From contig MGHI01000020.1 in NCBI GenBank assembly GCA_001793155.1, positions 9,898 to 73,897 of the forward strand: 64,000 nt of DNA, given 5' to 3'. Position numbers and translations under genes: made by a program. Below are positions 1 through 64,000 of the stretch, piece by piece (positions within the stretch are counted from its first letter, which is position 1; each line of letters starts with the position of its first letter). Under the pieces are notes generated by a model. The model was not told the origin of the DNA and did not search any database. It saw nothing but the letters and a program-made list of their open reading frames with translations. The stretch comes from Candidatus Woesebacteria bacterium RIFCSPLOWO2_01_FULL_39_61 (GTDB lineage Bacteria > Patescibacteriota > Microgenomatia > UBA8517).

Positions 1-1103
1 TATTTGTTTGCGACAAGTGTTTTTTGGTTCAACTGCCGGAACACGAATCTGCCGAAAATATTTTCAATGACCAATATGCCTATTTTTCGTCATATTCTAC
101 CTCTTGGCTAGAGCATGCTCAAGGATATGTCGACTACATAACTGACAGACTTAAATTGAGTAATAAAAGTCAGGTTATTGAGATTGCAAGTAATGATGGC
201 TACCTGCTTCAATACTTTCTACCTAAAAAAATCCCCGTATTAGGCATTGAACCTGCTAGGAACACAGCAAGGGTTGCAATCGAGAAAGGTATCCCTACTC
301 TAACGGAATTTTTCGGGGTTAAATTAGCAAAAAAACTAGTAAGTAAGAATATGAAAGCAGACCTTTTTATCGGGAATAATGTGTTGGCTCACGTTCCTGG
401 CCTTAACGATTTGGTGGCCGGGATGAAAATAATACTTAAGCCGGAAGGGATTATAACTATGGAATTTCCTCACCTGCTAAGGCTCATTAAAGGTAATCAG
501 TTTGATACTATTTACCATGAACATTTTTCATACTTTTCCTTCACTACGGTGAGAAAGATTTTCGCTAAACATGATCTTACAATTTTTGATGTTGAAGAAC
601 TTCCGACGCATGGCGGCTCACTAAGGATTTTTGCACGGCATACTAAAAATATTAACCTTCCCGAAACAGAACGGGCAAAAGAACTAGTTAAAACAGAAAA
701 AGAATACGGAATTGAAAAGGTTAAATCGTATACTAACTTTCAAAATAGGATAATTCAAACTAAGTTGAATCTACTAGAATTTCTTGTCGCTGAAAAAAAG
801 AAAGGAATGACCTTTGTGGGTTATGGAGCACCCGCAAAGGGAAATACCTTCTTAAACTATTGTGGAATAAGAAGCGATTTTTTGGATTACACGGTTGATA
901 GAAGTCCGCATAAACAAAACCATTTTTTGCCCGGAACAAGGATACCTATTTATTCTCCGGATGAAATACGGAAAACAAAGCCTAATTATGTGTTTATCTT
1001 ACCATGGAATATTAAAGAAGAAGTAATGGAACAGATGGCTGACGTTAGAAAATGGGGTGGTAAATTTTTAATTGCTATTCCAAATTTACAAATATTTGCA
1101 TGA
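1..1103 (+). CDS. NDP-sugar C-methyltransferase (class I SAM MTase with C-terminal C-MT domain), 5'-truncated at window edge
   Basis: ORF 24..1103 starts on TTG and stays open in-frame to position 3; upstream codons encode ..FVCDKCFL.. (CxxC zinc-ribbon of sugar C-methyltransferases); SAM-binding stretch VIEIASNDGYLL and C-terminal GYGAPAKGNTFLNY domain. Confidence 0.6.
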   Translation, partial: FVCDKCFLVQLPEHESAENIFNDQYAYFSSYSTSWLEHAQGYVDYITDRLKLSNKSQVIEIASNDGYLLQYFLPKKIPVLGIEPARNTARVAIEKGIPTLTEFFGVKLAKKLVSKNMKADLFIGNNVLAHVPGLNDLVAGMKIILKPEGIITMEFPHLLRLIKGNQFDTIYHEHFSYFSFTTVRKIFAKHDLTIFDVEELPTHGGSLRIFARHTKNINLPETERAKELVKTEKEYGIEKVKSYTNFQNRIIQTKLNLLEFLVAEKKKGMTFVGYGAPAKGNTFLNYCGIRSDFLDYTVDRSPHKQNHFLPGTRIPIYSPDEIRKTKPNYVFILPWNIKEEVMEQMADVRKWGGKFLIAIPNLQIFA

Positions 1104-1627
1104 TATTTAAAAAAACAAACTTAGATGGAGAATATATTATCTTGCCAGAAAAACTGGAAGATGAGAGGGGTTACTTTGCGAGAGTTTTTAGTATGGATGA
1201 GTTCGCAAAATTAAACCTGAATACTAAGTGGGTTCAGAACAATACTTTTTTCAGTAAAAAAAGAGGAACATTGAGAGGCTTAGTATATCAGGAAAAACCC
1301 AAAGAAGAGGTAAAACTAATTAGATGTACGAGAGGAGAAATTTATGATATTGCCGTTGATCTCCGTCGCAATTCAAAAACGTTTCATAAATTCACTGGAA
1401 TAGTTTTAAGCCATGAAAACGGATATATGCATTATATTCCTAAAGGTTTTGCCCACGGATACATCACACAGAAAGATGAAACAGAAGTTTTGTATCAAGT
1501 ATCAGAGTTCTACTCTCCTGAGCGCGCCAAAGGAGTTAGGTGGGATGATCCCTCCTTTGCGATAAAATGGCCGACGAAACCGGAAGTGATTTCGGAAAAA
1601 GATAATAGTTATCCGGACTACAAATAA
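1100..1627 (+). CDS. rmlC: dTDP-4-dehydrorhamnose 3,5-epimerase-like cupin (RmlC family)
   Basis: 175 aa; N-terminus ..LPEKLEDERGYFARVFSMDEF.. and core ..GEIYDIAVDLRRNSKTFHKFTGIVLS..HYIPKGFAHGY.. match RmlC/RfbC; ATGA overlap with the upstream gene. Confidence 0.7.
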   Translation: MIFKKTNLDGEYIILPEKLEDERGYFARVFSMDEFAKLNLNTKWVQNNTFFSKKRGTLRGLVYQEKPKEEVKLIRCTRGEIYDIAVDLRRNSKTFHKFTGIVLSHENGYMHYIPKGFAHGYITQKDETEVLYQVSEFYSPERAKGVRWDDPSFAIKWPTKPEVISEKDNSYPDYK

Positions 1628-1631
1628 TATT

Positions 1632-2759
1632 ATGAAAATTTGCTTTATCGGGACATACGATAAAAACTACTCGAGAAACCAGATAATTTTTAACGGTCTT
1701 AATGATTTAGGAGTTAAATATGAAGAAATTCATGTTGCCCCGGTCGTTGACAGGCTGGACAATAAGAAACACTTAACTTTCTTGCCTGTTTTAAAAAGAA
1801 TTTTAAATAAACTCAGCCTGGTTCCTATTAGCATAAAAAGTTATAAGAAACTGTTTACATCCGATATTTTATTTGTTGCCTACCCTGGTTACTTGGATTT
1901 TCCATTCGCATTTTTGGTTGCTAAATTAATAAGAAAAAAGCTGGTATTCGACCCTTTAATCACGCTTTACGTCAGTTTTGTTGAAGATTTCGGAATACTT
2001 AAGCAAAATTCGTTATTCGCACGCTTGATTCGCATCTACGAGAGGTTAACATATAATGCTGCGGACCTTTTACTTGCAGATACAAAATTAATAGGAGATT
2101 TCTATAACGGAGTATATAAGGTACCTCTTTCCAAGATAAGGGTTGTTTATCTCGGCGCTAATGACCGAATCTATAAACCGACTATATTTACTAATTACTC
2201 TAAGCAGATAAATGTTGTTTATTACGGTTTATATAATCCTATTCATGGAGTGGAATATATAATTGAAGCTGCCAGAATTTGCAGAGACAACAAAAATATT
2301 AAATTTCTATTTATCGGTGACGGTCAAACTTACGAAAAAAATTATGCTCTCGCCAAGGAATACAATCTTACGAATATAACTTTTTATAAAGATTTAACAG
2401 AGAAAAATTCGATTGAATTACTAAAGGCAGCTGATATTTTTCTCGGGCTCTTCAAAGAAAGTGATACGGTCGACAGGCATATTCCCAATAAAGTTGTTCA
2501 GGGAGCAGCACTCGGAAAAGTTGTGGTAACTCCGAAGAGAAATTCTTTAAAAAATGTCTTCACGCATAAAAAAGATATTTATTTTTGTAAACCTGAAAGT
2601 GGTGAATCAATTGCAGAAGCCATTCTTACGTTACAAAATGACGTTGAGCTTCGTAAGAAAATTTCTCTTAATGCTTCAAAATTGTATCTTGGTAAATTTA
2701 CCTCACGAAGAATAGCTTCTAAGTTATTAAAAGTTTGTAAGGAGTTATATGAAAAATAA
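1632..2759 (+). CDS. glycosyltransferase, GT-B fold (GT1/GT4-like)
   Basis: 375 aa; C-terminal Rossmann half ..VVYYGLYNPIHGVEYIIEAARIC..NIKFLFIGDG.. typical of retaining GT-B enzymes. Confidence 0.5.
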   Translation: MKICFIGTYDKNYSRNQIIFNGLNDLGVKYEEIHVAPVVDRLDNKKHLTFLPVLKRILNKLSLVPISIKSYKKLFTSDILFVAYPGYLDFPFAFLVAKLIRKKLVFDPLITLYVSFVEDFGILKQNSLFARLIRIYERLTYNAADLLLADTKLIGDFYNGVYKVPLSKIRVVYLGANDRIYKPTIFTNYSKQINVVYYGLYNPIHGVEYIIEAARICRDNKNIKFLFIGDGQTYEKNYALAKEYNLTNITFYKDLTEKNSIELLKAADIFLGLFKESDTVDRHIPNKVVQGAALGKVVVTPKRNSLKNVFTHKKDIYFCKPESGESIAEAILTLQNDVELRKKISLNASKLYLGKFTSRRIASKLLKVCKELYEK

Positions 2760-3666
2760 AATAACAATTTCAATTGGTATCCCAACTTATCTAGCCGGTG
2801 AACATTTGGTGTCCACTCTACGAAGTATTTATCGACAAACATTTTATTCTCGGTTAAAAGAAATTCTATTAGTGGTAGACGGAGGTTATCTGGATCCAAA
2901 AATTGTTGGGAAAATAGGGAACAAAAAATTAAAAATAGTTCCTTTTACAAAAAGAAAAGGTCAGTCAACTCGAGTAAATGATATCTTTGCACAAGTTGAT
3001 TCGGACCTACTAATTTTGGCTAACGATGACGTGATTTTAGACGAAAAAGTCGTCGAAAAAATGGTCAGGATGTTTATAAAAGATCGATGTGACCTACTCT
3101 GTACAAAAGTTGAACCTCTTGCTCCCAAAACCAGATTAGAGAAGATTTTGAAACCCTCCCATTATATGAAATATGAAATTCTAAATGGGCTTAAAAATAA
3201 ACACGATAGTTTTTTAGTCAGTAACGGGAGACTTCTGGGTTTGTCAATCCGTTTATATAAGGGTATGAAACTCTCGCGGCAGTTATGGAATGGCGACGCC
3301 TTCATTTATCTGCATGCCAAATTACTCAACTATAAAATTTCATTCGTCGATGAAACCTTATGCTATTTCAGGGACCCTCAAAAACTTGAAGAGTATTTGA
3401 GTCAGTCAAAAAAATTTCGTAATTCACTATCAGAAAACAAGAATTACTTTAAGGGAGAGACTTTTATCAGAAAATATTATGAAATACCTAAATCCGTACT
3501 TGTTAGAGCTTATATATCAACATTCAAAAAACATCCAATCGATTTTATTTTGTACAACATATTATATTTGTGCTCTTATATTTGTTTGAGTTTCTACGAC
3601 CCGGAAAGAAACGTTGCATCAAAAAGGGCTTATTGGGAGGTTGATTACTCAACGAAGCAGATTTAA
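2749..3666 (+). CDS. GT2 family glycosyltransferase (tandem paralog 1, divergent)
   Basis: N-terminus ISIGIPTY..LLVVDGG and C-terminal KKHPIDFILYN shared with the ORFs at 4633, 5547 and 6466; GGAG 5 nt upstream of the ATG. Confidence 0.6.
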   Translation: MKNKITISIGIPTYLAGEHLVSTLRSIYRQTFYSRLKEILLVVDGGYLDPKIVGKIGNKKLKIVPFTKRKGQSTRVNDIFAQVDSDLLILANDDVILDEKVVEKMVRMFIKDRCDLLCTKVEPLAPKTRLEKILKPSHYMKYEILNGLKNKHDSFLVSNGRLLGLSIRLYKGMKLSRQLWNGDAFIYLHAKLLNYKISFVDETLCYFRDPQKLEEYLSQSKKFRNSLSENKNYFKGETFIRKYYEIPKSVLVRAYISTFKKHPIDFILYNILYLCSYICLSFYDPERNVASKRAYWEVDYSTKQI

Positions 3667-3690
3667 AAAGTGTTTCTATCTAGCATAATT

Positions 3691-3798
3691 ATGAATAAAA
3701 TAGCAACGGCTACAATTGGAATACCGGCTTATAACGAGGAAGCAAATATTGGAAAATTCATATATCTACAAAAAAATAAGTTAAAAATATATGAATAA
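3691..3798 (+). pseudogene. 5' remnant of a GT2 paralog (about 35 codons, then frame decays)
   Basis: Encodes MNKIATATIGIPAYNEEANIGK.., about 80-90% nucleotide identity to the first ~70 nt of the GT2 at 4633; runs into the start of the FkbM gene at 3791. Confidence 0.5.
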
Positions 3799-4627
3799 TT
3801 TAATTTATATAAAGTTATTATCAACTGCAATGTTTGAACCAATTTCAAAAAGGATAAAAAAGAGCGCTGAAAATAATCTTAGGAACATAAAAATTTTAGG
3901 CTTAACAATATCATTTCTGAATATTCGGGAACTTTTAGAAATATTCAAAGATATTTTCATCCTGAAAGAGTATGACTTTGTTTCGCGAAAAGCAAACCCC
4001 AAAATTATAGACTGTGGTAGTCATATCGGATTGGGTGTACTGTTTTTTAAGAAAATATATCCTAAGGCAGAGATAACCGCTATAGAGCCAAACCCCAAAA
4101 ATTTTCGCATTCTTAGTCAGAACATAAGCCAAAATAATCTTAAGAAAATTAAACTTGTAAATGCTGCAGTTACAAGAGCGGGCAGCAGGGTCATTTTCTA
4201 CAGGAGTAAACAAGCTACTAATGTTTTTGCTAGGGAAATGAACTTGTGGTCCTGGGGAGATTTTGTAAAAGGTGCAATGAATAAAAATTTAATTAATTAT
4301 GAAGCTTTAGAAGTACCATCTTTACGACTTTCTTCATTAATAACAAAGCAGATTGACTTTTTAAAAATTGATATCGAGGGCTCCGAGAGCGAAGTGCTTA
4401 GTGAAATAAAAGATAAATTATATCTTGTTAAGAAGTTAGTAATAGAATTTCACAATGAAACAAAAGAAGATTTTAAGAAACTCAAGAAAATACTTGAGAT
4501 TTTGGATAAAGAATCATTTAATTTTTATCTCATGCAAAAGAAGAAAATATTAGATGAAAATCTTGTGCAGGAGACTCTGCCGCCAAGACTATTGATAAAA
4601 GCTACAAATTCAATTTTACTCAATTAA
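3791..4627 (+). CDS. FkbM-family SAM-dependent methyltransferase
   Basis: ..IIDCGSHIGLGVLFF..ITAIEPNPKNFRIL..KIDIEGSESEVL.. (Methyltransf_21/FkbM signature). Confidence 0.7.
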   Translation: MNNLIYIKLLSTAMFEPISKRIKKSAENNLRNIKILGLTISFLNIRELLEIFKDIFILKEYDFVSRKANPKIIDCGSHIGLGVLFFKKIYPKAEITAIEPNPKNFRILSQNISQNNLKKIKLVNAAVTRAGSRVIFYRSKQATNVFAREMNLWSWGDFVKGAMNKNLINYEALEVPSLRLSSLITKQIDFLKIDIEGSESEVLSEIKDKLYLVKKLVIEFHNETKEDFKKLKKILEILDKESFNFYLMQKKKILDENLVQETLPPRLLIKATNSILLN

Positions 4628-4632
4628 TATAT

Positions 4633-5550
4633 ATGAGAAAAAAACTAACAGTAACAATTGGAATACCGGCTTACAATGAAGAAGCAAACATTGGAAAATT
4701 GCTGCGTGCATTACTGGCACAAAAGCAAGGCAACTTTGTCCTGAAGAAAATTATAGTTGTTTCCGATGGTGGCACAGATAAAACAGATAACATTGTTACT
4801 TCTTTTAACGGCCGTTTAGTTAAGTTACTAAGAAACACTAAAAGGATAGGTCAGCCAAATGTCCAGAATTTAATAACTAAGAAGGTAAATACAGACGTTT
4901 TGGTTTTAATAAATGCTGATGTTTTACCCAGAAACAAAAACTTCCTAGCGGAAATAATTAGGCCCTTTTATTTAGATAGTAAAGTCGGAATAGTGGGTGC
5001 TGACACATTAAGTACGAAGCCTCGGACCTTTTTTGAGAAGATAATTATTACTGCAAGAGAATTCAAAAAAAGTGTTTATAAGGAAATAAACTATGGTTCG
5101 AATGTATATCTTTGTCATGGAAGAGCAAGAGCATTATCTAAAAAACTATATAAAAAGATAGATTGGCCGGACGATTGCGCTGAAGATGCTTATTCTTATT
5201 TTTATAGTTTAACTAATGGTTTTAGGTTTAAGTTTTCTAGCGAGGCAGCCGTTATATTCAGGTCGCCATCTGATTTGAGTGGGCACAAAAGACAACACGA
5301 TAGATTCTTAGAAGGAAAAAATAATTTAATACTTCATTTTGATGAAGACCTATTAAAACAAGAATATCAAATTCCAAGCTATTTATTCATGCAACAATTC
5401 CTTATTAATTTAGTTAGTAACCCCTTTAGTTTAATTTTATATTCCGTTATCACTCTTTTCCTGGAAATATCAAGACTTATAAATAACTCTGTAGATAAGA
5501 AAATTAATTACTCATTATGGCAGGTGTCAGCATCATCCAAAAAGCTATGA
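4633..5550 (+). CDS. GT2 family glycosyltransferase (tandem paralog 2)
   Basis: ..TVTIGIPAYNEEANIGKLL..IIVVSDGGTDKTD.. GT-A N-terminus; paralogous to neighbours. Confidence 0.7.
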   Translation: MRKKLTVTIGIPAYNEEANIGKLLRALLAQKQGNFVLKKIIVVSDGGTDKTDNIVTSFNGRLVKLLRNTKRIGQPNVQNLITKKVNTDVLVLINADVLPRNKNFLAEIIRPFYLDSKVGIVGADTLSTKPRTFFEKIIITAREFKKSVYKEINYGSNVYLCHGRARALSKKLYKKIDWPDDCAEDAYSYFYSLTNGFRFKFSSEAAVIFRSPSDLSGHKRQHDRFLEGKNNLILHFDEDLLKQEYQIPSYLFMQQFLINLVSNPFSLILYSVITLFLEISRLINNSVDKKINYSLWQVSASSKKL

Positions 5551-6461
5551 AAAGAAAATTACCTACAGCAACAGTTGGCTTGGCTGCTTATAACGAAGAG
5601 GCAAATATCGCAAATTTAATTAGGTCAATATTAGCCCAAAGAGAAGTTGGATTCCGATTGAAACAAATTCTTATCAATTCAGATGGCTCGTCTGACGATA
5701 CGGTAAAAATTATTAAGTCGTTTAAAACACGGAAGGTTAAAGTAATTGATAACAAAGTGCGCCGTGGACAACCTTTCAGAATGAGACAAATTTACAAGAT
5801 TTTTAACAGTGACTACCTAATTCAGACGGATGCAGATACTTTATGGGGACACGAGAATGTAATAAAAACCTTAGTAGCGGCTTTTGAATCTAACGAGAAT
5901 GTTGCGATGTGTGGAGGAAATATTATACCAATTGCGCCGAAAAGCTTAATACAAAAGGCTATTTATTCATCCACCAACGTTTACAGAAAATTCGCCGATG
6001 ATATAAACGAAGGGAACAATATCTTCACAGTACATGGTCTTTTGATGGCTTTTAGAAAGAATTATATAAAAACTATGATGCTTCCTGACGTTATAGCGAA
6101 CGATAAATATTTATATTTAAAGTGTGTTTCAGGCGGTTATGAGTACAAGTTTGTTAGAGATGCGATTGTTTATTTTGAACTTCCGCTGACATTAAAGGAT
6201 CAAATTAAGCAAAACACTAGGTTTAAAGTGGCAAAGAAGCAACTTTTCTTTTACTTCGACAAAGAATTTTTGTTAAAAGAGTACGAGAGACCAAAGACTG
6301 TATTTAAGTTGTTTATTGAAGAATTTATAAAACATCCTATACCTGTCCTTTATGTATTTTTGGTAAATCGTTACTGCAAGATTCTTGCCATTTTTAAAGA
6401 AAAGAAGATATCAAACATTCTTTGGGATAAATTGGAAAGGACTAAGGTTGCAGTAAACTAA
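5547..6461 (+). CDS. GT2 family glycosyltransferase (tandem paralog 3)
   Basis: Start moved to the internal ATG at 5547 (MKRKLPTATVGLAAYNEEANI), giving an ATGA overlap with the upstream stop; C-terminal ..KHPIPVLYVFLVNRYCK.. conserved with paralog 4. Confidence 0.7.
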   Translation: MKRKLPTATVGLAAYNEEANIANLIRSILAQREVGFRLKQILINSDGSSDDTVKIIKSFKTRKVKVIDNKVRRGQPFRMRQIYKIFNSDYLIQTDADTLWGHENVIKTLVAAFESNENVAMCGGNIIPIAPKSLIQKAIYSSTNVYRKFADDINEGNNIFTVHGLLMAFRKNYIKTMMLPDVIANDKYLYLKCVSGGYEYKFVRDAIVYFELPLTLKDQIKQNTRFKVAKKQLFFYFDKEFLLKEYERPKTVFKLFIEEFIKHPIPVLYVFLVNRYCKILAIFKEKKISNILWDKLERTKVAVN

Positions 6462-6465
6462 TCTA

Positions 6466-7377
6466 ATGAAAAAAATTCCGGAAGTAACAATAGCGGTCAG
6501 CGCATATAACGAAGAGAAAAATATTAAAAATTTTCTCGAATCTTTATTGGTACAAAAAGAATTTGGCTTTGTGTTGAAATCAATCTGGGTATTATCTGAC
6601 GGATCGAAGGATAGAACTGTTGAGTTCGCCAAATCTTTCAAGTCTAAAAAAATCAAAGTTTTTGATTACAAAGACAGATTGGGAAAGTCGAGCAGGTTAA
6701 ACCAGATTTATGCAAAGTTAAAAAGCGATATATTGGTACAGTCCGACGCCGATGTACTATTTGCCCATCCATATGTAATCTATGACGTCATTCAACCTCT
6801 TTTGAAAAACAAAAGGGTAGGGATGTGCGGAGGAAACCCTCAACCTCTAAAAGCGAAAACTTTTACAGAAAAGGCAGTTAATAATACTGTCTTTGCATAT
6901 CTTCCACTAAGAGAATCGGTAAGAGGTGGTAATAATATTTTTTCTGTTGATGGAAGATTGTTAGCTTATAAAAAAGCGTTAATAAAACAAATATATGTAC
7001 CCGAGGATATGATTGCAAACGACGCTTTTACTTACTTTGAATGTCTGGTTCATGGGTATGAATACCGTTTTGTTAAAGATGCTTTTGTAAATTTTCGTTC
7101 TCCACAAAATATTAAGGACCAAATTAGGCAAGTTACGAGATTTAAAGCAGCGAGAATCAGGATGTTTAGGCATTTTCCTAAAGATCTAGTTACCAAAGAA
7201 CAATATATTCCCGCAAGTTTACTTATTAAAAATATGCTGGTTCAATTCGTTAAACACCCGATCCACTGTAGTTATATATTTTTAGTCAATAAATTCTGCA
7301 AGTATCAGGCATTAAAAAATGAAAGTAAACTTAATTCCACTTGGGAGATTGCTTTGACGTCTAAAAATTTATCTTGA
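6466..7377 (+). CDS. GT2 family glycosyltransferase (tandem paralog 4)
   Basis: ..VTIAVSAYNEEKNIKNFL..VLSDGSKDRT..; C-terminal ..KHPIHCSYIFLVNKFCK.. Confidence 0.7.
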   Translation: MKKIPEVTIAVSAYNEEKNIKNFLESLLVQKEFGFVLKSIWVLSDGSKDRTVEFAKSFKSKKIKVFDYKDRLGKSSRLNQIYAKLKSDILVQSDADVLFAHPYVIYDVIQPLLKNKRVGMCGGNPQPLKAKTFTEKAVNNTVFAYLPLRESVRGGNNIFSVDGRLLAYKKALIKQIYVPEDMIANDAFTYFECLVHGYEYRFVKDAFVNFRSPQNIKDQIRQVTRFKAARIRMFRHFPKDLVTKEQYIPASLLIKNMLVQFVKHPIHCSYIFLVNKFCKYQALKNESKLNSTWEIALTSKNLS

Positions 7378-7396
7378 TGCCTGCGCTTATTTTATT

Positions 7397-8260
7397 ATGA
7401 AAAACAGAAGAAATATATCAGTAACAATTTGTATAAAAAAGTATTATCCGGTTGTTCTTGAAATTGTTGAGAGCTTTGTTAATCAAACCTTAAGTCCTTC
7501 AGACATCGTAATAGTAGGTGAACTACATGCATTAAATAAAATAAAGAAAAAGTTTGAAAAAGAGAAAAACATTACCTATGAGAGTTTTATTGGAGATAAG
7601 AATGTGGCCCGAAATAAATCTATTTCACTTGCAAAGGGAGATTATGTGATTTTTTCAGATTACGATATGGTTGCTTCCTTAAATTTATTGGAAGAGTGCT
7701 CAAAACTTCTTGGAAAACATAACGCTTTAGTAATTCCCGAAGTTGGTACAAATTCGAGGAATTTTTTCAAAAGAGTATTTAAGCTTGAAAAAGAGATTGC
7801 TAACGACGATAACGATGCAATAACTCCCAGAATGTTTAAAAAGAATTTGTTCGATGACGGAAGTAAACCATTTGATGTTAAATTTGGTGTTTTAGATGAG
7901 TGGGGTTTTTATAAAAACCTTAAAAAGAAAAAGCCTAGTGTTGGATATGTTAAGAATGCATTTTTTACTATAAAAGATAGATTCTCATTTTCAGAAAGAT
8001 TGGATAGAAGTTATAAAAAGGGGTTTTGGTCAAATTATTTAATAAAAGACATGGGCATGGAGGGTGTTAAAAGAATTAATCCAATTAATAGGGGGTTAAT
8101 TGTATATTCCAGAAATTTTAAATTATTTATTAATAATCCTTTTATTTTCCTAACACTTATTGCAATTAAGAATATTGAATTTCTATCCTTTGCTGTCGGT
8201 TACTTTGTTGGCAGTATCCAAAGAATTTCTTTAAAAGATATAGAAAACAATACCGCTTAA
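7397..8260 (+). CDS. GT-A-like glycosyltransferase with C-terminal TM segment (divergent)
   Basis: ..ISVTICIKKY..IVIVGE.. and ..GDYVIFSDYDMV.. (DxD-like) followed by a hydrophobic C-terminus. Confidence 0.4.
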   Translation: MKNRRNISVTICIKKYYPVVLEIVESFVNQTLSPSDIVIVGELHALNKIKKKFEKEKNITYESFIGDKNVARNKSISLAKGDYVIFSDYDMVASLNLLEECSKLLGKHNALVIPEVGTNSRNFFKRVFKLEKEIANDDNDAITPRMFKKNLFDDGSKPFDVKFGVLDEWGFYKNLKKKKPSVGYVKNAFFTIKDRFSFSERLDRSYKKGFWSNYLIKDMGMEGVKRINPINRGLIVYSRNFKLFINNPFIFLTLIAIKNIEFLSFAVGYFVGSIQRISLKDIENNTA

Positions 8261-8270
8261 CGTCAAATAT

Positions 8271-9815
8271 ATGAAAAATATAATTTCAATAATTCTTTTT
8301 GCACTATTTTTATTTTTTATATTAGTTTTGGGATTGCGTGGTCTGCCGGGCAATCCGTCGAGTGTGGAAATTAATCAAGAAAGGTGGAAAGATGAGGGAC
8401 CATTGGAATTATCTCCCGAGAGAGGAAGATATGCTTTGACAATGTCCCTTATTGAAGACAAATCTTTTCATTTTTCTGTACCCATTGCGCGTTTCACAAC
8501 ACCAGATCTAGGTTACAAAAATGGAAAGTATGTATCACTTTTTGCTCCTGCAGTATCTTTCATTGTTATGCCCGGATATATTATTGGACAGTTTTTTGGT
8601 GCGTCACAACTGGGAGCATTCTTTATGATATTAATTTTTGCTTTAATTAATGCACTTTTGGTTCGATCAGTAGCAATTCATTTAGGTGCGAAAGCAAAAG
8701 CTGCAACTATTGCTTCATTATTATTTTTGTTTGCTTCACCTGCGTTTGCATACGCTGTTACCTTATATCAGCACCACATAACGACTTTTCTTATACTTTT
8801 TTCAATTTGGATATTGTTAAAATACAAGAATATTTTCTCTTTGGCTGTTGTCTGGTTTTTGTGTGCTTTATCAATACCGGTTGATTATCCGAATCTTTTT
8901 TTTATGCTGCCGATTGGTATATATGCCTTTGGTAGATTTTTTAATATAGATAAACTTCAAGAAACAGTAAAAATAAGAATTAAACCATTGGCATTTCTTA
9001 CTCTTGCAACCGTTTTAATTCCACTTGTATTTTTCTTATGGTTTAACAAGATGTCGTACGGCGATCCGTTACAGTTTTCAGGAACAGTAGCAAGCGTAAA
9101 AGCAATCGATGAACAAGGTAAATCTACAGTGCCGGGTAGAGCTGGTCAGGATAGGACGGAACAATTTATTAATCCTGATTTACAGAAGAAGTCATCCATT
9201 TTATTTTTCAGTACGAGAGAATTACCAAGCTTACTTTATATTCATTTATTTAGCCTCGACAGAGGAGTGTTGTTTTACACCCCCATTATGTTTTTTGGGA
9301 TAATAGGTATGTTTATTCTCTACAAAAGGAAAGAAAAGACAACTTCCCTGTTAGTGGCGATAATAGGTTTTAATATTTTCCTTTATGCAATGTTTGGCCA
9401 AGGCGGATGGGCATTCGGATCTCGTTACTTAATACCGAGTTACGCGATTCTTTCCATATTCATTGCTATAACCCTGACTCATTTAAGTAAGAAATTTTTA
9501 TTTGTAATACTGTTTTTGTTACTTTCAATTTATTCCGTTTCTGTTAATACTCTGGGGGCAGTTACAACCAATAGAAACCCCCCTAAAGTTGAAGCCGTTG
9601 CTTTGGAGAAAATATCAGGAAGAAAAGAATACTACACTTACCAGAGAAATTGGGAATATTTAAATAATCAAGGTTCTAAGTCATTTGTATTTCAAACATT
9701 TGCCAAGGATTATGTAACCGCGCCTCAATATTATTACTTTGTTGCAGGGTTGATAATTCTAGTTTTGGGCGGGCAAACAATCTTTTTGTACTTGAAGTCT
9801 AGAAAGGAAAAATAA
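8271..9815 (+). CDS. multi-pass membrane protein, putative GT-C-fold glycosyltransferase
   Basis: 514 aa, at least 10 hydrophobic helices, acidic first extracytoplasmic loop (..ERWKDEGPLELSPERGRY..); in a glycosylation operon. Confidence 0.35.
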   Translation: MKNIISIILFALFLFFILVLGLRGLPGNPSSVEINQERWKDEGPLELSPERGRYALTMSLIEDKSFHFSVPIARFTTPDLGYKNGKYVSLFAPAVSFIVMPGYIIGQFFGASQLGAFFMILIFALINALLVRSVAIHLGAKAKAATIASLLFLFASPAFAYAVTLYQHHITTFLILFSIWILLKYKNIFSLAVVWFLCALSIPVDYPNLFFMLPIGIYAFGRFFNIDKLQETVKIRIKPLAFLTLATVLIPLVFFLWFNKMSYGDPLQFSGTVASVKAIDEQGKSTVPGRAGQDRTEQFINPDLQKKSSILFFSTRELPSLLYIHLFSLDRGVLFYTPIMFFGIIGMFILYKRKEKTTSLLVAIIGFNIFLYAMFGQGGWAFGSRYLIPSYAILSIFIAITLTHLSKKFLFVILFLLLSIYSVSVNTLGAVTTNRNPPKVEAVALEKISGRKEYYTYQRNWEYLNNQGSKSFVFQTFAKDYVTAPQYYYFVAGLIILVLGGQTIFLYLKSRKEK

Positions 9816-9817
9816 AA

Positions 9818-11443
9818 ATGAAAATAAAAAATTTCACTATAAATTTTACAATTCAAAACCAAACTTTGGTAAAAGTTCAGAATTGGTTTGAGGAACACGC
9901 CTTAAGTTTAGTCGTCTTTGTTCTTACCGTGATTTCCGGACTTGTCTTTATTTATTACTACCTAAATGGTTTGGGACTTGCATACAACGATGCACGAAGT
10001 CATTTGGATATTGGGCGAAGGGTTGTAGAAGGATTAAAGCCGGGTCTTGCCCAGATCGGTTCTGTTTGGCTTCCTTTAAATCACATTTTAATGATTCCGA
10101 CGGTATGGAGTGATTTTATGTGGCATTCGGGATTGTCTGGAGCCCTGATATCAATGATTTCATTTGTTTTGACTGGGGTTATAGTCTACCTATTTTTAAA
10201 GAAGTTGGGGGTCGGACTCTTGGGCAGATTTTTTGGTGTTTTAGTATTTGCGGCAAATTTGAATATTTTATATTTACAGTCAACTGCGATGACGGAGTTA
10301 CTACTTATAGCGACGATGACTGCCGGGGCTTACTACCTCATGCTTTGGGCAAAAAAGGACACGGTTCTTGACCTTATTAAGGCAGCCTTTTGGATAATGA
10401 TGTCGACGACAGTCAGGTACGACGGCTGGTTTCTGCTATTATTTTCTGCCGGACTGGTTGCTTTAACCGTATTTTTTAAAAAGGGTTATAAAACAACCGA
10501 AGGGATGCTTGTTTTATTTTTGACTCTTGGAGGCTTCGGAATTGCTCTTTGGTTTTTATGGAACTTGGTCATTTTTAAGGATCCTTTATATTTTATTTTC
10601 GGTCCTTTTGCGGCCCACACGCAACAGGAACAATTGTCCGCTGCCGGTAATTTAGCCACTAAAGGAAACTTACTTTTATCGATTAAAGTATATCTTTACG
10701 CCTTGATTTACAACTCCTACGCTTACACCGCCATTGTGGGGTTTTTTGGAGCGATAGCATTATGGGTAAATAAAAAAATTAAGGGTGAGATAAGGGTGGC
10801 AAGCGTCGCTTTAACAACTCCGCTTCTATTTAACGTTATCGCTTTGTTTTTAGGATTTTCTGTACTTTTTATACAAGGTATAGCCGGAAACACTTGGTTT
10901 AATGTTCGCTACGGAATAATGCTTGCTCCCTCGATCGCGATATTTTCCGGTTATTTAGTAGATAAAGTTAAAGATTTAAGATGGATAATAATCGGTCTAT
11001 ATCTGTTTACCACATTTTTTGCATTCACCAGCGGAGATGCTGTAACAATCGACGATGCAAGGGTAGGGTCGAGCCAGAAAAACGTTACTGAGGTTTCTGG
11101 CTGGCTCAAAGCAAATACTTCCAATCGTGAAGGATTTGTTCTCATTTCAGCGGCAAGTCACGACGCAATAATCTTTTCCTCGGGACTTCCAATGAAAAAA
11201 TTTATTCACGAAGGAACTGGAGCGTATTGGCAGTCGGCGACAACGACACCCGATCACTGGGCTCGATGGATTGTGATGAGGACACACGATGACAACGATC
11301 TCGTGTGGAAAAGTGTCAGTCGTTCGGAGGGATTTATTAAGTACGACCTGGTAGACAGCTATCCTTTTGCTGATATATATGTATTAAAACAGGAAAATCT
11401 GCTTGATTTAAACACAAAGCCTGTATTTTCGAAACAAAAATAA
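9818..11443 (+). CDS. multi-pass membrane protein with C-terminal soluble domain, putative GT-C-fold
   Basis: 541 aa; N-terminal polytopic region (..AYNDARSHLDIGRR..), C-terminal ~150 aa hydrophilic. Confidence 0.35.
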   Translation: MKIKNFTINFTIQNQTLVKVQNWFEEHALSLVVFVLTVISGLVFIYYYLNGLGLAYNDARSHLDIGRRVVEGLKPGLAQIGSVWLPLNHILMIPTVWSDFMWHSGLSGALISMISFVLTGVIVYLFLKKLGVGLLGRFFGVLVFAANLNILYLQSTAMTELLLIATMTAGAYYLMLWAKKDTVLDLIKAAFWIMMSTTVRYDGWFLLLFSAGLVALTVFFKKGYKTTEGMLVLFLTLGGFGIALWFLWNLVIFKDPLYFIFGPFAAHTQQEQLSAAGNLATKGNLLLSIKVYLYALIYNSYAYTAIVGFFGAIALWVNKKIKGEIRVASVALTTPLLFNVIALFLGFSVLFIQGIAGNTWFNVRYGIMLAPSIAIFSGYLVDKVKDLRWIIIGLYLFTTFFAFTSGDAVTIDDARVGSSQKNVTEVSGWLKANTSNREGFVLISAASHDAIIFSSGLPMKKFIHEGTGAYWQSATTTPDHWARWIVMRTHDDNDLVWKSVSRSEGFIKYDLVDSYPFADIYVLKQENLLDLNTKPVFSKQK

Positions 11444-11461
11444 GTAATCGTTAATTAATTT

Positions 11462-12715
11462 ATGAAAACAAAGCTATTTATAATTTTATTTATAATTATT
11501 CCTCTAGTATTAGGATTGAAGTTATTGGCAATAAGGGGGAAGTATTTGGGAACTAAGGCAAGCTCTACAAACTGGTGGGAAATTCAATCTATTGACACCG
11601 TTAAATACTCGCGTGATCTGGCTCGGGAAAAAGCGAAAGATTCATCGTTTGACGAAGTAATTGACACGCAAGTCAGATTGATTGCAGAAACAGGCGCAAC
11701 TCATGTTGCAGTAGGTACCCCTTATGCTGAGGAATTTGTGCCATTTTTGAAACGTTGGGTTTCAGCAGCGAGAAAATACGGACTGAAAGTTTGGTTCCGG
11801 GGAAATGTTCCGGGGTGGGAGAGATGGTTCGGTTATCCTAAGATTGATAGGAACGAACATACAAGCCTTGTCAGAGAATTTATTTTGGCAAACGGAGCAC
11901 TTTTTGAAGAAGGCGATATATTTTCTTCCTGTACTGAGTGCGAGAATGGCGGACCCGGAGATCCGAGAAGGTCGGGAGACGTTGCCGGGCATAGGAATTT
12001 CTTAACAGAGGAATATAAGATAACTAATGATGCATTCAGGAAAATCGGTAAAAATGTCCGGTCAAATTTTGCTCCGATGAACGGCGACGTTGCAGCACTT
12101 GTAATGGATGAGGAAACCACCAATTCTCTCGGAAATATAGTAGTTATTGATCACTATGTAGGATCAACCGAGAAATTGGCAAAGGATTTAAAAAATATTG
12201 CAGAAAAAAGTGGTGGCAAGGTTATTCTTGGGGAGTTTGGTGCCCCTATATCAAACATACACGCGAATTTTAATGAAGAAGAACAAGCAACCTGGATTAG
12301 ATTGGCATTAAGCGAAATATCCGACATACCTGAATTGATGGGTGTAAATTACTGGACAAGTTTTGGAGGAAGTACGAGGCTTTGGGATAGTGATTATAGG
12401 CCAAGAAAAGCTGTTGAAGTTATTCGTGGTTATTATAAACCAAGAGTAGTTGAAGGATTGGTAAGCGACGAACGCGGTAAGGCAGTCAAGAAAGCGGATG
12501 TTATAGTCGGTTCAAAACAATTGTTAACAACTAATAGCGGGATTTTTGTACTTCCTGTTAATTCTGAAAAAGTAACAATTACAATACAGGCGGACGGGTA
12601 TATTACTCAGCAATTAGAAATCGACAGCGAAAAAAACATAGAGATTATTCTTATTAAAGGTGAAGAAAATATTCTCTTTAAGATACAGAAGTTTATCTAC
12701 CAGATTACACATTAA
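11462..12715 (+). CDS. secreted/anchored glycoside-hydrolase-like protein with C-terminal Ig/CarbopepD_reg-like domain
   Basis: N-terminal signal/TM; ..ATHVAVGTPYAEEF..KVWFRGNVPGWERW..CTECENGGPGD.. looks like a TIM-barrel hydrolase; C-terminal ..ADVIVGSKQLLTTNSGIFVLPV.. beta-sandwich. Confidence 0.35.
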   Translation: MKTKLFIILFIIIPLVLGLKLLAIRGKYLGTKASSTNWWEIQSIDTVKYSRDLAREKAKDSSFDEVIDTQVRLIAETGATHVAVGTPYAEEFVPFLKRWVSAARKYGLKVWFRGNVPGWERWFGYPKIDRNEHTSLVREFILANGALFEEGDIFSSCTECENGGPGDPRRSGDVAGHRNFLTEEYKITNDAFRKIGKNVRSNFAPMNGDVAALVMDEETTNSLGNIVVIDHYVGSTEKLAKDLKNIAEKSGGKVILGEFGAPISNIHANFNEEEQATWIRLALSEISDIPELMGVNYWTSFGGSTRLWDSDYRPRKAVEVIRGYYKPRVVEGLVSDERGKAVKKADVIVGSKQLLTTNSGIFVLPVNSEKVTITIQADGYITQQLEIDSEKNIEIILIKGEENILFKIQKFIYQITH

Positions 12716-12733
12716 AACTTGCATTATAGGTCC

Positions 12734-12801
12734 TATAATGTTAGAATACAGACATTAAACTCCTGTCCCGTGTGAGATAGTCACTGAGTCATCTCACGGG
12801 A
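12734..12801 (+). promoter_or_regulatory. TATAAT -10 box (about 12734-12739) followed by a bulged 11-bp hairpin (about 12766-12801) in the leader of the sortase-substrate gene
   Basis: tcctATAATg, then TCCCGTGtgAGAT-12 nt loop-ATCTCACGGGA; no U-tract follows, so it is not a classical intrinsic terminator. Confidence 0.3.
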
Positions 12802-12853
12802 TCACGTTAGCTGTAAAAATGCTATCTAACTGTGATCCATCTGCCATCTAAAT

Positions 12854-13720
12854 ATGAAACTTGTTAAAAGAACCTTACTTTCCCTAATCCTTTTACTAGG
12901 CTTGCTTTCCTTTGCCTCTGAAGCTAACGCCCAAAGTGCTCCGCCTGAATTTCCCGCCTGTACTAATCCCGGAGGGACGTTAAGAATATCTTATGCCGAC
13001 GGAGAGCACGCAATAGTCGGGGAGAGCGGGCTTAGGGTCGGAGCCGACGCAGTTTACGATCTTGAAGGAGGAAACGTACAGCAATGTTTCTGTTCGGTGG
13101 ACGGAAGCGGTGTGCAGACAAATTGGTGGAAGATAAGTTCACTTGATCAGGATGAAATTGACACTTTGGTAAAATTAGGCTGGAACTTTGTTCCGAGCGG
13201 AACACCTTGGGGGTTGGATTCAAGCGCCTATATGGCAAAAAATGAAGCTTACGCCTGCGGAGGAGGATTTACTACCACGACCACATCATCCGGAAATCCC
13301 GGAGCACCGTCCTGCACAGCCGATAGGCCCTCATCCCCTCAGATTACTTCTATTGTCAGAAACGGTTCTTCCGCAACTATTTCCTGGACAAAGAGCGATA
13401 AAGCGACCCATTATACAATTGCCTACGGAACAGTAGTCGGAAACTATCCTTACGGAGTGCCCAATACAGGAAATGTAACTTCCTATACAATTAACGCGTT
13501 GGATCCTAACACTTTTTACTACTACGAAGTATATGCGGTCAACATTTGTATGCCATCGGAGCCGTCTTCGGGTGGTCAGGTTTTGGGAGCTCCAACAGGT
13601 GGTGTGCTTGGACTAGCTGCAACCGGAAACCTGGAATTAATTGTTGCATATCTTACTATCGGAGCGGCATCGATTATTGCAGGTATTCTTCTTAAGAAAA
13701 GATCAGACCGTAAGGCTTAA
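12854..13720 (+). CDS. secreted Cys-rich/FN3-domain surface protein with C-terminal LAATG sortase sorting signal
   Basis: Signal peptide MKLVKRTLLSLILLLGLLSFASEANA; FN3-like ..PQITSIVRNGSSATISWTKSDKATHYTIAYG..YYYEVYAVN; C-terminus LAATG + hydrophobic span + KKRSDRKA; GC content and GC3 visibly higher than flanking genes. Confidence 0.6.
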   Translation: MKLVKRTLLSLILLLGLLSFASEANAQSAPPEFPACTNPGGTLRISYADGEHAIVGESGLRVGADAVYDLEGGNVQQCFCSVDGSGVQTNWWKISSLDQDEIDTLVKLGWNFVPSGTPWGLDSSAYMAKNEAYACGGGFTTTTTSSGNPGAPSCTADRPSSPQITSIVRNGSSATISWTKSDKATHYTIAYGTVVGNYPYGVPNTGNVTSYTINALDPNTFYYYEVYAVNICMPSEPSSGGQVLGAPTGGVLGLAATGNLELIVAYLTIGAASIIAGILLKKRSDRKA

Positions 13721-13730
13721 CTTTTTCTTC

Positions 13731-14273
13731 ATGAGAAATTTGCTTGCCAATACCTTTATCACCTTAGGAATAGTATTAATTATAATTGCAGGACTTTTGC
13801 TTTGGCAGAGGTATAATCCCCAAAGACTTGCTTTTTCCGACGTAGGTAACGAAATTAGTGAATCAATAAATGAAGAAAAGAATCTTCCTGTTGCATTAAA
13901 AATAGAAGATTTGGATATAAAGCTTCCGGTATTTCCCGCCAGAAGCCAAACGGGGAAATGGGAAACGACTACAAAGGGTGTTTCCTATCTGGTTTCATCC
14001 GCAATGCCGGGACAGGTTGGAAACAGTATATTTTACGGTCACAACTATAAAAATATTTTGGGGAATTTAAAAAATGCAAAACCAGGTCAGATTATTGAGG
14101 TAAAACTGGCAAACGGGGTTTGGAGAAAATTCAGAATTGAGTATGTTCAGACAGTTGCCCCCAACCAAACCGGAATATTGGATCAGACAGATGATAAGAG
14201 GCTAACCCTCTATACCTGCACCGGATTTTTAGACTCCAAAAGATTAGTTGTTACCGCCCTCTTCACACCTTAG
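13731..14273 (+). CDS. sortase (class E-like)
   Basis: Start at the internal ATG 13731, after the upstream stop; N-terminal TM anchor; catalytic Cys in ..RLTLYTCTGF.. (TLxTC), His in ..IFYGHNY.., Arg in ..KRLVVTA.. Confidence 0.75.
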   Translation: MRNLLANTFITLGIVLIIIAGLLLWQRYNPQRLAFSDVGNEISESINEEKNLPVALKIEDLDIKLPVFPARSQTGKWETTTKGVSYLVSSAMPGQVGNSIFYGHNYKNILGNLKNAKPGQIIEVKLANGVWRKFRIEYVQTVAPNQTGILDQTDDKRLTLYTCTGFLDSKRLVVTALFTP

Positions 14274-14280
14274 AGGTGAA
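14262..14280. repeat. REP-like palindrome (CACCT-TAG-AGGTG core) overlapping the sortase stop codon
   Basis: Perfect 5-bp stem with 3-nt loop and extended arms; the sortase TAG stop is the loop. Confidence 0.55.
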
Positions 14281-14334
14281 AAGGTATTTACACCCTGGGT
14301 AATTTAACATAATCTATATTTAGAGGAAAATCAT

Positions 14335-15009
14335 TTGCCAGGTAGGAAAATTCCACTCGTAAATGGTGAGATATACCATGTAATTAACCGTGGTATTGCT
14401 TCAAGACCCCTTTTTTTAATTAAAAGGGATTATAGGCGAAAACTTTCAACAATATTTTATTATCAGAATGTAAATTTACCTTTCAGATATTCATTCTTCA
14501 TTCGCTTACCGAGAGATAGGAGGCAAGTTATTCTAGACGGATTTAAAGATAAAAGAAATTTTCAAGTCGAAATAATAGCTTATTGTTTAATACCGAATCA
14601 TATACATTTACTATTGAAACAGGTAAGAGATAAAGGAATCTCAACTTTTATGAGTAATGTTACCAACAGTTATACCCGTTATCTTAATTCAAAAAGGCAT
14701 GAGATAGGTCCGATTTATCAAGGAAAATTTAAAGCTGTACGGATAGAAAGCGACGAACAGCTCTTACATGTCCAAAGGTACATACATCTTAACCCTTTCA
14801 GTTCATATGTATTAAAAAGTACGGAAGAGCTTGAGGGTTACCCTTATTCTTCCCTCCCAGAATATTTGAATAAGACTGTCTATGGATATTGTAAAAAAGA
14901 TATAGTTATGCACTTTTTTAAAGATAAAGTCACTTTTAGAGATTTTATTCTGAATCAAGCGGATTACCAAAGGAATCTTGACGAAATTAAACACTTAACC
15001 TTAGAATGA
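14335..15009 (+). CDS. REP-associated tyrosine transposase / IS200-like (Transposase_17, COG1943)
   Basis: TTG start; ..GEIYHVINRGIA..AYCLIPNHIHLLL (HuH) ..LHVQRYIHLNP..YPYSSL.. typical of RayT/IS200 Y1 transposases. Confidence 0.75.
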   Translation: MPGRKIPLVNGEIYHVINRGIASRPLFLIKRDYRRKLSTIFYYQNVNLPFRYSFFIRLPRDRRQVILDGFKDKRNFQVEIIAYCLIPNHIHLLLKQVRDKGISTFMSNVTNSYTRYLNSKRHEIGPIYQGKFKAVRIESDEQLLHVQRYIHLNPFSSYVLKSTEELEGYPYSSLPEYLNKTVYGYCKKDIVMHFFKDKVTFRDFILNQADYQRNLDEIKHLTLE

Positions 15010-15018
15010 CAGTTTTCC

Positions 15019-15048
15019 GAGGTGTGAAGCTATTTCACCTCTAAGGTG
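15019..15048. repeat. REP-like nested palindromes (GAGGTGTGAA..TTTCACCTC and CACCT-CTA-AGGTG)
   Basis: Inverted copy of the upstream element, directly after the transposase stop. Confidence 0.55.
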
Positions 15049-15054
15049 CACAAC

Positions 15055-15483
15055 TTAAAGTTCCATTTCGTCGACTTGTGGGGGCTTTTTAGAATAGTCC
15101 GACAGACGTAACCAACGTGGTGTAATTTTAAAAAAAACCGAATTGGCTTGCCCTCTATACTCGCTTAAATCCGGATGATCGGTAAAATAGGTTTGTTCGC
15201 AACTTGCGTACTCGGGACTGTTTTTGTCAATCAATTTAGCTATTCCGTCGTATTGAATATTCGCCTCTGTAAAAGAAAATCCAAAAACCAAAGATACTTG
15301 GTCGTTTTCCAATAAATTATTCCATTTTCTACTATCACTTTTTGTACTTAGCAAAATTGTCAAATCCTCTTCTATCGTATAAACCAGTGTCGCAGCTTCG
15401 GTTTTTCCGCTTTTGTCAGAAGTTGCTAAAACACAGAGCTTGGGCTCTCTACTTTCAAGAATTTTGTAAACTTCTTCTTTCAT
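15055..15483 (-). CDS. pyridoxamine 5'-phosphate oxidase-like FMN-binding split-barrel protein
   Basis: Start set at the internal Met (MKEEVYKILE..) because GGAGGGGG sits 8-9 nt upstream; ..SLVFGFSFTEANIQYDGIAKL.. is PNPOx-like. Confidence 0.5.
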   Translation of the reverse strand: MKEEVYKILESREPKLCVLATSDKSGKTEAATLVYTIEEDLTILLSTKSDSRKWNNLLENDQVSLVFGFSFTEANIQYDGIAKLIDKNSPEYASCEQTYFTDHPDLSEYRGQANSVFFKITPRWLRLSDYSKKPPQVDEMEL

Positions 15484-15571
15484 ACAATCACCCCCTCCGG
15501 TCAAGTAGCTCCCATTAGGAGTACTTAACAGAGCCACATTAAGCACCTAAGGTTACTCAATTGTGGCATAA

Positions 15572-16279
15572 CTATTGGGCGTTTTTTAATTTAAAAAGTT
15601 TTCCGATTTTATTTACAGATTTTTCTCGCCGCCAGTTTTCTATCTCTTTGTGATTACCGGAAAGTAGAACCTCTGGGACCTTCCAGCCGTGATATTTTTC
15701 GGGACGGGTGTATTGAGGATACTCAGTATAATTTTTAATTTTCAAGTTTCTAGTTTTTAATGAGGAATAGGATTCATCTATTAGAGAATTAGGATTTAGA
15801 ACCCCCGGGATTAAGCGGACTACTGCATCGACAATGACCATGGCAGGTATTTCACCTCCCGTTAAAATATAATCCCCGATGGATATTTCTTCGTCAACCA
15901 GGTGCTCTGCAACCCTTTCATCCACCCCTTCGTAATGACCTGCAATAAGAATAAGATTATCTAATTTAGAAAATTCTTGAGCTCTTTCTTGGTTGAAAGT
16001 CTTACCCTTTGCGGAAAGAAGAATAATTTTAGATTTACGATTTATGATTTTAGATTTAAGAGTCTTCAGTGCTCGGTCGATTATATCGACTCGGAGTATC
16101 ATTCCTGCTCCACCTCCGTATGGTCTACCGTCAACGGTCTTGTGTTTGTCAGTTGCCCAGTTCCGAAGATCGTGGATGCTAATTTCAACCAAACCATTAT
16201 CTTGTGCCTTTTTGAGCATGCTGGTTGCAAAAGGCCCGGAAAACATATCGGGAAAGAGTGTCAAAATGTCGATTTTCAT
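15572..16279 (-). CDS. trmD: tRNA (guanine37-N1)-methyltransferase
   Basis: [50 protein letters not shown].. canonical TrmD motifs. Confidence 0.9.
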
Positions 16280-16299
16280 GAGTATAGTATACTGCTTCT
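16280..16299. promoter_or_regulatory. 20-bp divergent gap with palindromic AGTATACT giving overlapping TATACT -10 boxes on both strands, each 6 nt from its start codon
   Basis: gagtatagtatactgcttct lies between the trmD start (16279, - strand) and the pgeF start (16300, + strand); symmetric spacing implies leaderless transcripts. Confidence 0.3.
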
Positions 16300-17085
16300 A
16301 TGTACCAAATTCCTGGACTCCTGAAATATCCGAAGCTATTCCACGCTTTTTCGGAGAAAACGGATGGCAATATGGCTAATTCGATATTAGGGAAAGTGGT
16401 GGACTTCGATAAAGTTTTGGATAATCGAAAACGATTTCTTTCTTCAATTAAGGTGCTGATAGATACTTGTGTATGTATGTGGGTGTTGGGAGAAGATGGA
16501 GTGCTCAAGGCTGACGAAGCGTTTGCAGGAGTAAGTATGGAAAATTATAAAAAGGCTATTAAAATTGATGCTTTAATTACTAATCAAACAGGATTGTACC
16601 CTTTTTTACTTACTGCTGATTGTGAACCCGTAATAATTTTTGATACTAGTAAGAAAGCTATCGGCTTGGTTCATGTTGGTTGGAAAGGGGCTGATTTGGA
16701 AATAGTGAAAAAAGTTATTGGAAGAATGAAGGACGAATACGGAGCGGTAGCCGAAGACTTAATAGTTGGAATCGGCCCCCATGCGTCCAGAGACTCTTTC
16801 GTAAAAGACAATCCGTCTCAAATCGATGATTCCAAATGGCAGCCGTTTTTAGAGAAAGTGATTAAAGATCTTCCTGAGCGAGCTCCGAGAGCCCAAGGAT
16901 ATAAAGTAGATTTTGCGGGATTGGTCAGACAACAGCTAATTCAAAGTGGAATAAGAAAAGAGAATATATTTGAAAGTAATATCGATACGGTTAAAGACAG
17001 TAGATTTTTTTCGCACGTTCGAGAAGGAAATTTACCTCTAAGTAAACAGGGCAGGTTTGCTTGTGTTGTGGGATTAAAGAGTTAA
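16300..17085 (+). CDS. pgeF: YfiH/PgeF-family (DUF152, purine nucleoside phosphorylase / peptidoglycan editing factor)
   Basis: ..LLTADCEPVIIFD..IGLVHVGWKGADLEIV..GIGPHA.. conserved His/Cys/His triad context. Confidence 0.7.
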   Translation: MYQIPGLLKYPKLFHAFSEKTDGNMANSILGKVVDFDKVLDNRKRFLSSIKVLIDTCVCMWVLGEDGVLKADEAFAGVSMENYKKAIKIDALITNQTGLYPFLLTADCEPVIIFDTSKKAIGLVHVGWKGADLEIVKKVIGRMKDEYGAVAEDLIVGIGPHASRDSFVKDNPSQIDDSKWQPFLEKVIKDLPERAPRAQGYKVDFAGLVRQQLIQSGIRKENIFESNIDTVKDSRFFSHVREGNLPLSKQGRFACVVGLKS

Positions 17086-17135
17086 CTCCTGGTGGTTGAT
17101 ATGCTACAATTCAAATACACCATAATGGTGTTTTT

Positions 17136-18188
17136 TTGTGCTGGGCTGATATTAGTATGAAACAAAAATTTTCTAAAATAACCCAATTTTTATTCAGACA
17201 AAAAAAACTCACTTTATTAATAATTGTTATTCTTGTAATAGCCGGTTATTTTATACGACGCACTTATTTTCCTTCAACCAGCGGGATTGAATCAACGAAA
17301 GTAGAAAAGGGAGTGGTACGGGAAGAACTAATTCTTTCCGGCGAAATTAAAGCAGAAGAGCATGCAAATTTATCATTCCTGACCCCAGGGAGTTTGGATT
17401 ATGTCGGTGTGACTGAAGGTCAAGAAGTAAAAAAAGGTCACGTTTTAGCAAAACTCGATACTGCGATACTCTATCAAACTTATCTTTCGGCTGAAGCTGA
17501 CCTTAGGCGCTATGGTGCATCGCGCGATAAAACCTATGACGATGTTCAGGGCCACGCAAAAGATGAAACCTTTGCCCAGAAAGAAACAAGAACGATTGCA
17601 GAGACAAATCGCGACAAGGCGTATAGAGCTTATGTTGCCGCCCAAGAGAACTTAGCTAACGCTTCACTTCGTGCCCCCTTTGATGGAGTCATTACTTCGA
17701 TTACACATCCTTATACGGGAGTAAATACGAGTTTGACAGAATCTCAAATAGAAATAGTCAATCCGGAAACTCTCTACTTTGAGGTGAGTGCAGATCAGAC
17801 CGAGGTTACGGATTTAAAAATGGGACAAAAGGTAAATGTAGTTCTTGATTCGTTTGCTTCCGAGGAGCTTCAGGGTGAGATTGCCTACATCGGCTATACC
17901 CCTAAAATCGGAGAAGTTGGTACAGCCTACAGGGTTAAAGTAAAAATGGTAAGTCAAACTGACACTGAAAAAATTCGGATAGGTATGAGCGGCGATTCAA
18001 AATTTGTTCTTTCAGAAACAGGCGACGTTTTATACGTTCCGCCTAAATTCATTAAAACTGATGTTAAAGGGAAATATGTAAAAAAGCATCGGAAAAATAA
18101 TAAAATTTATGTGGAAGTTGGAGTAGAAGGCGAAGATAGGGTGGAGATAAAAGGTGATATTAAAGAAGGCGATCTTGTGTATGATTAA
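17136..18188 (+). CDS. HlyD/MacA-family periplasmic adaptor (membrane fusion protein)
   Basis: TTG start (alternative ATG at 17157); N-terminal TM, coiled-coil, ..LRAPFDGVITSI.. beta-barrel/lipoyl motifs; possible TTGATA-17/19-CATAAT promoter at about 17096-17126. Confidence 0.65.
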   Translation: MCWADISMKQKFSKITQFLFRQKKLTLLIIVILVIAGYFIRRTYFPSTSGIESTKVEKGVVREELILSGEIKAEEHANLSFLTPGSLDYVGVTEGQEVKKGHVLAKLDTAILYQTYLSAEADLRRYGASRDKTYDDVQGHAKDETFAQKETRTIAETNRDKAYRAYVAAQENLANASLRAPFDGVITSITHPYTGVNTSLTESQIEIVNPETLYFEVSADQTEVTDLKMGQKVNVVLDSFASEELQGEIAYIGYTPKIGEVGTAYRVKVKMVSQTDTEKIRIGMSGDSKFVLSETGDVLYVPPKFIKTDVKGKYVKKHRKNNKIYVEVGVEGEDRVEIKGDIKEGDLVYD

Positions 18189-18858
18189 GCTAGAAAACGT
18201 ATGCAAATCTTACTTTCTTGGAGAAGAAGAGGTTAAAGCAGTAGATTCTGTAAGCCTTCAGATAAAAGAAAAAGAATTTATCGGAATTCAGGGATCTTCG
18301 GGCAGCGGGAAATCGACATTGATGTACCTTATCGGCCTTTTAGAAACTCCTACTTCTGGGAAAATTATTCTCGAAGGCAAAGACGTATCCAAGTTATCAG
18401 ACGACGATCTTTCAAAAATAAGAAACCGAAAAGTAGGATTTGTCTTTCAGTCATTCAATCTAATAAATCGTTTTACAGTTTTTGAAAACGTCTTGCTTCC
18501 AACTAAATATGCGAAATCCGGGCTGGATTTTGATCCGGTAAAAAGCGCTGAAGAACTTTTAAAAAGGTTCGGAATATATGACCGGCGGAATTTCTTTCCA
18601 AATAAAATATCGGGTGGACAACAGCAAAGAGTTTCTATAGCCCGTGCTCTTATTATGAAACCCAAGATAATACTTGCCGATGAACCGACGGGTAATTTAG
18701 ACAGCAAAACAGGAGACGAAATCATTAATATTTTGGAAGATTTGAACAAAGATTTGGGGGTAACGGTGATTATCGTGACTCACGAGAGTGAAATTGCGAA
18801 AAAAACCAAAAGAAAAATTTATATTAAGGACGGTCGTCTGGCGGAGAAATATTTGTAA
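18181..18858 (+). CDS. ABC transporter ATP-binding protein (MacB/LolD-like)
   Basis: Walker A GSSGSGKST, signature LSGGQQQRVSIARAL, Walker B ILADEPTGNLD, H-loop VTHE. Confidence 0.85.
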   Translation: MIKLENVCKSYFLGEEEVKAVDSVSLQIKEKEFIGIQGSSGSGKSTLMYLIGLLETPTSGKIILEGKDVSKLSDDDLSKIRNRKVGFVFQSFNLINRFTVFENVLLPTKYAKSGLDFDPVKSAEELLKRFGIYDRRNFFPNKISGGQQQRVSIARALIMKPKIILADEPTGNLDSKTGDEIINILEDLNKDLGVTVIIVTHESEIAKKTKRKIYIKDGRLAEKYL

Positions 18859-18962
18859 ATTTTTAATTTGCAATTTTGAATTTCTAATGAATTTTTAATT
18901 AGATAATTCAGTAAATTGAAATCAAATAAAAGTTAAGAATTAAAAAAAATAAAATTATTAAA

Positions 18963-20180
18963 ATGAAAATTCAAAACGGTTATATTCACCTTGCCAAATC
19001 TGCTCTTGAAGATTTTAGAAGAAACAAAGTACGCACATTTTTGACTTCGCTGGGAATAATGATTGGAGTTCTTTCCGTGGTTTTGTTGATTTCATTAGGG
19101 TTAGGACTCAAAAATTATTTAAAACAACAGTTTGAGAGTTTGGGTGCGAATCTGATAATTATATTTCCGGGAAACATTTCATCAAGCGAGGAGGGAGGTG
19201 GTCTAGCGAATTTTGGTGCGGGGTTTGCGGGAGGAGCTAATTTTGACGAAAGAGATTATGAGAGCTTGAAAAGATCTGTTGAAGCGGATTATGTTGTTCC
19301 GCTTTTCATGAAAAGTAGTGTAGTTGAAAGCAATGGTAAAAGGAAATTAGGTTATTTAATGGGATCGAATGAGGAGTCTTTTAAAATTCTTAATTTGGAA
19401 ATTCTTGCCGGTGATTTTTTTCTGAAAGGGGATGTTTCCGCAAGGGCCAAAAAAGCCGTGCTGGGTTATAATTTGGCCGATGCCTTATACGAAAAACCAG
19501 AAGATGCAATCGGAAAAACCATAAGGGTTGCAGATCAAAGATTTAAAGTAATAGGTGTTTATAAGAAAAAGGGAGACAGGGAACAGGATGGTGCAGCGGT
19601 AGTTCCATATCGGAGTACGTTCGGTACTTTAAATCCCGATAAAACATTTTTTACGATTTATCTTGGAACCATAAATGAGGATAAAGTGGAGTCAATAAAA
19701 ATTCAAGCGAAAGAAGTGCTCCTCAAAAGGTATAAGGCGGATGATTTTACTGTTACCGAGCAGTCTGAACTTTTATCAACGGTTAATCAAATATTCAACA
19801 TTGTAAACGGAGTATTAGTTGCCATCGGTTCGATTTCGTTAATCGTAGGGGGTATCGGAATAATGAATATTATGTATGCAACTGTCACTGAAAGGACAAA
19901 AGAGGTTGGTATTAGGCGTGCGGTAGGTGCGACCCAAAAAGATATTTTAAAGCAATTTCTGACAGAAGCAGTAATGCTTTCGGTTTTTGGAGGACTTTTA
20001 GGATTAATTCTTTCATCATTAATCGTTTTGGGCATACGTGTATTTTTTCCGGCGTCAATAAATCTTTTTTCTGTTGTCATCACTTTGGTTATTTCTTCAG
20101 GCATAGGAATATTTTTCGGAGTTTTTCCTGCACGACGTGCCGCTAAGCTTTCCCCGATTGAGGCGATAAGATATGAATAA
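18963..20180 (+). CDS. ABC transporter permease, FtsX/MacB-type
   Basis: N-terminal TM, large periplasmic domain, then 3 C-terminal TMs with ..ERTKEVGIRRAVGATQKDIL.. FtsX motif. Confidence 0.8.
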   Translation: MKIQNGYIHLAKSALEDFRRNKVRTFLTSLGIMIGVLSVVLLISLGLGLKNYLKQQFESLGANLIIIFPGNISSSEEGGGLANFGAGFAGGANFDERDYESLKRSVEADYVVPLFMKSSVVESNGKRKLGYLMGSNEESFKILNLEILAGDFFLKGDVSARAKKAVLGYNLADALYEKPEDAIGKTIRVADQRFKVIGVYKKKGDREQDGAAVVPYRSTFGTLNPDKTFFTIYLGTINEDKVESIKIQAKEVLLKRYKADDFTVTEQSELLSTVNQIFNIVNGVLVAIGSISLIVGGIGIMNIMYATVTERTKEVGIRRAVGATQKDILKQFLTEAVMLSVFGGLLGLILSSLIVLGIRVFFPASINLFSVVITLVISSGIGIFFGVFPARRAAKLSPIEAIRYE

Positions 20181-20274
20181 AATCCAAAGTGGAGGTGTGA
20201 TAGTATAAAACGAAATCTGGTATGTCATTCTCTTTTAAGATGAAAAACTCCGCGTATAATTCGGAAAGAATGTC

Positions 20275-21216
20275 ATGAAAAAAATTGCAATTTGTGGAAG
20301 TATGTTTTTCTACAATAAAATGGTAAGTCTTCGGGCACAACTTGAAGCCCTCGGTTTTGCAGTTGATATACCTACATCTTTTGAGGAAATGGGTTTAATA
20401 AAATATGACAGATACACGCAAGAAGAGGGAAGGAAGTTGAAACTGGAGCATAATTTAATAGAAGGCTATTACAAAAAAATATGCGCGTCCGAAGGAATTT
20501 TAGTAGCCAACTATAAGAAAAAAGGGATCGAAGGTTACGTTGGGGGGAATACCTTGTTAGAGATTGGTTTTGCGTATGTAAATAGACGGGATATTTTTAT
20601 GGTAAACACCACTCCTGACATACAATATAAGGCTGAAATAGAAGCTATGAAACCTATTGTGGTTGGTGAGGAAATCAAGAAAATAAAAAATTACTATAGA
20701 AATCTTCCTAAAGTTTTTGTGAGCTCGAAAAATCAAATTAAACTTGACTCGGTTTGCTTCGGTTTTAGGAAAATCGGTAAGACATTTGATGTAAATGGGT
20801 TTAAAACTAAGTCGGGTGTTGCCGAGCAGCCAACGTCTATTGAAGAAACTTACCTCGGAGCAAAAAACAGGTTAGAGGATTTAAGAAAGAAAGTGAAAGG
20901 TAAAAAATATTCCTATTTAGTATCTATTGAAAGCGGGTTAGCAACACTTCTTTCAAATCATAATTACTTTGGATTTAGTGTTTGCGTTATTGTAAACACC
21001 AAGGGATTAGAAAAATTAAGCATAACTACAGAATTAGAAATTCCAAAAAGTATGACAAGCCTTGTTCCGAATCCCTACCCCGACTTAGGTGTTTTAGTTC
21101 AGGAAAAATATGGATCAAGGATTAAGGATCCTTATTTTTATATTACTAAGGGTAAGGTTTCAAGAGTAGATTTGCTTACTCAATCGGTAGCAAACACTGC
21201 CTCTTTGTTTAAATAA
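20275..21216 (+). CDS. fusion: nucleoside 2-deoxyribosyltransferase-like domain + YjjX-like non-canonical NTPase (PF01931)
   Basis: N-terminal KIAICGSMFF..GGNTLLEIGFAYV (NDT/Rcl-like Glu motif); C-terminal ..KSGVAEQPTSIEETYLGAKNRLEDL.. matches the inosine/xanthosine triphosphatase signature. Confidence 0.5.
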   Translation: MKKIAICGSMFFYNKMVSLRAQLEALGFAVDIPTSFEEMGLIKYDRYTQEEGRKLKLEHNLIEGYYKKICASEGILVANYKKKGIEGYVGGNTLLEIGFAYVNRRDIFMVNTTPDIQYKAEIEAMKPIVVGEEIKKIKNYYRNLPKVFVSSKNQIKLDSVCFGFRKIGKTFDVNGFKTKSGVAEQPTSIEETYLGAKNRLEDLRKKVKGKKYSYLVSIESGLATLLSNHNYFGFSVCVIVNTKGLEKLSITTELEIPKSMTSLVPNPYPDLGVLVQEKYGSRIKDPYFYITKGKVSRVDLLTQSVANTASLFK

Positions 21217-21285
21217 CGGCTTAACGAGGGTTAAATAAGCTTCCACTTGTTATTTCAAATGATAATCTGCTAGGATTGAAACTAT

Positions 21286-22446
21286 ATGGAAAAGATAGTT
21301 ATTGTCATGGCTGCGTGGAACGAGGCAGAGAACATTAAGAAAATGATTGATACTTTATTTGACGAAGTTTTCCCCAAAATCGGTGCGGAAGTGCACCTTT
21401 TGGTTGCCGATAATCACTCGACCGACGGAATGACCCAGATTGTTGAGGAAGAGATGAAAAAGCGAAACAATCTTCATATTGTTCAGCAAACAAAAACAGG
21501 TTTAGGATATGCGTACGTAGACGGTTTTAAGTATGCAGTGGAAAAACTCGGCGCGGATGCAGTAATGGAGATGGATGCCGATGGCCAACATCCTCCGGAG
21601 TTCGTAAAACCCATGGTTGAAGCATATCTGTCTGGCGCGGAATATGTCATCGGATCAAGGTACATTCCCGGAGGATCTATTCCGAAAGAGTGGGCGTTTT
21701 TCAGAAAGTTTGTAAGCTATTTTGGGAATTTATACATTAGGCTGGTTTTACTTAAACCTTCGATTCACGATTTGACAACAGGATTCCGTCTTACTAGAGT
21801 GAAGGGTGTTTTGGATAAGATCAATCTCGATAATTTAATGGAGAAGGAAAGATTTGCTTATAAAGTCGATTTACTCTATCAAAGTATCAAAAATTCAAAA
21901 AAGACGGTTGAAGTACCCCTTGAATTTAAACCGCGAACAACCGACAAATCGAAATTTAATATAACGGAGACATTAGCTACTCTTAAAGTTGCAACTATAT
22001 TAGGTGTTAAGGATAAACAAAGATTTATTAAATTCGGGACGGTTGGGTTTATCGGTTATATTGTTAATGCAATCGGTCTTGAAGTATTCGCAAAGTTGAC
22101 TTTTCCCGAATGGGCTATATGGGCAGCAGCAACAGAACTTGCGATTATCAGCAACTTTATCTTAAATAATATTTGGACTTTTAAGGCAGAAAAAATTACA
22201 GGACTTACTCAATTATTAAGAAAATTTTTACAGTTTAACGGGACCAGCGTTGGGGCTTTGATAATTCAGGCGGTTTTCGGCACTCTCGGTGTTTTAGTCT
22301 TTGGCCCCGGCGCAAGACAGTTAATATTACCGTTTATCATACTGTTTTTGGTGTTACCGTATAACTACTTTATGTATAACGCGGTTATCTGGAAGACTTG
22401 GAAACTTCCTTTCCTCGAAAAGATTAAAAGTAAATCCTCAAATTGA
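21286..22446 (+). CDS. polyprenol-phosphate glycosyltransferase (GT2, DPM1/Ppm1-like) fused to a GtrA-like 4-TM domain
   Basis: ..IVIVMAAWNEAENI..LLVADNHSTDG..MDADGQHPP.. then C-terminal ..FGTVGFIGYIVNAIGL..ISNFILNNIWTFK.. (GtrA family motif). Confidence 0.7.
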   Translation: MEKIVIVMAAWNEAENIKKMIDTLFDEVFPKIGAEVHLLVADNHSTDGMTQIVEEEMKKRNNLHIVQQTKTGLGYAYVDGFKYAVEKLGADAVMEMDADGQHPPEFVKPMVEAYLSGAEYVIGSRYIPGGSIPKEWAFFRKFVSYFGNLYIRLVLLKPSIHDLTTGFRLTRVKGVLDKINLDNLMEKERFAYKVDLLYQSIKNSKKTVEVPLEFKPRTTDKSKFNITETLATLKVATILGVKDKQRFIKFGTVGFIGYIVNAIGLEVFAKLTFPEWAIWAAATELAIISNFILNNIWTFKAEKITGLTQLLRKFLQFNGTSVGALIIQAVFGTLGVLVFGPGARQLILPFIILFLVLPYNYFMYNAVIWKTWKLPFLEKIKSKSSN

Positions 22447-22471
22447 GAGTTTTTGATAGATTATTAAAAGT

Positions 22472-23386
22472 ATGATTTTTTCAAGGAATATTTTAGGTAA
22501 AATGATCGAAATGGGTGTAAGTTCGGAAGAAAGAGAAAAAGAATTTGAGAGATTTATAGTAGCCCAATATTTAAGATACACTTCGGTTGACGAAGTATTC
22601 CGTAAAAATAATTATGATCTGCCGATATCCTACCCTGGTGTTCATCGACTTCTTGATCGCTGGGGAATCATTAAGGCTGCCGGTCCGAATTCAAAATTAT
22701 CGGAAGCCATTTGTTTTTTGACATGCCTTTCAGACCGAAAAATTCCTCTGGAGCGACTTTATAAGAATATGCCCCCTAGCTTTAAGACTTCAATGGCTAC
22801 AATGCACAGGATTATGCATAACGTAAAAAAGGGTGTTGTAAGAAGAGCTGGTACTGCTTTAATTGTTACACCGCACGATAGCCCGGATTCGTTTTTGGTC
22901 GGTAATGATATTTCCACTCCCAGAATCGAGTTCGGTAAACCATATGGCTCTGTTTCCGTACCCATGACATTTTCTAAGCGAAGAGAACCGGTTAAAGAGT
23001 CGATATTAAGGATACTTCAGCAGGAAGTTTTTACGGAAAATGTTCTTAGCGGACGAACTCCGTTTGAGGTTATACCTCAAAACCCCGAACCTTTTATGTA
23101 TCTTGATATTGCCGATGTCAGAGTGGGAGTATATAATATCCGGCTTCCGAAGGAGCTTTCCGATACACAGGCATTTTCAAGTTATAAACTCGAGAATTTC
23201 CGTTACATAAACTTTTCAGAAGTACAGGACAATCCCGAACAAAACTACAGGTCAGGAATTACCGAAATGGCGACGGGATACAATAATTATCTGCAGAAAG
23301 ATGCGCATGGATTTTCGTCTAAGCCGGTCTTTGAAATATCACTCCTGAATCAGCAATTAGCACTGCTCCCGCTGTACTCTCAATGA
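22472..23386 (+). CDS. hypothetical protein (possible N-terminal HTH)
   Basis: 304 aa, no recognisable catalytic motifs; ..YTSVDEVFRKNNYDLPISYPGVHRLLDRWGI.. is helix-turn-helix-like. Confidence 0.3.
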   Translation: MIFSRNILGKMIEMGVSSEEREKEFERFIVAQYLRYTSVDEVFRKNNYDLPISYPGVHRLLDRWGIIKAAGPNSKLSEAICFLTCLSDRKIPLERLYKNMPPSFKTSMATMHRIMHNVKKGVVRRAGTALIVTPHDSPDSFLVGNDISTPRIEFGKPYGSVSVPMTFSKRREPVKESILRILQQEVFTENVLSGRTPFEVIPQNPEPFMYLDIADVRVGVYNIRLPKELSDTQAFSSYKLENFRYINFSEVQDNPEQNYRSGITEMATGYNNYLQKDAHGFSSKPVFEISLLNQQLALLPLYSQ

Positions 23387-23596
23387 CAAGGTCTTCATTA
23401 TTAGTTGGCACCCGATTGACTTCTGGGAAAAATTTTGGGCGTGCAGGTTCATGAAATAGGCTTACCGAACCATCGAGGTGTATCTTTCCAGTTAGGTTAT
23501 ATCTTTCTTTGTAGATAGTTTGCATCCTCCAATGTCTCGGTACTTCGGACATAAGATACATAGTAAACGAATTTTACTTGCACTAACTATCAAGAA

Positions 23597-24754
23597 TTAG
23601 AGAAGAGGACCCCAATCGGAGATGGGCATCACATTTTGGGAGATATAGGTTATTGAGAAAAGATATATAGGTATGATAAGTACCATCATGACCAGTTTAA
23701 ATTCCTTTTTTAAGATCGTGTCAGAAAAAGCAATAAATAAAAACGGAACTATTGGAAGCGAGTATCTTATTAAATCCCTGTGAGACACAAAAAGGGTGGA
23801 GGCAAAAAATATTGCAGTAAACCAAGCGATTTCGAATTCTTTCATTTTAATTAATTTCAATATCCCCAAAATACCAAAAAGGTATACAAATATGATTTCT
23901 TCTAGCCAGTAAGTCCCGACCCAGGGTTGGCTGTAATTAAAAATTTGAAAAGGCGGAAAAAAAAGATGAATATTGTCCCCAGAATGAAAATAAGCAAAAA
24001 AATCATTTAATCTTACTTTGTATAAAACAAAAACAAGGATAAGTGACGAGGGTATTAGGAGTATTGATAGCAAGGCCTTGATATTCACGACCTGTTTCCA
24101 TTTTGAAAACGTTGCCGTTGCCGCATATTTTAAGTTCGGTAATAAAAGTATCATTAAATAAGCAATAAAAAGCAGAATTCCTGGGGACTTGGTCAGTTGG
24201 GCAATAACACCCCAAACTCCGGCCCTGAAATATTTTTTCTTTCTAAAATAAAAGACAGATGCAATAATGGCAGCTACAAAAAGAGGTTCGGGAGATCCTA
24301 CCGATCTGACTATTAACCATCGGGCTGGAAGTAGCGCAAAAACGGTTGTAATCCAGACAATACCCTTTTTGTCAACGAACTCGGAGACAATTCTTGAGAA
24401 GAAATATAAAGCCAATATTGAGGACAATAAGGTAATGCCAAGCATTGCATACGGAAAACCGGTATATTTGCCGATTAATCTAATAAGGACTGGATAAAGA
24501 GGGAGATGAGCAGCATAATAACCTGAGGGAAGTCCGAATTCGAAGTTATTAATCTCTGCGGGGTCATATAAACTTTTGGCAACTGCGATAAAAAGCGGTC
24601 CGTCGTAGTTTGCAACAATTGTTGCCATACCGCCCTTCGACAATGGGATTCCCCAAATACTTGGTAGTCTAAAAAAGAACGGAAACCAGATAAAAAGAGT
24701 GGGGATTAGCGATATGAGAATGATTGCGGCTAAATTCTTAAAATTTTTGCCCAT
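23597..24754 (-). CDS. multi-pass membrane protein (putative GT-C-like/unknown)
   Basis: 385 aa, about 10 predicted TM helices; diverges from the GT2 at 24852. Confidence 0.35.
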   Translation of the reverse strand: MGKNFKNLAAIILISLIPTLFIWFPFFFRLPSIWGIPLSKGGMATIVANYDGPLFIAVAKSLYDPAEINNFEFGLPSGYYAAHLPLYPVLIRLIGKYTGFPYAMLGITLLSSILALYFFSRIVSEFVDKKGIVWITTVFALLPARWLIVRSVGSPEPLFVAAIIASVFYFRKKKYFRAGVWGVIAQLTKSPGILLFIAYLMILLLPNLKYAATATFSKWKQVVNIKALLSILLIPSSLILVFVLYKVRLNDFFAYFHSGDNIHLFFPPFQIFNYSQPWVGTYWLEEIIFVYLFGILGILKLIKMKEFEIAWFTAIFFASTLFVSHRDLIRYSLPIVPFLFIAFSDTILKKEFKLVMMVLIIPIYLFSITYISQNVMPISDWGPLL

Positions 24755-24851
24755 GTAGCCAAATAATATACCGTTTAGTTGTGTGAGACAAGCTTACTTG
24801 AGCCGATGGAAGTGTCAGCTTCATTTGTGCTAGACTTCAAATGTTAGATAT

Positions 24852-25562
24852 ATGGCTTATTTACTTAAAGAACTATCGGTTTTTTTCCCGGTATATAACT
24901 TAGAAGCCCAGATTAAGGACACACTTGTTAATGCACTTGAGACGATTCCTAATTTGGCTGAAAAATACGAAATTATCGTAGTCAACGACGGGAGTTATGA
25001 TAGAACGGGCGAAATCCTATCCGAAATTGCTAAGAAAAATACAAATATACGAATAATTACCCACAAAAATAATCGCGGGTATGGAGGGGCATTAAAATCA
25101 GGGTTTTATGGTTCCAAATATGAATGGATTGCGTTTACCGATGCCGACGGACAGTTTGACATTTCCGAACTTCCTAACTTGATTAATTTACAGAAGCGAA
25201 CCAAGGCAGATTTGGTTGTCGGATACTATATGAAAAGAGCCGTTAAGTTTTACAGAAAAGTAAACACTTGGCTTTGGCAGCTTGTTGTGAGAATACTTTT
25301 CGGATTAAACGTAAAGGATATTGATTGCGGTTTTAAGTTAATTTCAAAAAAGGTACTCTCCGGAATTGACCCACTGGAGTCGGAAAGGGGAGCCTTTGTT
25401 TCGAGCGAATTTTTAATTAAGGCGCAAAAAGCAGGATTTAAGATAGTGGAAATAGGAGTCCATCATTATCCCAGAACCGAAGGAAGGGGAACCGGAGCGG
25501 ATTTAAATGTAATAATCAGGAGCTTTATTGACCTTTTCAAATTATGGAAAAAACTCAGATGA
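24852..25562 (+). CDS. polyprenol-phosphate sugar synthase-type GT2 (DPM1-like)
   Basis: ..FPVYNLEAQI..IVVNDGSYDRTGEIL..FTDADGQFD..DCGFKLISKK.. DPM1/GtrB-type motifs, 236 aa soluble. Confidence 0.75.
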   Translation: MAYLLKELSVFFPVYNLEAQIKDTLVNALETIPNLAEKYEIIVVNDGSYDRTGEILSEIAKKNTNIRIITHKNNRGYGGALKSGFYGSKYEWIAFTDADGQFDISELPNLINLQKRTKADLVVGYYMKRAVKFYRKVNTWLWQLVVRILFGLNVKDIDCGFKLISKKVLSGIDPLESERGAFVSSEFLIKAQKAGFKIVEIGVHHYPRTEGRGTGADLNVIIRSFIDLFKLWKKLR

Positions 25563-25566
25563 AGAT

Positions 25567-27177
25567 ATGTTATCGTACCTTAGTAAATTGATTAATAAGA
25601 TAAGGCTTTGGATTAAAGATAATCCCAGAGAGGCTTTTTTGATTTTTATAATTCTTCTTATTGGAGCTTCTTTCAGGCTTTATAGGATCGGTGAGTATAT
25701 GATTTTTTTGGGCGATGAGGGGAGAGATGCAATTGTCGTGAGGCGTCTTTTGGTGAATTTTGATCCGATACTTATTGGACCTGGAACTTCTATAGGCAAC
25801 ATGTACCTGGGGCCTTTGTATTACTATATGATCGCTCCGGCACTTTTACTCGCTAATTTTTCACCGGTGGGGCCGTCGGTTTTGGTAACCCTTTTTGGAA
25901 TTGCAACTATATTTTTGGTTTGGATGATGGGACGCGAGTGGTTTGGAAATACCGCCGGAATGATAGCCTCGTTTTTTTATTCGATAGCGCCAGTAGTTAT
26001 TACTTTTTCAAAGTCTTCCTGGAACCCTAATATAATGCCTTTTTTTGCTCTGATATCCATATATTCGATTTGGAGAGTTTGGCAATACAAAGAATTTAAG
26101 TGGCTTTTTGCACTTGGAGTATTTTTCGCAATTATTCTTCAATCGCATTATTTAGGTCTGCTTTTAGCTCCCACACTTGGACTATTCTGGGTTTTAACTT
26201 ATTTAAAAAATAGAAAATCAAGTTCTGAAATTAAGAATTTTACAAAATATTCCATATTGGGTATCGGAACTTTTGCTATTCTTATGTCTCCGTTGGTAAT
26301 TTTTGATGCCCGGCACGAATGGCGCAATTTCGGGGCGATAAAATTATTTTTCTTAGAGAGACAAACGACTGTGTCAGCGCGTCCCTGGAGCGGAATTTCA
26401 AAAATACCTGAATTGATCGACCAGGTAAATTTATCTCTCCTTAGTTCACAAAACGCGGATATATCCTGGATTTACACTTATCTTTTTTACCCAGGATTTA
26501 TTGTATTATTCTTATTTATTCTTTTGAAAAGTACCCGGAAGATTTCCCCGGATAAGAAATCTTGGTTAAATATTTTTAAAAAACTAGATTCAAAATACGT
26601 GGCCTCTTACTTTTTACTCGTTGCATGGCTTGGCGTATCTTTTGTAGGCTTATCTTTGTACAAACAACACATATACGACCACTACTATGGTTTTTTCTTT
26701 CCGGCACCCTTTTTATTGGCCGGAGCAGTGAGTCAATATGTAGTTAAAAACTCCAGCCGGTTGGTTAAAATAACACTAGCTGTATTTTTGATATATGCAG
26801 TCTATATAAATTTATCCAATAGCCCAATAAAATACTCACCGAATAGACAAATGCAGAGGGCGGTTGGTGTTGCCAGGGAAATCCAAAAACAGGCAAACGG
26901 TGAGAAATTTAATCTCGCAGTACTGGCTGAGCGAAATTATGAAGACGGATACCAATATTTTTTGGAAAAATGGGGTGAGCCGGTTTACGATATTGACCCC
27001 TTAAAACTCGAGGAAACTTTGGCAAGTCAACTTTTTGTCGTTTGCGAAATGCCGAAGGAAAAATGCGATCCAACCCATAGCCCAAAAGCAGAAGTAGCAA
27101 ATTTCGGCTGGAGCAAGATTGAAGAAGAATGGGAAGTTAACGGAGTAACTGTCTATAAATTAATCCACGCGCAATGA
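25567..27177 (+). CDS. GT-C-fold membrane glycosyltransferase, ArnT/PMT (GT39/GT83)-like, paralog A
   Basis: Start at the internal ATG just after the upstream stop; ..RLYRIGEYMIFLGDEGRDAIVVRR..GPLYYYMIAP.. with about 11 TM; C-terminal Cys-containing soluble domain. Confidence 0.65.
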   Translation: MLSYLSKLINKIRLWIKDNPREAFLIFIILLIGASFRLYRIGEYMIFLGDEGRDAIVVRRLLVNFDPILIGPGTSIGNMYLGPLYYYMIAPALLLANFSPVGPSVLVTLFGIATIFLVWMMGREWFGNTAGMIASFFYSIAPVVITFSKSSWNPNIMPFFALISIYSIWRVWQYKEFKWLFALGVFFAIILQSHYLGLLLAPTLGLFWVLTYLKNRKSSSEIKNFTKYSILGIGTFAILMSPLVIFDARHEWRNFGAIKLFFLERQTTVSARPWSGISKIPELIDQVNLSLLSSQNADISWIYTYLFYPGFIVLFLFILLKSTRKISPDKKSWLNIFKKLDSKYVASYFLLVAWLGVSFVGLSLYKQHIYDHYYGFFFPAPFLLAGAVSQYVVKNSSRLVKITLAVFLIYAVYINLSNSPIKYSPNRQMQRAVGVAREIQKQANGEKFNLAVLAERNYEDGYQYFLEKWGEPVYDIDPLKLEETLASQLFVVCEMPKEKCDPTHSPKAEVANFGWSKIEEEWEVNGVTVYKLIHAQ

Positions 27178-28199
27178 AATTTAAAGAAACAACTTCAAAA
27201 TATCAAACTTTACATTCTCATACTATAGTATCTGATGGATTAATGTCCTACAAGGAAGTTTTGGAAGTTTGTGAATCTAACAATATTGGTGTAGTTGCAT
27301 TTACTGATCATGACAGTGTCCCGAAAGAGTCACGGGTAAAGGAGTTAGTTGATAGGAAAAATAATAAGACTAAGTGGATAATCGGAATTGAAATTTCTGC
27401 TGATAAACCGGATGATTTTGATAAAAAATTTACTCCTCATATTGTCGGTTTGTTTGTGAATCCTTATGACGCAAATCTTCTCAAGCATTGTAAATTAGCT
27501 CAAGAAGCAAGAAAAGAAAGAATGAGCCGTATTGTAAAAAATCTAAATAAAATAGGTTTTATAGTGACTGAGAAAGATTGTTTAGCAGCTTCTAAAGGTG
27601 AAGCAGTTGGTAGTCCGCACATTGTTCAGGCGATTAAATCTAAAAAGGAGAATATTATTTTAATAGAGAAACTAAGAGTTCAAATGAAAAGAGACGCTAA
27701 GGATAACAAAATATTAAAAGAGAAATACGATAAAATGATTAAAAGAGGTGTGGATCAATATCCATATGTTCTGTTTTTAAGTAGTGATTCATATATTCAA
27801 GGAATATATGTTAATTACCTTTATCGAATTGATTTGGATACAAGCGTCAAACTGATTAGAGACGCAGGAGGTCTGGCATTCTTTGCCCATTGGTTCACAG
27901 AAATTGAAGATTGCGATGCATATTTGATGGAGAAATTATTAAAAGAAAACCGTATTGACGGCGCCGAAACTATTTACGGATTTTATGACAATATTAAAAA
28001 AGATTTTATAAAACAAAGAGAAATACTACAGTCTTTAATTAAAAAATATAATAGACTGGAAAGCGGTGGAGTAGACGCACATAATAAAAACCAAATAGAA
28101 GATTTTGCCAAAGACGAATGGTATGCTGGACTGACTATCGGAATGACAGAAAGAATATTATCCAGCGGTAAGGTTGATAAGAAATGGAGCTCTTTATGA
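27174..28199 (+). CDS. PHP-domain metal-dependent phosphoesterase
   Basis: ..LHSHTIVSDGLMSYKEVLEVCESNNIGVVAFTDHDSV.. PHP motif I/II; ATGA overlap with the upstream gene. Confidence 0.65.
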   Translation: MKFKETTSKYQTLHSHTIVSDGLMSYKEVLEVCESNNIGVVAFTDHDSVPKESRVKELVDRKNNKTKWIIGIEISADKPDDFDKKFTPHIVGLFVNPYDANLLKHCKLAQEARKERMSRIVKNLNKIGFIVTEKDCLAASKGEAVGSPHIVQAIKSKKENIILIEKLRVQMKRDAKDNKILKEKYDKMIKRGVDQYPYVLFLSSDSYIQGIYVNYLYRIDLDTSVKLIRDAGGLAFFAHWFTEIEDCDAYLMEKLLKENRIDGAETIYGFYDNIKKDFIKQREILQSLIKKYNRLESGGVDAHNKNQIEDFAKDEWYAGLTIGMTERILSSGKVDKKWSSL

Positions 28200-28254
28200 T
28201 TTATTATTTTCCTTATGATCAAGCTGTAGAAAAAAACAGATGTTTCCAAAAAAT

Positions 28255-28659
28255 ATGCCAAAAAAAATCAGAAAATTTAAATTTGAAAAATTGGCCAGAG
28301 ATGAAATAGTGCAGGGGATTATCGGAGCCGGTAATAAACCCACACTCCGTACGTTGATGACCGACGAGTATATAGAAGAGCTTAAGAAAAAGATTCTGGA
28401 AGAAGCAATGGAGCTAAATAAAGCAAAAGAAAAGGAGGAGATTTTGGAGGAATTGGCAGACATAGAGGAAGTTACCGAAAATATTCTCAGAGCATTCGGG
28501 TTGAGAAAATACGAAATCCTGAAAATCCAGCGAAAGAAAAATGCCAAAAGAGGGTCGTTCAAGAAAAGACATTACGTGGAAAAAGTCGAAGTGGAAGATG
28601 GGAATGAATGGCTCGACTATTATCTTTCAAACCCCGATAAATATCCTGAAATTAAATAA
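28255..28659 (+). CDS. MazG/HisE-like nucleotide pyrophosphohydrolase (tentative)
   Basis: Small helical protein with ..EEAMELNKA..EEILEELADIEEV.. EExxE-type motifs. Confidence 0.35.
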   Translation: MPKKIRKFKFEKLARDEIVQGIIGAGNKPTLRTLMTDEYIEELKKKILEEAMELNKAKEKEEILEELADIEEVTENILRAFGLRKYEILKIQRKKNAKRGSFKKRHYVEKVEVEDGNEWLDYYLSNPDKYPEIK

Positions 28660-28707
28660 TTTAGCCTCTCTGGTTATCTTCGGTCGATTTAGTGGTAAAA
28701 TTTTAGC

Positions 28708-30261
28708 GTGAAGTCTAAGTTTGCAGGTCTGCAAAAAAAATTTACTAATTGGCGAAAAAGTTTTGGTGTGGAAATAAATTCTCATCTGGCTTTGTACATT
28801 ATATTGGTATTTATATTTATCACCGCCTTTTTTGTCAGAGTTTATAGGGTCGGGGATTTGATGTGGTTTTATTACGATCAAGGCAGGGACGCACTCAGGA
28901 TTTGGGAATTTTGGCATCAGGGAAAACCATTTTTGGTTGGACCAGTCACCGGTTTGGCCGGAATATTTTTGGGACCATTCTATTATTATTTGATAGCCCC
29001 CTTTTATTTATTGGGGGGAGGGAATCCAGTATACCCGGCGGTATTTTTAGCATTTCTTTCGACAATCGCTCTGGCCCCCCTTTATATTTTGGGCTGGAAG
29101 ATGCACTCCAGGGCGACGGGACTTATTGCCACTATTATCGTCGGATTTTCCTATTATCTTGTTCTTGCCGGGAGATGGTTAGCTAATCCCACACCAATTC
29201 TTTTAACCAGCATACTGCTTTTGTTTTCAATGTGGAGAATAAGTCTCGGAAAAAATAAATATTGGTGGCTAGTTATAACCTTACTTATCGGAATTTCGCT
29301 GCAGCTTGAGGCGGCTAGTGCGGTCTTTTATCTTCCGATGATTCTGATTTTCGCTGTTTGGCAAAGAAAAAACTTACCTAATGTCAAAACCGCTGTTGTT
29401 TTGGGAATTCTTTTTTTGGTTACACTTTTACCCCAAATTGTATTTGATTTTCGGCACGAACATATATTATTAAATAATTTCAAAAGAGTTTTATTAGAGG
29501 AAAAAAGTTTCAGGACACCTTTATACAGTGTTTTGGATACCCGTCTCAGGTATTTTTGGAATGTTTACAATTCAAAGATATTTCCCGGAAGAGAGGGTTA
29601 TGCGAAACTTTTCACAACCGTATCTTTAATTGCGCTGATTTCTTCGTTTAAAAAAAAGAAAACGCCGTTAACGTTGCTAATAATTTTTCTAGGGATTCCA
29701 ATGTTGGGTTACATCTTTTTCCAGGGTAATTTCGGAAATATTTATGACTATTACATGACTGGATATTTTTTACCGATGATGCTACTTCTATCTTTGGGTT
29801 TTGGAATTTTGTGGGAAGATAAGCTGGGAAAAATTGCAGTCACAGCTTTTTTTGTCTTATTTCTAATGATAAACGTTACGAATTTAAAGAATTATTTAAT
29901 TGCCGGAGTTGATGGGCCCACACACATAACTCTGGGGAATGAGAAACAAGCGGTCAATTGGATCTTTGATGACGCTGGAAAAAAGAGATTGCAAGAGTTT
30001 AATGTTGAAACATATGTCCCGCCTGTTATCTCTCACTCATACGACTATCTTTATTTGTGGTTGGGTACCAAAAGGTGCGGAAAAGGTTTATGCGGACTGG
30101 TAAAAGATCGAAATACAGAGATTTTTTATGCCCTGTACGAAGTAGATCCACCTCACCCTGAAAGACTGGCAGAATGGTTGGGTAGATACGGGAATAGCAC
30201 CATTATTGAAGAACAAGAAAAGTTTGGAGGAATTACTGTCGAGCGGAGAAAAAGAATTTAG
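28708..30261 (+). CDS. GT-C-fold membrane glycosyltransferase, ArnT/PMT-like, paralog B
   Basis: ..RVYRVGDLMWFYYDQGRDALRIWEF..GPFYYYLIAPFYLL.. clearly paralogous to 25567 and 32817; DE becomes DQ in the loop motif. Confidence 0.6.
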   Translation: MKSKFAGLQKKFTNWRKSFGVEINSHLALYIILVFIFITAFFVRVYRVGDLMWFYYDQGRDALRIWEFWHQGKPFLVGPVTGLAGIFLGPFYYYLIAPFYLLGGGNPVYPAVFLAFLSTIALAPLYILGWKMHSRATGLIATIIVGFSYYLVLAGRWLANPTPILLTSILLLFSMWRISLGKNKYWWLVITLLIGISLQLEAASAVFYLPMILIFAVWQRKNLPNVKTAVVLGILFLVTLLPQIVFDFRHEHILLNNFKRVLLEEKSFRTPLYSVLDTRLRYFWNVYNSKIFPGREGYAKLFTTVSLIALISSFKKKKTPLTLLIIFLGIPMLGYIFFQGNFGNIYDYYMTGYFLPMMLLLSLGFGILWEDKLGKIAVTAFFVLFLMINVTNLKNYLIAGVDGPTHITLGNEKQAVNWIFDDAGKKRLQEFNVETYVPPVISHSYDYLYLWLGTKRCGKGLCGLVKDRNTEIFYALYEVDPPHPERLAEWLGRYGNSTIIEEQEKFGGITVERRKRI

Positions 30262-30331
30262 GAAATATTCAAATTCCCCTGCTTACATCTTTTGGAGCCT
30301 ACAAAATTTTTTATAGAAAATTTCAAGAAAA

Positions 30332-30351
30332 CCCCGATATTTCTATCGGGG
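30332..30351. terminator. bidirectional intrinsic terminator candidate between convergent genes
   Basis: Perfect 8-bp stem CCCCGATA-tttc-TATCGGGG flanked by A/T-rich sequence on both sides. Confidence 0.45.
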
Positions 30352-30364
30352 ATGAATTGAACTT

Positions 30365-32725
30365 TTATATGTCATCCTCCTTAGTGGACGCTCCGCATTG
30401 AAATGCGGCGTGGATATCATCATTAAATTTTTCAATATATTCCGGTCGCATCAAAGTCGAGTTATTTCTAAAGGTTCTTAACAAAAAGTATTCTGTTATT
30501 GGCCTGTCGTCGGAAACTGCTTCTGCTCCATCGACAAATTTGCTGATAACCTCTCTGTCGCCCAAAATCCTTTCGCATATGCTTTCTATCGTAATAAGAG
30601 GAATGTTAATTTTTATCGTTCCATCTAAAAGTGTTTTGTTATTATCTGCATAAACTATTGGGTCTGTGAGTTTCACGGCAATTATTTTTTGATCAAAAGG
30701 GATGGGTTTTTCGCTTCCGATCAAATAGAAACCGCTAGTAATCACCGAGTTAATAGCAAGAACATTCGGAAACTCATCAATAAAACTTCTAAAAAGATGA
30801 GTAAAATCATCAACTGATGCACCGGTATAAAACCAGGCGACAAATAATCCGCCGTCGTTTAAAATTCTTTTACTATCGTGATAAAACTCTCTCGAATACA
30901 AAACCGTTGTTCCTGCTGCATTTACAGGGGGAGGAGGGTCAACCACGATAATGTCATATTTTTCCTTGGTTGTACGGGCATAATTTCTCCCATCGTCAAT
31001 AAAAATTCTTCCGCGGGGATTAGTAAGTACTGTCTCAGCATCAGCGTGGAAAAGATGAAACATTTTGGGTACCGAGGGAACAAGATCTACTGCATCAACT
31101 GAGAGATTAGGATGAATAAGTGCCGAGCGGTAGGTCCCCCCCATACCAAAAGCAATAACAAGCATCTTTTGAGGATTCGGGTGTATCGAAATTGGCAAAT
31201 GTGCCAGAAGCGTAGTATCCGGACCGGGAGAGGTTGTCTGAACTCCGTCGATAAGCAATGCTTTATCAGTTCCTCCTATTTGGCTATAACCCAAAACAGT
31301 TGCAACTTCATCTTCTAAGAACATTTCTTCATAGTTACCCCGTTCCCGAATCACTTGAATCCTTTGTTTGATTTTTGCACTTTGGAGAGTAAGGGGGTCC
31401 AACTTTATAAGCCAATAGGAAAATACAATTAGAATAGCTAAAGACACGACTGAAATTTTCTGTAAAGATCTAGAAATGATATTGTCACTTAAAGTAAGTA
31501 TGAGTGCCAGTACAAAATTAAAAATTCCTAAAATAACAATTCCTTTTATTGTCCCAAAGATCGGTATGACCAAATAAGCGGCGGCAACAGAACCAAATAT
31601 TGACCCGATAGTGTTCCCGGCATACGAAATCCCGACAGTCTCGCCGATTTTTTTCTTCTTGGAAAAATATTTAATAACAACAGGAAACGTCATACCCATT
31701 AAGAGGGTTCCCGGAATAATCGTTAAAAACACTTTTATCAGAGTGGGAATATTTATAAAGTTTGAATTTACGAGAATCGATGCAATTGCCGACAGTCCGA
31801 TTCCTGCCTCAAATAATCCGAATATAAAAACAGGACTTTTACTCTTTTCAAATAAAAATTCAAATAAATAACTTCCTATTGCAATACCCAATAAATAAAC
31901 ACTTAAAACGCCGGCAAAAGCGTAAATAAAGGTTCCTGTGGATGGCGTCAAAAGCCGTGTCCACAAAACCTCGTAGCATAAGGAAATGAGGCCCGATGCT
32001 CCGAAAGCAACTAAAACAAGTCTGTCCTTATTCGTAAAATCTATTTTATCAACTAGTTTGGGGGGTGTTTCTTTTCGATACACCGGTACAAAAAATCTAC
32101 TTTTCGAGAGTGTTACGATAACAATAGAAATGAGTATATTTATGCTTACGGATAAAATTAAGGATAGCTTCAAACCCAGAATTTCTATTAAGAAATAGGC
32201 AGTCAGTATGGTTCCAACTACTGCTCCGAGCGTATTTATTGCATAGAGGCGGCTTGTGGCAGAGACAAGTTTCTTGTCACGTTTGGCGAAAAAAGTAATT
32301 AATGTAGGCAAAGTGCCTCCCATTGCAACCGTCGCCGGCAAGATTGCTAAGGATGCGAGAATAAACTTATAAGCTAGCACGAGCTGTAATGAATTTGAAA
32401 AAAGTGAATGAGTACTCTTGTAAATATCTCTAATTGCGGGAAACATAAATAAAGTAGAAAAAGAAAAGATACCTATTAAAAACTCCAGGACTCCATAAAC
32501 TAAAAGTAGGTTTTTCGCCCTGTCAGAAAATTTACCAATTAGATAACTCCCGAGTGCTAGTCCAGCCATGAATGACGCTAAAACCGCGACAGTAGAGTGA
32601 GTGGTGCTTCCGAAGATAACCAGTAGTTGACGAATCCAAACAACTTGGTAAACAAGACCTGTCCCACCGGATGCAAAGAATATGATGTACATTGTAAAGG
32701 TCAGGGTTTTATTTTTTTTCACCAT
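30365..32725 (-). CDS. fused MFS-like transporter / spermidine synthase-like domain protein
   Basis: 786 aa; about 12 TM N-terminal half, then ..VIAFGMGGTYRSAL..VDAVDLVP..IIVVDPPPP.. (SpeE-like class I MTase fold). Confidence 0.7.
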   Translation of the reverse strand: MVKKNKTLTFTMYIIFFASGGTGLVYQVVWIRQLLVIFGSTTHSTVAVLASFMAGLALGSYLIGKFSDRAKNLLLVYGVLEFLIGIFSFSTLFMFPAIRDIYKSTHSLFSNSLQLVLAYKFILASLAILPATVAMGGTLPTLITFFAKRDKKLVSATSRLYAINTLGAVVGTILTAYFLIEILGLKLSLILSVSINILISIVIVTLSKSRFFVPVYRKETPPKLVDKIDFTNKDRLVLVAFGASGLISLCYEVLWTRLLTPSTGTFIYAFAGVLSVYLLGIAIGSYLFEFLFEKSKSPVFIFGLFEAGIGLSAIASILVNSNFINIPTLIKVFLTIIPGTLLMGMTFPVVIKYFSKKKKIGETVGISYAGNTIGSIFGSVAAAYLVIPIFGTIKGIVILGIFNFVLALILTLSDNIISRSLQKISVVSLAILIVFSYWLIKLDPLTLQSAKIKQRIQVIRERGNYEEMFLEDEVATVLGYSQIGGTDKALLIDGVQTTSPGPDTTLLAHLPISIHPNPQKMLVIAFGMGGTYRSALIHPNLSVDAVDLVPSVPKMFHLFHADAETVLTNPRGRIFIDDGRNYARTTKEKYDIIVVDPPPPVNAAGTTVLYSREFYHDSKRILNDGGLFVAWFYTGASVDDFTHLFRSFIDEFPNVLAINSVITSGFYLIGSEKPIPFDQKIIAVKLTDPIVYADNNKTLLDGTIKINIPLITIESICERILGDREVISKFVDGAEAVSDDRPITEYFLLRTFRNNSTLMRPEYIEKFNDDIHAAFQCGASTKEDDI

Positions 32726-32816
32726 ACAAAGAATATCACAAAATCTAAACCAGCTATATCAGTTCATTGAATCAGTTCACGTTTGGTGTAAAAATAGATT
32801 ATATCAACCGAAAAAA

Positions 32817-34298
32817 ATGAAAATTAGATACGACCTAAGAAGGAATTGTCTTATTTTAATTATCTTAATTTTAGGACTATTTTTGAGACTTTATAAGGCA
32901 CAAGAATTATTTTTATACGGCCACGATCATGATCTTGCCGGGTGGTTTGTTAGAGACGTAGTAGAAAACATGCACTTTCGTTTAATAGGCCAAGAAACTT
33001 CAACACAAGGAATTTTTATAGGGCCAGTTTACTACTATTTGTTGGTTCCTTTTTACCTTTTATCAGGAATGGACCCGATAGGAGGAGTTATTTTAGTGAC
33101 GTTTTTGGGCCTTATTAGTATCTGGAGTGTTTACTGGATTTTTTCAAAAATTTTTGACAAAAACACTGGATTAATCGGTGCATTTATTTACGCTACTTCT
33201 TTCTATTTAGTTTTTAACGACAGGGAAGTTGTTCCGACAATGCCTGTAATACTATGGACTTTATGGCTTTTGTATGCTATCCACTTATTATTAAAAAGAA
33301 ACATAGGGCGTGGACTTATCTTGTCGGGAATTTTAATCGGGTTAATTTGGAATTTAAATTTTGCTCTCATACTTACCGTTCCACTTTTGGTGGTTGCGCT
33401 CTTGTTGCAAGGGAAAAAGTTCGATAAGTTCGTAATTATTCCCGGTGCTTTAACCCTTTTAGGTACCTTACTACCCTTATTGCTTTTTGAAGTAAAACAC
33501 GGATTTATCCAGACAAAGGCTTTTTTTGTCGCCCTCACAACTCCGCAGCGTGATATTTTTTCCGGTTCGGAAAAGTTGCAAAGAGTGATCCACCTCGCAA
33601 GCAAAAACATTTCGGGATTCCTGTGGGGTGATGTTGGGATAAATTACACTTGGGCGGCAATCACAATTCTTCTTATATTCTTATTCTTGACAATTAAGAA
33701 AATAATAAAAAGAGAGTGGATAATTCTGTTTTCCCTTTGGATCATCACCTACGTAGTATTTTTTTCTTTGTATTCAAAGGCGGTTTCCGAGTATTACCTA
33801 AACGGAATTACCGTTATTTGGATTACGCTACTCTCACTTTTCCTGTCTTATCTTTTTTCACTTAAAAAATATAAAATACTTGGGATCATATGCTTGAGTA
33901 TTTTTCTTATATCTAATGTATATCGCATTTTAAGTGTACACGTAAATAAAAGTGGTTACGTCTATAGAAAAGAGCTGGTAAAAGAAATAAAAGCCGATGC
34001 CCGACTTCATAGTTATCCCTGTGTTGCGGTTTCTTATATTACAAATCCCGGATATGACTTAGGATATAGATACTTTTTCTACTTAGAAAATATGCATGTA
34101 AATAAACCTAATTCAGGAAGTCCAGTATATACTATTGTTTTTCCCCTTAACGAAAACCTTTTTCCGGCTGGTAAAACATTTGGCGCATTAGGATTAATTT
34201 ATCCGGATTATGGAAAGTATGATGGCGGTCAAGTTACAATAAGCTGTTCCGGTGCGAATTCCAATTTAACAGATCCTATGTTCGGGTTCACAAAATAA
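32817..34298 (+). CDS. GT-C-fold membrane glycosyltransferase, ArnT/PMT-like, paralog C
   Basis: Start at the internal Met (MKIRYDL..) to avoid overlap with the divergent gene; ..RLYKAQELFLYGHDHDLAGWFVRD..GPVYYYLLVPFYLL.. Confidence 0.6.
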   Translation: MKIRYDLRRNCLILIILILGLFLRLYKAQELFLYGHDHDLAGWFVRDVVENMHFRLIGQETSTQGIFIGPVYYYLLVPFYLLSGMDPIGGVILVTFLGLISIWSVYWIFSKIFDKNTGLIGAFIYATSFYLVFNDREVVPTMPVILWTLWLLYAIHLLLKRNIGRGLILSGILIGLIWNLNFALILTVPLLVVALLLQGKKFDKFVIIPGALTLLGTLLPLLLFEVKHGFIQTKAFFVALTTPQRDIFSGSEKLQRVIHLASKNISGFLWGDVGINYTWAAITILLIFLFLTIKKIIKREWIILFSLWIITYVVFFSLYSKAVSEYYLNGITVIWITLLSLFLSYLFSLKKYKILGIICLSIFLISNVYRILSVHVNKSGYVYRKELVKEIKADARLHSYPCVAVSYITNPGYDLGYRYFFYLENMHVNKPNSGSPVYTIVFPLNENLFPAGKTFGALGLIYPDYGKYDGGQVTISCSGANSNLTDPMFGFTK

Positions 34299-34300
34299 AA

Positions 34301-35068
34301 ATGAAAAAAATATTTTTGTCGGTTATTATCCCCTGTTATAACGAAAGCGAGAATCTTAAAAGAGGAGTTTTAACTCAGGTGTATGAATTTTTGAAAACTG
34401 AAAAATTTGACTGGGAAGTGCTGGTTTCTGATGACGGAAGTTCCGACGAGAGTAAAATTATTGTTAAAAAACAAATAAAAAACTGGAAGAATTTCAGATT
34501 CTTGGAAAATCCTCACGGTGGAAAACCATCCGCGCTTTGGTATGGAATAAAGAAAGCTGGGGGTAAGTTCGTTCTTTTTTCCGATATGGACCAGTCAACA
34601 CCCATTGATCAACTGACAAAACTTCTTCCTTTTATTAGCGAAAAAGTTGGGGCAGTCATAGGTTCCAGAGGTTTAGTGCGTAAAAACTTCCCTTTATACC
34701 GCAAGATTGGCTCCATTGTTTTTATGGCAGTGAGAAAACTTTTTATTTTACCCGAGATAGACGATACCCAGTGCGGTTTTAAACTTTTCCAAACAAAAGT
34801 TGTTAAAAAAGTGTTTCCGATGCTGGAATTTTTCAGAAAAATGACTAAGGCTAAAGGCTGGACGGTAACAAGTTGGGATGTGGAACTTTTGCATATTATT
34901 AAGAAAATGGGGTATACAATTGAAGAAGTACCGGTTTTTTGGGAAGATATAGATATAAGCAAAGGTAAAGGAGGATCGTTAAAAAGATACCTTCGCGAAT
35001 CCAAAGAAATGATAATCCAAATAACTAAAGTAAAATTAAATGATATACGGGGAATTTATGGACCTTAA
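34301..35068 (+). CDS. polyprenol-phosphate sugar synthase-type GT2 (DPM1/CsbB-like)
   Basis: ..SVIIPCYNESENL..VLVSDDGSSDES..FSDMDQSTP..QCGFKLFQTK.. Confidence 0.75.
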   Translation: MKKIFLSVIIPCYNESENLKRGVLTQVYEFLKTEKFDWEVLVSDDGSSDESKIIVKKQIKNWKNFRFLENPHGGKPSALWYGIKKAGGKFVLFSDMDQSTPIDQLTKLLPFISEKVGAVIGSRGLVRKNFPLYRKIGSIVFMAVRKLFILPEIDDTQCGFKLFQTKVVKKVFPMLEFFRKMTKAKGWTVTSWDVELLHIIKKMGYTIEEVPVFWEDIDISKGKGGSLKRYLRESKEMIIQITKVKLNDIRGIYGP

Positions 35069-36638
35069 GAAATTAATAAAACTCTGGCGGAAAGAAATAT
35101 TTTTTGGTATTGGAATTTTTTCGCTTGCACTTATTCTTCGCCTAGCAAAAGTACTTTTCGATCAGCAACCGATATTCGGGGACGAGGCAATTTATATCCG
35201 TTGGGCGCAAATTATGCGTGCCGAGCCGACATTGAGGTTTATTCCGCTATCCGACGGTAAACAGCCTCTCTACATGTGGGCGATTATACCTTTGCTTAAA
35301 TTAATTTCAAACCCTCTTTTTGCCGGAAGAATTATGTCAGTATTTACCGGAATGGGATCTTTAGTAGGGGTATTCGTTCTGACACAAATTCTTTTTCGCT
35401 CAACCAAAGCGTCTCTTTTGGCATCATTGGTTTATGCAATTTCGCCGTTTGTAGTCTTTTTTGACAGCATGGCGCTAGTCGACTCGATGCTGACAATGTT
35501 CGGAATTTGGACGCTGGTTTTTTCGGTACTAAGTGTTAAAGCATTACGCTTGGACTTTGCTATGATCGCCGGATTTTTCCTTGGTGGTGCTATGTTGACC
35601 AAGTCTCCGGCAGTATTTTTTAGCATCTTACTTCCCCTCGATCTTCTTTTCTTAAATTTAGCTAAGGATAAAGGCAAAAAAGCAATTATCTTGATTAAAT
35701 TCTTAATCTTATTAATGGTCACTTATTTGATTGCATTCGGTTTATATAATATCCTCCGCCTCGGCCCCAACTTTCATCTGATTGCGTTAAGAAACCAAGA
35801 CTATATTTTCCCTTTAAGTCATCTTTGGATAAATCCCAAAGATCCGTTTATTTTCCATATTAAAGAAATTTTCCAATGGCTTTGGATTTTAGGGCCATCG
35901 GTGCTGCCCCTTTTGGTAGCAATCGGAATTATATTGAGATTTAATAAATTCAAAAAAGAGATTTTTCTGCTTTCTTTCTGGATACTCTTACCACTTTTAG
36001 CCAATGCAATGTACGCCAAAGTTTTTACAGTACGCTACATTTTGTTTGTTCTGCCTTATCTTTTTATTTTTGTGGGGGTTTTATTTAAGAACGATCTGAA
36101 AAAATCTTTTATTACTCTTCTTTTGGCAATCTTTATAGTTCACGCTCTAATAATAGATTTAACCTTGATAACAAAAATTGAAGCAGCCCCTTTGCCCAGA
36201 AACGAAAGAAGCGGATACCTGGAAGAGTGGACGGCGGGCTATGGTATAAAGGAAACTGCCAAATATCTTGAGGAATATCACAAAGATAATCCCGACAAAA
36301 AAATAGTTGTCGGAACCGAAGGGTATTTTGGAACGTTACCCGATGGGCTTCAGATGTACTTAAGTCGTTTTCCTGAAATTACGGTAATAGGTGTGGGATT
36401 GGATTTGAACCAATTACCTTCCAGTCTAATCGAATCCAAAAAGGCGGGAAATAGCACATTTCTGGTTATAAACGATTCGAGACTTAGGGTGAACTACGAA
36501 GATTTGGATTTGAAAGTCGTCGCAGCTTATCCCAAAGCCTTTAGGAAAGTGGGTACCAAAGAGTATAATACACTCGGTCCCAGAGAAACGCTTTATCTTT
36601 TCGAAGTAATTGGAGATAAAAATACCGATAAAAAATGA
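35058..36638 (+). CDS. GT-C-fold membrane glycosyltransferase, ArnT-like
   Basis: ..LFDQQPIFGDEAIYIRWAQIM..DGKQPLYMW.. then about 11 TM and a C-terminal soluble domain. Confidence 0.65.
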   Translation: MDLKKLIKLWRKEIFFGIGIFSLALILRLAKVLFDQQPIFGDEAIYIRWAQIMRAEPTLRFIPLSDGKQPLYMWAIIPLLKLISNPLFAGRIMSVFTGMGSLVGVFVLTQILFRSTKASLLASLVYAISPFVVFFDSMALVDSMLTMFGIWTLVFSVLSVKALRLDFAMIAGFFLGGAMLTKSPAVFFSILLPLDLLFLNLAKDKGKKAIILIKFLILLMVTYLIAFGLYNILRLGPNFHLIALRNQDYIFPLSHLWINPKDPFIFHIKEIFQWLWILGPSVLPLLVAIGIILRFNKFKKEIFLLSFWILLPLLANAMYAKVFTVRYILFVLPYLFIFVGVLFKNDLKKSFITLLLAIFIVHALIIDLTLITKIEAAPLPRNERSGYLEEWTAGYGIKETAKYLEEYHKDNPDKKIVVGTEGYFGTLPDGLQMYLSRFPEITVIGVGLDLNQLPSSLIESKKAGNSTFLVINDSRLRVNYEDLDLKVVAAYPKAFRKVGTKEYNTLGPRETLYLFEVIGDKNTDKK

Positions 36639-37885
36639 TTAAACACAGAATCATATATAACGATGCCTCGGACTGGTTATTCGATATAGTGAAAGCTAGT
36701 GGGGTTTACATCTGGGCCAAAAAAGGAGAAAAACTTCTGGATTTTACTTCCGGTTGGAATGTAACAAATTTGGGTTGGAACAATAACGAAATTGCTGAAG
36801 CTATGATTAAACAAATTAATGACAACGTCTATGCACCTATGGAAACTGCCGAAAATATACAATTACAGCTGGCGGAGTTGTTGACTGATAATCTACCAAA
36901 AGAATTAGACGCAGTGGGTAGAACAACAGGAGGAATGGAAGCAAATGAGGAAGCTATTAAAACGGCACGTGCATACACTAAAAGATCAAAGATTTTAGGT
37001 TTTCGTCACGCATATCATGGTCAATCTTTAACAATGATGTCAATAATTTTAGATGATAACGAAATGAGAGCTGTCGGGTCTCGTTTTGGAGAAATGTTAA
37101 AAATGGAGTTCCCCGCAACATACAAGTCAAATATGAAAGAAGATAATCTGTTAAAATATTTCGAAAGTAATCTGGAGGAAATATTGAATAAAGAGGATGT
37201 TGCCGCTTTGATAACAGAAGCGGGGATAATTACCGGTTGGGGATCTACATATGTGGCTCCAAAAGGATATTTAAAATTAGTTAGAAATTTAACGAGAAAA
37301 TATAATACATTATTGATTTTAGATGAAGTGGGCACAGGATTTTCAAGATGTGGCGAGTTATTTGGAATGAATATCGAAGATGTTGTGCCTGATATAGCAA
37401 CTTTTGCGAAAGGTTTTTCTAATGGCGCATCAGCTATAGGGGCAATGGTGACGACGAATAAAATAGCAGATAAAACATGGCCTTATACCAACTTGCAATC
37501 AACGTTTGGTTGGAACCTGGTTGGCTGTGCGGCTGCCAAAAAAAATTTGGAAATTCACTTAAGGGATAATATTTGGCAAAAATCAAAATCTGATGGCGAA
37601 TATGTGAGAGATGTTCTAATCAGCGAAATCATGAAGTTGGAATACATCGGTGATGTTAGAGGTTTTGGGATGGAAATCGGAATTAGCTTTGTAAAAAACA
37701 AAGAAACCAAAGAAGCCGATATTGATTTAGCTCGGAAAGTAATGTATGAATGTAGAAAAAGGGGATTGTATATTCTTTATGGCGATGATGGAAATATTCA
37801 ACTAATGCCACCCTTAATTATAAAACGACAAGATTTAGATTACGGTTTGAATATATTAATAGATACGGTAAAAACATTAAATTGA
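36635..37885 (+). CDS. class III (fold type I) PLP-dependent aminotransferase
   Basis: ..LLILDEVGTGFSRCGELFGMNIEDVVPDIATFAKGFSNG.. (PLP lysine in TFAKG). Confidence 0.75.
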   Translation: MIKHRIIYNDASDWLFDIVKASGVYIWAKKGEKLLDFTSGWNVTNLGWNNNEIAEAMIKQINDNVYAPMETAENIQLQLAELLTDNLPKELDAVGRTTGGMEANEEAIKTARAYTKRSKILGFRHAYHGQSLTMMSIILDDNEMRAVGSRFGEMLKMEFPATYKSNMKEDNLLKYFESNLEEILNKEDVAALITEAGIITGWGSTYVAPKGYLKLVRNLTRKYNTLLILDEVGTGFSRCGELFGMNIEDVVPDIATFAKGFSNGASAIGAMVTTNKIADKTWPYTNLQSTFGWNLVGCAAAKKNLEIHLRDNIWQKSKSDGEYVRDVLISEIMKLEYIGDVRGFGMEIGISFVKNKETKEADIDLARKVMYECRKRGLYILYGDDGNIQLMPPLIIKRQDLDYGLNILIDTVKTLN

Positions 37886-38041
37886 TTACACACTTATTTA
37901 ATATTTATTTAATTCCCACATCACTTTTTTCTCCCACACTCCATCTCTTGTGAAATAAATTTATTGCTTAAAAATTCTTAAGGTAGCATGCAATATTCAT
38001 AAATTAGCTTCTGCGATTTTTTTTGTGCTAATATCAGTGGA

Positions 38042-39316
38042 ATGGTAATCGGTATGTTTAGAAAATGGTGGTTTAAATGGCTCGTCGTCGGAATTTTAAT
38101 AAGACTAATTTTGATGCCGATCACTGTTCATCCCGATCTTTGGGTATTTACTTCAGCAGGTTATTTTTCAGCCTACGAGGGACGCCTGAGTATTTACGAG
38201 GATCTTGCTAATTTAAGTACCAACGAGCCGAACCATCCGTTAATAAAGATTGCGGGTAATATTAACGACTATTTTATATATCCGCCATTAGCCTATTTTA
38301 CTTTCGGTACCTTCCAAACTTTCCTGAAGCCGTTATTGGACCCTAATTTTATTCCCCAATACTGGAGTAATCCGGATTCTGTTTTTACCAATCCGTCCCT
38401 GCCCTGGCATTTGTTTTTATACAAACTTCCCTCACTTTTTATAGATATAGCTACAGCATTTTTATTAGCTGGTCTTTTTGAGAAACAATCAAGAAAAAAG
38501 TTAGCTTTTATTTTTTGGATGTTTAACCCGCTGACTGTTTACTCGACTTTTATGATGGGACAATTCGATATAATTCCGGTTTTATTTACTGTATTTGCTC
38601 TCGCTTTAGCCAAAAAGAAAAATTACTTTTGGGCGATATTATCACTGGGAGTCGCAGGAAGCTTTAAAATATATCCTCTTTTATTAATTCCGCCAATAGC
38701 TTTTTTGTCCGATAAGGATTTGTGGTCACGACTAAAATATCTGGTACTGGGATTTTTGCCTTTTTTAATAACAATCGCCTCATATATTTCCTCACCTGCC
38801 TTTAGACAGATGGTTTTATTTTCTTCCAAGAATCAAAAGATGCTCTTTTTGGGATTGCCTGTGTCGGGTGCAGAAGTTCTTTATCCATTTCTGATCATTT
38901 TGTTTTTAATATACTTTCACTCTCTTTATTCGAAGAAAACATTTGAATTATATGAATACTTTTTGATCATTCTTCTGACTATGTTTTCCGTTTCGAATTA
39001 CCACCCACAATGGTTTTTGTGGATCACTCCCTTCTTAATAATTTACTTAATAAAATATAATTTTAAATACGCTCTTTTGGTAGTGTCCTTATTCGGAGTC
39101 TGGTTAGTTTTAACACTTTTATTTGAAAGTTCACTTTCATACGGTCTTTTTAATCCGATATTCCCTAAATTAAAAGACGCAAAGAGTTTTGCCGATGTAT
39201 TTATTTCGTCTGATTTACTTTTTAAATTTAAAAGTATTATCAGAAGTATTTTTGCGGCCGTATCAATTTATATTTTTATATCCATCAATCAAAAGGAAGG
39301 AAACTATACCTCCTAA
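38042..39316 (+). CDS. multi-pass membrane protein, DUF2029/GT87-like putative GT-C glycosyltransferase
   Basis: ..FNPLTVYSTFMMGQFDIIPVLFTVFALALAKKK..LGVAGSFKIYPLLL.. resembles mannosyltransferase-type GT-C cores; TGcTAATAT extended -10 immediately upstream. Confidence 0.4.
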   Translation: MVIGMFRKWWFKWLVVGILIRLILMPITVHPDLWVFTSAGYFSAYEGRLSIYEDLANLSTNEPNHPLIKIAGNINDYFIYPPLAYFTFGTFQTFLKPLLDPNFIPQYWSNPDSVFTNPSLPWHLFLYKLPSLFIDIATAFLLAGLFEKQSRKKLAFIFWMFNPLTVYSTFMMGQFDIIPVLFTVFALALAKKKNYFWAILSLGVAGSFKIYPLLLIPPIAFLSDKDLWSRLKYLVLGFLPFLITIASYISSPAFRQMVLFSSKNQKMLFLGLPVSGAEVLYPFLIILFLIYFHSLYSKKTFELYEYFLIILLTMFSVSNYHPQWFLWITPFLIIYLIKYNFKYALLVVSLFGVWLVLTLLFESSLSYGLFNPIFPKLKDAKSFADVFISSDLLFKFKSIIRSIFAAVSIYIFISINQKEGNYTS

Positions 39317-39362
39317 AGTATTTCCAATCACCGAACTATTTAGGTAGAATATTGAAGTAGTT

Positions 39363-40091
39363 ATGGCAAAAAATCCGGATTTGAGTATAGTTATTCCCGC
39401 TTACAATGAAGAAAAGATTATTCAAAGTACTATAGCAAAAGTTATTTCCTATTTGAAGCGAAAAAGATTCGACTGGGAAATAATAGTTGGTGACGACGGA
39501 AGTAAGGATAGAACTTCCAAGATTGTTGGTAGTGTAAAAGACAAGAAGGTACGATTGGTCAGGCTGGTAAAAAACAGAGGCAAAGGCGCCGCATTGCGAG
39601 AAGGAATTTTAAACGCAACAGGAAAGTATATTATATTTATGGATGCAGATTTATCTGTTCCTCTTGAAAATATAGAAATATTTTTTAACACTCTCAATAA
39701 AGGAGCGGACTTGGCCATCGCCTCGAGGAGGGTTAAAGGTGCAAAGATTTTAATACACCAGCCTTGGTATAGGGAGACAATGGGAAGGGTATTTACTTTG
39801 TTAACACAATTGGTTACCGGGACCGATGTTGCGGATTTTACCTGCGGATTTAAGGGTTTCAAAAAAGAATCTGCCAAAAAAATTTTCCGCGCATCTTTAA
39901 TCGACCGCTGGGCATATGATGCCGAGATTATTTTTTTGGCAAAAAAGTTTGGTTTAAAGATTAGGGAAATTCCGATTGTTTGGAAAAATAGGGAAGACAC
40001 CAGGGTTCGGTTGAAAAGCGTGGTTTTGGAGACATTCCGAGACCTTCTTAAGATAAGGTGGAACGATTTATCGGGCAAGTATGAAAATTAG
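39363..40091 (+). CDS. polyprenol-phosphate sugar synthase-type GT2 (CsbB/DPM1-like)
   Basis: ..LSIVIPAYNEEKII..IIVGDDGSKDRT..FMDADLSVP..FTCGFKGFKK.. Confidence 0.75.
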   Translation: MAKNPDLSIVIPAYNEEKIIQSTIAKVISYLKRKRFDWEIIVGDDGSKDRTSKIVGSVKDKKVRLVRLVKNRGKGAALREGILNATGKYIIFMDADLSVPLENIEIFFNTLNKGADLAIASRRVKGAKILIHQPWYRETMGRVFTLLTQLVTGTDVADFTCGFKGFKKESAKKIFRASLIDRWAYDAEIIFLAKKFGLKIREIPIVWKNREDTRVRLKSVVLETFRDLLKIRWNDLSGKYEN

Positions 40092-41763
40092 ATTATTTTC
40101 CAAAGATAGATTTTTAGTACTCCTTCTTTTGATATTAGCTGTACCAACTTTTTCCTCTTTGCTCCGGCCGGGATTTTTCCCGATGCACGACGATATGCAG
40201 GCAATGAGACTTCTTCAGATCGATAAGTGCGTAAAAGATCTACAAATTCCATGCCGTTGGGTGCCGGATATGGGCTACGGTTACGGATACCCGCAGTTTA
40301 ATTTTTACGCACCAATGCCGTACTACATCATGGAAGCATTTCACTTGGTTGGACTAGGATTTTTGGATAGCGTGAAGGCAGGATTTATTGCAAGCACGAT
40401 TTTTGCGCTAGTAGGCATGTATCTCTTGGGTAGATTTTTATGGGGGAAGATGGGGGGGGCGGTAAGCTCTTTTCTATATATTTATGCACCGTACAGAGCA
40501 GTCGATTTTTATGTTAGGGGAGCGGTGGGGGAGCTTTGGGCATTAGCGTTTCTACCGTTTATTTTTTTATATTCTGCGAAAAGTCTAGAGGATGGAAAAA
40601 AATATAAAGTTTTATTTGCATTATCACTCGCCTCTCTCCTAACGTCGCACAATATTAGTGCTTTAATTTTTATTCCGATACTTCTTCTTTGGTTTATTTT
40701 TCTACTTTGGTATAAAAAAGACTCTACTTCTCTGAAACTAAAAGCAAAGGGTTTTAATTTTTTTACAGGGCTTTTTTGGGGGTTTGCAATTTCTGCCTTT
40801 TTCGTAATTCCAGCTTGGTTTGAAAAAAATTTTGTTCATATAGAATCACTTTTAGGTGGGTACTTTAACTATATAAACCATTTTGTCGGAGTCAGGCAGC
40901 TTCTTTTTGAAAACCAATGGGGTTATGGGACTAGTGAAGTTGGTCCATACGACGATATCCTGCTTTCCGTCGGACTAATACAATGGCTTTTACCTTTGGT
41001 TGTCTTAATTTTGCTTTTGATTCTTAAAAGGAAAAAGAGTTTTTTTCTCGTTTTATTTTTTACGTTGTTGGGATGGATAGCTCTTTTTATGGCGCACTCC
41101 CGCTCAAGTTTTATCTGGGATAAATTGTACTTTTTAGCTATCCTGCAATTTCCCTGGAGATTTTTAATAATTGCGACTTTTCTTTTTTCACTGGCTTCTG
41201 GAAGTGTATCGCTTTTATTTAAAAAAGTAACGGCAGGATACAAATTAACCTTTATTTTATTGATAGTTATCGGTTTTATGCTGTATCGGAGTAATTTTGT
41301 TCCAAGGATTTGGATTGACATTTCCGACTCCGAAAAATTTTCCGGCGATTCCTGGCAAAGGCAGCAGACAATAAGTATATTTGATTATCTGCCGATTTAT
41401 GCAGAAAAACCTCCGGGGAGTGCGGCACCCAATAAACCGGTGGCAATTGAAGGCAGGGTAGGATCGATTGAAGGACAAAAGGGAACTGATTGGCAGATAT
41501 GGAATGTAGAAATTGAGAGTGAAACTGCGATACTGCAACTACCTTTGTATTATTTTCCTAACTGGGAAGTTTTTGTTAACGGAGTTAAAACTCCAATTAA
41601 CTACACTAACAAACTTGGTTTAATAACTTTTTTCCTAAATCAGGGGAGTCATGAAGTCAAGGCAGAGTTAAGAAATACTCCGGTTAGGGTAGCAGGGAAT
41701 ACCATAAGCATAGCAGGGGTTATAGCAGTACCAATTTACCTTAAAAAGAAGAAGAAAACATGA
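40081..41763 (+). CDS. GT-C-fold membrane protein, YfhO/PTPS-related family, tandem paralog 1
   Basis: ..LLRPGFFPMHDDMQAMRLLQIDKC..IPCRWVPDMGYGYGYPQFNFY..; C-terminal beta-sandwich ..LPLYYFPNWEVFVNG..; contains a G8 tract. Confidence 0.55.
   Translation: MKIRLFSKDRFLVLLLLILAVPTFSSLLRPGFFPMHDDMQAMRLLQIDKCVKDLQIPCRWVPDMGYGYGYPQFNFYAPMPYYIMEAFHLVGLGFLDSVKAGFIASTIFALVGMYLLGRFLWGKMGGAVSSFLYIYAPYRAVDFYVRGAVGELWALAFLPFIFLYSAKSLEDGKKYKVLFALSLASLLTSHNISALIFIPILLLWFIFLLWYKKDSTSLKLKAKGFNFFTGLFWGFAISAFFVIPAWFEKNFVHIESLLGGYFNYINHFVGVRQLLFENQWGYGTSEVGPYDDILLSVGLIQWLLPLVVLILLLILKRKKSFFLVLFFTLLGWIALFMAHSRSSFIWDKLYFLAILQFPWRFLIIATFLFSLASGSVSLLFKKVTAGYKLTFILLIVIGFMLYRSNFVPRIWIDISDSEKFSGDSWQRQQTISIFDYLPIYAEKPPGSAAPNKPVAIEGRVGSIEGQKGTDWQIWNVEIESETAILQLPLYYFPNWEVFVNGVKTPINYTNKLGLITFFLNQGSHEVKAELRNTPVRVAGNTISIAGVIAVPIYLKKKKKT
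40452..40459 (+). repeat. poly-G homopolymer (G8) inside the paralog-1 coding region
   Basis: aagATGGGGGGGGCGgta codes ..KMGGA..; longest G/C run noticed, in an AT-rich genome; currently in-frame. Confidence 0.6.
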
Positions 41764-43424
41764 AAGACAAAATTGTGATTTTAATACTATTATTAGTTAT
41801 TTTACCGTCGAGCTTTTACCTTTTAGGCCGTGGATATTTCAATATGCACGATGATCTTCAGGTAATGAGGGTTTATCAAATGGATAAATGTTTTGCCGAC
41901 GGACAAATTCCCTGCCGCTGGTCCCCGGATATGGTTTACGGATACGGTCAAGCGATGTTTAATTTCTATAGCGCATTTCCTTATTATCTTGGAGCACTGA
42001 TCAGACTCGCAACTCCCCTTTCGATTATGGCAACGGTAAAGACCCTTTTTCTTATCTCACTAGTTCTATCTGCAATCGGGATGTATTTGCTTGCCAAAGA
42101 ATTTTGGGGAAAACTCGGAGGAATCCTTTCGGCGGTCTTATATTCCTATGCCCCTTATCACGCACTGGACATCTTTGTGAGAGGTGCTTTGTCAGAGAGC
42201 TTTGCCTTAAGCATCCTGCCTTTTTTGTGGCTTTCATTTTATCGGTTAGTGAAAAATCCAGGATATAAATATTTAGCTACTACTTCCATAGCCCTTTTTT
42301 TTCTATTGACGACCCATAATATTTCCAGTCTTATTTATGCTCCTTTTACAATCTTGTGGGTTTCGTTTTGGATAATAACCAGTAAAAATTGGAAAAGCGT
42401 CAAGTATATTTTTTTGTCGGGAATGTTGGGAGTCGGACTTTCTTCGTTTTTCCTTTTGCCTGCGATTTTTGAACAGTCTTTAATTCAAACGGAGTATTTG
42501 ACCAGTGAGTATTCGGATTATCACGCCCACTTCGTTTCTTTAAAACAGCTGTTTCTTCAAAGAAGTTGGGGTTTCGGACCATCTATTTTCGGTCCATATG
42601 ATGATCTGTCTTTTCAAATCGGCTGGCCACATTGGTGGTTAGCAGTGCTAACATCTTTCATCGCATTTTTCTGGATTTACAAAAGAAGATTTCTCCAAGC
42701 TCTGATAGTTTTCGGGCTACTATCGTTTTTTCTTTTATCTGCATTTTTGACTCACCCACGCTCTTTCTTTATTTGGGACGCTTTGCCACTACTGAAATTT
42801 GTTCAGTTTCCATGGAGATTTTTGAGTCTTGTCATTTTCTTTCTATCGTTCGCCTGCGGAACCTTAGCCAGACCAAACTGGTTTTTTAGAAAGGGTTTAA
42901 TTATTTTCATAATAATATTAACAATAGGATTAAATTTAAAATTCTTTAAACCTTTTAATTTTTCGAGAGGAGCAAAAGATGTAGATAAGTTAACCGGAAT
43001 TGGTTATGAGCTCCAGGAGAAAGCCGCGATTTTAGATTATTTGCCCAAAACCGCTAAGACCGCTCCTCCGGCATCCGCGCCTACAACACCCAAGCTTGTT
43101 TCCGGAGAAGGGATTATTAGCGGTTTCACAAAACAGACCAATAGGTTTAGTTTTGACGCCGATATTTATCAGGATGCGGAAGCAGTGATTCCTGTGATGT
43201 ATTTTCCCGGTTGGATTACCATTCTTGATAACGAGAGGGTGAGTAGCGGGACATATGGGGCTCATGGAGTTATTAGCGTCAAAATTCCAAAAGGAAAGCA
43301 TATCATAAGAGGTAGGTTTATTAATACCCCCATACGTTCTTTTGCCAATTCCATAACTGTTTTTTCCTTAGTATTACTTTTGTCCGGGATGATTCTTCGG
43401 GATAATCGCAAACTTAAAATATGA
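41760..43424 (+). CDS. GT-C-fold membrane protein, YfhO/PTPS-related family, tandem paralog 2
   Basis: ..LLGRGYFNMHDDLQVMRVYQMDKC..IPCRWSPDMVYGYGQAMFNFY..; ATGA overlap. Confidence 0.55.
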   Translation: MKDKIVILILLLVILPSSFYLLGRGYFNMHDDLQVMRVYQMDKCFADGQIPCRWSPDMVYGYGQAMFNFYSAFPYYLGALIRLATPLSIMATVKTLFLISLVLSAIGMYLLAKEFWGKLGGILSAVLYSYAPYHALDIFVRGALSESFALSILPFLWLSFYRLVKNPGYKYLATTSIALFFLLTTHNISSLIYAPFTILWVSFWIITSKNWKSVKYIFLSGMLGVGLSSFFLLPAIFEQSLIQTEYLTSEYSDYHAHFVSLKQLFLQRSWGFGPSIFGPYDDLSFQIGWPHWWLAVLTSFIAFFWIYKRRFLQALIVFGLLSFFLLSAFLTHPRSFFIWDALPLLKFVQFPWRFLSLVIFFLSFACGTLARPNWFFRKGLIIFIIILTIGLNLKFFKPFNFSRGAKDVDKLTGIGYELQEKAAILDYLPKTAKTAPPASAPTTPKLVSGEGIISGFTKQTNRFSFDADIYQDAEAVIPVMYFPGWITILDNERVSSGTYGAHGVISVKIPKGKHIIRGRFINTPIRSFANSITVFSLVLLLSGMILRDNRKLKI

Positions 43425-45079
43425 AACAGTATTTCAGAACTTATTTATTTCAGATTTTACTTTTAGTCTTTTCAGTTCCGGCTCTTTATTACTTAATAAC
43501 TCCGGGATTCTACGAACCACACGATTTGCATCATCTTGCCGATATATACCAAATGGCGAGAGCAATCACTTCGAGTCAATTCCCGCCGCGCCTTGGCCCT
43601 GATTTTACCTTCGGATTCAGTTATCCCCTTTTCAATTTTTACTACGTACTTCCTTTCTATATTGGCAGTTTGTTTTATTTTCTTTTCGGAAGTCTGACGG
43701 CTAGCTTAAAATCCGTTTTTTTACTATCCTGCCTTCTATCGGTATTCGGAATGTATCTTTTTCTAAAGGAGTTTGTAGGAAAAGTAGCGAGTTTAGCGGG
43801 AGCCGTGCTTTTTTTGTACACTCCCTACAGGGCTGTACAACTCTACGTCCGAGGTGCAATCGGCGAAGCTTTGGCGTTGGCACTCCTTCCATATGTGGCA
43901 CTTTTTATTATTAAAGTCCTAAAAAGACCAAAGCCTATTTATATTTTTTGCTCCGCCATAATGTTTTCTTCATTTATTCTTTCTCATAACTACTTCTTTG
44001 CATTAAGTACGCCATTTTTAATATTTTTATTTTTACTAATTTTTCCAGAGTCAGAAGATAAAAAAAACGCGGTGTCGGGATTGATAATTGCTGCAGTATT
44101 ATCAATAGGCCTGACGGCATACTGGTGGTTGCCGGCCTTAATTGAGCAAGGTCTTGTTGCCTCGATAACCCCCTTTCCGTTAGTAGATCATTTCCCTTTT
44201 ATTAAACAGTTAATACTCCCCAGTTGGGGATACGGAAGCAGCGTTTGGGGACCCGACGATCAGATTTCTTTTCAAATCGGTATTGTGAATCTTTTGGCGG
44301 TACTTGCATCGGTCGTCATTTTTATTTTTAAAAGAAGTTTGTTTAAAAATTCCAGAGTTTTTATTTGGGCAATCGGAGGATTTTTTATAAGTATTTTTTT
44401 TATGAATATACGCTCGCTGCCTATTTGGAAGATGTTGCCTTTCTATAATTTTATCCAATTTCCCTGGAGGCTTTTAAGTTTTACTGCATTTTTTTCTTCA
44501 ATACTTTTAGCTTTGGTCATAGAGGCACTACCAAAAGCTAGAAAAGTTTTGTTTACTACTCTTACTTTGGCGATGGCGACCCTTTTGACTTACGGTTATT
44601 TCCGACCGAGTAAAATTGTTTACAAAAGTGATTCCGACTACTTAAATTATTTTTTCAGTGACCCGACTTATAGCGAAGATTATTTGCTACTGCCCAAATG
44701 GGTTGGTGTCAGGCCGACAAAAAAGCCCGATCACAAAGTAGAAGTTGAAAACGGAACTGTAGAAGAAATTAAAGAAATCACTCCAATTAAATGGTCCTCG
44801 AGAGTTTCATTGGATCAAAATTCAAAAGTTAAATTTAACACATATTATTTTCCAGGCTGGACGGCTTCGGTTGACGGGACCGCGGTGCAAATTACTTCCG
44901 GAGAACCTTACGGGCAGATTGAATTAAGTGTTTCTGAAGGTAAACACACGCTTGAATTTATATGGAAAGAGACGAAACTAAGAAGGGCAGCAGATATTAT
45001 AAGCTTTATTTCTCTGGTCGCGACCTTTTTATTACTGACGGAAAAAGGAAAGGCCGTGTTCAGAAGATCATATGTTTAA
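43421..45079 (+). CDS. GT-C-fold membrane protein, YfhO/PTPS-related family, tandem paralog 3 (N-terminal motif substituted)
   Basis: ..LITPGFYEPHDLHHLADIYQMARA..FPPRLGPDFTFGFSYPLFNFY..; HDD becomes HDL and PCRW becomes PPRL; ATGA overlap. Confidence 0.5.
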   Translation: MKQYFRTYLFQILLLVFSVPALYYLITPGFYEPHDLHHLADIYQMARAITSSQFPPRLGPDFTFGFSYPLFNFYYVLPFYIGSLFYFLFGSLTASLKSVFLLSCLLSVFGMYLFLKEFVGKVASLAGAVLFLYTPYRAVQLYVRGAIGEALALALLPYVALFIIKVLKRPKPIYIFCSAIMFSSFILSHNYFFALSTPFLIFLFLLIFPESEDKKNAVSGLIIAAVLSIGLTAYWWLPALIEQGLVASITPFPLVDHFPFIKQLILPSWGYGSSVWGPDDQISFQIGIVNLLAVLASVVIFIFKRSLFKNSRVFIWAIGGFFISIFFMNIRSLPIWKMLPFYNFIQFPWRLLSFTAFFSSILLALVIEALPKARKVLFTTLTLAMATLLTYGYFRPSKIVYKSDSDYLNYFFSDPTYSEDYLLLPKWVGVRPTKKPDHKVEVENGTVEEIKEITPIKWSSRVSLDQNSKVKFNTYYFPGWTASVDGTAVQITSGEPYGQIELSVSEGKHTLEFIWKETKLRRAADIISFISLVATFLLLTEKGKAVFRRSYV

Positions 45080-46427
45080 ATTTAAGCCGCTATCAAAAAG
45101 GGAAACTCGGTTAATATTATTTTTTTTTCTCCTTTTGGGTTTTTCAGTCAGAATCATTTTTGTACCTTACTGGGTAAAAATTGACGGAGACTTGCTTCTC
45201 TTTTCCGATTGGGGAATAAAATTCTGGCAGTATGGTACAAAAGACTTTTACTTTGTTAAAGATTGGCACTACGCGACCCCCAACTATCCTCCGATAATTT
45301 CTTTAGTATACGGAGCGAGTTACTGGCTCTTTGATCACAAGTTCTATTTAGCACAGCTGCATAACCTAATAAGAATTCCGCCAGCCGTATTTATTATTTA
45401 TTTTTATCGAGAAGGTTATTGGCTACTTCTTAAAATGCCCTCAATATTGTCGGATCTCGGTATCGCAGCTATTATTTACAAGCTGGTTAAGGATTTTACT
45501 AAATCTTTCAAAGTGGCTTTTGCTGCATCTTTGTTTTATCTATTTAACCCCATTTCAATTTTTTTAAGCGGAGTTTGGGGACAGTCCGATAGTATGGTGT
45601 CACTTTTGGGTATGGGAGCATTTACCTTGCTGATCAGGGGAATGCCTGGAGCTTCAATCCTTTTTTACTTTAGCAGTCTCTATATAAAACCTAACTGGTT
45701 GATTTTTGCTCCGCTTTATCTTTTTATATTTTACAAGCTTCGTCCAAAGTTAAGGAGCTTGGTCATAGGAAGTGTTTCAACTATCGCACTTTTTGTCGTT
45801 TCTACCGCTCCTTTTGCGAAAGAAGGAATTCTACCCTTTTCCTGGTGGTTACTTAGGGAGAGGATAATTCCTACGGCAACGGTCGCCGGAAAACTTTCAG
45901 TCTCTGCTTTTAATTTCTACACCATTTTTTTTACTATCGACAAACACCCGGTCACGACTCAAGTTTTGGGTTTACCATTGGGAATGGCGGGGTGGATTTT
46001 GTTTCTGACGGTAAATTTGATAGTCATCTCCGGTCTTGTTAAAAAGAAGTTATCTGAACCCGACGTGGTTTATTCCCTTTTTACAATCGGATTTGCCGGG
46101 TTTTTGTTTTTGCCGAATATGCTGGAAAGATACTTTTTTCCCTCCTTCATTCCGATGATTATTCTGATATTTTCCCAACCGAGGTTGCTAACCTACGGTC
46201 TGATTATCAATATGTCGCTATTTATGAATATAGTCTGGGCGTTTTTCAGAAGAACCAAAGGCGAGATTAATGATTTTTTTACCGAAAATAACTTTTTAGT
46301 CATCAGGATTTTGTCGTCGTTAGTAGCACTGTCTTGGCTTTTCATTGTCACACGAGGGGAATTTCAAACAAAACATGTTACATCTCTGAAAAACAAGCTT
46401 CTCATGTTAAAATTTAGTCGTGGCTGA
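45072..46427 (+). CDS. multi-pass membrane protein, DUF2029-like putative GT-C
   Basis: ..FNPISIFLSGVWGQSDSMVSLLGMGAFTLLIRG.. parallels the motif in the 38042 protein. Confidence 0.35.
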   Translation: MFKFKPLSKRETRLILFFFLLLGFSVRIIFVPYWVKIDGDLLLFSDWGIKFWQYGTKDFYFVKDWHYATPNYPPIISLVYGASYWLFDHKFYLAQLHNLIRIPPAVFIIYFYREGYWLLLKMPSILSDLGIAAIIYKLVKDFTKSFKVAFAASLFYLFNPISIFLSGVWGQSDSMVSLLGMGAFTLLIRGMPGASILFYFSSLYIKPNWLIFAPLYLFIFYKLRPKLRSLVIGSVSTIALFVVSTAPFAKEGILPFSWWLLRERIIPTATVAGKLSVSAFNFYTIFFTIDKHPVTTQVLGLPLGMAGWILFLTVNLIVISGLVKKKLSEPDVVYSLFTIGFAGFLFLPNMLERYFFPSFIPMIILIFSQPRLLTYGLIINMSLFMNIVWAFFRRTKGEINDFFTENNFLVIRILSSLVALSWLFIVTRGEFQTKHVTSLKNKLLMLKFSRG

Positions 46428-47919
46428 AGTAACTAATGAAGAAGAACATTTGGACCCAACCAGCGAGATATCGCTCACCGCAGTAAAGGAAAGGGCTGTC
46501 AAAGGAGTTGCTGTATTAACTGGAAGGACATTTGTTTTAAGTTTAATCTCTTTAGTAGCGACTGGATTTTTGACTGTTTTTTTGGAACCCAGCGAGTTCG
46601 GAGTTTTTTGGATCGTTTCGGCCGTAGTCAATTTCCTGGTTTATTTTTCAGATATCGGGCTTGCCGCTGCACTCATTCAGAAGAAAGAAAAATTAAAAAA
46701 AAGCGAACTAAATACAACTTTTTTAGTTCAGCAAAGTCTGGTTATATCGCTTTTAATCATTTTATATTTATCGACCCCCTTTTTAAAAAGATATTATTCG
46801 TTAAGTGACGAAGGGGAATTTTTATTTTATGCCCTTGGTGCCTCACTTTTTCTATCGTCCCTAAAGACAATCCCCTCGGTTTTAATGGAGAGGCGATTGG
46901 AATTCGGAAAACTGGTGATTCCCCAAGTCCTTGAAAATCTTGTCTATAACCTGGTCGCCGTTTTTTTGGCTTGGAGCGGGTTCGGAATCAGGAGCTTTAC
47001 CTATTCGGTTCTTGCCAGGGGAATAGTTGGGCTTATCGTAATTTATATGCTAAGGCCGTGGTTTCCGGCTTTAAATTTTTCGAGAAAATCCCTCAGGAAG
47101 TTGCTAACATTTGGGATACCTTATCAGGTTAATACTTTTTTGGCCACGATTAAGGACGATGGCATGACCGCATATCTGGGCGGGATTTTGGGACCTACCG
47201 GAATCGGATTTTTGGGTTGGGCCCAAAAATGGGCCTACATGCCGCTTAGACTTTTCCTGGACCACGTTTTAAAGGTAACTTTCCCGGCGTTCTCCCGTAT
47301 GCAGAATGATAAGAAAGAACTCGAATACGCCGTTACCAGATCAATCTTTTTTGTATGTTTTCTGGTTTTTCCAAGTGTTGCCGGTCTTATTATCCTGGCT
47401 CCGATTTTAATAAAAATTATCCCGCGCTACGAAAAATGGGAACCGGCTCTTTTTCCTTTAGCTTTGATAAGTATTAATACCCTGTTTGCGGCAGCAACCA
47501 CGCAATTGACAAATTTACTCAATGCCATAGGAAAGATAAAAGTGACCTTTAAACTAATGGTGATGTGGACTGTCTTAACCTGGATATTCGTACCTTTTCT
47601 GACGATAAAATACGGGGTTAACGGGGCGGCTTTCGGATATGCAATGGTCGGAGCCAGTTCCATAATTGCTATTTATATAGTAAGAAAAATTATTAATTTT
47701 TCCCTTTACCGAAGTGTTTTTACACCCGCCGTTGCCGCCATAATAATGGCTTTGGTACTTTTACTATTTAAAGGATTCCTTCCAGTTAATATTACTTCCG
47801 TATGGCTTTTGGTGTTTGCAGGGACATTAGTTTATATGATATCCATGTACTTTTTGGTGGGTCCTTTAATACTCGCTGATGCTAAAAAAGGTATTCGGGC
47901 CGTTTTTTCAAGGAATTAA
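46420..47919 (+). CDS. wzx: oligosaccharide/polysaccharide flippase, MOP superfamily (Wzx-like)
   Basis: 499 aa; about 12-14 TM; N-terminus ..VKGVAVLTGRTFVLSLISLVATGFLTVFLEPSEFGVFW..DIGLAAALIQ.. typical of Polysacc_synt flippases. Confidence 0.65.
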   Translation: MAEVTNEEEHLDPTSEISLTAVKERAVKGVAVLTGRTFVLSLISLVATGFLTVFLEPSEFGVFWIVSAVVNFLVYFSDIGLAAALIQKKEKLKKSELNTTFLVQQSLVISLLIILYLSTPFLKRYYSLSDEGEFLFYALGASLFLSSLKTIPSVLMERRLEFGKLVIPQVLENLVYNLVAVFLAWSGFGIRSFTYSVLARGIVGLIVIYMLRPWFPALNFSRKSLRKLLTFGIPYQVNTFLATIKDDGMTAYLGGILGPTGIGFLGWAQKWAYMPLRLFLDHVLKVTFPAFSRMQNDKKELEYAVTRSIFFVCFLVFPSVAGLIILAPILIKIIPRYEKWEPALFPLALISINTLFAAATTQLTNLLNAIGKIKVTFKLMVMWTVLTWIFVPFLTIKYGVNGAAFGYAMVGASSIIAIYIVRKIINFSLYRSVFTPAVAAIIMALVLLLFKGFLPVNITSVWLLVFAGTLVYMISMYFLVGPLILADAKKGIRAVFSRN

Positions 47920-49606
47920 TCGATACGGATGGGCGCTAATTGGGCTCGGGACCATTGCGTGGTCGGCAACAATGGTAAAAAGCGGGTTGGTTTATTCCTT
48001 TGGAATGGGTTTTTGGGGACCGAATGGTCACGATGGTGTGTGGCATATTTCTTTAGCCCAAGGGTTGGCACATGGATCTTTGAAAATGCTCATTTTTTCC
48101 GGGGAGAAAATAAAAAATTATCATATCGGATACGATCTTATTCTAGCAGCACTTCATAAACTAACCCTTCTTCCCATTCACACTTTATATTTTCAGATAC
48201 TCCCACCCATACTTGCTATACTAGCCGGCTCGCTTTGCTATCTTTTTATTCTAAGGTGGACGCGCTCGACAAAGAGTGCTTTTTGGGCGACATTCTTTGT
48301 CTATTTCGGGGGAAATTGGGGTTGGGTTATTTCCTACCTAAGAAACCATGATTTAGCGGGCGAGTCGATGTTTTGGTCGCAGCAGTCCATATCGACACTT
48401 CTTAATCCGCCCTTTGCTTTGTCGCTTTTCCTCATCTTTTTAGGACTTAGATTTTTGCTATCCGGTATCGAAAACGAGAACAAAAAATCCCTGGTAATTT
48501 CGACTTTACTTTTCGGAATATTAGTTCAGATAAAAGTTTACGCCGGAGTACTTTGTTTGGGCGCGCTTTTCATTTCCGGAATTTGGCGAATGCTTCAAAA
48601 AAAAGGAACGTCGGCAATAAAGATGTTCACTGGCGTAATTTCGGTCTCGGTATTAGTGTTGGCACCTCTGACGACGAATACAAATAATATTTTGGTTTTT
48701 AAACCGTTTTGGTATTTGGAGACAATGATGACTTTTTCCGACCGCCTCAATTGGCCGAGATTCGGCGAAGCAATGATAAATTATCAACTTGCCGGAAACT
48801 GGATTAAGGGAATCCCAGCATATCTTATTGCACTATTTATTTTTTGGTTCGGTAACCTGGGTACGAGGGTTTTCAAAGAAGTTTTATTTATTCGCCACAT
48901 TAAAAACCCCAGTAAGATGGATTTTATAACGGTATTTATTTTCTCTGTTATTGGAGGAGGTTTGGTACTGCCTTTACTTTTTATTCAAAATGGAACCGCC
49001 TGGAATACCATTCAGTTTATGTATTATTCCTTGATGTTTTCAGGAATCTTAGCCGGAATCAGTCTGGGAAACTTTTTGGAAAAAACTAAGTCTGGAGTAA
49101 GTCGATTTTTGGTCGGAGGGGTCGTATTTATACTGACTATTCCGACAACCATAGGAACGCTGAGACACTATTTACCTTCGAGACCGCCGGCAAAGATTTC
49201 GTTAGAAGAGCTTCAGGCATTGAAATTTTTAGCCAAAGAGGCCGATGGAGTTATTTTAACTTTACCTTTCGATAGGATAGCTGCTGATGCTGCCGCAGGA
49301 AATCCCCCGAGGCCTCTCTACTTATACGAATCAACTGCCTACGTTTCGGCTTTTACAGCTAAACCTGTTTTTATGGAAGACGAAGTAAATTTGGAAATAA
49401 CCGGATTCGACTGGAGAGGAAGAAAAGAAAAAATTTTGGATTTTATTTCAACACCAAGCCAGGAAAAAGCTAAAGCTTTTCTAAAAAAAGAGGGAATAAC
49501 TTATGTTTATTGGATAAAGGAAGGGAGGGGAAGAATCGATCAAAAGCAGGATGTGCTTCAGTCAATTTATGAAAACAGTGAAGTTCAAATTCTAAAAACA
49601 AAGTGA
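47879..49606 (+). CDS. polytopic membrane protein with C-terminal extracytoplasmic domain (Wzy-like polymerase/GT-C candidate)
   Basis: 575 aa, at least 12 TM, ..GFWGPNGHDGVWHISLAQ.. loop; adjacent to Wzx; start uncertain (41-nt overlap). Confidence 0.3.
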   Translation: MLKKVFGPFFQGINRYGWALIGLGTIAWSATMVKSGLVYSFGMGFWGPNGHDGVWHISLAQGLAHGSLKMLIFSGEKIKNYHIGYDLILAALHKLTLLPIHTLYFQILPPILAILAGSLCYLFILRWTRSTKSAFWATFFVYFGGNWGWVISYLRNHDLAGESMFWSQQSISTLLNPPFALSLFLIFLGLRFLLSGIENENKKSLVISTLLFGILVQIKVYAGVLCLGALFISGIWRMLQKKGTSAIKMFTGVISVSVLVLAPLTTNTNNILVFKPFWYLETMMTFSDRLNWPRFGEAMINYQLAGNWIKGIPAYLIALFIFWFGNLGTRVFKEVLFIRHIKNPSKMDFITVFIFSVIGGGLVLPLLFIQNGTAWNTIQFMYYSLMFSGILAGISLGNFLEKTKSGVSRFLVGGVVFILTIPTTIGTLRHYLPSRPPAKISLEELQALKFLAKEADGVILTLPFDRIAADAAAGNPPRPLYLYESTAYVSAFTAKPVFMEDEVNLEITGFDWRGRKEKILDFISTPSQEKAKAFLKKEGITYVYWIKEGRGRIDQKQDVLQSIYENSEVQILKTK

Positions 49607-49638
49607 AACAACTTGTTCCGTATCAGGTTCACTTTGTT
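49597..49638. terminator. 12-bp (one bulge) hairpin overlapping the stop codon of the upstream gene; no U-tract
   Basis: AACAAAGTGAAAC...17 nt...GTTCACTTTGTT; the TGA stop lies in the left arm. Confidence 0.3.
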
Positions 49639-49668
49639 GCGGTAATAATCCCTCCTGCATGGTAAAAT

Positions 49669-50574
49669 TTGAATGTGGGAAAGATTTCTGTAGTAATTAA
49701 TACCCTAAACGAAGAGAAAAATCTTCCAAGAGCATTAGCTTCTGTAAAATACTTTGCGGATGAAATAGTGGTTTGTGACATGTACTCGGACGATAAGACA
49801 GTGGAAATTGCCAAAAATGCGGGTGCAAAAATTTATGAGCATGAGAAAACCGGGTATGTAGAACCGGCAAGAGACTATGCAATAGGAAAAGCTCAGAGAG
49901 ATTGGGTTTTGATACTCGACGCCGATGAAGAAATTTCTTCATCACTCAAAACGGAGTTAAAAAGTATCACCGCCAAACCCAGTGCCGATTTTTATCGGCT
50001 ACCCAGGAAGAACATAATTTTCGGTAAGTGGATTAAGCACTCTCGCTTCTGGCCTGACTACAACATTCGTTTTTTCCGGAAAGGTTATGTTGCCTGGAGT
50101 GAAATAATTCATTCCGTTCCGGAAACAAAAGGAAAAGGATTTGATTTGGAGGCAAAGGAAGAAAATGCCATTATCCATCATCATTATGAGACTATCGAAC
50201 AATTTGTGGAGAGATTAAACCGCTACACTACGGAGCATGCCAAGTTACTGTCTAAGGAGGGATACAATTTTAACTGGACCGATCTTATACAAAAACCAAC
50301 CAACGAATTTTTGGGCAGATATTTTCAGGGAGAAGGTTACAAGGACGGTTTGCACGGTCTTGCACTTTCCGGACTCCAAGCTTTCTCGGAGTTTGTAATG
50401 TACTTAAAGCTCTGGCAAATGCTAGGTTTCAAGGCAGACCATGTCGATATAGAGGAAACAGTCAATGAAATGAAGGAGATTGAGGCGGATTTGCATTATT
50501 GGCAATCCGATGCTCTTCTTAAAGAGGTGGGAGGATTGAAGCATCGTGTTAAGAGGAAATTCAGGCTTCCATGA
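49669..50574 (+). CDS. GT2 family glycosyltransferase (WaaE/KdtX-like)
   Basis: TTG start; ..ISVVINTLNEEKNL..LILDADEEIS..WPDYNIRFFRKG.. Confidence 0.7.
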   Translation: MNVGKISVVINTLNEEKNLPRALASVKYFADEIVVCDMYSDDKTVEIAKNAGAKIYEHEKTGYVEPARDYAIGKAQRDWVLILDADEEISSSLKTELKSITAKPSADFYRLPRKNIIFGKWIKHSRFWPDYNIRFFRKGYVAWSEIIHSVPETKGKGFDLEAKEENAIIHHHYETIEQFVERLNRYTTEHAKLLSKEGYNFNWTDLIQKPTNEFLGRYFQGEGYKDGLHGLALSGLQAFSEFVMYLKLWQMLGFKADHVDIEETVNEMKEIEADLHYWQSDALLKEVGGLKHRVKRKFRLP

Positions 50575-50667
50575 CAGCATCTTTCTATGAAGTGGTTTCG
50601 AAACACTTCATACAACTTACCGCTAAGCTTAAAAAAGAGCAGGCAGGCGAGGTTTGAAATAAGTTTT

Positions 50668-51474
50668 ATGGAAAAGGTTTCAAATAAAGGTGTAAAAGGT
50701 AAAACTTCCGTAACGGTTATAGTTATTGCAAAAAACGAAGAAAAAAAAATAACTGACTGTCTAAAGTCGGCTAAATGGGCTAATGAAGTTTTGGTTATCG
50801 ACACAGGCTCCAGTGACTCCACTCCTCTGTTAGCAAAAAAGTACGGGGCAAAAGTCTCGGTTTTTACAAAAGGGGGATATAGTGATTGGCGAAATAGGGG
50901 TAATGCCCTTGCAAATTTTGAGTGGGTTTTTTACGTAGATGCCGACGAACGTGTAACTCCGGAATTAAAAGAAGAAATCCTTGAAGTAATTGATTCCGAT
51001 ACAAAGACGAGTAAATATTCTGCCTATGCGATTCCGAGAAAAAATATTATTTTGGGAAAAGAATTAAGGCACGGTGGATGGTGGCCTGATTATGTAAAAA
51101 GGTTATATCTGAAAAATAAACTAAAAAGGTGGAGGGGAGAACTGCACGAGGAACCGGTTTTTGAAGGAGAACTTGGACATTTGAAAAATCCCCTAGTACA
51201 TATAAAACACGATAATCTGTCCGAAATGGTTGATAAAACTAACATATGGTCGGAAATAGAAGCAAAACTGATGTTAGAGGCAAATCATCCGCAAATGAAC
51301 CCCATTCGTTTTTTATCGGCAATGCACAGAGAATTTACTCTGAGAATGTTGAAACAAAGAGCCTTTTTAGACGGACCCGAAGGTATAATTTATGCTCTCT
51401 ACCAAGTCTATAGCAGATTTATCACTTACGCAAAATTGTGGGAAATGCAAATACAAAGTCAAAATTCAAAGTAA
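50668..51474 (+). CDS. GT2 family glycosyltransferase (paralog of the 49669 gene)
   Basis: Start at the internal ATG; ..VTVIVIAKNEEKKI..FYVDADERVT..WWPDYVKRLYLKN.. Confidence 0.7.
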   Translation: MEKVSNKGVKGKTSVTVIVIAKNEEKKITDCLKSAKWANEVLVIDTGSSDSTPLLAKKYGAKVSVFTKGGYSDWRNRGNALANFEWVFYVDADERVTPELKEEILEVIDSDTKTSKYSAYAIPRKNIILGKELRHGGWWPDYVKRLYLKNKLKRWRGELHEEPVFEGELGHLKNPLVHIKHDNLSEMVDKTNIWSEIEAKLMLEANHPQMNPIRFLSAMHREFTLRMLKQRAFLDGPEGIIYALYQVYSRFITYAKLWEMQIQSQNSK

Positions 51475-51476
51475 AT

Positions 51477-52508
51477 ATGCACGCGGCAATTTATAATCCC
51501 TACCTGGATACTTTGGGTGGGGGCGAAAGATACACAATAAGTTTTGCTAAGGTTTTAAGTGATGTGGGTTATGATGTGGATGTTGAATGGAAGAATCCAA
51601 AAATTAAAAATAAATTAGAGGAACGTTTTGGAATTAAACTGCAGGGGATTAACTTCATTAACGACATAAAAAGAGGAGACGGTTATGACATATGTTTCTG
51701 GCTATCGGATGGGAGTATACCTCTTCTTCGCGCAAGGAAAAATTTTTTGCATTTCCAATTTCCTTTCAAGGACGTTAAAGGCGGGTCTTTGCTTAACAGG
51801 ATGAAACTTTTTCGGGTAAGTAAAATTATTTGCAACTCGCGCTTTACAAAATCTTATATAGATAAAGAATACCAGTCAGATAGCCTAGTCATTTACCCTC
51901 CGGTAGATACCAAGTCTATTAGACCCAAAAGAAAGGAAAATATTATACTTTTTGTCGGTCGTTTTTCGCAGCTGACGCAAAGTAAAAATCAGCAAATATT
52001 GATTGACGCTTTTAAATCCTTTTACAAATCAGGCCCGACAGACTGGAGACTGATATTGGCAGGAGGAATCGAAGTCGGAGTTGATGATTATATGAAAAAA
52101 TTGGTCAAATCTTCACGGAATTATCCGGTGGAAATTGTTAAAAGTCCGGGTTATGAGGAAATTAAAAATCTTTATGGTATATCAAAACTTTTCTGGTCTG
52201 CGGTTGGTTACGGTGTTGAAGAGGAAAAAGACCCCAAAAAAGTAGAGCACTTTGGGATAGCAGTAGTCGAAGCGATGAGGGCGGGTGCGGTACCTATTGT
52301 TTATAATGCGGGAGGCCATAAAGAAATCATCAAGGATGGGGATAATGGCTTTCTCTGGTCAACTAAAAGAGAATTAATTAAAAAAACTAAAGATCTGATT
52401 AAAGATTCTAAAAAACTGAAACTCTACTCCCGAAATGCAACAAAGGCGAGTCTTAAATACGGTTATGAAAGGTTTAGAAAAGAAATTCTACAGCTTGTCG
52501 AAAATTAG
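51477..52508 (+). CDS. GT4 family glycosyltransferase (GT-B)
   Basis: ..ILFVGRFSQLTQSKNQQILIDAF..EHFGIAVVEAMRAGAVPIV.. (EX7E-type motif). Confidence 0.7.
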   Translation: MHAAIYNPYLDTLGGGERYTISFAKVLSDVGYDVDVEWKNPKIKNKLEERFGIKLQGINFINDIKRGDGYDICFWLSDGSIPLLRARKNFLHFQFPFKDVKGGSLLNRMKLFRVSKIICNSRFTKSYIDKEYQSDSLVIYPPVDTKSIRPKRKENIILFVGRFSQLTQSKNQQILIDAFKSFYKSGPTDWRLILAGGIEVGVDDYMKKLVKSSRNYPVEIVKSPGYEEIKNLYGISKLFWSAVGYGVEEEKDPKKVEHFGIAVVEAMRAGAVPIVYNAGGHKEIIKDGDNGFLWSTKRELIKKTKDLIKDSKKLKLYSRNATKASLKYGYERFRKEILQLVEN

Positions 52509-54921
52509 TATCGTTTTTTCCACCTGGAAGTATTTACCAGTTTTCGGAATACTTTTACTGGACTTAATATTTTTTTATCCGGTAATTTTTCAAAACAAAA
52601 TTCCTCTTCCTGTTGATGCCTTGGTCGGTGCTCACGTTCCTTGGACCGAAGTTAAGTGGGAAGGTTTTCCTGCGGGCGTACCCATAAAAAACCAAGAAAT
52701 TACCGATTCCATTTCCCAGTTTTTTCCTTGGAGGTCTTTAGTTGGAGAATTTTGGAGGGCGGGCAAACCGCCTTTATGGAATCAGTATATGTTATCCGGT
52801 GCTCCACTCTTGGCCAGCTGGCATTCGGCTAGTTTGTACCCGCTTAATGTTATCTATTTACTTTTTTCTGATACGAATTCATGGACGATTCTAATCTTTC
52901 TGCAAATTTTTTTGAGCGGGGTATTTATGTATATTTTTTTATATCATTTGAATCTATCAAAGCTAGCCTCATTTTTCGGTTCAATTGCTTTTTCTTTTTC
53001 AGGCTATATGATCGCATGGCTGGAATTTGCTACGGGTGGACATGCGGGTTTGTGGTTACCCCTTCTCTTATTTGTTGAATTGCAACTTTTCGAAACAAAG
53101 CAAATTAAATGGTTAATTTTTAGTTCTTTAGTATTTTTCTTTATTTTTACGGCCGGGGATTTTCAAGTCCCTTTCTATATAACGATTACTTATATTCTTT
53201 TTGGCCTATATCTTTCTTTCCGAAAAAGAAGCAACATTTCGCGTTTTAAAAATATTGGATTGCTTTTTTCGGGCTTATTTTTTGGACTATTACTTTCACT
53301 ACCCCAACTTCTACCTACTATCGAATTGTATTTAAAATCTGTCAGAGTTGCCGATCCTTATATAAAGGAATATTTTTATGGGATAATGCATTGGGAAAAG
53401 ATCGTAAATTTTATCTGGCCGGATTTCTTCGGGAATGTTGTTACCAGAAACTACTGGGGCAAGTTTGGTTATCACGAGTATCTATCCTTTGTCGGAACAG
53501 TAACTTTAGCATTTGTTATATTTAGTTTTTTTAGAAGGAAAGGGAGGATAGAAAATTTTTTTTGGATTTTACTTTTCATCTCTTTAGTATTTCTTTTCCC
53601 AACACCCTTTGCATTTTTACCTTATAAATTATCAATACCGGCACTTGGAACAAGTTCAGCGAGCAGAATCATTTTTTTGGTCGATTTTTGCTTGGCGACT
53701 CTAGGAGCATTCGGATTTAATAAATTCCAGGAAACTAACGATAAAAATATCTTAAAAACCTTCTTTTGCCTTTTAGTAATAAGTTTCGGTACGGTATTAG
53801 GGATCTTAGTCTCAATTTATCAGATGACGAATTCCACGCTAGTTCCGGAAATGGTCAAAAATTTGAAAGTAGCACTTAGAAATATGGTTCCTTCTACCTT
53901 AGTTTTACTGGTACTATGGATCGCATTTATTTTTTATATAAATTTCCCTATCAAAAGTAAAAACAAGACGTTAATAAAGTTTATCGACAAAAGCTTTATT
54001 CTGTTAATTATTTTAGTGACCTCGTTTGAACTGTTGCATTTCGCATGGAAAAACACACCTTTTTCAAATCGTGAGTTTGTTTTCCCAACGACAAGAATAA
54101 TAGAGTTTTTACAGAAACAGCAAAAGCCGTTTAGAATTGCTGGGGGTATTCCCTTAAATCTATTTATGCCCTACCAGATAAATTCGGCGGAGGGTTATGA
54201 CCCCTTATATCCTGCCAGAAATAGCGAATGGTACTCTTTAGTCAACTCAGATAGCTTAGATGCCTTAAGCGGCAGATATGGTTTAATTCATAGGTTTGAC
54301 TCAAAACTTATTGACCAGGCAAACGTAAAATATGTAATTGATTATAAGAAAGACGCAAATAAGAATATGTCTGATACAGGCGCATATGAAGTGGGAATAG
54401 ACCCTGAAAAATATAAGGAAGTTTATTCCGAAGGAAGAATCAAAGTTTTTGAAAACTTGGATGTGCTCCCCAGAATTTGGATCACAACAATTTACACGGT
54501 TGCCAAGGATAATAAGGAGTTGATGGCCAAACTAGTTAATAAATCGAACCCGGGAAAACATATTGTCTTAGAAAAAAAACCAGATATAGTACTTGAAGAC
54601 AAAAATGTCAGTTATGAGCTAACGGATTTTAATCAAAAAATGAATAAAATTAGTTTTAATGTTGATGTGTCTGATGATGCTTTGCTTTTCTTATCCGAAT
54701 CCTTTGACCAGGGATGGACTTTGAAAATTGATAATTCTAGTCAAGAAATATTACGAGCAAACTATATTTTCCAAGCTACCCCTATTACGAAAGGGAAACA
54801 TTTTATACAATTCACTTATAGAACGCGGTCTTATTATTTTGGTTTGATCGTCTCGTTTATGTCTGTTTTATTTCTGGCTGGATTTATGACTTTTCGGAAA
54901 CGTAGTTCAAATAGAAATTAA
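52465..54921 (+). CDS. yfhO: YfhO-family GT-C membrane glycosyltransferase
   Basis: ..YPVIFQNKIPLPVDALVGAHVPW..GKPPLWNQYMLSGAPLLASW.. canonical YfhO N-terminus; about 800 aa; start uncertain (ATG 52465 or TTG about 52495). Confidence 0.7.
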   Translation: MKGLEKKFYSLSKISIVFSTWKYLPVFGILLLDLIFFYPVIFQNKIPLPVDALVGAHVPWTEVKWEGFPAGVPIKNQEITDSISQFFPWRSLVGEFWRAGKPPLWNQYMLSGAPLLASWHSASLYPLNVIYLLFSDTNSWTILIFLQIFLSGVFMYIFLYHLNLSKLASFFGSIAFSFSGYMIAWLEFATGGHAGLWLPLLLFVELQLFETKQIKWLIFSSLVFFFIFTAGDFQVPFYITITYILFGLYLSFRKRSNISRFKNIGLLFSGLFFGLLLSLPQLLPTIELYLKSVRVADPYIKEYFYGIMHWEKIVNFIWPDFFGNVVTRNYWGKFGYHEYLSFVGTVTLAFVIFSFFRRKGRIENFFWILLFISLVFLFPTPFAFLPYKLSIPALGTSSASRIIFLVDFCLATLGAFGFNKFQETNDKNILKTFFCLLVISFGTVLGILVSIYQMTNSTLVPEMVKNLKVALRNMVPSTLVLLVLWIAFIFYINFPIKSKNKTLIKFIDKSFILLIILVTSFELLHFAWKNTPFSNREFVFPTTRIIEFLQKQQKPFRIAGGIPLNLFMPYQINSAEGYDPLYPARNSEWYSLVNSDSLDALSGRYGLIHRFDSKLIDQANVKYVIDYKKDANKNMSDTGAYEVGIDPEKYKEVYSEGRIKVFENLDVLPRIWITTIYTVAKDNKELMAKLVNKSNPGKHIVLEKKPDIVLEDKNVSYELTDFNQKMNKISFNVDVSDDALLFLSESFDQGWTLKIDNSSQEILRANYIFQATPITKGKHFIQFTYRTRSYYFGLIVSFMSVLFLAGFMTFRKRSSNRN

Positions 54922-54923
54922 AG

Positions 54924-55586
54924 ATGGTAAAAACTGATGAAAGAAAATTAGCCGAAGAACTTCACGAAAAGGTACCCGCCAATTGGTATTATCAGTCTTT
55001 GAAAGTAGACCCCTTGCAAAGATATTGGCATATGCGAAGATTTAAAGAGATAGGGAAATTAATAGAACCTGCCAGAGGAAAAGTTTTAGATGTTGGTAGC
55101 GCGGACGGCGTGTTTTCAAACGTAATTTTAAAAAAAAGCGGAGCTAAAGAATTAGTTGGATTAGAGGTATTGAAAAAATCCGTCGATTGGGCGAATAAGC
55201 ATTGGAGGACAAATAAGAAAATGAAGTTTATGGTTGGTGATGCCCACGATTTGAATTTTAAATCCAATTCCTTTGATGCGGTTTTTTGTCTTGAAGTCTT
55301 AGAACATGTAAAAAATCCCACGAAAGTACTTAAAGAATTTAAAAGGGTAATGAAAAAAGGAGGATATGGCGTATTTTTGGTTCCATCGGATAACGACCTT
55401 TTTAAAATAATCTGGTATTTGTGGCTCCATTTTTATCCAAGGGGATGGGTTTGGAGAGATACGCACATCCAAACTTATAGAAACGATTTTCTACCCAAGA
55501 TGTGTAAAAAGACAGGATTTAAGGTTGAAACCGAAAAGAAATTTTTATTGGGAATGTTGTACGTTGTAAAAGTAAGAAAGATTTAG
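54924..55586 (+). CDS. class I SAM-dependent methyltransferase
   Basis: ..KVLDVGSADGVFS..FDAVFCLEVLEHV..GGYGVFLVP.. Confidence 0.7.
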   Translation: MVKTDERKLAEELHEKVPANWYYQSLKVDPLQRYWHMRRFKEIGKLIEPARGKVLDVGSADGVFSNVILKKSGAKELVGLEVLKKSVDWANKHWRTNKKMKFMVGDAHDLNFKSNSFDAVFCLEVLEHVKNPTKVLKEFKRVMKKGGYGVFLVPSDNDLFKIIWYLWLHFYPRGWVWRDTHIQTYRNDFLPKMCKKTGFKVETEKKFLLGMLYVVKVRKI

Positions 55587-55587
55587 A

Positions 55588-56496
55588 ATGAAAAAAAATT
55601 TAAGTAAGGATTTTACGGTATCGGTGATTATTCCGAATTATAACGGCTTTGAACTTCTGGAGAAGAATTTACCCAAGGTTATTAGTGCATTTCATAATAC
55701 TAAAAATAAAATCACTCAAATTATAATCATCGATGATGGCTCGACCGATAATAGCATCAAACTGATTAAGGAGAAATTTAAGGAGGTCACTCTCGTTAGG
55801 CATAAAATTAATAGGGGATTTATTGCCAGTGTAAATACTGGTGCAAGGACGGCATCGGGAGAGCTGTTGGCGCTACTTAATAACGACGTTGCACCCAGTG
55901 AGAACTTCCTGGAGTCGGTAAATTTAGTCTTTGAAAATCCAAAGGTCTTTGCAGTTTCGCTGCACGAAAAGGGTTATGCCTGGGCAAAGGGTTATTTTAA
56001 AGATGGTTTTATAGTCCATGCATCCGGCAGAGAAACTGATCAAGTTCGTGAAACGTTTTGGGTTAGTGGCGGGACTGGAGTTTTCAGAAGGGAATATTGG
56101 ATGAAATTGGGGGGAATGGATGAAAAGTTGTTAAGTCCTTTTTATTGGGAAGATGTAGATATTTCATATCGGGCAATGAAACGAGGATGGGTGAACCTTT
56201 GGGACCCGGAGGCTAAAGTAGTCCATGAGCATGAATCAACAGTTAAGAACATCGACAAAGTTTACAGAACAAGAATACAGGAAAGAAACCAGCTTATTTT
56301 TATTTGGAAGAATTTAACCTCGGGTAATTTAATCAAGAAACATATTTTAGGTTTAGTTTCCAGATTATCCGGACACCCAAAATATTTTATAATCGTTGCG
56401 ATGGCTCTAGGTAAGATTAGATTGATATTGAAAGCCAGAAGAAGAGAATTAAAGGAGTCTAAAGTCTCAGACGAGGCAATTTTAGGTAAATTTTGA
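55588..56496 (+). CDS. GT2 family glycosyltransferase (WbbL/rhamnosyltransferase-like)
   Basis: ..VSVIIPNYNGFELL..IIIDDGSTDNS..LLNNDVAPS.. Confidence 0.75.
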   Translation: MKKNLSKDFTVSVIIPNYNGFELLEKNLPKVISAFHNTKNKITQIIIIDDGSTDNSIKLIKEKFKEVTLVRHKINRGFIASVNTGARTASGELLALLNNDVAPSENFLESVNLVFENPKVFAVSLHEKGYAWAKGYFKDGFIVHASGRETDQVRETFWVSGGTGVFRREYWMKLGGMDEKLLSPFYWEDVDISYRAMKRGWVNLWDPEAKVVHEHESTVKNIDKVYRTRIQERNQLIFIWKNLTSGNLIKKHILGLVSRLSGHPKYFIIVAMALGKIRLILKARRRELKESKVSDEAILGKF

Positions 56497-56526
56497 AGAA
56501 ATTGTCTATAATTCTAATGGACAACT

Positions 56527-57135
56527 ATGAATAATAAAATTAAATTTATATTCTTTGATGTCGGAGGAGTTTTTTGCGACACAGAACTCATATACGATGA
56601 ACTTTCTTTAAAGTTTGGAAGAAATAGGGATCATATGAAAGCATCGCATGTCAAATATGTAAACCTGGCATGCCTGGGGGGTCTTTCCGTGCACGATGTT
56701 TGGGATTTAATCAGGGAAGATTTGGAAATAAATCCTAAAGACAACTTCAATTTTTTAGAATTTTCTACAGATAAACTTATCCCGATACCGTTAGCCCATG
56801 AATTAGCAAAAGAGTTAGCCCACAGTTATAAGATTGGACTTATTACCGACGTAGAGCGCGATGTGTTTGAAAAAAGTCTGGAAAAGGGAAATGTTCCTGA
56901 TATAAACTACTCGGCTATCATAAAGTCTTCTGACCATAAAATTATTAAACCTGATGTTAGAATTTATCAGATTGCAGAGGAAAAATCCGGTGCGACAGGA
57001 CCCGAGATATTATATGTGGAGGATGTAGCAGAAAATGTGGAAGCCGCACAAAAATTCGGATGGAAGGCAGTAAGGTTCTTGACTAACGATCCGGAAGCTT
57101 CAATTAAACAAATCAAAAGTATATTATCCGGATAA
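56527..57135 (+). CDS. HAD-superfamily hydrolase (subfamily IA-like)
   Basis: Motif I ..FIFFDVGGVF.., motif II ..IGLITDV.., C-terminal ..YVEDVAENVEAAQKFGW.. Confidence 0.6.
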   Translation: MNNKIKFIFFDVGGVFCDTELIYDELSLKFGRNRDHMKASHVKYVNLACLGGLSVHDVWDLIREDLEINPKDNFNFLEFSTDKLIPIPLAHELAKELAHSYKIGLITDVERDVFEKSLEKGNVPDINYSAIIKSSDHKIIKPDVRIYQIAEEKSGATGPEILYVEDVAENVEAAQKFGWKAVRFLTNDPEASIKQIKSILSG

Positions 57136-57137
57136 AA

Positions 57138-58874
57138 GTGTTTAAAAAAAAGATAAACTTGTATCTTTTGATAACCCTTTTGTTAGCAGGTTTATTAAGA
57201 ATTTGGAAATTAAATAAGGTTCCTGTTTCCTTATTTGCGGACGAATTAGACGTTGGATATCAAGCTTATTCGATTATTCACACGGGCCGGGATTACTTTG
57301 GCAATCTCTTACCTCTTCATTTTCACTCTTATGCGGATTTTCGCGCACCTTTTTATATTTATTCTGCAATTCCGACTGTCGCGATATCCGGAATTTCTGC
57401 CTGGGGAGTCCGTCTTCCTGCAGCCATATTTGGGACTTTAGGTGTTTTGGGAATATATTTACTGGTTGAAGAAATTTTAAAAATTGAAAAATTTAAAGCA
57501 ATCAACGGCCGGAAATTGGCATTTGTTTCGGCTTTAGTATTAACTTTTTCCCCCTGGCACATTCAATATTCCCGCGCAGCATTTGAGGTTACAGAGCTAT
57601 TGTTTTTTTACCTTATCGGCTTTTATTTTTTCTTTAAGTTTTTACGATCCAGAAAATATCTATGGGCATCGGTTCTGTCTTTTTCAATTACTCCCTGGAT
57701 TTATTCAACGGCAAAGCTTTTTACATCTTTGATTTTTATATTCCTTTTTTTAGCTTGGCGAAAAGACTTAATTAAGTTGTCTATGAGACAGAAATTGAAT
57801 ACAATAATTATCGCAGGAGTTTTGTGGCTTCCTTTGTTATATGCAAACCTTTTCGGAGGAGCATCCTTTCGGTTTAACTACATTAGCATTTTTACGAATC
57901 CTACAACACCCGGTGAAGTTCAAAACCTAAGACTTAATGACGCTCGGGTAAGAGAAAGATATGGAGGAGGTATCTTACAAAAAGTGGCAAGCCGGCTGAT
58001 CCATAATAAATATCTATTCTGGAGTGAAAGGATTGTCGATAATTATTTTAAAACCGCCTCATCCGAGTTTCTTTTCGTAGAAGGCGATCCGAATTTACGG
58101 CATTCGATAAACAAAATCGGACAATTTTATAAAATCGAGGCAATCGCACTAATTTTGGGAGCGATTTTCTTTTTCGTATCAAAAACTGGGAGAAAATTAA
58201 AATTACTGATTTCCTTCTGGATATTCGCTGGTATTTTTCCTTCAGCTCTGACGCGCGATGGGGGAAACCACGCAACTCGTCTAATTTTAATTCTCCCGCC
58301 TTTGATATTTTTGATTTCGTTTGGAATTATCGACTCTATAGATAAGCTTAAAGGGAAGTTGAAATATATTATTGTAGTGCTTTATTTAGGGTTTTGGCTT
58401 TTGGATTTCGGTCTTTACCAACACCTTTACTGGATTCACAATCCCTGGTATAGCGAACGATCTTGGCACGCCGGCTATAAAGAGGCAGTATTGGCAGCTA
58501 AAAAATTTGAAGACGATTACGGAAAGATAATATTTTCCAACGCCAGCGACGACCCGCGAATCTTTTTAGCATCTTATTATCCTTATTACCCCCAGCTTTG
58601 GCAAAATGGAATGTTAGAAGAAACAGTTCCAGGTTTCGGAAACATAGAGCATATGGGTAAATTCTACTTTGGACAGGTTGACGGTGAGATTGGCATAGAT
58701 AAAATTTCTGATTTCTTAGCTATGGATACCTTATATATCGCTGCGTCCAGAGAAATTCAAGGGAATTTAATAAGGGATCCAGGTAAAGTTCCGCAAGGGC
58801 TTAAACTCGTTGAATCAGTTTCTTATCCTTCTGGAGAACCCGCTTTTTATCTTTTCGAGCGAAGCGAGAAATGA
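57138..58874 (+). CDS. GT-C-fold glycosyltransferase, ArnT/PMT (GT39/GT83)-like, paralog I
   Basis: GTG start; ..KVPVSLFADELDVGYQAYSIIHTGRDYFGNLLP..; about 12 TM. Confidence 0.7.
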   Translation: MFKKKINLYLLITLLLAGLLRIWKLNKVPVSLFADELDVGYQAYSIIHTGRDYFGNLLPLHFHSYADFRAPFYIYSAIPTVAISGISAWGVRLPAAIFGTLGVLGIYLLVEEILKIEKFKAINGRKLAFVSALVLTFSPWHIQYSRAAFEVTELLFFYLIGFYFFFKFLRSRKYLWASVLSFSITPWIYSTAKLFTSLIFIFLFLAWRKDLIKLSMRQKLNTIIIAGVLWLPLLYANLFGGASFRFNYISIFTNPTTPGEVQNLRLNDARVRERYGGGILQKVASRLIHNKYLFWSERIVDNYFKTASSEFLFVEGDPNLRHSINKIGQFYKIEAIALILGAIFFFVSKTGRKLKLLISFWIFAGIFPSALTRDGGNHATRLILILPPLIFLISFGIIDSIDKLKGKLKYIIVVLYLGFWLLDFGLYQHLYWIHNPWYSERSWHAGYKEAVLAAKKFEDDYGKIIFSNASDDPRIFLASYYPYYPQLWQNGMLEETVPGFGNIEHMGKFYFGQVDGEIGIDKISDFLAMDTLYIAASREIQGNLIRDPGKVPQGLKLVESVSYPSGEPAFYLFERSEK

Positions 58875-58930
58875 CAAGACTTACTTATTTTTTTGAACGC
58901 ATTGAGAAATAATATGCTTTGCTTACGCTT

Positions 58931-58959
58931 TTATTAAGAAATGATCTATAATTTCTTAA
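58931..58959. promoter_or_regulatory. perfect TATAAT -10 (58947-58952) inside a 9-bp A/T palindrome, 8 nt before the ATG of the GtrB-like gene
   Basis: TTAAGAAAT-gatctata-ATTTCTTAA; geometry implies a very short or absent leader. Confidence 0.3.
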
Positions 58960-58960
58960 T

Positions 58961-59911
58961 ATGCACACCCTTTCCGTTATAGTTCCCTTTTTCAACGAAG
59001 TAGAGAATTTACCAATTTTACATAAAGAATTAGTAGAGGTTTTGAAAAAGTTAGGTATTGAAAGCGAAATTGTCTATGTCAACGATGGGAGTTCCGATGA
59101 TTCCCTAAATGTTTTGAAAAAAGAAGTCGGCAGGACCAAAGGTAGTATACCGACAAAAGTAATTGAATTTAAAAAGAATTTTGGCCAGACCGCGGCTGTA
59201 GTTGCCGGGATAGACAACGTAGATGGAAAATATGTTTCTTTTCTTGATGCAGATTTGCAAAATGATCCTCATGATATTCCGAGGTTTATGCAAAAATTGA
59301 ATGAAGGGTATGACGCAGTATTCGGCTGGAGAAAAGAAAGAAAAGATACAAACTTAAGAAGTTTTTTATCAAGGATGGCAAATACTATAATTAATGTCGT
59401 GTTTGCCTATCCTTATCATGACGTCGGTTGTTCGGCAAGAATAGTAAAAAAAGAATATTTAAACAATTTACAACTTTACGGAGAACTTCACAGGATAATG
59501 CCTGTTCTTATTTATTTAAAAGGTGCCAAGATTGGAGAGATTGTTGTCACTCATAGGGCAAGAAAGGCGGGTAAGTCAAAATACGGTTTCGAAAGAATAG
59601 TTAAGACGATAATTGATATTATTACTGTAAAGTTTTTGACTTCCTATGGGACCAGACCGGCTTATGTATTTGGTTCTTTTGGTTTAGTCAGTTTGTTTAT
59701 AAGCGGCACAGCGCTACTGGGTTCGGCTTACAAAAAGATTTTTTTAGGAGTGTTTGTCCATACAGACCCTCTTTTCATGATTGCCATATTTTTTGGATTA
59801 GTCGGAATACAGTTTGTTTTGATGGGACTTCTTGCCGAACTCCAAGTCCGTACCTACTTCGAATCGCAAAAAAAATCTATTTATGAAATTAAGACTGTCA
59901 GTAAACTTTAA
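58961..59911 (+). CDS. polyprenol-phosphate glycosyltransferase, GtrB/ArnC family (GT2 with C-terminal TM pair)
   Basis: ..LSVIVPFFNEVENL..VYVNDGSSDDS..FLDADLQNDP..; C-terminal 2 TM ..GLVGIQFVLMGLLAE.. typical of GtrB/ArnC. Confidence 0.8.
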   Translation: MHTLSVIVPFFNEVENLPILHKELVEVLKKLGIESEIVYVNDGSSDDSLNVLKKEVGRTKGSIPTKVIEFKKNFGQTAAVVAGIDNVDGKYVSFLDADLQNDPHDIPRFMQKLNEGYDAVFGWRKERKDTNLRSFLSRMANTIINVVFAYPYHDVGCSARIVKKEYLNNLQLYGELHRIMPVLIYLKGAKIGEIVVTHRARKAGKSKYGFERIVKTIIDIITVKFLTSYGTRPAYVFGSFGLVSLFISGTALLGSAYKKIFLGVFVHTDPLFMIAIFFGLVGIQFVLMGLLAELQVRTYFESQKKSIYEIKTVSKL

Positions 59912-61755
59912 TGTGTGGGATAGCAGGTTATGTGGATTTTGAAGGTGAGACCGACCCAAAAGTATTGGGTAGAATGACTGACTCGATCGCTTATCGCGGG
60001 CCGGACTCTTCAGGAAAATACTTCAATAAAGATAAATCAGTCGGGCTGGGCATTAGGAGATTGAGTATCATTGATTTAGCAACAGGTGACCAGCCGATAA
60101 AAAATGAGGACGGGAACGTTGTTGTCGTTTACAACGGCGAGATTTATGGTTATAAAAATCTTCGCGACGATCTTATCAAAAACGGACATAAGTTAAAAAC
60201 AAAAAGCGACACCGAAACGCTGGTGCATTTATATGAGCAATACGGCGAAAAAATGGCGGGTATGTTAAACGGTATGTTTGCATTCGTGATTTGGGACGAA
60301 AAAAATCAAAAGCTTTTCATTGCAAAAGACAGATACGGAATTAAACCGTTGTATTATACCGTAGTCGGCAAAAAGTTGATTTTTGGTTCCGAACCCAAAT
60401 CAATTTTGAGTAACTCCGGATTTAAAAAAGCTGTCTCCGACGAAGGTCTGAGTTCATATTTTTATTTAGGGTACACCCTAGGTGAAAAGTCGATCTACAG
60501 GAATATTTTTAAATTACTTCCCGGTCACTATTTGACTTTCGATAAGTGGGGGTTGAAAGTCCAAAGCTATTTTGAGCTAGGACAAAATAAAGAACTAGAA
60601 AATGCTAATTTGGATTCGCTTTTGGAAAAGTCAGTCCAAACTCAATTAATTTCTGATGTTCCGGTTGGTGTTTTTCTAAGCGGAGGATTAGATTCAAGCT
60701 TAATAGCTTACTATATTTCGAAGTTTAAAAAACTAAAATCCTTTTCAATCGGGTTTAAGGAGGAAGGATATGATGAATCCTTCCATGCCCACTATGTAGC
60801 GAAAAAAATAGGGACGGAACACTATAGCGAAGAATATTCACCTGAAGATGTTATCGATTCTTTTAATCAAATTACCTCAAGACTGGATGAACCATTTGCG
60901 GACGCGTCTTTGTTTCCTACATTCAAAGTCAGTAAGCTTGCCAGGCAATATGTAAAGGTTGTTTTATCTGGCGACGGTGGAGATGAGCTTTTCGGTGGTT
61001 ATCCGACATATCAAGCGCACTTGTTTAAAAATTACGTGGATAAACTTTACTTTCTTAACGGCGATACGCTTTTAAGTTTCCTGAATTTTACTCCGGATTT
61101 TTTGCTTAATCTTTTGCCGGTATCGTTTAAAGACTATCCGAAAAAAAAATTGGCTAAAATTGTCCTTAATGGATTGAAAATAAAAGATTCGGATCAGAGG
61201 CACTTTTACTGGATGAGAACTTTTTTCTTGGGCGAAGAGCGTATTTACCAGAAGGACCATAATAAAAGCGAATTAAAATTAAGCTTAAGTTATAAACTTG
61301 ATGATACGCATATAAATGTCGGACAGTTGATTGATTTCCATTCTTATTTGCCGGATGATTTTTTCTTTAAAGTCGATAGAGCCTCCATGTATAACTCTCT
61401 CGAGGTAAGGGTTCCATTTATGGATAATAATGTAGTTGACTATGCCTTTTCCACAAAAAAAACACACCTTAATTTACTTAAAACAAAAATTCAATTGAGA
61501 TCTTTGCTTAAAGAAAAACTGCCCGAAATAGCAAAAAGACCAAAAAAAGGCTTTGGTATACCTTTGGAAATCTGGCTTAAGGGGGATCTGAAGGAGCTGG
61601 GAAAGGCAGCGATTTCCAACGAAAAAATGTATGAATATGTAAATGAAAAAAAGATCAAAAAACTGTGGGATGATCATCAAAGCGGGGAGAAGAATAACTC
61701 GGGAAATTTGTGGCTTCTGATTATGTTTTCTGGATGGCTCAAAAATTGGAGTTGA
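59911..61755 (+). CDS. asnB: asparagine synthase (glutamine-hydrolysing)-family amidotransferase
   Basis: N-terminal MCGIAGY (Ntn Cys2), ..SGGLDSS.. PP-loop; starts with a 1-nt overlap (TAATG) on the preceding stop. Confidence 0.85.
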   Translation: MCGIAGYVDFEGETDPKVLGRMTDSIAYRGPDSSGKYFNKDKSVGLGIRRLSIIDLATGDQPIKNEDGNVVVVYNGEIYGYKNLRDDLIKNGHKLKTKSDTETLVHLYEQYGEKMAGMLNGMFAFVIWDEKNQKLFIAKDRYGIKPLYYTVVGKKLIFGSEPKSILSNSGFKKAVSDEGLSSYFYLGYTLGEKSIYRNIFKLLPGHYLTFDKWGLKVQSYFELGQNKELENANLDSLLEKSVQTQLISDVPVGVFLSGGLDSSLIAYYISKFKKLKSFSIGFKEEGYDESFHAHYVAKKIGTEHYSEEYSPEDVIDSFNQITSRLDEPFADASLFPTFKVSKLARQYVKVVLSGDGGDELFGGYPTYQAHLFKNYVDKLYFLNGDTLLSFLNFTPDFLLNLLPVSFKDYPKKKLAKIVLNGLKIKDSDQRHFYWMRTFFLGEERIYQKDHNKSELKLSLSYKLDDTHINVGQLIDFHSYLPDDFFFKVDRASMYNSLEVRVPFMDNNVVDYAFSTKKTHLNLLKTKIQLRSLLKEKLPEIAKRPKKGFGIPLEIWLKGDLKELGKAAISNEKMYEYVNEKKIKKLWDDHQSGEKNNSGNLWLLIMFSGWLKNWS

Positions 61756-61792
61756 TCTGGTTGTCAGCTCTTCTTTGAGTTAAAATTAGACA

Positions 61793-63487
61793 GTGACGTC
61801 AAAGAATTTCAAAAATAAAGCCCTTTTTCTTTTGGTTATATTTTGTTTTACGGTGGGGATTTTTTTGAGAGTTTGGAAAATTAATCGAGTGCCTCCCGAG
61901 CTCTTCGGCGATGAACTAGACGTCGGACTCCAGGCTTATTCTATAGCTACAACAGGCAAAGATTATTTAGGAAATAAACTGCCTGTAATGTTTCACTCCT
62001 TCTCAGAATATCGTCTGCCCATGCAGCTTTATTTTGACGTCCCCTTCGTGAAGTTATTCGGTTTAAACGAAATCGGAGTAAGAAGCCCCTCGGTTTTTAT
62101 GGGTTTTTTGAGTTTAATTTTCATTTACTTACTAGCTAAGGAAATTTTCACTAAAAGGTTGGCTTTAATAACGACCGTTTTTTTAATGATTTCACCATGG
62201 CATTTTAATTTTTCCCGTCAGGCTAATGACGCAGGCATTTTACTTCCTTTTTTATTAGCCGGGACGTGGTTATTTATAAAAGGTCTCAAAAATTACAAGT
62301 ATTTATTTGCCTCAGTCGTAACGTTTGCCTTGAGTATTTATTCATACACAATTGCCACCGCTTTTACCCCGCTTTATTTTCTGTCTTTGGTAATAATTTT
62401 CAGAAAGGAATTGCAAAAATACCCCTTCACAAAGCTTTTTTGGATCGGAATCGTGGGTCTTTTGTTAATCTTTCCTTACATTAACTTCACGCTTAAAGGT
62501 ATTTCAACCCAACGCTTTTCCTATATAAGCTCTATTTCGGAAGATAAACTTATGGAAGAAATAGTTGCGAAAAGGAGATGGTCAAAGTCATTTTTAACAA
62601 GAGCGCTATATAACAAAATTACCGTGGGAACGGAAATAGTGTTTAAAAATTATTCCAGAAGTATGTCTTTTAACTTTCTTTTTACCGAGGGGGATCCTAA
62701 TATGCGACAGGGAATAGAGGGTTTTGGACAGTTTTATCATTATGATGCCGTACTGATATTTTTGGGTCTAATTTATTCCTTTTGGAATATAAGGAAGGGT
62801 TCTAAAAACACTAAATTCTATTTATTAATATTTCTTTGGCTACTCTTTTCACCTTTACCTTCCGCTCTGACAAAAGACGGCGGTTACCACGCCTCGCGTC
62901 TTATTTTAATGCTTCCACCTTTAATTTTACTTTCGGCGTTGGGATTTCAATCACTGATCAAAAGTGCAACTAAGATTAAAATGAAAGCATTATTCGGGGT
63001 TTTTATCATCTTCATGCTTTTGGACTTTACCAGGTTTGTCCACAGGTATTTTACTATTTGGCCTAAAGAGGGCTGGCGATTTTGGCAGACCGGTTTTAAG
63101 GAAACTTTAGCTTTTGTAAAATCTCAGGACAACAAATATCAAAGAATATTTTTAAACAATACCTACGAACCGATGCTGCCGCGTTTCCTTTTTTGGTATG
63201 GGTACGACATGGATCTTTTCCAAAAACAATTTGTGAAAGATGTACCCACAGAGAATATTTACCCCGGGTTTAACGGTTTTAAGCTTGGGGATAAATATTA
63301 TTTTGGAGAAATCCTGAAGCCGGTAGAGGGGTTGGCCAATAATGACAATTTGATCATAGCTTCCGGAGAAAAAGATATAACAAATCCCGCTATTTTTGAT
63401 AACGGAGGACTTGAGCTGCTTGAGGTTGTCTCTTCGCCAACCAAAATTCCAATTTTTTATGTATTTACAACCAAACAAACACCCTGA
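61793..63487 (+). CDS. GT-C-fold glycosyltransferase, ArnT/PMT-like, paralog II
   Basis: ..RVPPELFGDELDVGLQAYSIATTGKDYLGNKLP..; probable GTG start. Confidence 0.7.
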   Translation: MTSKNFKNKALFLLVIFCFTVGIFLRVWKINRVPPELFGDELDVGLQAYSIATTGKDYLGNKLPVMFHSFSEYRLPMQLYFDVPFVKLFGLNEIGVRSPSVFMGFLSLIFIYLLAKEIFTKRLALITTVFLMISPWHFNFSRQANDAGILLPFLLAGTWLFIKGLKNYKYLFASVVTFALSIYSYTIATAFTPLYFLSLVIIFRKELQKYPFTKLFWIGIVGLLLIFPYINFTLKGISTQRFSYISSISEDKLMEEIVAKRRWSKSFLTRALYNKITVGTEIVFKNYSRSMSFNFLFTEGDPNMRQGIEGFGQFYHYDAVLIFLGLIYSFWNIRKGSKNTKFYLLIFLWLLFSPLPSALTKDGGYHASRLILMLPPLILLSALGFQSLIKSATKIKMKALFGVFIIFMLLDFTRFVHRYFTIWPKEGWRFWQTGFKETLAFVKSQDNKYQRIFLNNTYEPMLPRFLFWYGYDMDLFQKQFVKDVPTENIYPGFNGFKLGDKYYFGEILKPVEGLANNDNLIIASGEKDITNPAIFDNGGLELLEVVSSPTKIPIFYVFTTKQTP

Positions 63488-63496
63488 ATAAATTAA

Positions 63497-64000
63497 GTGA
63501 AAGATAAAATACTATTATTTTTGATTATCATATCAGCACTTACCTTAAGAGTGGTTGGGATTTCAAAGTATCCGGTTGGATTGACGCAGGACGAAGCCGC
63601 CCAGGGATATGATACCTATTCACTACTCTTAACTGCTAAAGATCAGTGGGGAAACAGTTTTCCGTTGACTTTTAGATCATTGGGTGATTTTAAGCTTCCT
63701 CTTTATACCTATTTGAGCATACCTTCCGTAGCTGCCTTCGGATTAAACGAGTTTGCAGTAAGACTTCCGAACGCGCTACTTGCCACAGTTTCCGTTTTAG
63801 TAACTTATTTAATGGTGAATAAATTGACGGGTAAAAAACAATTAGCTCTCTTGTCAGCATTATTATTCTCTATTTCTCCCTGGCACATAGCATTATCTAG
63901 AGGTGCTTTTGAAGCCAACTTAACTACTCTATTAATACCGATCGGAATCCTGGCTTTTTATAAGGGTTTAGAAAAACCGAAGTGGATGATTTTAGCGGCG
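63497..64000 (+). CDS. GT-C-fold glycosyltransferase, ArnT/PMT-like, paralog III (3'-truncated at window end)
   Basis: Open frame from GTG 63497 to the window end: ..GLTQDEAAQGYDTYSLLLTAKDQWGNSFP..SPWHIALSRGAFEAN.. colinear with paralogs I and II. Confidence 0.55.
   Translation, partial: MKDKILLFLIIISALTLRVVGISKYPVGLTQDEAAQGYDTYSLLLTAKDQWGNSFPLTFRSLGDFKLPLYTYLSIPSVAAFGLNEFAVRLPNALLATVSVLVTYLMVNKLTGKKQLALLSALLFSISPWHIALSRGAFEANLTTLLIPIGILAFYKGLEKPKWMILAA

Follow-up and report, generated by a model that had tools for sequence, protein, structure and literature searches.

In the Bacillus subtilis YfhO/CsbB system for GlcNAc glycosylation of LTA, a single operon carries a GT2 gene and, behind it, a GT-C gene; the catalytic residues of YfhO are left undefined in its characterisation paper (PMC5836110). 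The three-component GtrA/GtrB/Gtr* systems of extracytoplasmic glycosylation likewise place a polyprenyl-phosphate sugar synthase-like GT2 beside GT-C transferases (PMC11127046, PMC8035078). The proposed catalytic Asp comes after TM1 in several solved GT-C structures, and some GT-C_A enzymes, such as AftD and Emb, bear outer carbohydrate-binding modules (PMC11127046). In every GT-C transferase compared in PMC7801869, at least the first Asp of the TM1-loop motif is present. Pfam family PF10131 (PTPS_related) is a member of the GT-C clan without known function (PMC7801869), and we found no characterised member in the PF10131 literature.

Here, we analysed a 64,000-nucleotide stretch (the window) of a Woesebacteria genome (candidate phyla radiation) in which a GT2 gene precedes three adjacent genes for related membrane glycosyltransferases of an uncharacterised family. 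The locus has the gene order of csbB and yfhO, a GT2 of the kind found in the Gtr systems, and proteins that have the fold and the acidic post-TM1 motif in common with solved GT-C_A enzymes (the AglB, STT3 and PglB oligosaccharyltransferases, AftD, AftA, ArnT and PMT). We think it likely, with room for doubt, that the three paralogs are catalytically competent GT-C_A glycosyltransferases of PF10131 which use the same GT2-supplied donor route and differ in linkage or acceptor position.

Results

Three paralogs lie behind a soluble GT2 in a surface-glycan cluster

A first-pass annotation of this DNA described three tandem, colinear paralogs at 40081-45079, coupled through ATGA overlaps, with a GT2 gene directly upstream, and the ORFs and overlaps bear this out (Table 1). 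Paralog 1 is a 100% match to A2962_03350 of Candidatus Woesebacteria RIFCSPLOWO2_01_FULL_39_61. Both paralog junctions are ATGA overlaps, the GT2 gene overlaps paralog 1 by 11 nt, and paralog 3 overlaps the downstream ORF by 8 nt. Further 4-nt gene overlaps occur in the window at 1100, 27174 and 36635; since short overlaps are this frequent, the ATGA junctions are consistent with an operon, yet not special. A promoter and terminator scan gave signal no higher than background.

The genes for the two flanking polytopic membrane proteins are both syntenic in locus L001. The upstream product scores 23.6 bits against PF09594, slightly under the cut-off of 25, and the downstream product had no Pfam or NCBIfam match even at E <= 5. 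The cluster also holds cytoplasmic GT2 and GT4 genes and a Wzx-type flippase gene, whose NCBIfam similarities are to MOP flippases and an O-glycosylation flippase. No GtrA-type flippase gene was found in the operon; the sole GtrA-like TM domain of the window belongs to a fusion with a different GT2 (21286-22446).

The best PDB sequence matches of the GT2 upstream of paralog 1 were DPMS (5mlz; E = 2.5e-20, residues 6-231), GtrB (5ekp) and ArnC, and its best NCBIfam similarities were to ArnC, PgfS and dolichyl-phosphate hexose transferase, all far under the cut-offs. These matches give it a likeness to polyprenyl-phosphate sugar synthases, and it is presumed to make a lipid-linked sugar donor. 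It had been called CsbB-like, which fits the synthase likeness but not the architecture: the C-terminal TM helices of CsbB and GtrB are absent, and no hydrophobic 19-mer was found in the protein (Kyte-Doolittle maximum 1.16).

Table 1. Positions of the paralogs, their outer domains and neighbouring genes in the window
Feature	Position	Strand	Details
GT2 glycosyltransferase, 242 aa, soluble	39363..40091	+	Pfam PF00535 E = 2e-37
Paralog 1 (G1 type), 560 aa, GT-C_A fold membrane glycosyltransferase (predicted)	40081..41763	+	
Paralog 1 first outer loop, aa 29-78	40165..40314	+	H36-D37-D38, R43, C50, P57-C58-R59, P62-D63
Paralog 2 (G2 type), 554 aa, GT-C_A fold membrane glycosyltransferase (predicted)	41760..43424	+	
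Paralog 2 first outer loop, aa 23-72	41826..41975	+	HDD...C...PCRW type, as paralog 1
Paralog 3 (G3 type), 552 aa, GT-C_A fold membrane glycosyltransferase (predicted), remodelled first outer loop	43421..45079	+	
Paralog 3 first outer loop, aa 27-76	43499..43648	+	H34-D35-L36-H37-H38, D41, P55-P56-R57, P60-D61
Paralog 3 C-terminal outer beta-sandwich, aa ~440-515, YFPGW motif	44738..44965	+	AlphaFold model DSSP strands 440-515
Context: 424-aa polytopic membrane protein, weak GT87-like (GT-C) match	38042..39316	+	PF09594 E = 5e-5
Context: 451-aa polytopic membrane protein, no family assigned	45072..46427	+	Overlaps paralog 3
Context: Wzx-type MOP flippase	46420..47919	+	PF13440 E = 1.5e-52

The paralogs are assigned to PF10131 and a GT-C_A fold

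The three proteins align from end to end, with 38% identity between paralogs 1 and 2 and 30% between paralogs 1 and 3, and BLASTP of paralog 1 against paralog 3 gave a full-length match well past chance (E = 1e-60). Against PF10131 (cut-off 26.4 bits), paralog 1 scored 18 bits, below the cut-off, and paralogs 2 and 3 scored above it (43.3 and 57.5 bits), paralog 3 having the top score of the three; the family was matched by 74 of 86 relatives. Because the Pfam model begins at about residue 70, past the loop with the putative catalytic Asp, it is uninformative on the HDD motif discussed below. None of the paralogs matched PF09586 (YfhO) at E <= 0.01, and only 7 of the 86 relatives did so weakly. 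The YfhO identity first proposed for the trio instead belongs to a gene 7 kb downstream (52435-54921).

We obtained AlphaFold models of paralog 1 (pLDDT 94.0, pTM 0.93) and paralog 3 (pLDDT 94.7, pTM 0.93). Compared with solved structures, both models resembled GT-C_A enzymes only (AglB, STT3, PglB, AftD, AftA, ArnT, Emb, PMT and DPY19), with a Foldseek probability of 1.00, query-normalised TM-scores of 0.37-0.48 and 10-16% identity. The top matches were AglB, AftD and STT3 for paralog 1 and AglB (7e9s), STT3 (6c26), AftD (6w98), PglB and ArnT for paralog 3; no PDB chain matched the paralogs at the sequence level, profile search included. From the models and profile scores together, the paralogs are placed in PF10131 rather than YfhO, with a predicted GT-C_A fold, and the broader GT-C and PF10131 relationship in the first-pass annotation is upheld. 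So is its C-terminal beta-sandwich: in both models the YFP(G/N)W region forms such a domain, followed by the last TM helix (aa 519-551 in paralog 3, from DSSP helices). Foldseek ranks 28-37 for paralog 3 were partial matches to glycoside hydrolase accessory beta-sandwich domains.

Paralog 3 has a remodelled and highly conserved first outer loop

The loop motif reads FFPMHDDMQAMRLLQIDKC..IPCRWVPDMGYGYG in paralog 1, YFNMHDDLQVMRVYQMDKC..IPCRWSPDMVYGYG in paralog 2 and YEPHDLHHLADIYQ..FPPRLGPDFTFGFS in paralog 3, exactly as quoted earlier, when paralog 3 was said to have lost both HDD and PCRW. Only part of this stands. Paralog 3 keeps the H and the first D, replaces the second D with L, and keeps the P and R of PCRW (in paralog 2 the loop residues are H30-D31-D32, R37, C44 and C52). 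The difference is real across the clade: the G1 orthogroup is 98-100% conserved at each of D37, D38, R43, C50 and C58, and the G3 orthogroup has D35 (100%), L36 (98%), D41 (100%), A48 (92%) and P56 (99%), D41 being a new invariant Asp six residues past D35. More than 100 paralog 3 orthologues (120 compared) carry a near-invariant HDLHHxAD...PPR(L/W)GPD loop. Judged from these alignments, a D-(D/E)-x-H...N loop became D-L-H-H...D in paralog 3, a change that took place inside Woesebacteria.

The first Asp after TM1 is ~100% conserved in all three orthogroups, and its position is acidic in every one of 150 family representatives (D in 147, E in 3). At the second acidic position, 49 of these have D, 41 have E and 60 (40%) have a non-acidic residue, the acid having been lost in at least three separate clades, so the family-wide conservation of HDD on which the earlier reading hinged does not extend to this residue. 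Most members of the G3 clade retain DD or DE; the clade overall is therefore not acid-deficient. In an hhalign comparison of the family with the PMT_2 paralogs of the window (96% probability), HDD fell on the GDE of the ORF at 35040-36638, where per-column confidence is low. R43 (paralog 1 numbering) is Arg in 113 of the 150 representatives and is replaced throughout the G3 clade, by Asp in the paralog 3 orthogroup, a loss that could be relevant to donor binding.

The two loop Cys residues that paralogs 1 and 2 have in common, which probably form a disulfide, are a pair that occurs in just 17 of the 150 representatives and is present as both residues or neither in 291 of 291 sequences. Hence, from its distribution, the pair was apparently acquired in the clade that holds paralogs 1 and 2 and not lost in paralog 3, whose PPRL is close to the most frequent family pattern, P(P/V)RW. 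Where a residue is common to 85% or more of the family, paralog 3 retains it in all but one case (G69->S67); the residues kept include R57, R144, E149, H189, E242, H257, W336 and Q346-x-P-W-R350. The first outer loop is the segment of lowest entropy in paralog 1 and likewise in paralog 3, at 0.51, 0.55 and 0.70 bits in paralogs 1, 2 and 3 vs 1.4-1.6 bits for whole proteins (paralog 1, 1.59; paralog 3, 1.50).

The paralogs are old, distinct and under purifying selection

Orthologue searches listed at least 120 sequences per paralog (at least 47% identity for paralog 1 and 48% for paralog 3), and the three lists share no sequence among the 120 matches listed for each. In the local tree of the family, the branch that holds paralog 3 is monophyletic and the deepest, and the duplication is older than the split of several Microgenomates lineages. 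The shared length, architecture and operon might suggest redundant recent duplicates with one function and loops that differ by neutral drift. This is very improbable, being contradicted by the 30-38% identity between paralogs, the separate orthogroups, the age of the duplication and group-specific residues fixed at 92-100% per orthogroup.

Relative to the syntenic locus L001, dN/dS was 0.14, 0.10 and 0.15 for paralogs 1, 2 and 3, indicating purifying selection, and 0.05-0.12 for four neighbouring genes; the aminotransferase gene was saturated in this comparison. Over deep distances G3 diverges somewhat faster (33-40% identity vs 39-49% for G1/G2). Among 80 Microgenomates loci, the order G1-G2-G3 was found in 16 (Woese-, Collier-, Daviesbacteria and others), a G3-type gene stood in a different arrangement in 6, and a single family member was present in 44, which suggests that the fold functions alone. 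G3-type genes were observed only beside a Cys-pair (DD) type paralog, in a sample biased by confirming hits with paralog 1. Two paralog domains are fused in one ORF in P0362 and P0366, with a coherent TM-linker-TM junction.

The first-pass annotation had raised the possibility that paralog 3 is non-catalytic. As a regulatory or scaffolding subunit, it would bind substrate or stabilise paralogs 1 and 2, and several of the above observations would suit such a pseudoenzyme: the Leu at the second acidic position, the Asp at R43, the confinement of G3-type genes to the side of a Cys-pair paralog, the fused proteins and the slightly faster evolution of G3. We nevertheless regard it as improbable. 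The first Asp, the sole one common to the GT-C enzymes of PMC7801869, is fully conserved in paralog 3; a second acid is dispensed with in much of the family and yet persists in most of the G3 clade; the remaining family-wide conserved polar residues are all kept; and a gene with over a hundred orthologues, its strongest conservation in the loop itself, a dN/dS similar to its neighbours and the best Pfam score of the trio does not resemble a decaying one.

Alternatively, the paralogs could form an obligate hetero-oligomeric complex, as in Pmt1-Pmt2 or EmbA-EmbB, with all subunits active and glycan passed between active sites. This overlaps our preferred reading and differs from it solely in physical association. 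The conserved 1-2-3 order, the overlapping start and stop codons, the natural in-frame fusions and the presence of solved GT-C heterodimers among the fold matches (Pmt1-Pmt2, 6p25; EmbA-EmbB, 7bvf) are compatible with it. However, gene overlaps are frequent across this compact genome, over half of the loci have a lone member, and the fusions are single metagenome cluster representatives that may be frameshift artefacts, so we hold an obligate complex to be rather unlikely.

Discussion

Three active enzymes with differing specificities are the most likely reading, and paralog 3, rather than being a decayed copy, is probably a conserved and active enzyme whose active-site loop was remodelled. 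Its loop most likely alters metal, donor or acceptor handling without abolishing catalysis, and the altered specificity suggested earlier is still plausible. Each paralog would have an N-in topology, with a putative catalytic Asp in the first outer loop (D37, D31 and D35 in paralogs 1, 2 and 3), then a polytopic core, an outer beta-sandwich that may bind carbohydrate, and the last TM helix. The soluble GT2 would charge polyprenyl phosphate with sugar at the inner membrane face; the lipid-linked sugar would be flipped across the membrane, and the GT-C trio would move the sugar, at the outer face, onto a cell-surface glycan or glycoprotein, each paralog making its own linkage or serving its own acceptor position. 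Against this reading stand the replacement of R43, the somewhat faster deep divergence of G3, the lack of a GtrA-type flippase gene in the operon, and the observation, in a biased sample, of G3-type genes only beside a Cys-pair paralog, a pattern that a dependent non-catalytic partner would share.

The likeness to YfhO/CsbB would extend to extracellular sugar transfer from a lipid-linked donor, as proposed here. Both this family and YfhO also have an outer domain flanked by the penultimate and last TM helices, together with an F-x-x-G-W motif (FDQGW at the position corresponding to YFPGW in the YfhO-family protein of the window), and hhalign aligned the core TM helices of the family with those of this YfhO-family protein at 83% probability. 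YfhO-family proteins are longer, however (828 aa in the window; the B. subtilis outer loop is 389 aa (PMC5836110) vs ~110 aa here), and our locus differs from csbB-yfhO in a GT2 without TM helices and in three GT-C genes instead of one. The C-terminal beta-sandwich and last TM helix set the paralogs apart from solved GT-C_A enzymes. In contrast to the GtrA/GtrB/Gtr* systems, the operon has no GtrA, GtcA or MATE flippase gene and has three GT-C genes per GT2. Paralogous GT-C sets that use one lipid-linked monosaccharide donor to make successive, differing linkages are found in ALG6/ALG8, ALG3/9/12 and the mycobacterial Aft/Emb arabinosyltransferases (also PMC13503287). With no specific sequence relationship implied, these sets offer a working analogy for a locus with one GT2 and three paralogs.

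Gene organization of the paralogs and their surroundings

The three tandem genes reported by the first-pass annotation were all recovered on the forward strand at 40081-45079, and at both the P1/P2 and P2/P3 junctions (P1, P2 and P3 being paralogs 1, 2 and 3) an ATGA joins the start of one gene to the stop of the previous one, as had been described. The proteins are also colinear end to end, with full-length alignments at 38% (P1/P2) and 30% (P1/P3; BLASTP E = 1e-60) identity, and the motif strings originally quoted for them were exact. P1 is 100% identical to A2962_03350 of Candidatus Woesebacteria bacterium RIFCSPLOWO2_01_FULL_39_61. The GT2 gene upstream overlaps P1 by 11 nt, and P3 overlaps the next downstream ORF by 8 nt; since short overlaps are common across the whole window, those of the paralogs are compatible with an operon and are not remarkable. 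Promoter and terminator scans returned counts equal to those of shuffled controls, that is, background.

The host belongs to Microgenomates, in the candidate phyla radiation, and the window is a surface-glycan island containing dTDP-sugar genes, many GT2 and GT4 genes, a Wzx-type flippase, a sortase and additional GT-C genes. Counting a GT87-like ORF, a YfhO gene and the three paralogs, roughly 10 genes of GT-C type are found in 64 kb. In two further places a GT2 precedes a PMT_2-type GT-C, and these GT2s are short and soluble (236 and 255 aa). The four ORFs without Pfam matches could encode a polymerase, a ligase or more GT-C-like proteins, and surface glycosylation may have sortase substrates among its acceptors. 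The gene for the MFS-like/spermidine synthase protein is the only one of the glycan island on the minus strand.

Features of the surface-glycan island (window coordinates)
Feature	Position	Strand	Length (aa)	Remarks
ORF	8271-9815	+	514	No Pfam match even at E <= 5
ORF	9818-11443	+	541	No Pfam match even at E <= 5
fn3-domain surface protein	12854-13720	+		Adjoins sortase gene
Sortase	13641-14273	+		
IS200-like transposase	14335-15009	+		After sortase gene
GT2 fused to GtrA/DPMS TM domain (PF04138)	21286-22446	+	386	
Short GT2, then PMT_2-type GT-C	24852-27177			
PMT_2-like ORF	28708-30261			Score near or above Pfam cut-off
MFS-like membrane domain with spermine/spermidine synthase domain	30365-32725	-	786	
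PMT_2-like ORF	32682-34298			Score near or above Pfam cut-off
Short GT2, then PMT_2-type GT-C	34301-36638			
Class-III aminotransferase	36635-37885			
GT2 upstream of P1	39363-40091	+	242	
P1	40081-41763	+	560	
P2	41760-43424	+	554	
P3	43421-45079	+	552	
Polytopic-looking ORF	45072-46427	+	451	No Pfam (E <= 5) or NCBIfam match; flanks Wzx flippase
Wzx-type flippase	46420-47919			
Polytopic-looking ORF	47879-49606	+	575	No Pfam (E <= 5) or NCBIfam match; flanks Wzx flippase
Genuine YfhO-family GT-C	52435-54921	+	828	PF09586, 79.4 bits (cut-off 28.5); 7 kb downstream
PMT_2-like ORF	57138-58874			Score near or above Pfam cut-off

The paralogs are PF10131 proteins with a predicted GT-C_A fold

The paralogs had been labeled YfhO/PTPS-related, and the second half of that label held. 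PF10131 (PTPS_related, GT-C clan) is their sole Pfam match and was scored by P3 (57.5 bits) and P2 (43.3 bits) above the gathering cut-off of 26.4; P1 fell under it at 18 bits, yet is related to P2 over its full length, and 74 of 86 relatives match the model. PF09586 (YfhO; gathering cut-off 28.5 bits) was matched by none of the three at E <= 0.01. The real YfhO homologue of the island is instead the product of 52435-54921, which hhalign relates to the paralogs over core TM helices only (83% probability), and which carries a C-terminal FDQGW...GKH beta-sandwich motif resembling their YFPGW.

No usable match came from sequence searches of the PDB, whether the query was P2, P3, a family profile of 149 sequences or a PMT_2 profile, and no chain there matches the paralogs. 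AlphaFold models of P1 and P3, built on 149-sequence alignments, reached pLDDT values of 94.0 and 94.7, respectively, with a pTM of 0.93 each. In Foldseek searches of the PDB, significant matches to these models were solely GT-C_A enzymes (AglB, STT3, PglB, AftD, AftA, ArnT, Emb, PMT and DPY19; query-normalised TM-score 0.37-0.48, identity 10-16%), and the paralogs are thus predicted to have a GT-C_A glycosyltransferase fold. The modeled chain runs from TM1 through a first outer loop that includes short helices and a polytopic core to an outer beta-sandwich (approximately aa 440-515 in P3) and a last TM helix.

PF10131 is a large GT-C family: when 1.84 billion cluster representatives were searched with phmmer, 10,570 relatives, each standing for a cluster at 50% identity, were recovered at E <= 1e-3 and 2,041 at E <= 1e-30. 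Our literature search found no paper characterising any member, and the family is listed as 'function unknown' in PMC7801869.

The first loop aspartate is retained in paralog 3

The three paralogs fall into separate deep orthogroups (G1, G2 and G3), each of at least 120 proteins at >=47% identity, and no sequence is common to any two among the proteins listed. Conservation within each was read from a 356-sequence alignment. The first Asp of the first outer loop (D37 in P1, D31 in P2 and D35 in P3) is ~100% conserved in all three orthogroups, and in the models of P1 and P3 it sits after TM1 and before the first helix of the loop. Where P1 and P2 have the second Asp (D38, D32), 98% of the P3 orthogroup has Leu; in 100% of that orthogroup Asp (D41) takes the place of R43/R37, and Ala and Pro stand where C50 and C58 are found in 100% of the P1 and P2 orthogroups. 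Thus the reported loss of the HDD motif from P3 applies to the second acid and not to the first. An alternative register, in which D35 would align with the second Asp, was rejected because G3 proteins of the DD type and the DL type have an equal distance (30 residues) from PGFY to PPR and keep the A, Q and M of the loop in register. Outside the changed positions, 52 alignment columns hold the same residue at >=90% in all three orthogroups, including R146, G147, E151, H190, N191, E248, H267, D291, QFPWR (356-360), D416 and D435-Y-L. P3 retains every residue conserved at >=85% in the family except G69, which is S67 in this protein and is peculiar to this genome, as P3 orthologues have Gly.

Several lines bear on whether the first Asp is the relevant residue. 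In PMC7801869 the loop DD motif was aligned with D55/E56 of ArnT, D77/E78 of Pmt1 and D281/D282 of EmbA, with at least the first Asp common to all transferases compared, and in several solved GT-C structures the Asp proposed to be catalytic comes after TM1 (PMC11127046). When, as an indirect route to the motif in place of a PDB sequence match, the family was compared by hhalign with the window's own PMT_2-type GT-C paralogs (96% probability), H-D-D was set on G-D-E of ORF 35040-36638, which is the 'DE' motif seen in PMT/ArnT-type enzymes, although the individual columns there are aligned with low confidence. The first-loop Asp is a putative catalytic base. Two other routes to the motif were uninformative: PMC5836110 reports no definable conserved acidic motif in YfhO, so the proposed comparison with characterised YfhO proteins cannot decide the question, and the Pfam model of PF10131 begins after the loop, which makes motif mapping by it impossible.

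The remodeled loop is a lineage-specific state

With one genome scanned per species, 80 loci were obtained, all of Microgenomates type and including Woese-, Collier-, Ames-, Davies-, Blackburn- and Shapirobacteria, whose ORFs were classified with orthogroup HMMs. Genes stand in the order G1-G2-G3 in 16 of the 80, a G3-type gene occurs in another arrangement in 6 further loci, and 44 have a single family member. Several of these loci (L003, L004, L007-L011 and others) come from TPA MAGs titled 'uncultured Gammaproteobacteria' or 'Pseudomonadales' and show synteny with those of Woesebacteria and other Microgenomates; these labels look wrong.

In a neighbour-joining tree, the G3 type forms a monophyletic clade at the deepest split. 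Most of its members still read SDDLH, SDEVH or HDETQ, and the HDLHHxAD state is limited to a terminal Woesebacteria subclade; the second acid is also missing in two other clades (TQD(Y/H)I...PVRW and MHD-FH). A census of 150 loop-bearing domains among the best phmmer matches showed 147 D and 3 E at the first position, and 49 D, 41 E and 60 non-acidic residues at the second, so that the second acid is optional in the family. Of the 150 domains, 17 have the Cys pair and 133 lack it, with a single Cys never seen; among sequences from the loci, 110 have both residues, 31 have neither and 0 have just one. The pair therefore looks like a gain in the clade of P1 and P2, and its perfect co-occurrence in an outer loop suggests that it may form a disulfide. 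The supposed loss of PCRW from P3 is not supported: its PPRL is near the commonest family pattern, P(P/V)RW. With the first Asp invariant, the second acid optional and the Cys pair confined to one clade, a missing 'DD' or 'DxD' motif is no ground for calling activity lost in this family.

Purifying selection argues against a non-catalytic paralog 3

As synonymous sites saturate at 30-38% protein identity, the originally suggested dN/dS between P1, P2 and P3 was rejected as a measure and orthologue pairs were used instead, with the syntenic locus L001 of a related genome (81-87% protein identity) as reference. The values were 0.14 for P1, 0.10 for P2 and 0.15 for P3, and 0.05-0.12 for four neighbouring genes. 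In the aminotransferase gene synonymous sites had reached saturation; its protein is only 67% identical to that of L001 (651-1907) where neighbours are at 81-93%, suggesting gene replacement or a different evolutionary regime.

The loop is the most conserved portion of each paralog (entropy 0.51, 0.55 and 0.70 bits in P1, P2 and P3, versus 1.4-1.6 for whole proteins). G3 diverges somewhat faster over deep distances (33-40% identity versus 39-49%), and the P3 loop, YEPHDLHHxADIYQMxRAxxSGQxPPR(L/W)GPDFxFGYGYPLFNFYY, is almost invariant in at least 120 orthologues whose overall identity is just 48-60%. The suggestion that P3 could be a pseudoenzyme, a non-catalytic GT-C paralog, fits poorly with an Asp (D35) conserved in 100% of its orthogroup, a loop entropy less than half that of the whole protein (1.50 bits) and the low dN/dS; most of the evidence is against it, and we consider it unlikely. 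As judged from alignment and tree, P3 is conserved, belongs to an old clade and has a loop remodeled in a lineage-specific way, and P1, P2 and P3 are most likely three predicted active, non-redundant GT-C_A glycosyltransferases. In this arrangement the adjacent GT2 would make a lipid-linked sugar, which the three paralogs would use to elaborate a surface glycan.

Fused family members and possible cooperation

Two metagenomic cluster representatives, P0362 and P0366, carry two family domains each in one ORF, with a topologically coherent junction in which the last TM helix of domain 1 is followed by a short basic linker and TM1 of domain 2. Though drawn from single metagenomic sequences, they hint at physical cooperation of tandem paralogs, and on this ground P1, P2 and P3 might form a hetero-oligomeric complex, which we hold to be unlikely. 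Multi-domain proteins were seen in four representatives (P0362, 1093 aa; P0366, 1116 aa; P0387, 1670 aa; P0389, 3329 aa), with 2, 2, 4 and 2 family domains, some of those in P0387 being incomplete in the domain scan; the proteins may be natural fusions of neighbouring paralogs, or else artefacts of frameshifts or assembly. Fusions of a GT2 to a GT-C (P0210, P0420, L041 and L066) were downgraded as proof of coupling, the fused GT2 not being orthologous to that of the window (118-120 bits for L041 and L066 versus 288-460 for orthologues).

A bolder proposal, to which we give very little credence, is a fixed hetero-oligomeric GT-C 'assembly line' across Microgenomates, with a Woesebacteria G3 subunit in which a new His-rich site (H34-D35-x-H37-H38...D41) replaces the acidic pair. 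If true, that site could bring another metal dependence or chemistry, such as transfer of a phospho-sugar or non-sugar group, and the natural two-domain fusions would be a fossil trace of the complex.

Returning to three separate predicted transferases, the main value of the case is a cleaner picture of which PF10131 loop residues matter, and the loop census should be useful for annotation; beyond this the finding is ordinary. The conserved module of GT2 and three paralogs does offer a defined start for studying how the cell surface is built in these uncultured, small-genome bacteria.

Comparison with known systems

The best solved sequence relatives of the GT2 are Pyrococcus dolichol-phosphate mannose synthase (DPMS; E = 2.5e-20, residues 6-231), GtrB and ArnC, and its best NCBIfam similarities, all far under cut-offs, are to ArnC, PgfS and dolichyl-phosphate hexose transferase. 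Because it stops where the TM domains of DPMS, GtrB and ArnC start and has no hydrophobic segment, it is predicted to be a CsbB/GtrB-like catalytic domain lacking the membrane anchor; its earlier description as CsbB-like fits in the former respect and not in the latter. Whereas GtrA/B/C three-component systems have a dedicated small flippase, the paralog operon, which is gap-free, contains no GtrA/GtcA-type gene. The sole GtrA-like module in the window is that of 21286-22446, a predicted DPMS-type polyprenyl-phosphate sugar synthase. Finally, B. subtilis YfhO has a 389-aa outer domain between its last two TM helices (PMC5836110), and at the same chain position the paralogs carry a beta-sandwich of ~110 aa.
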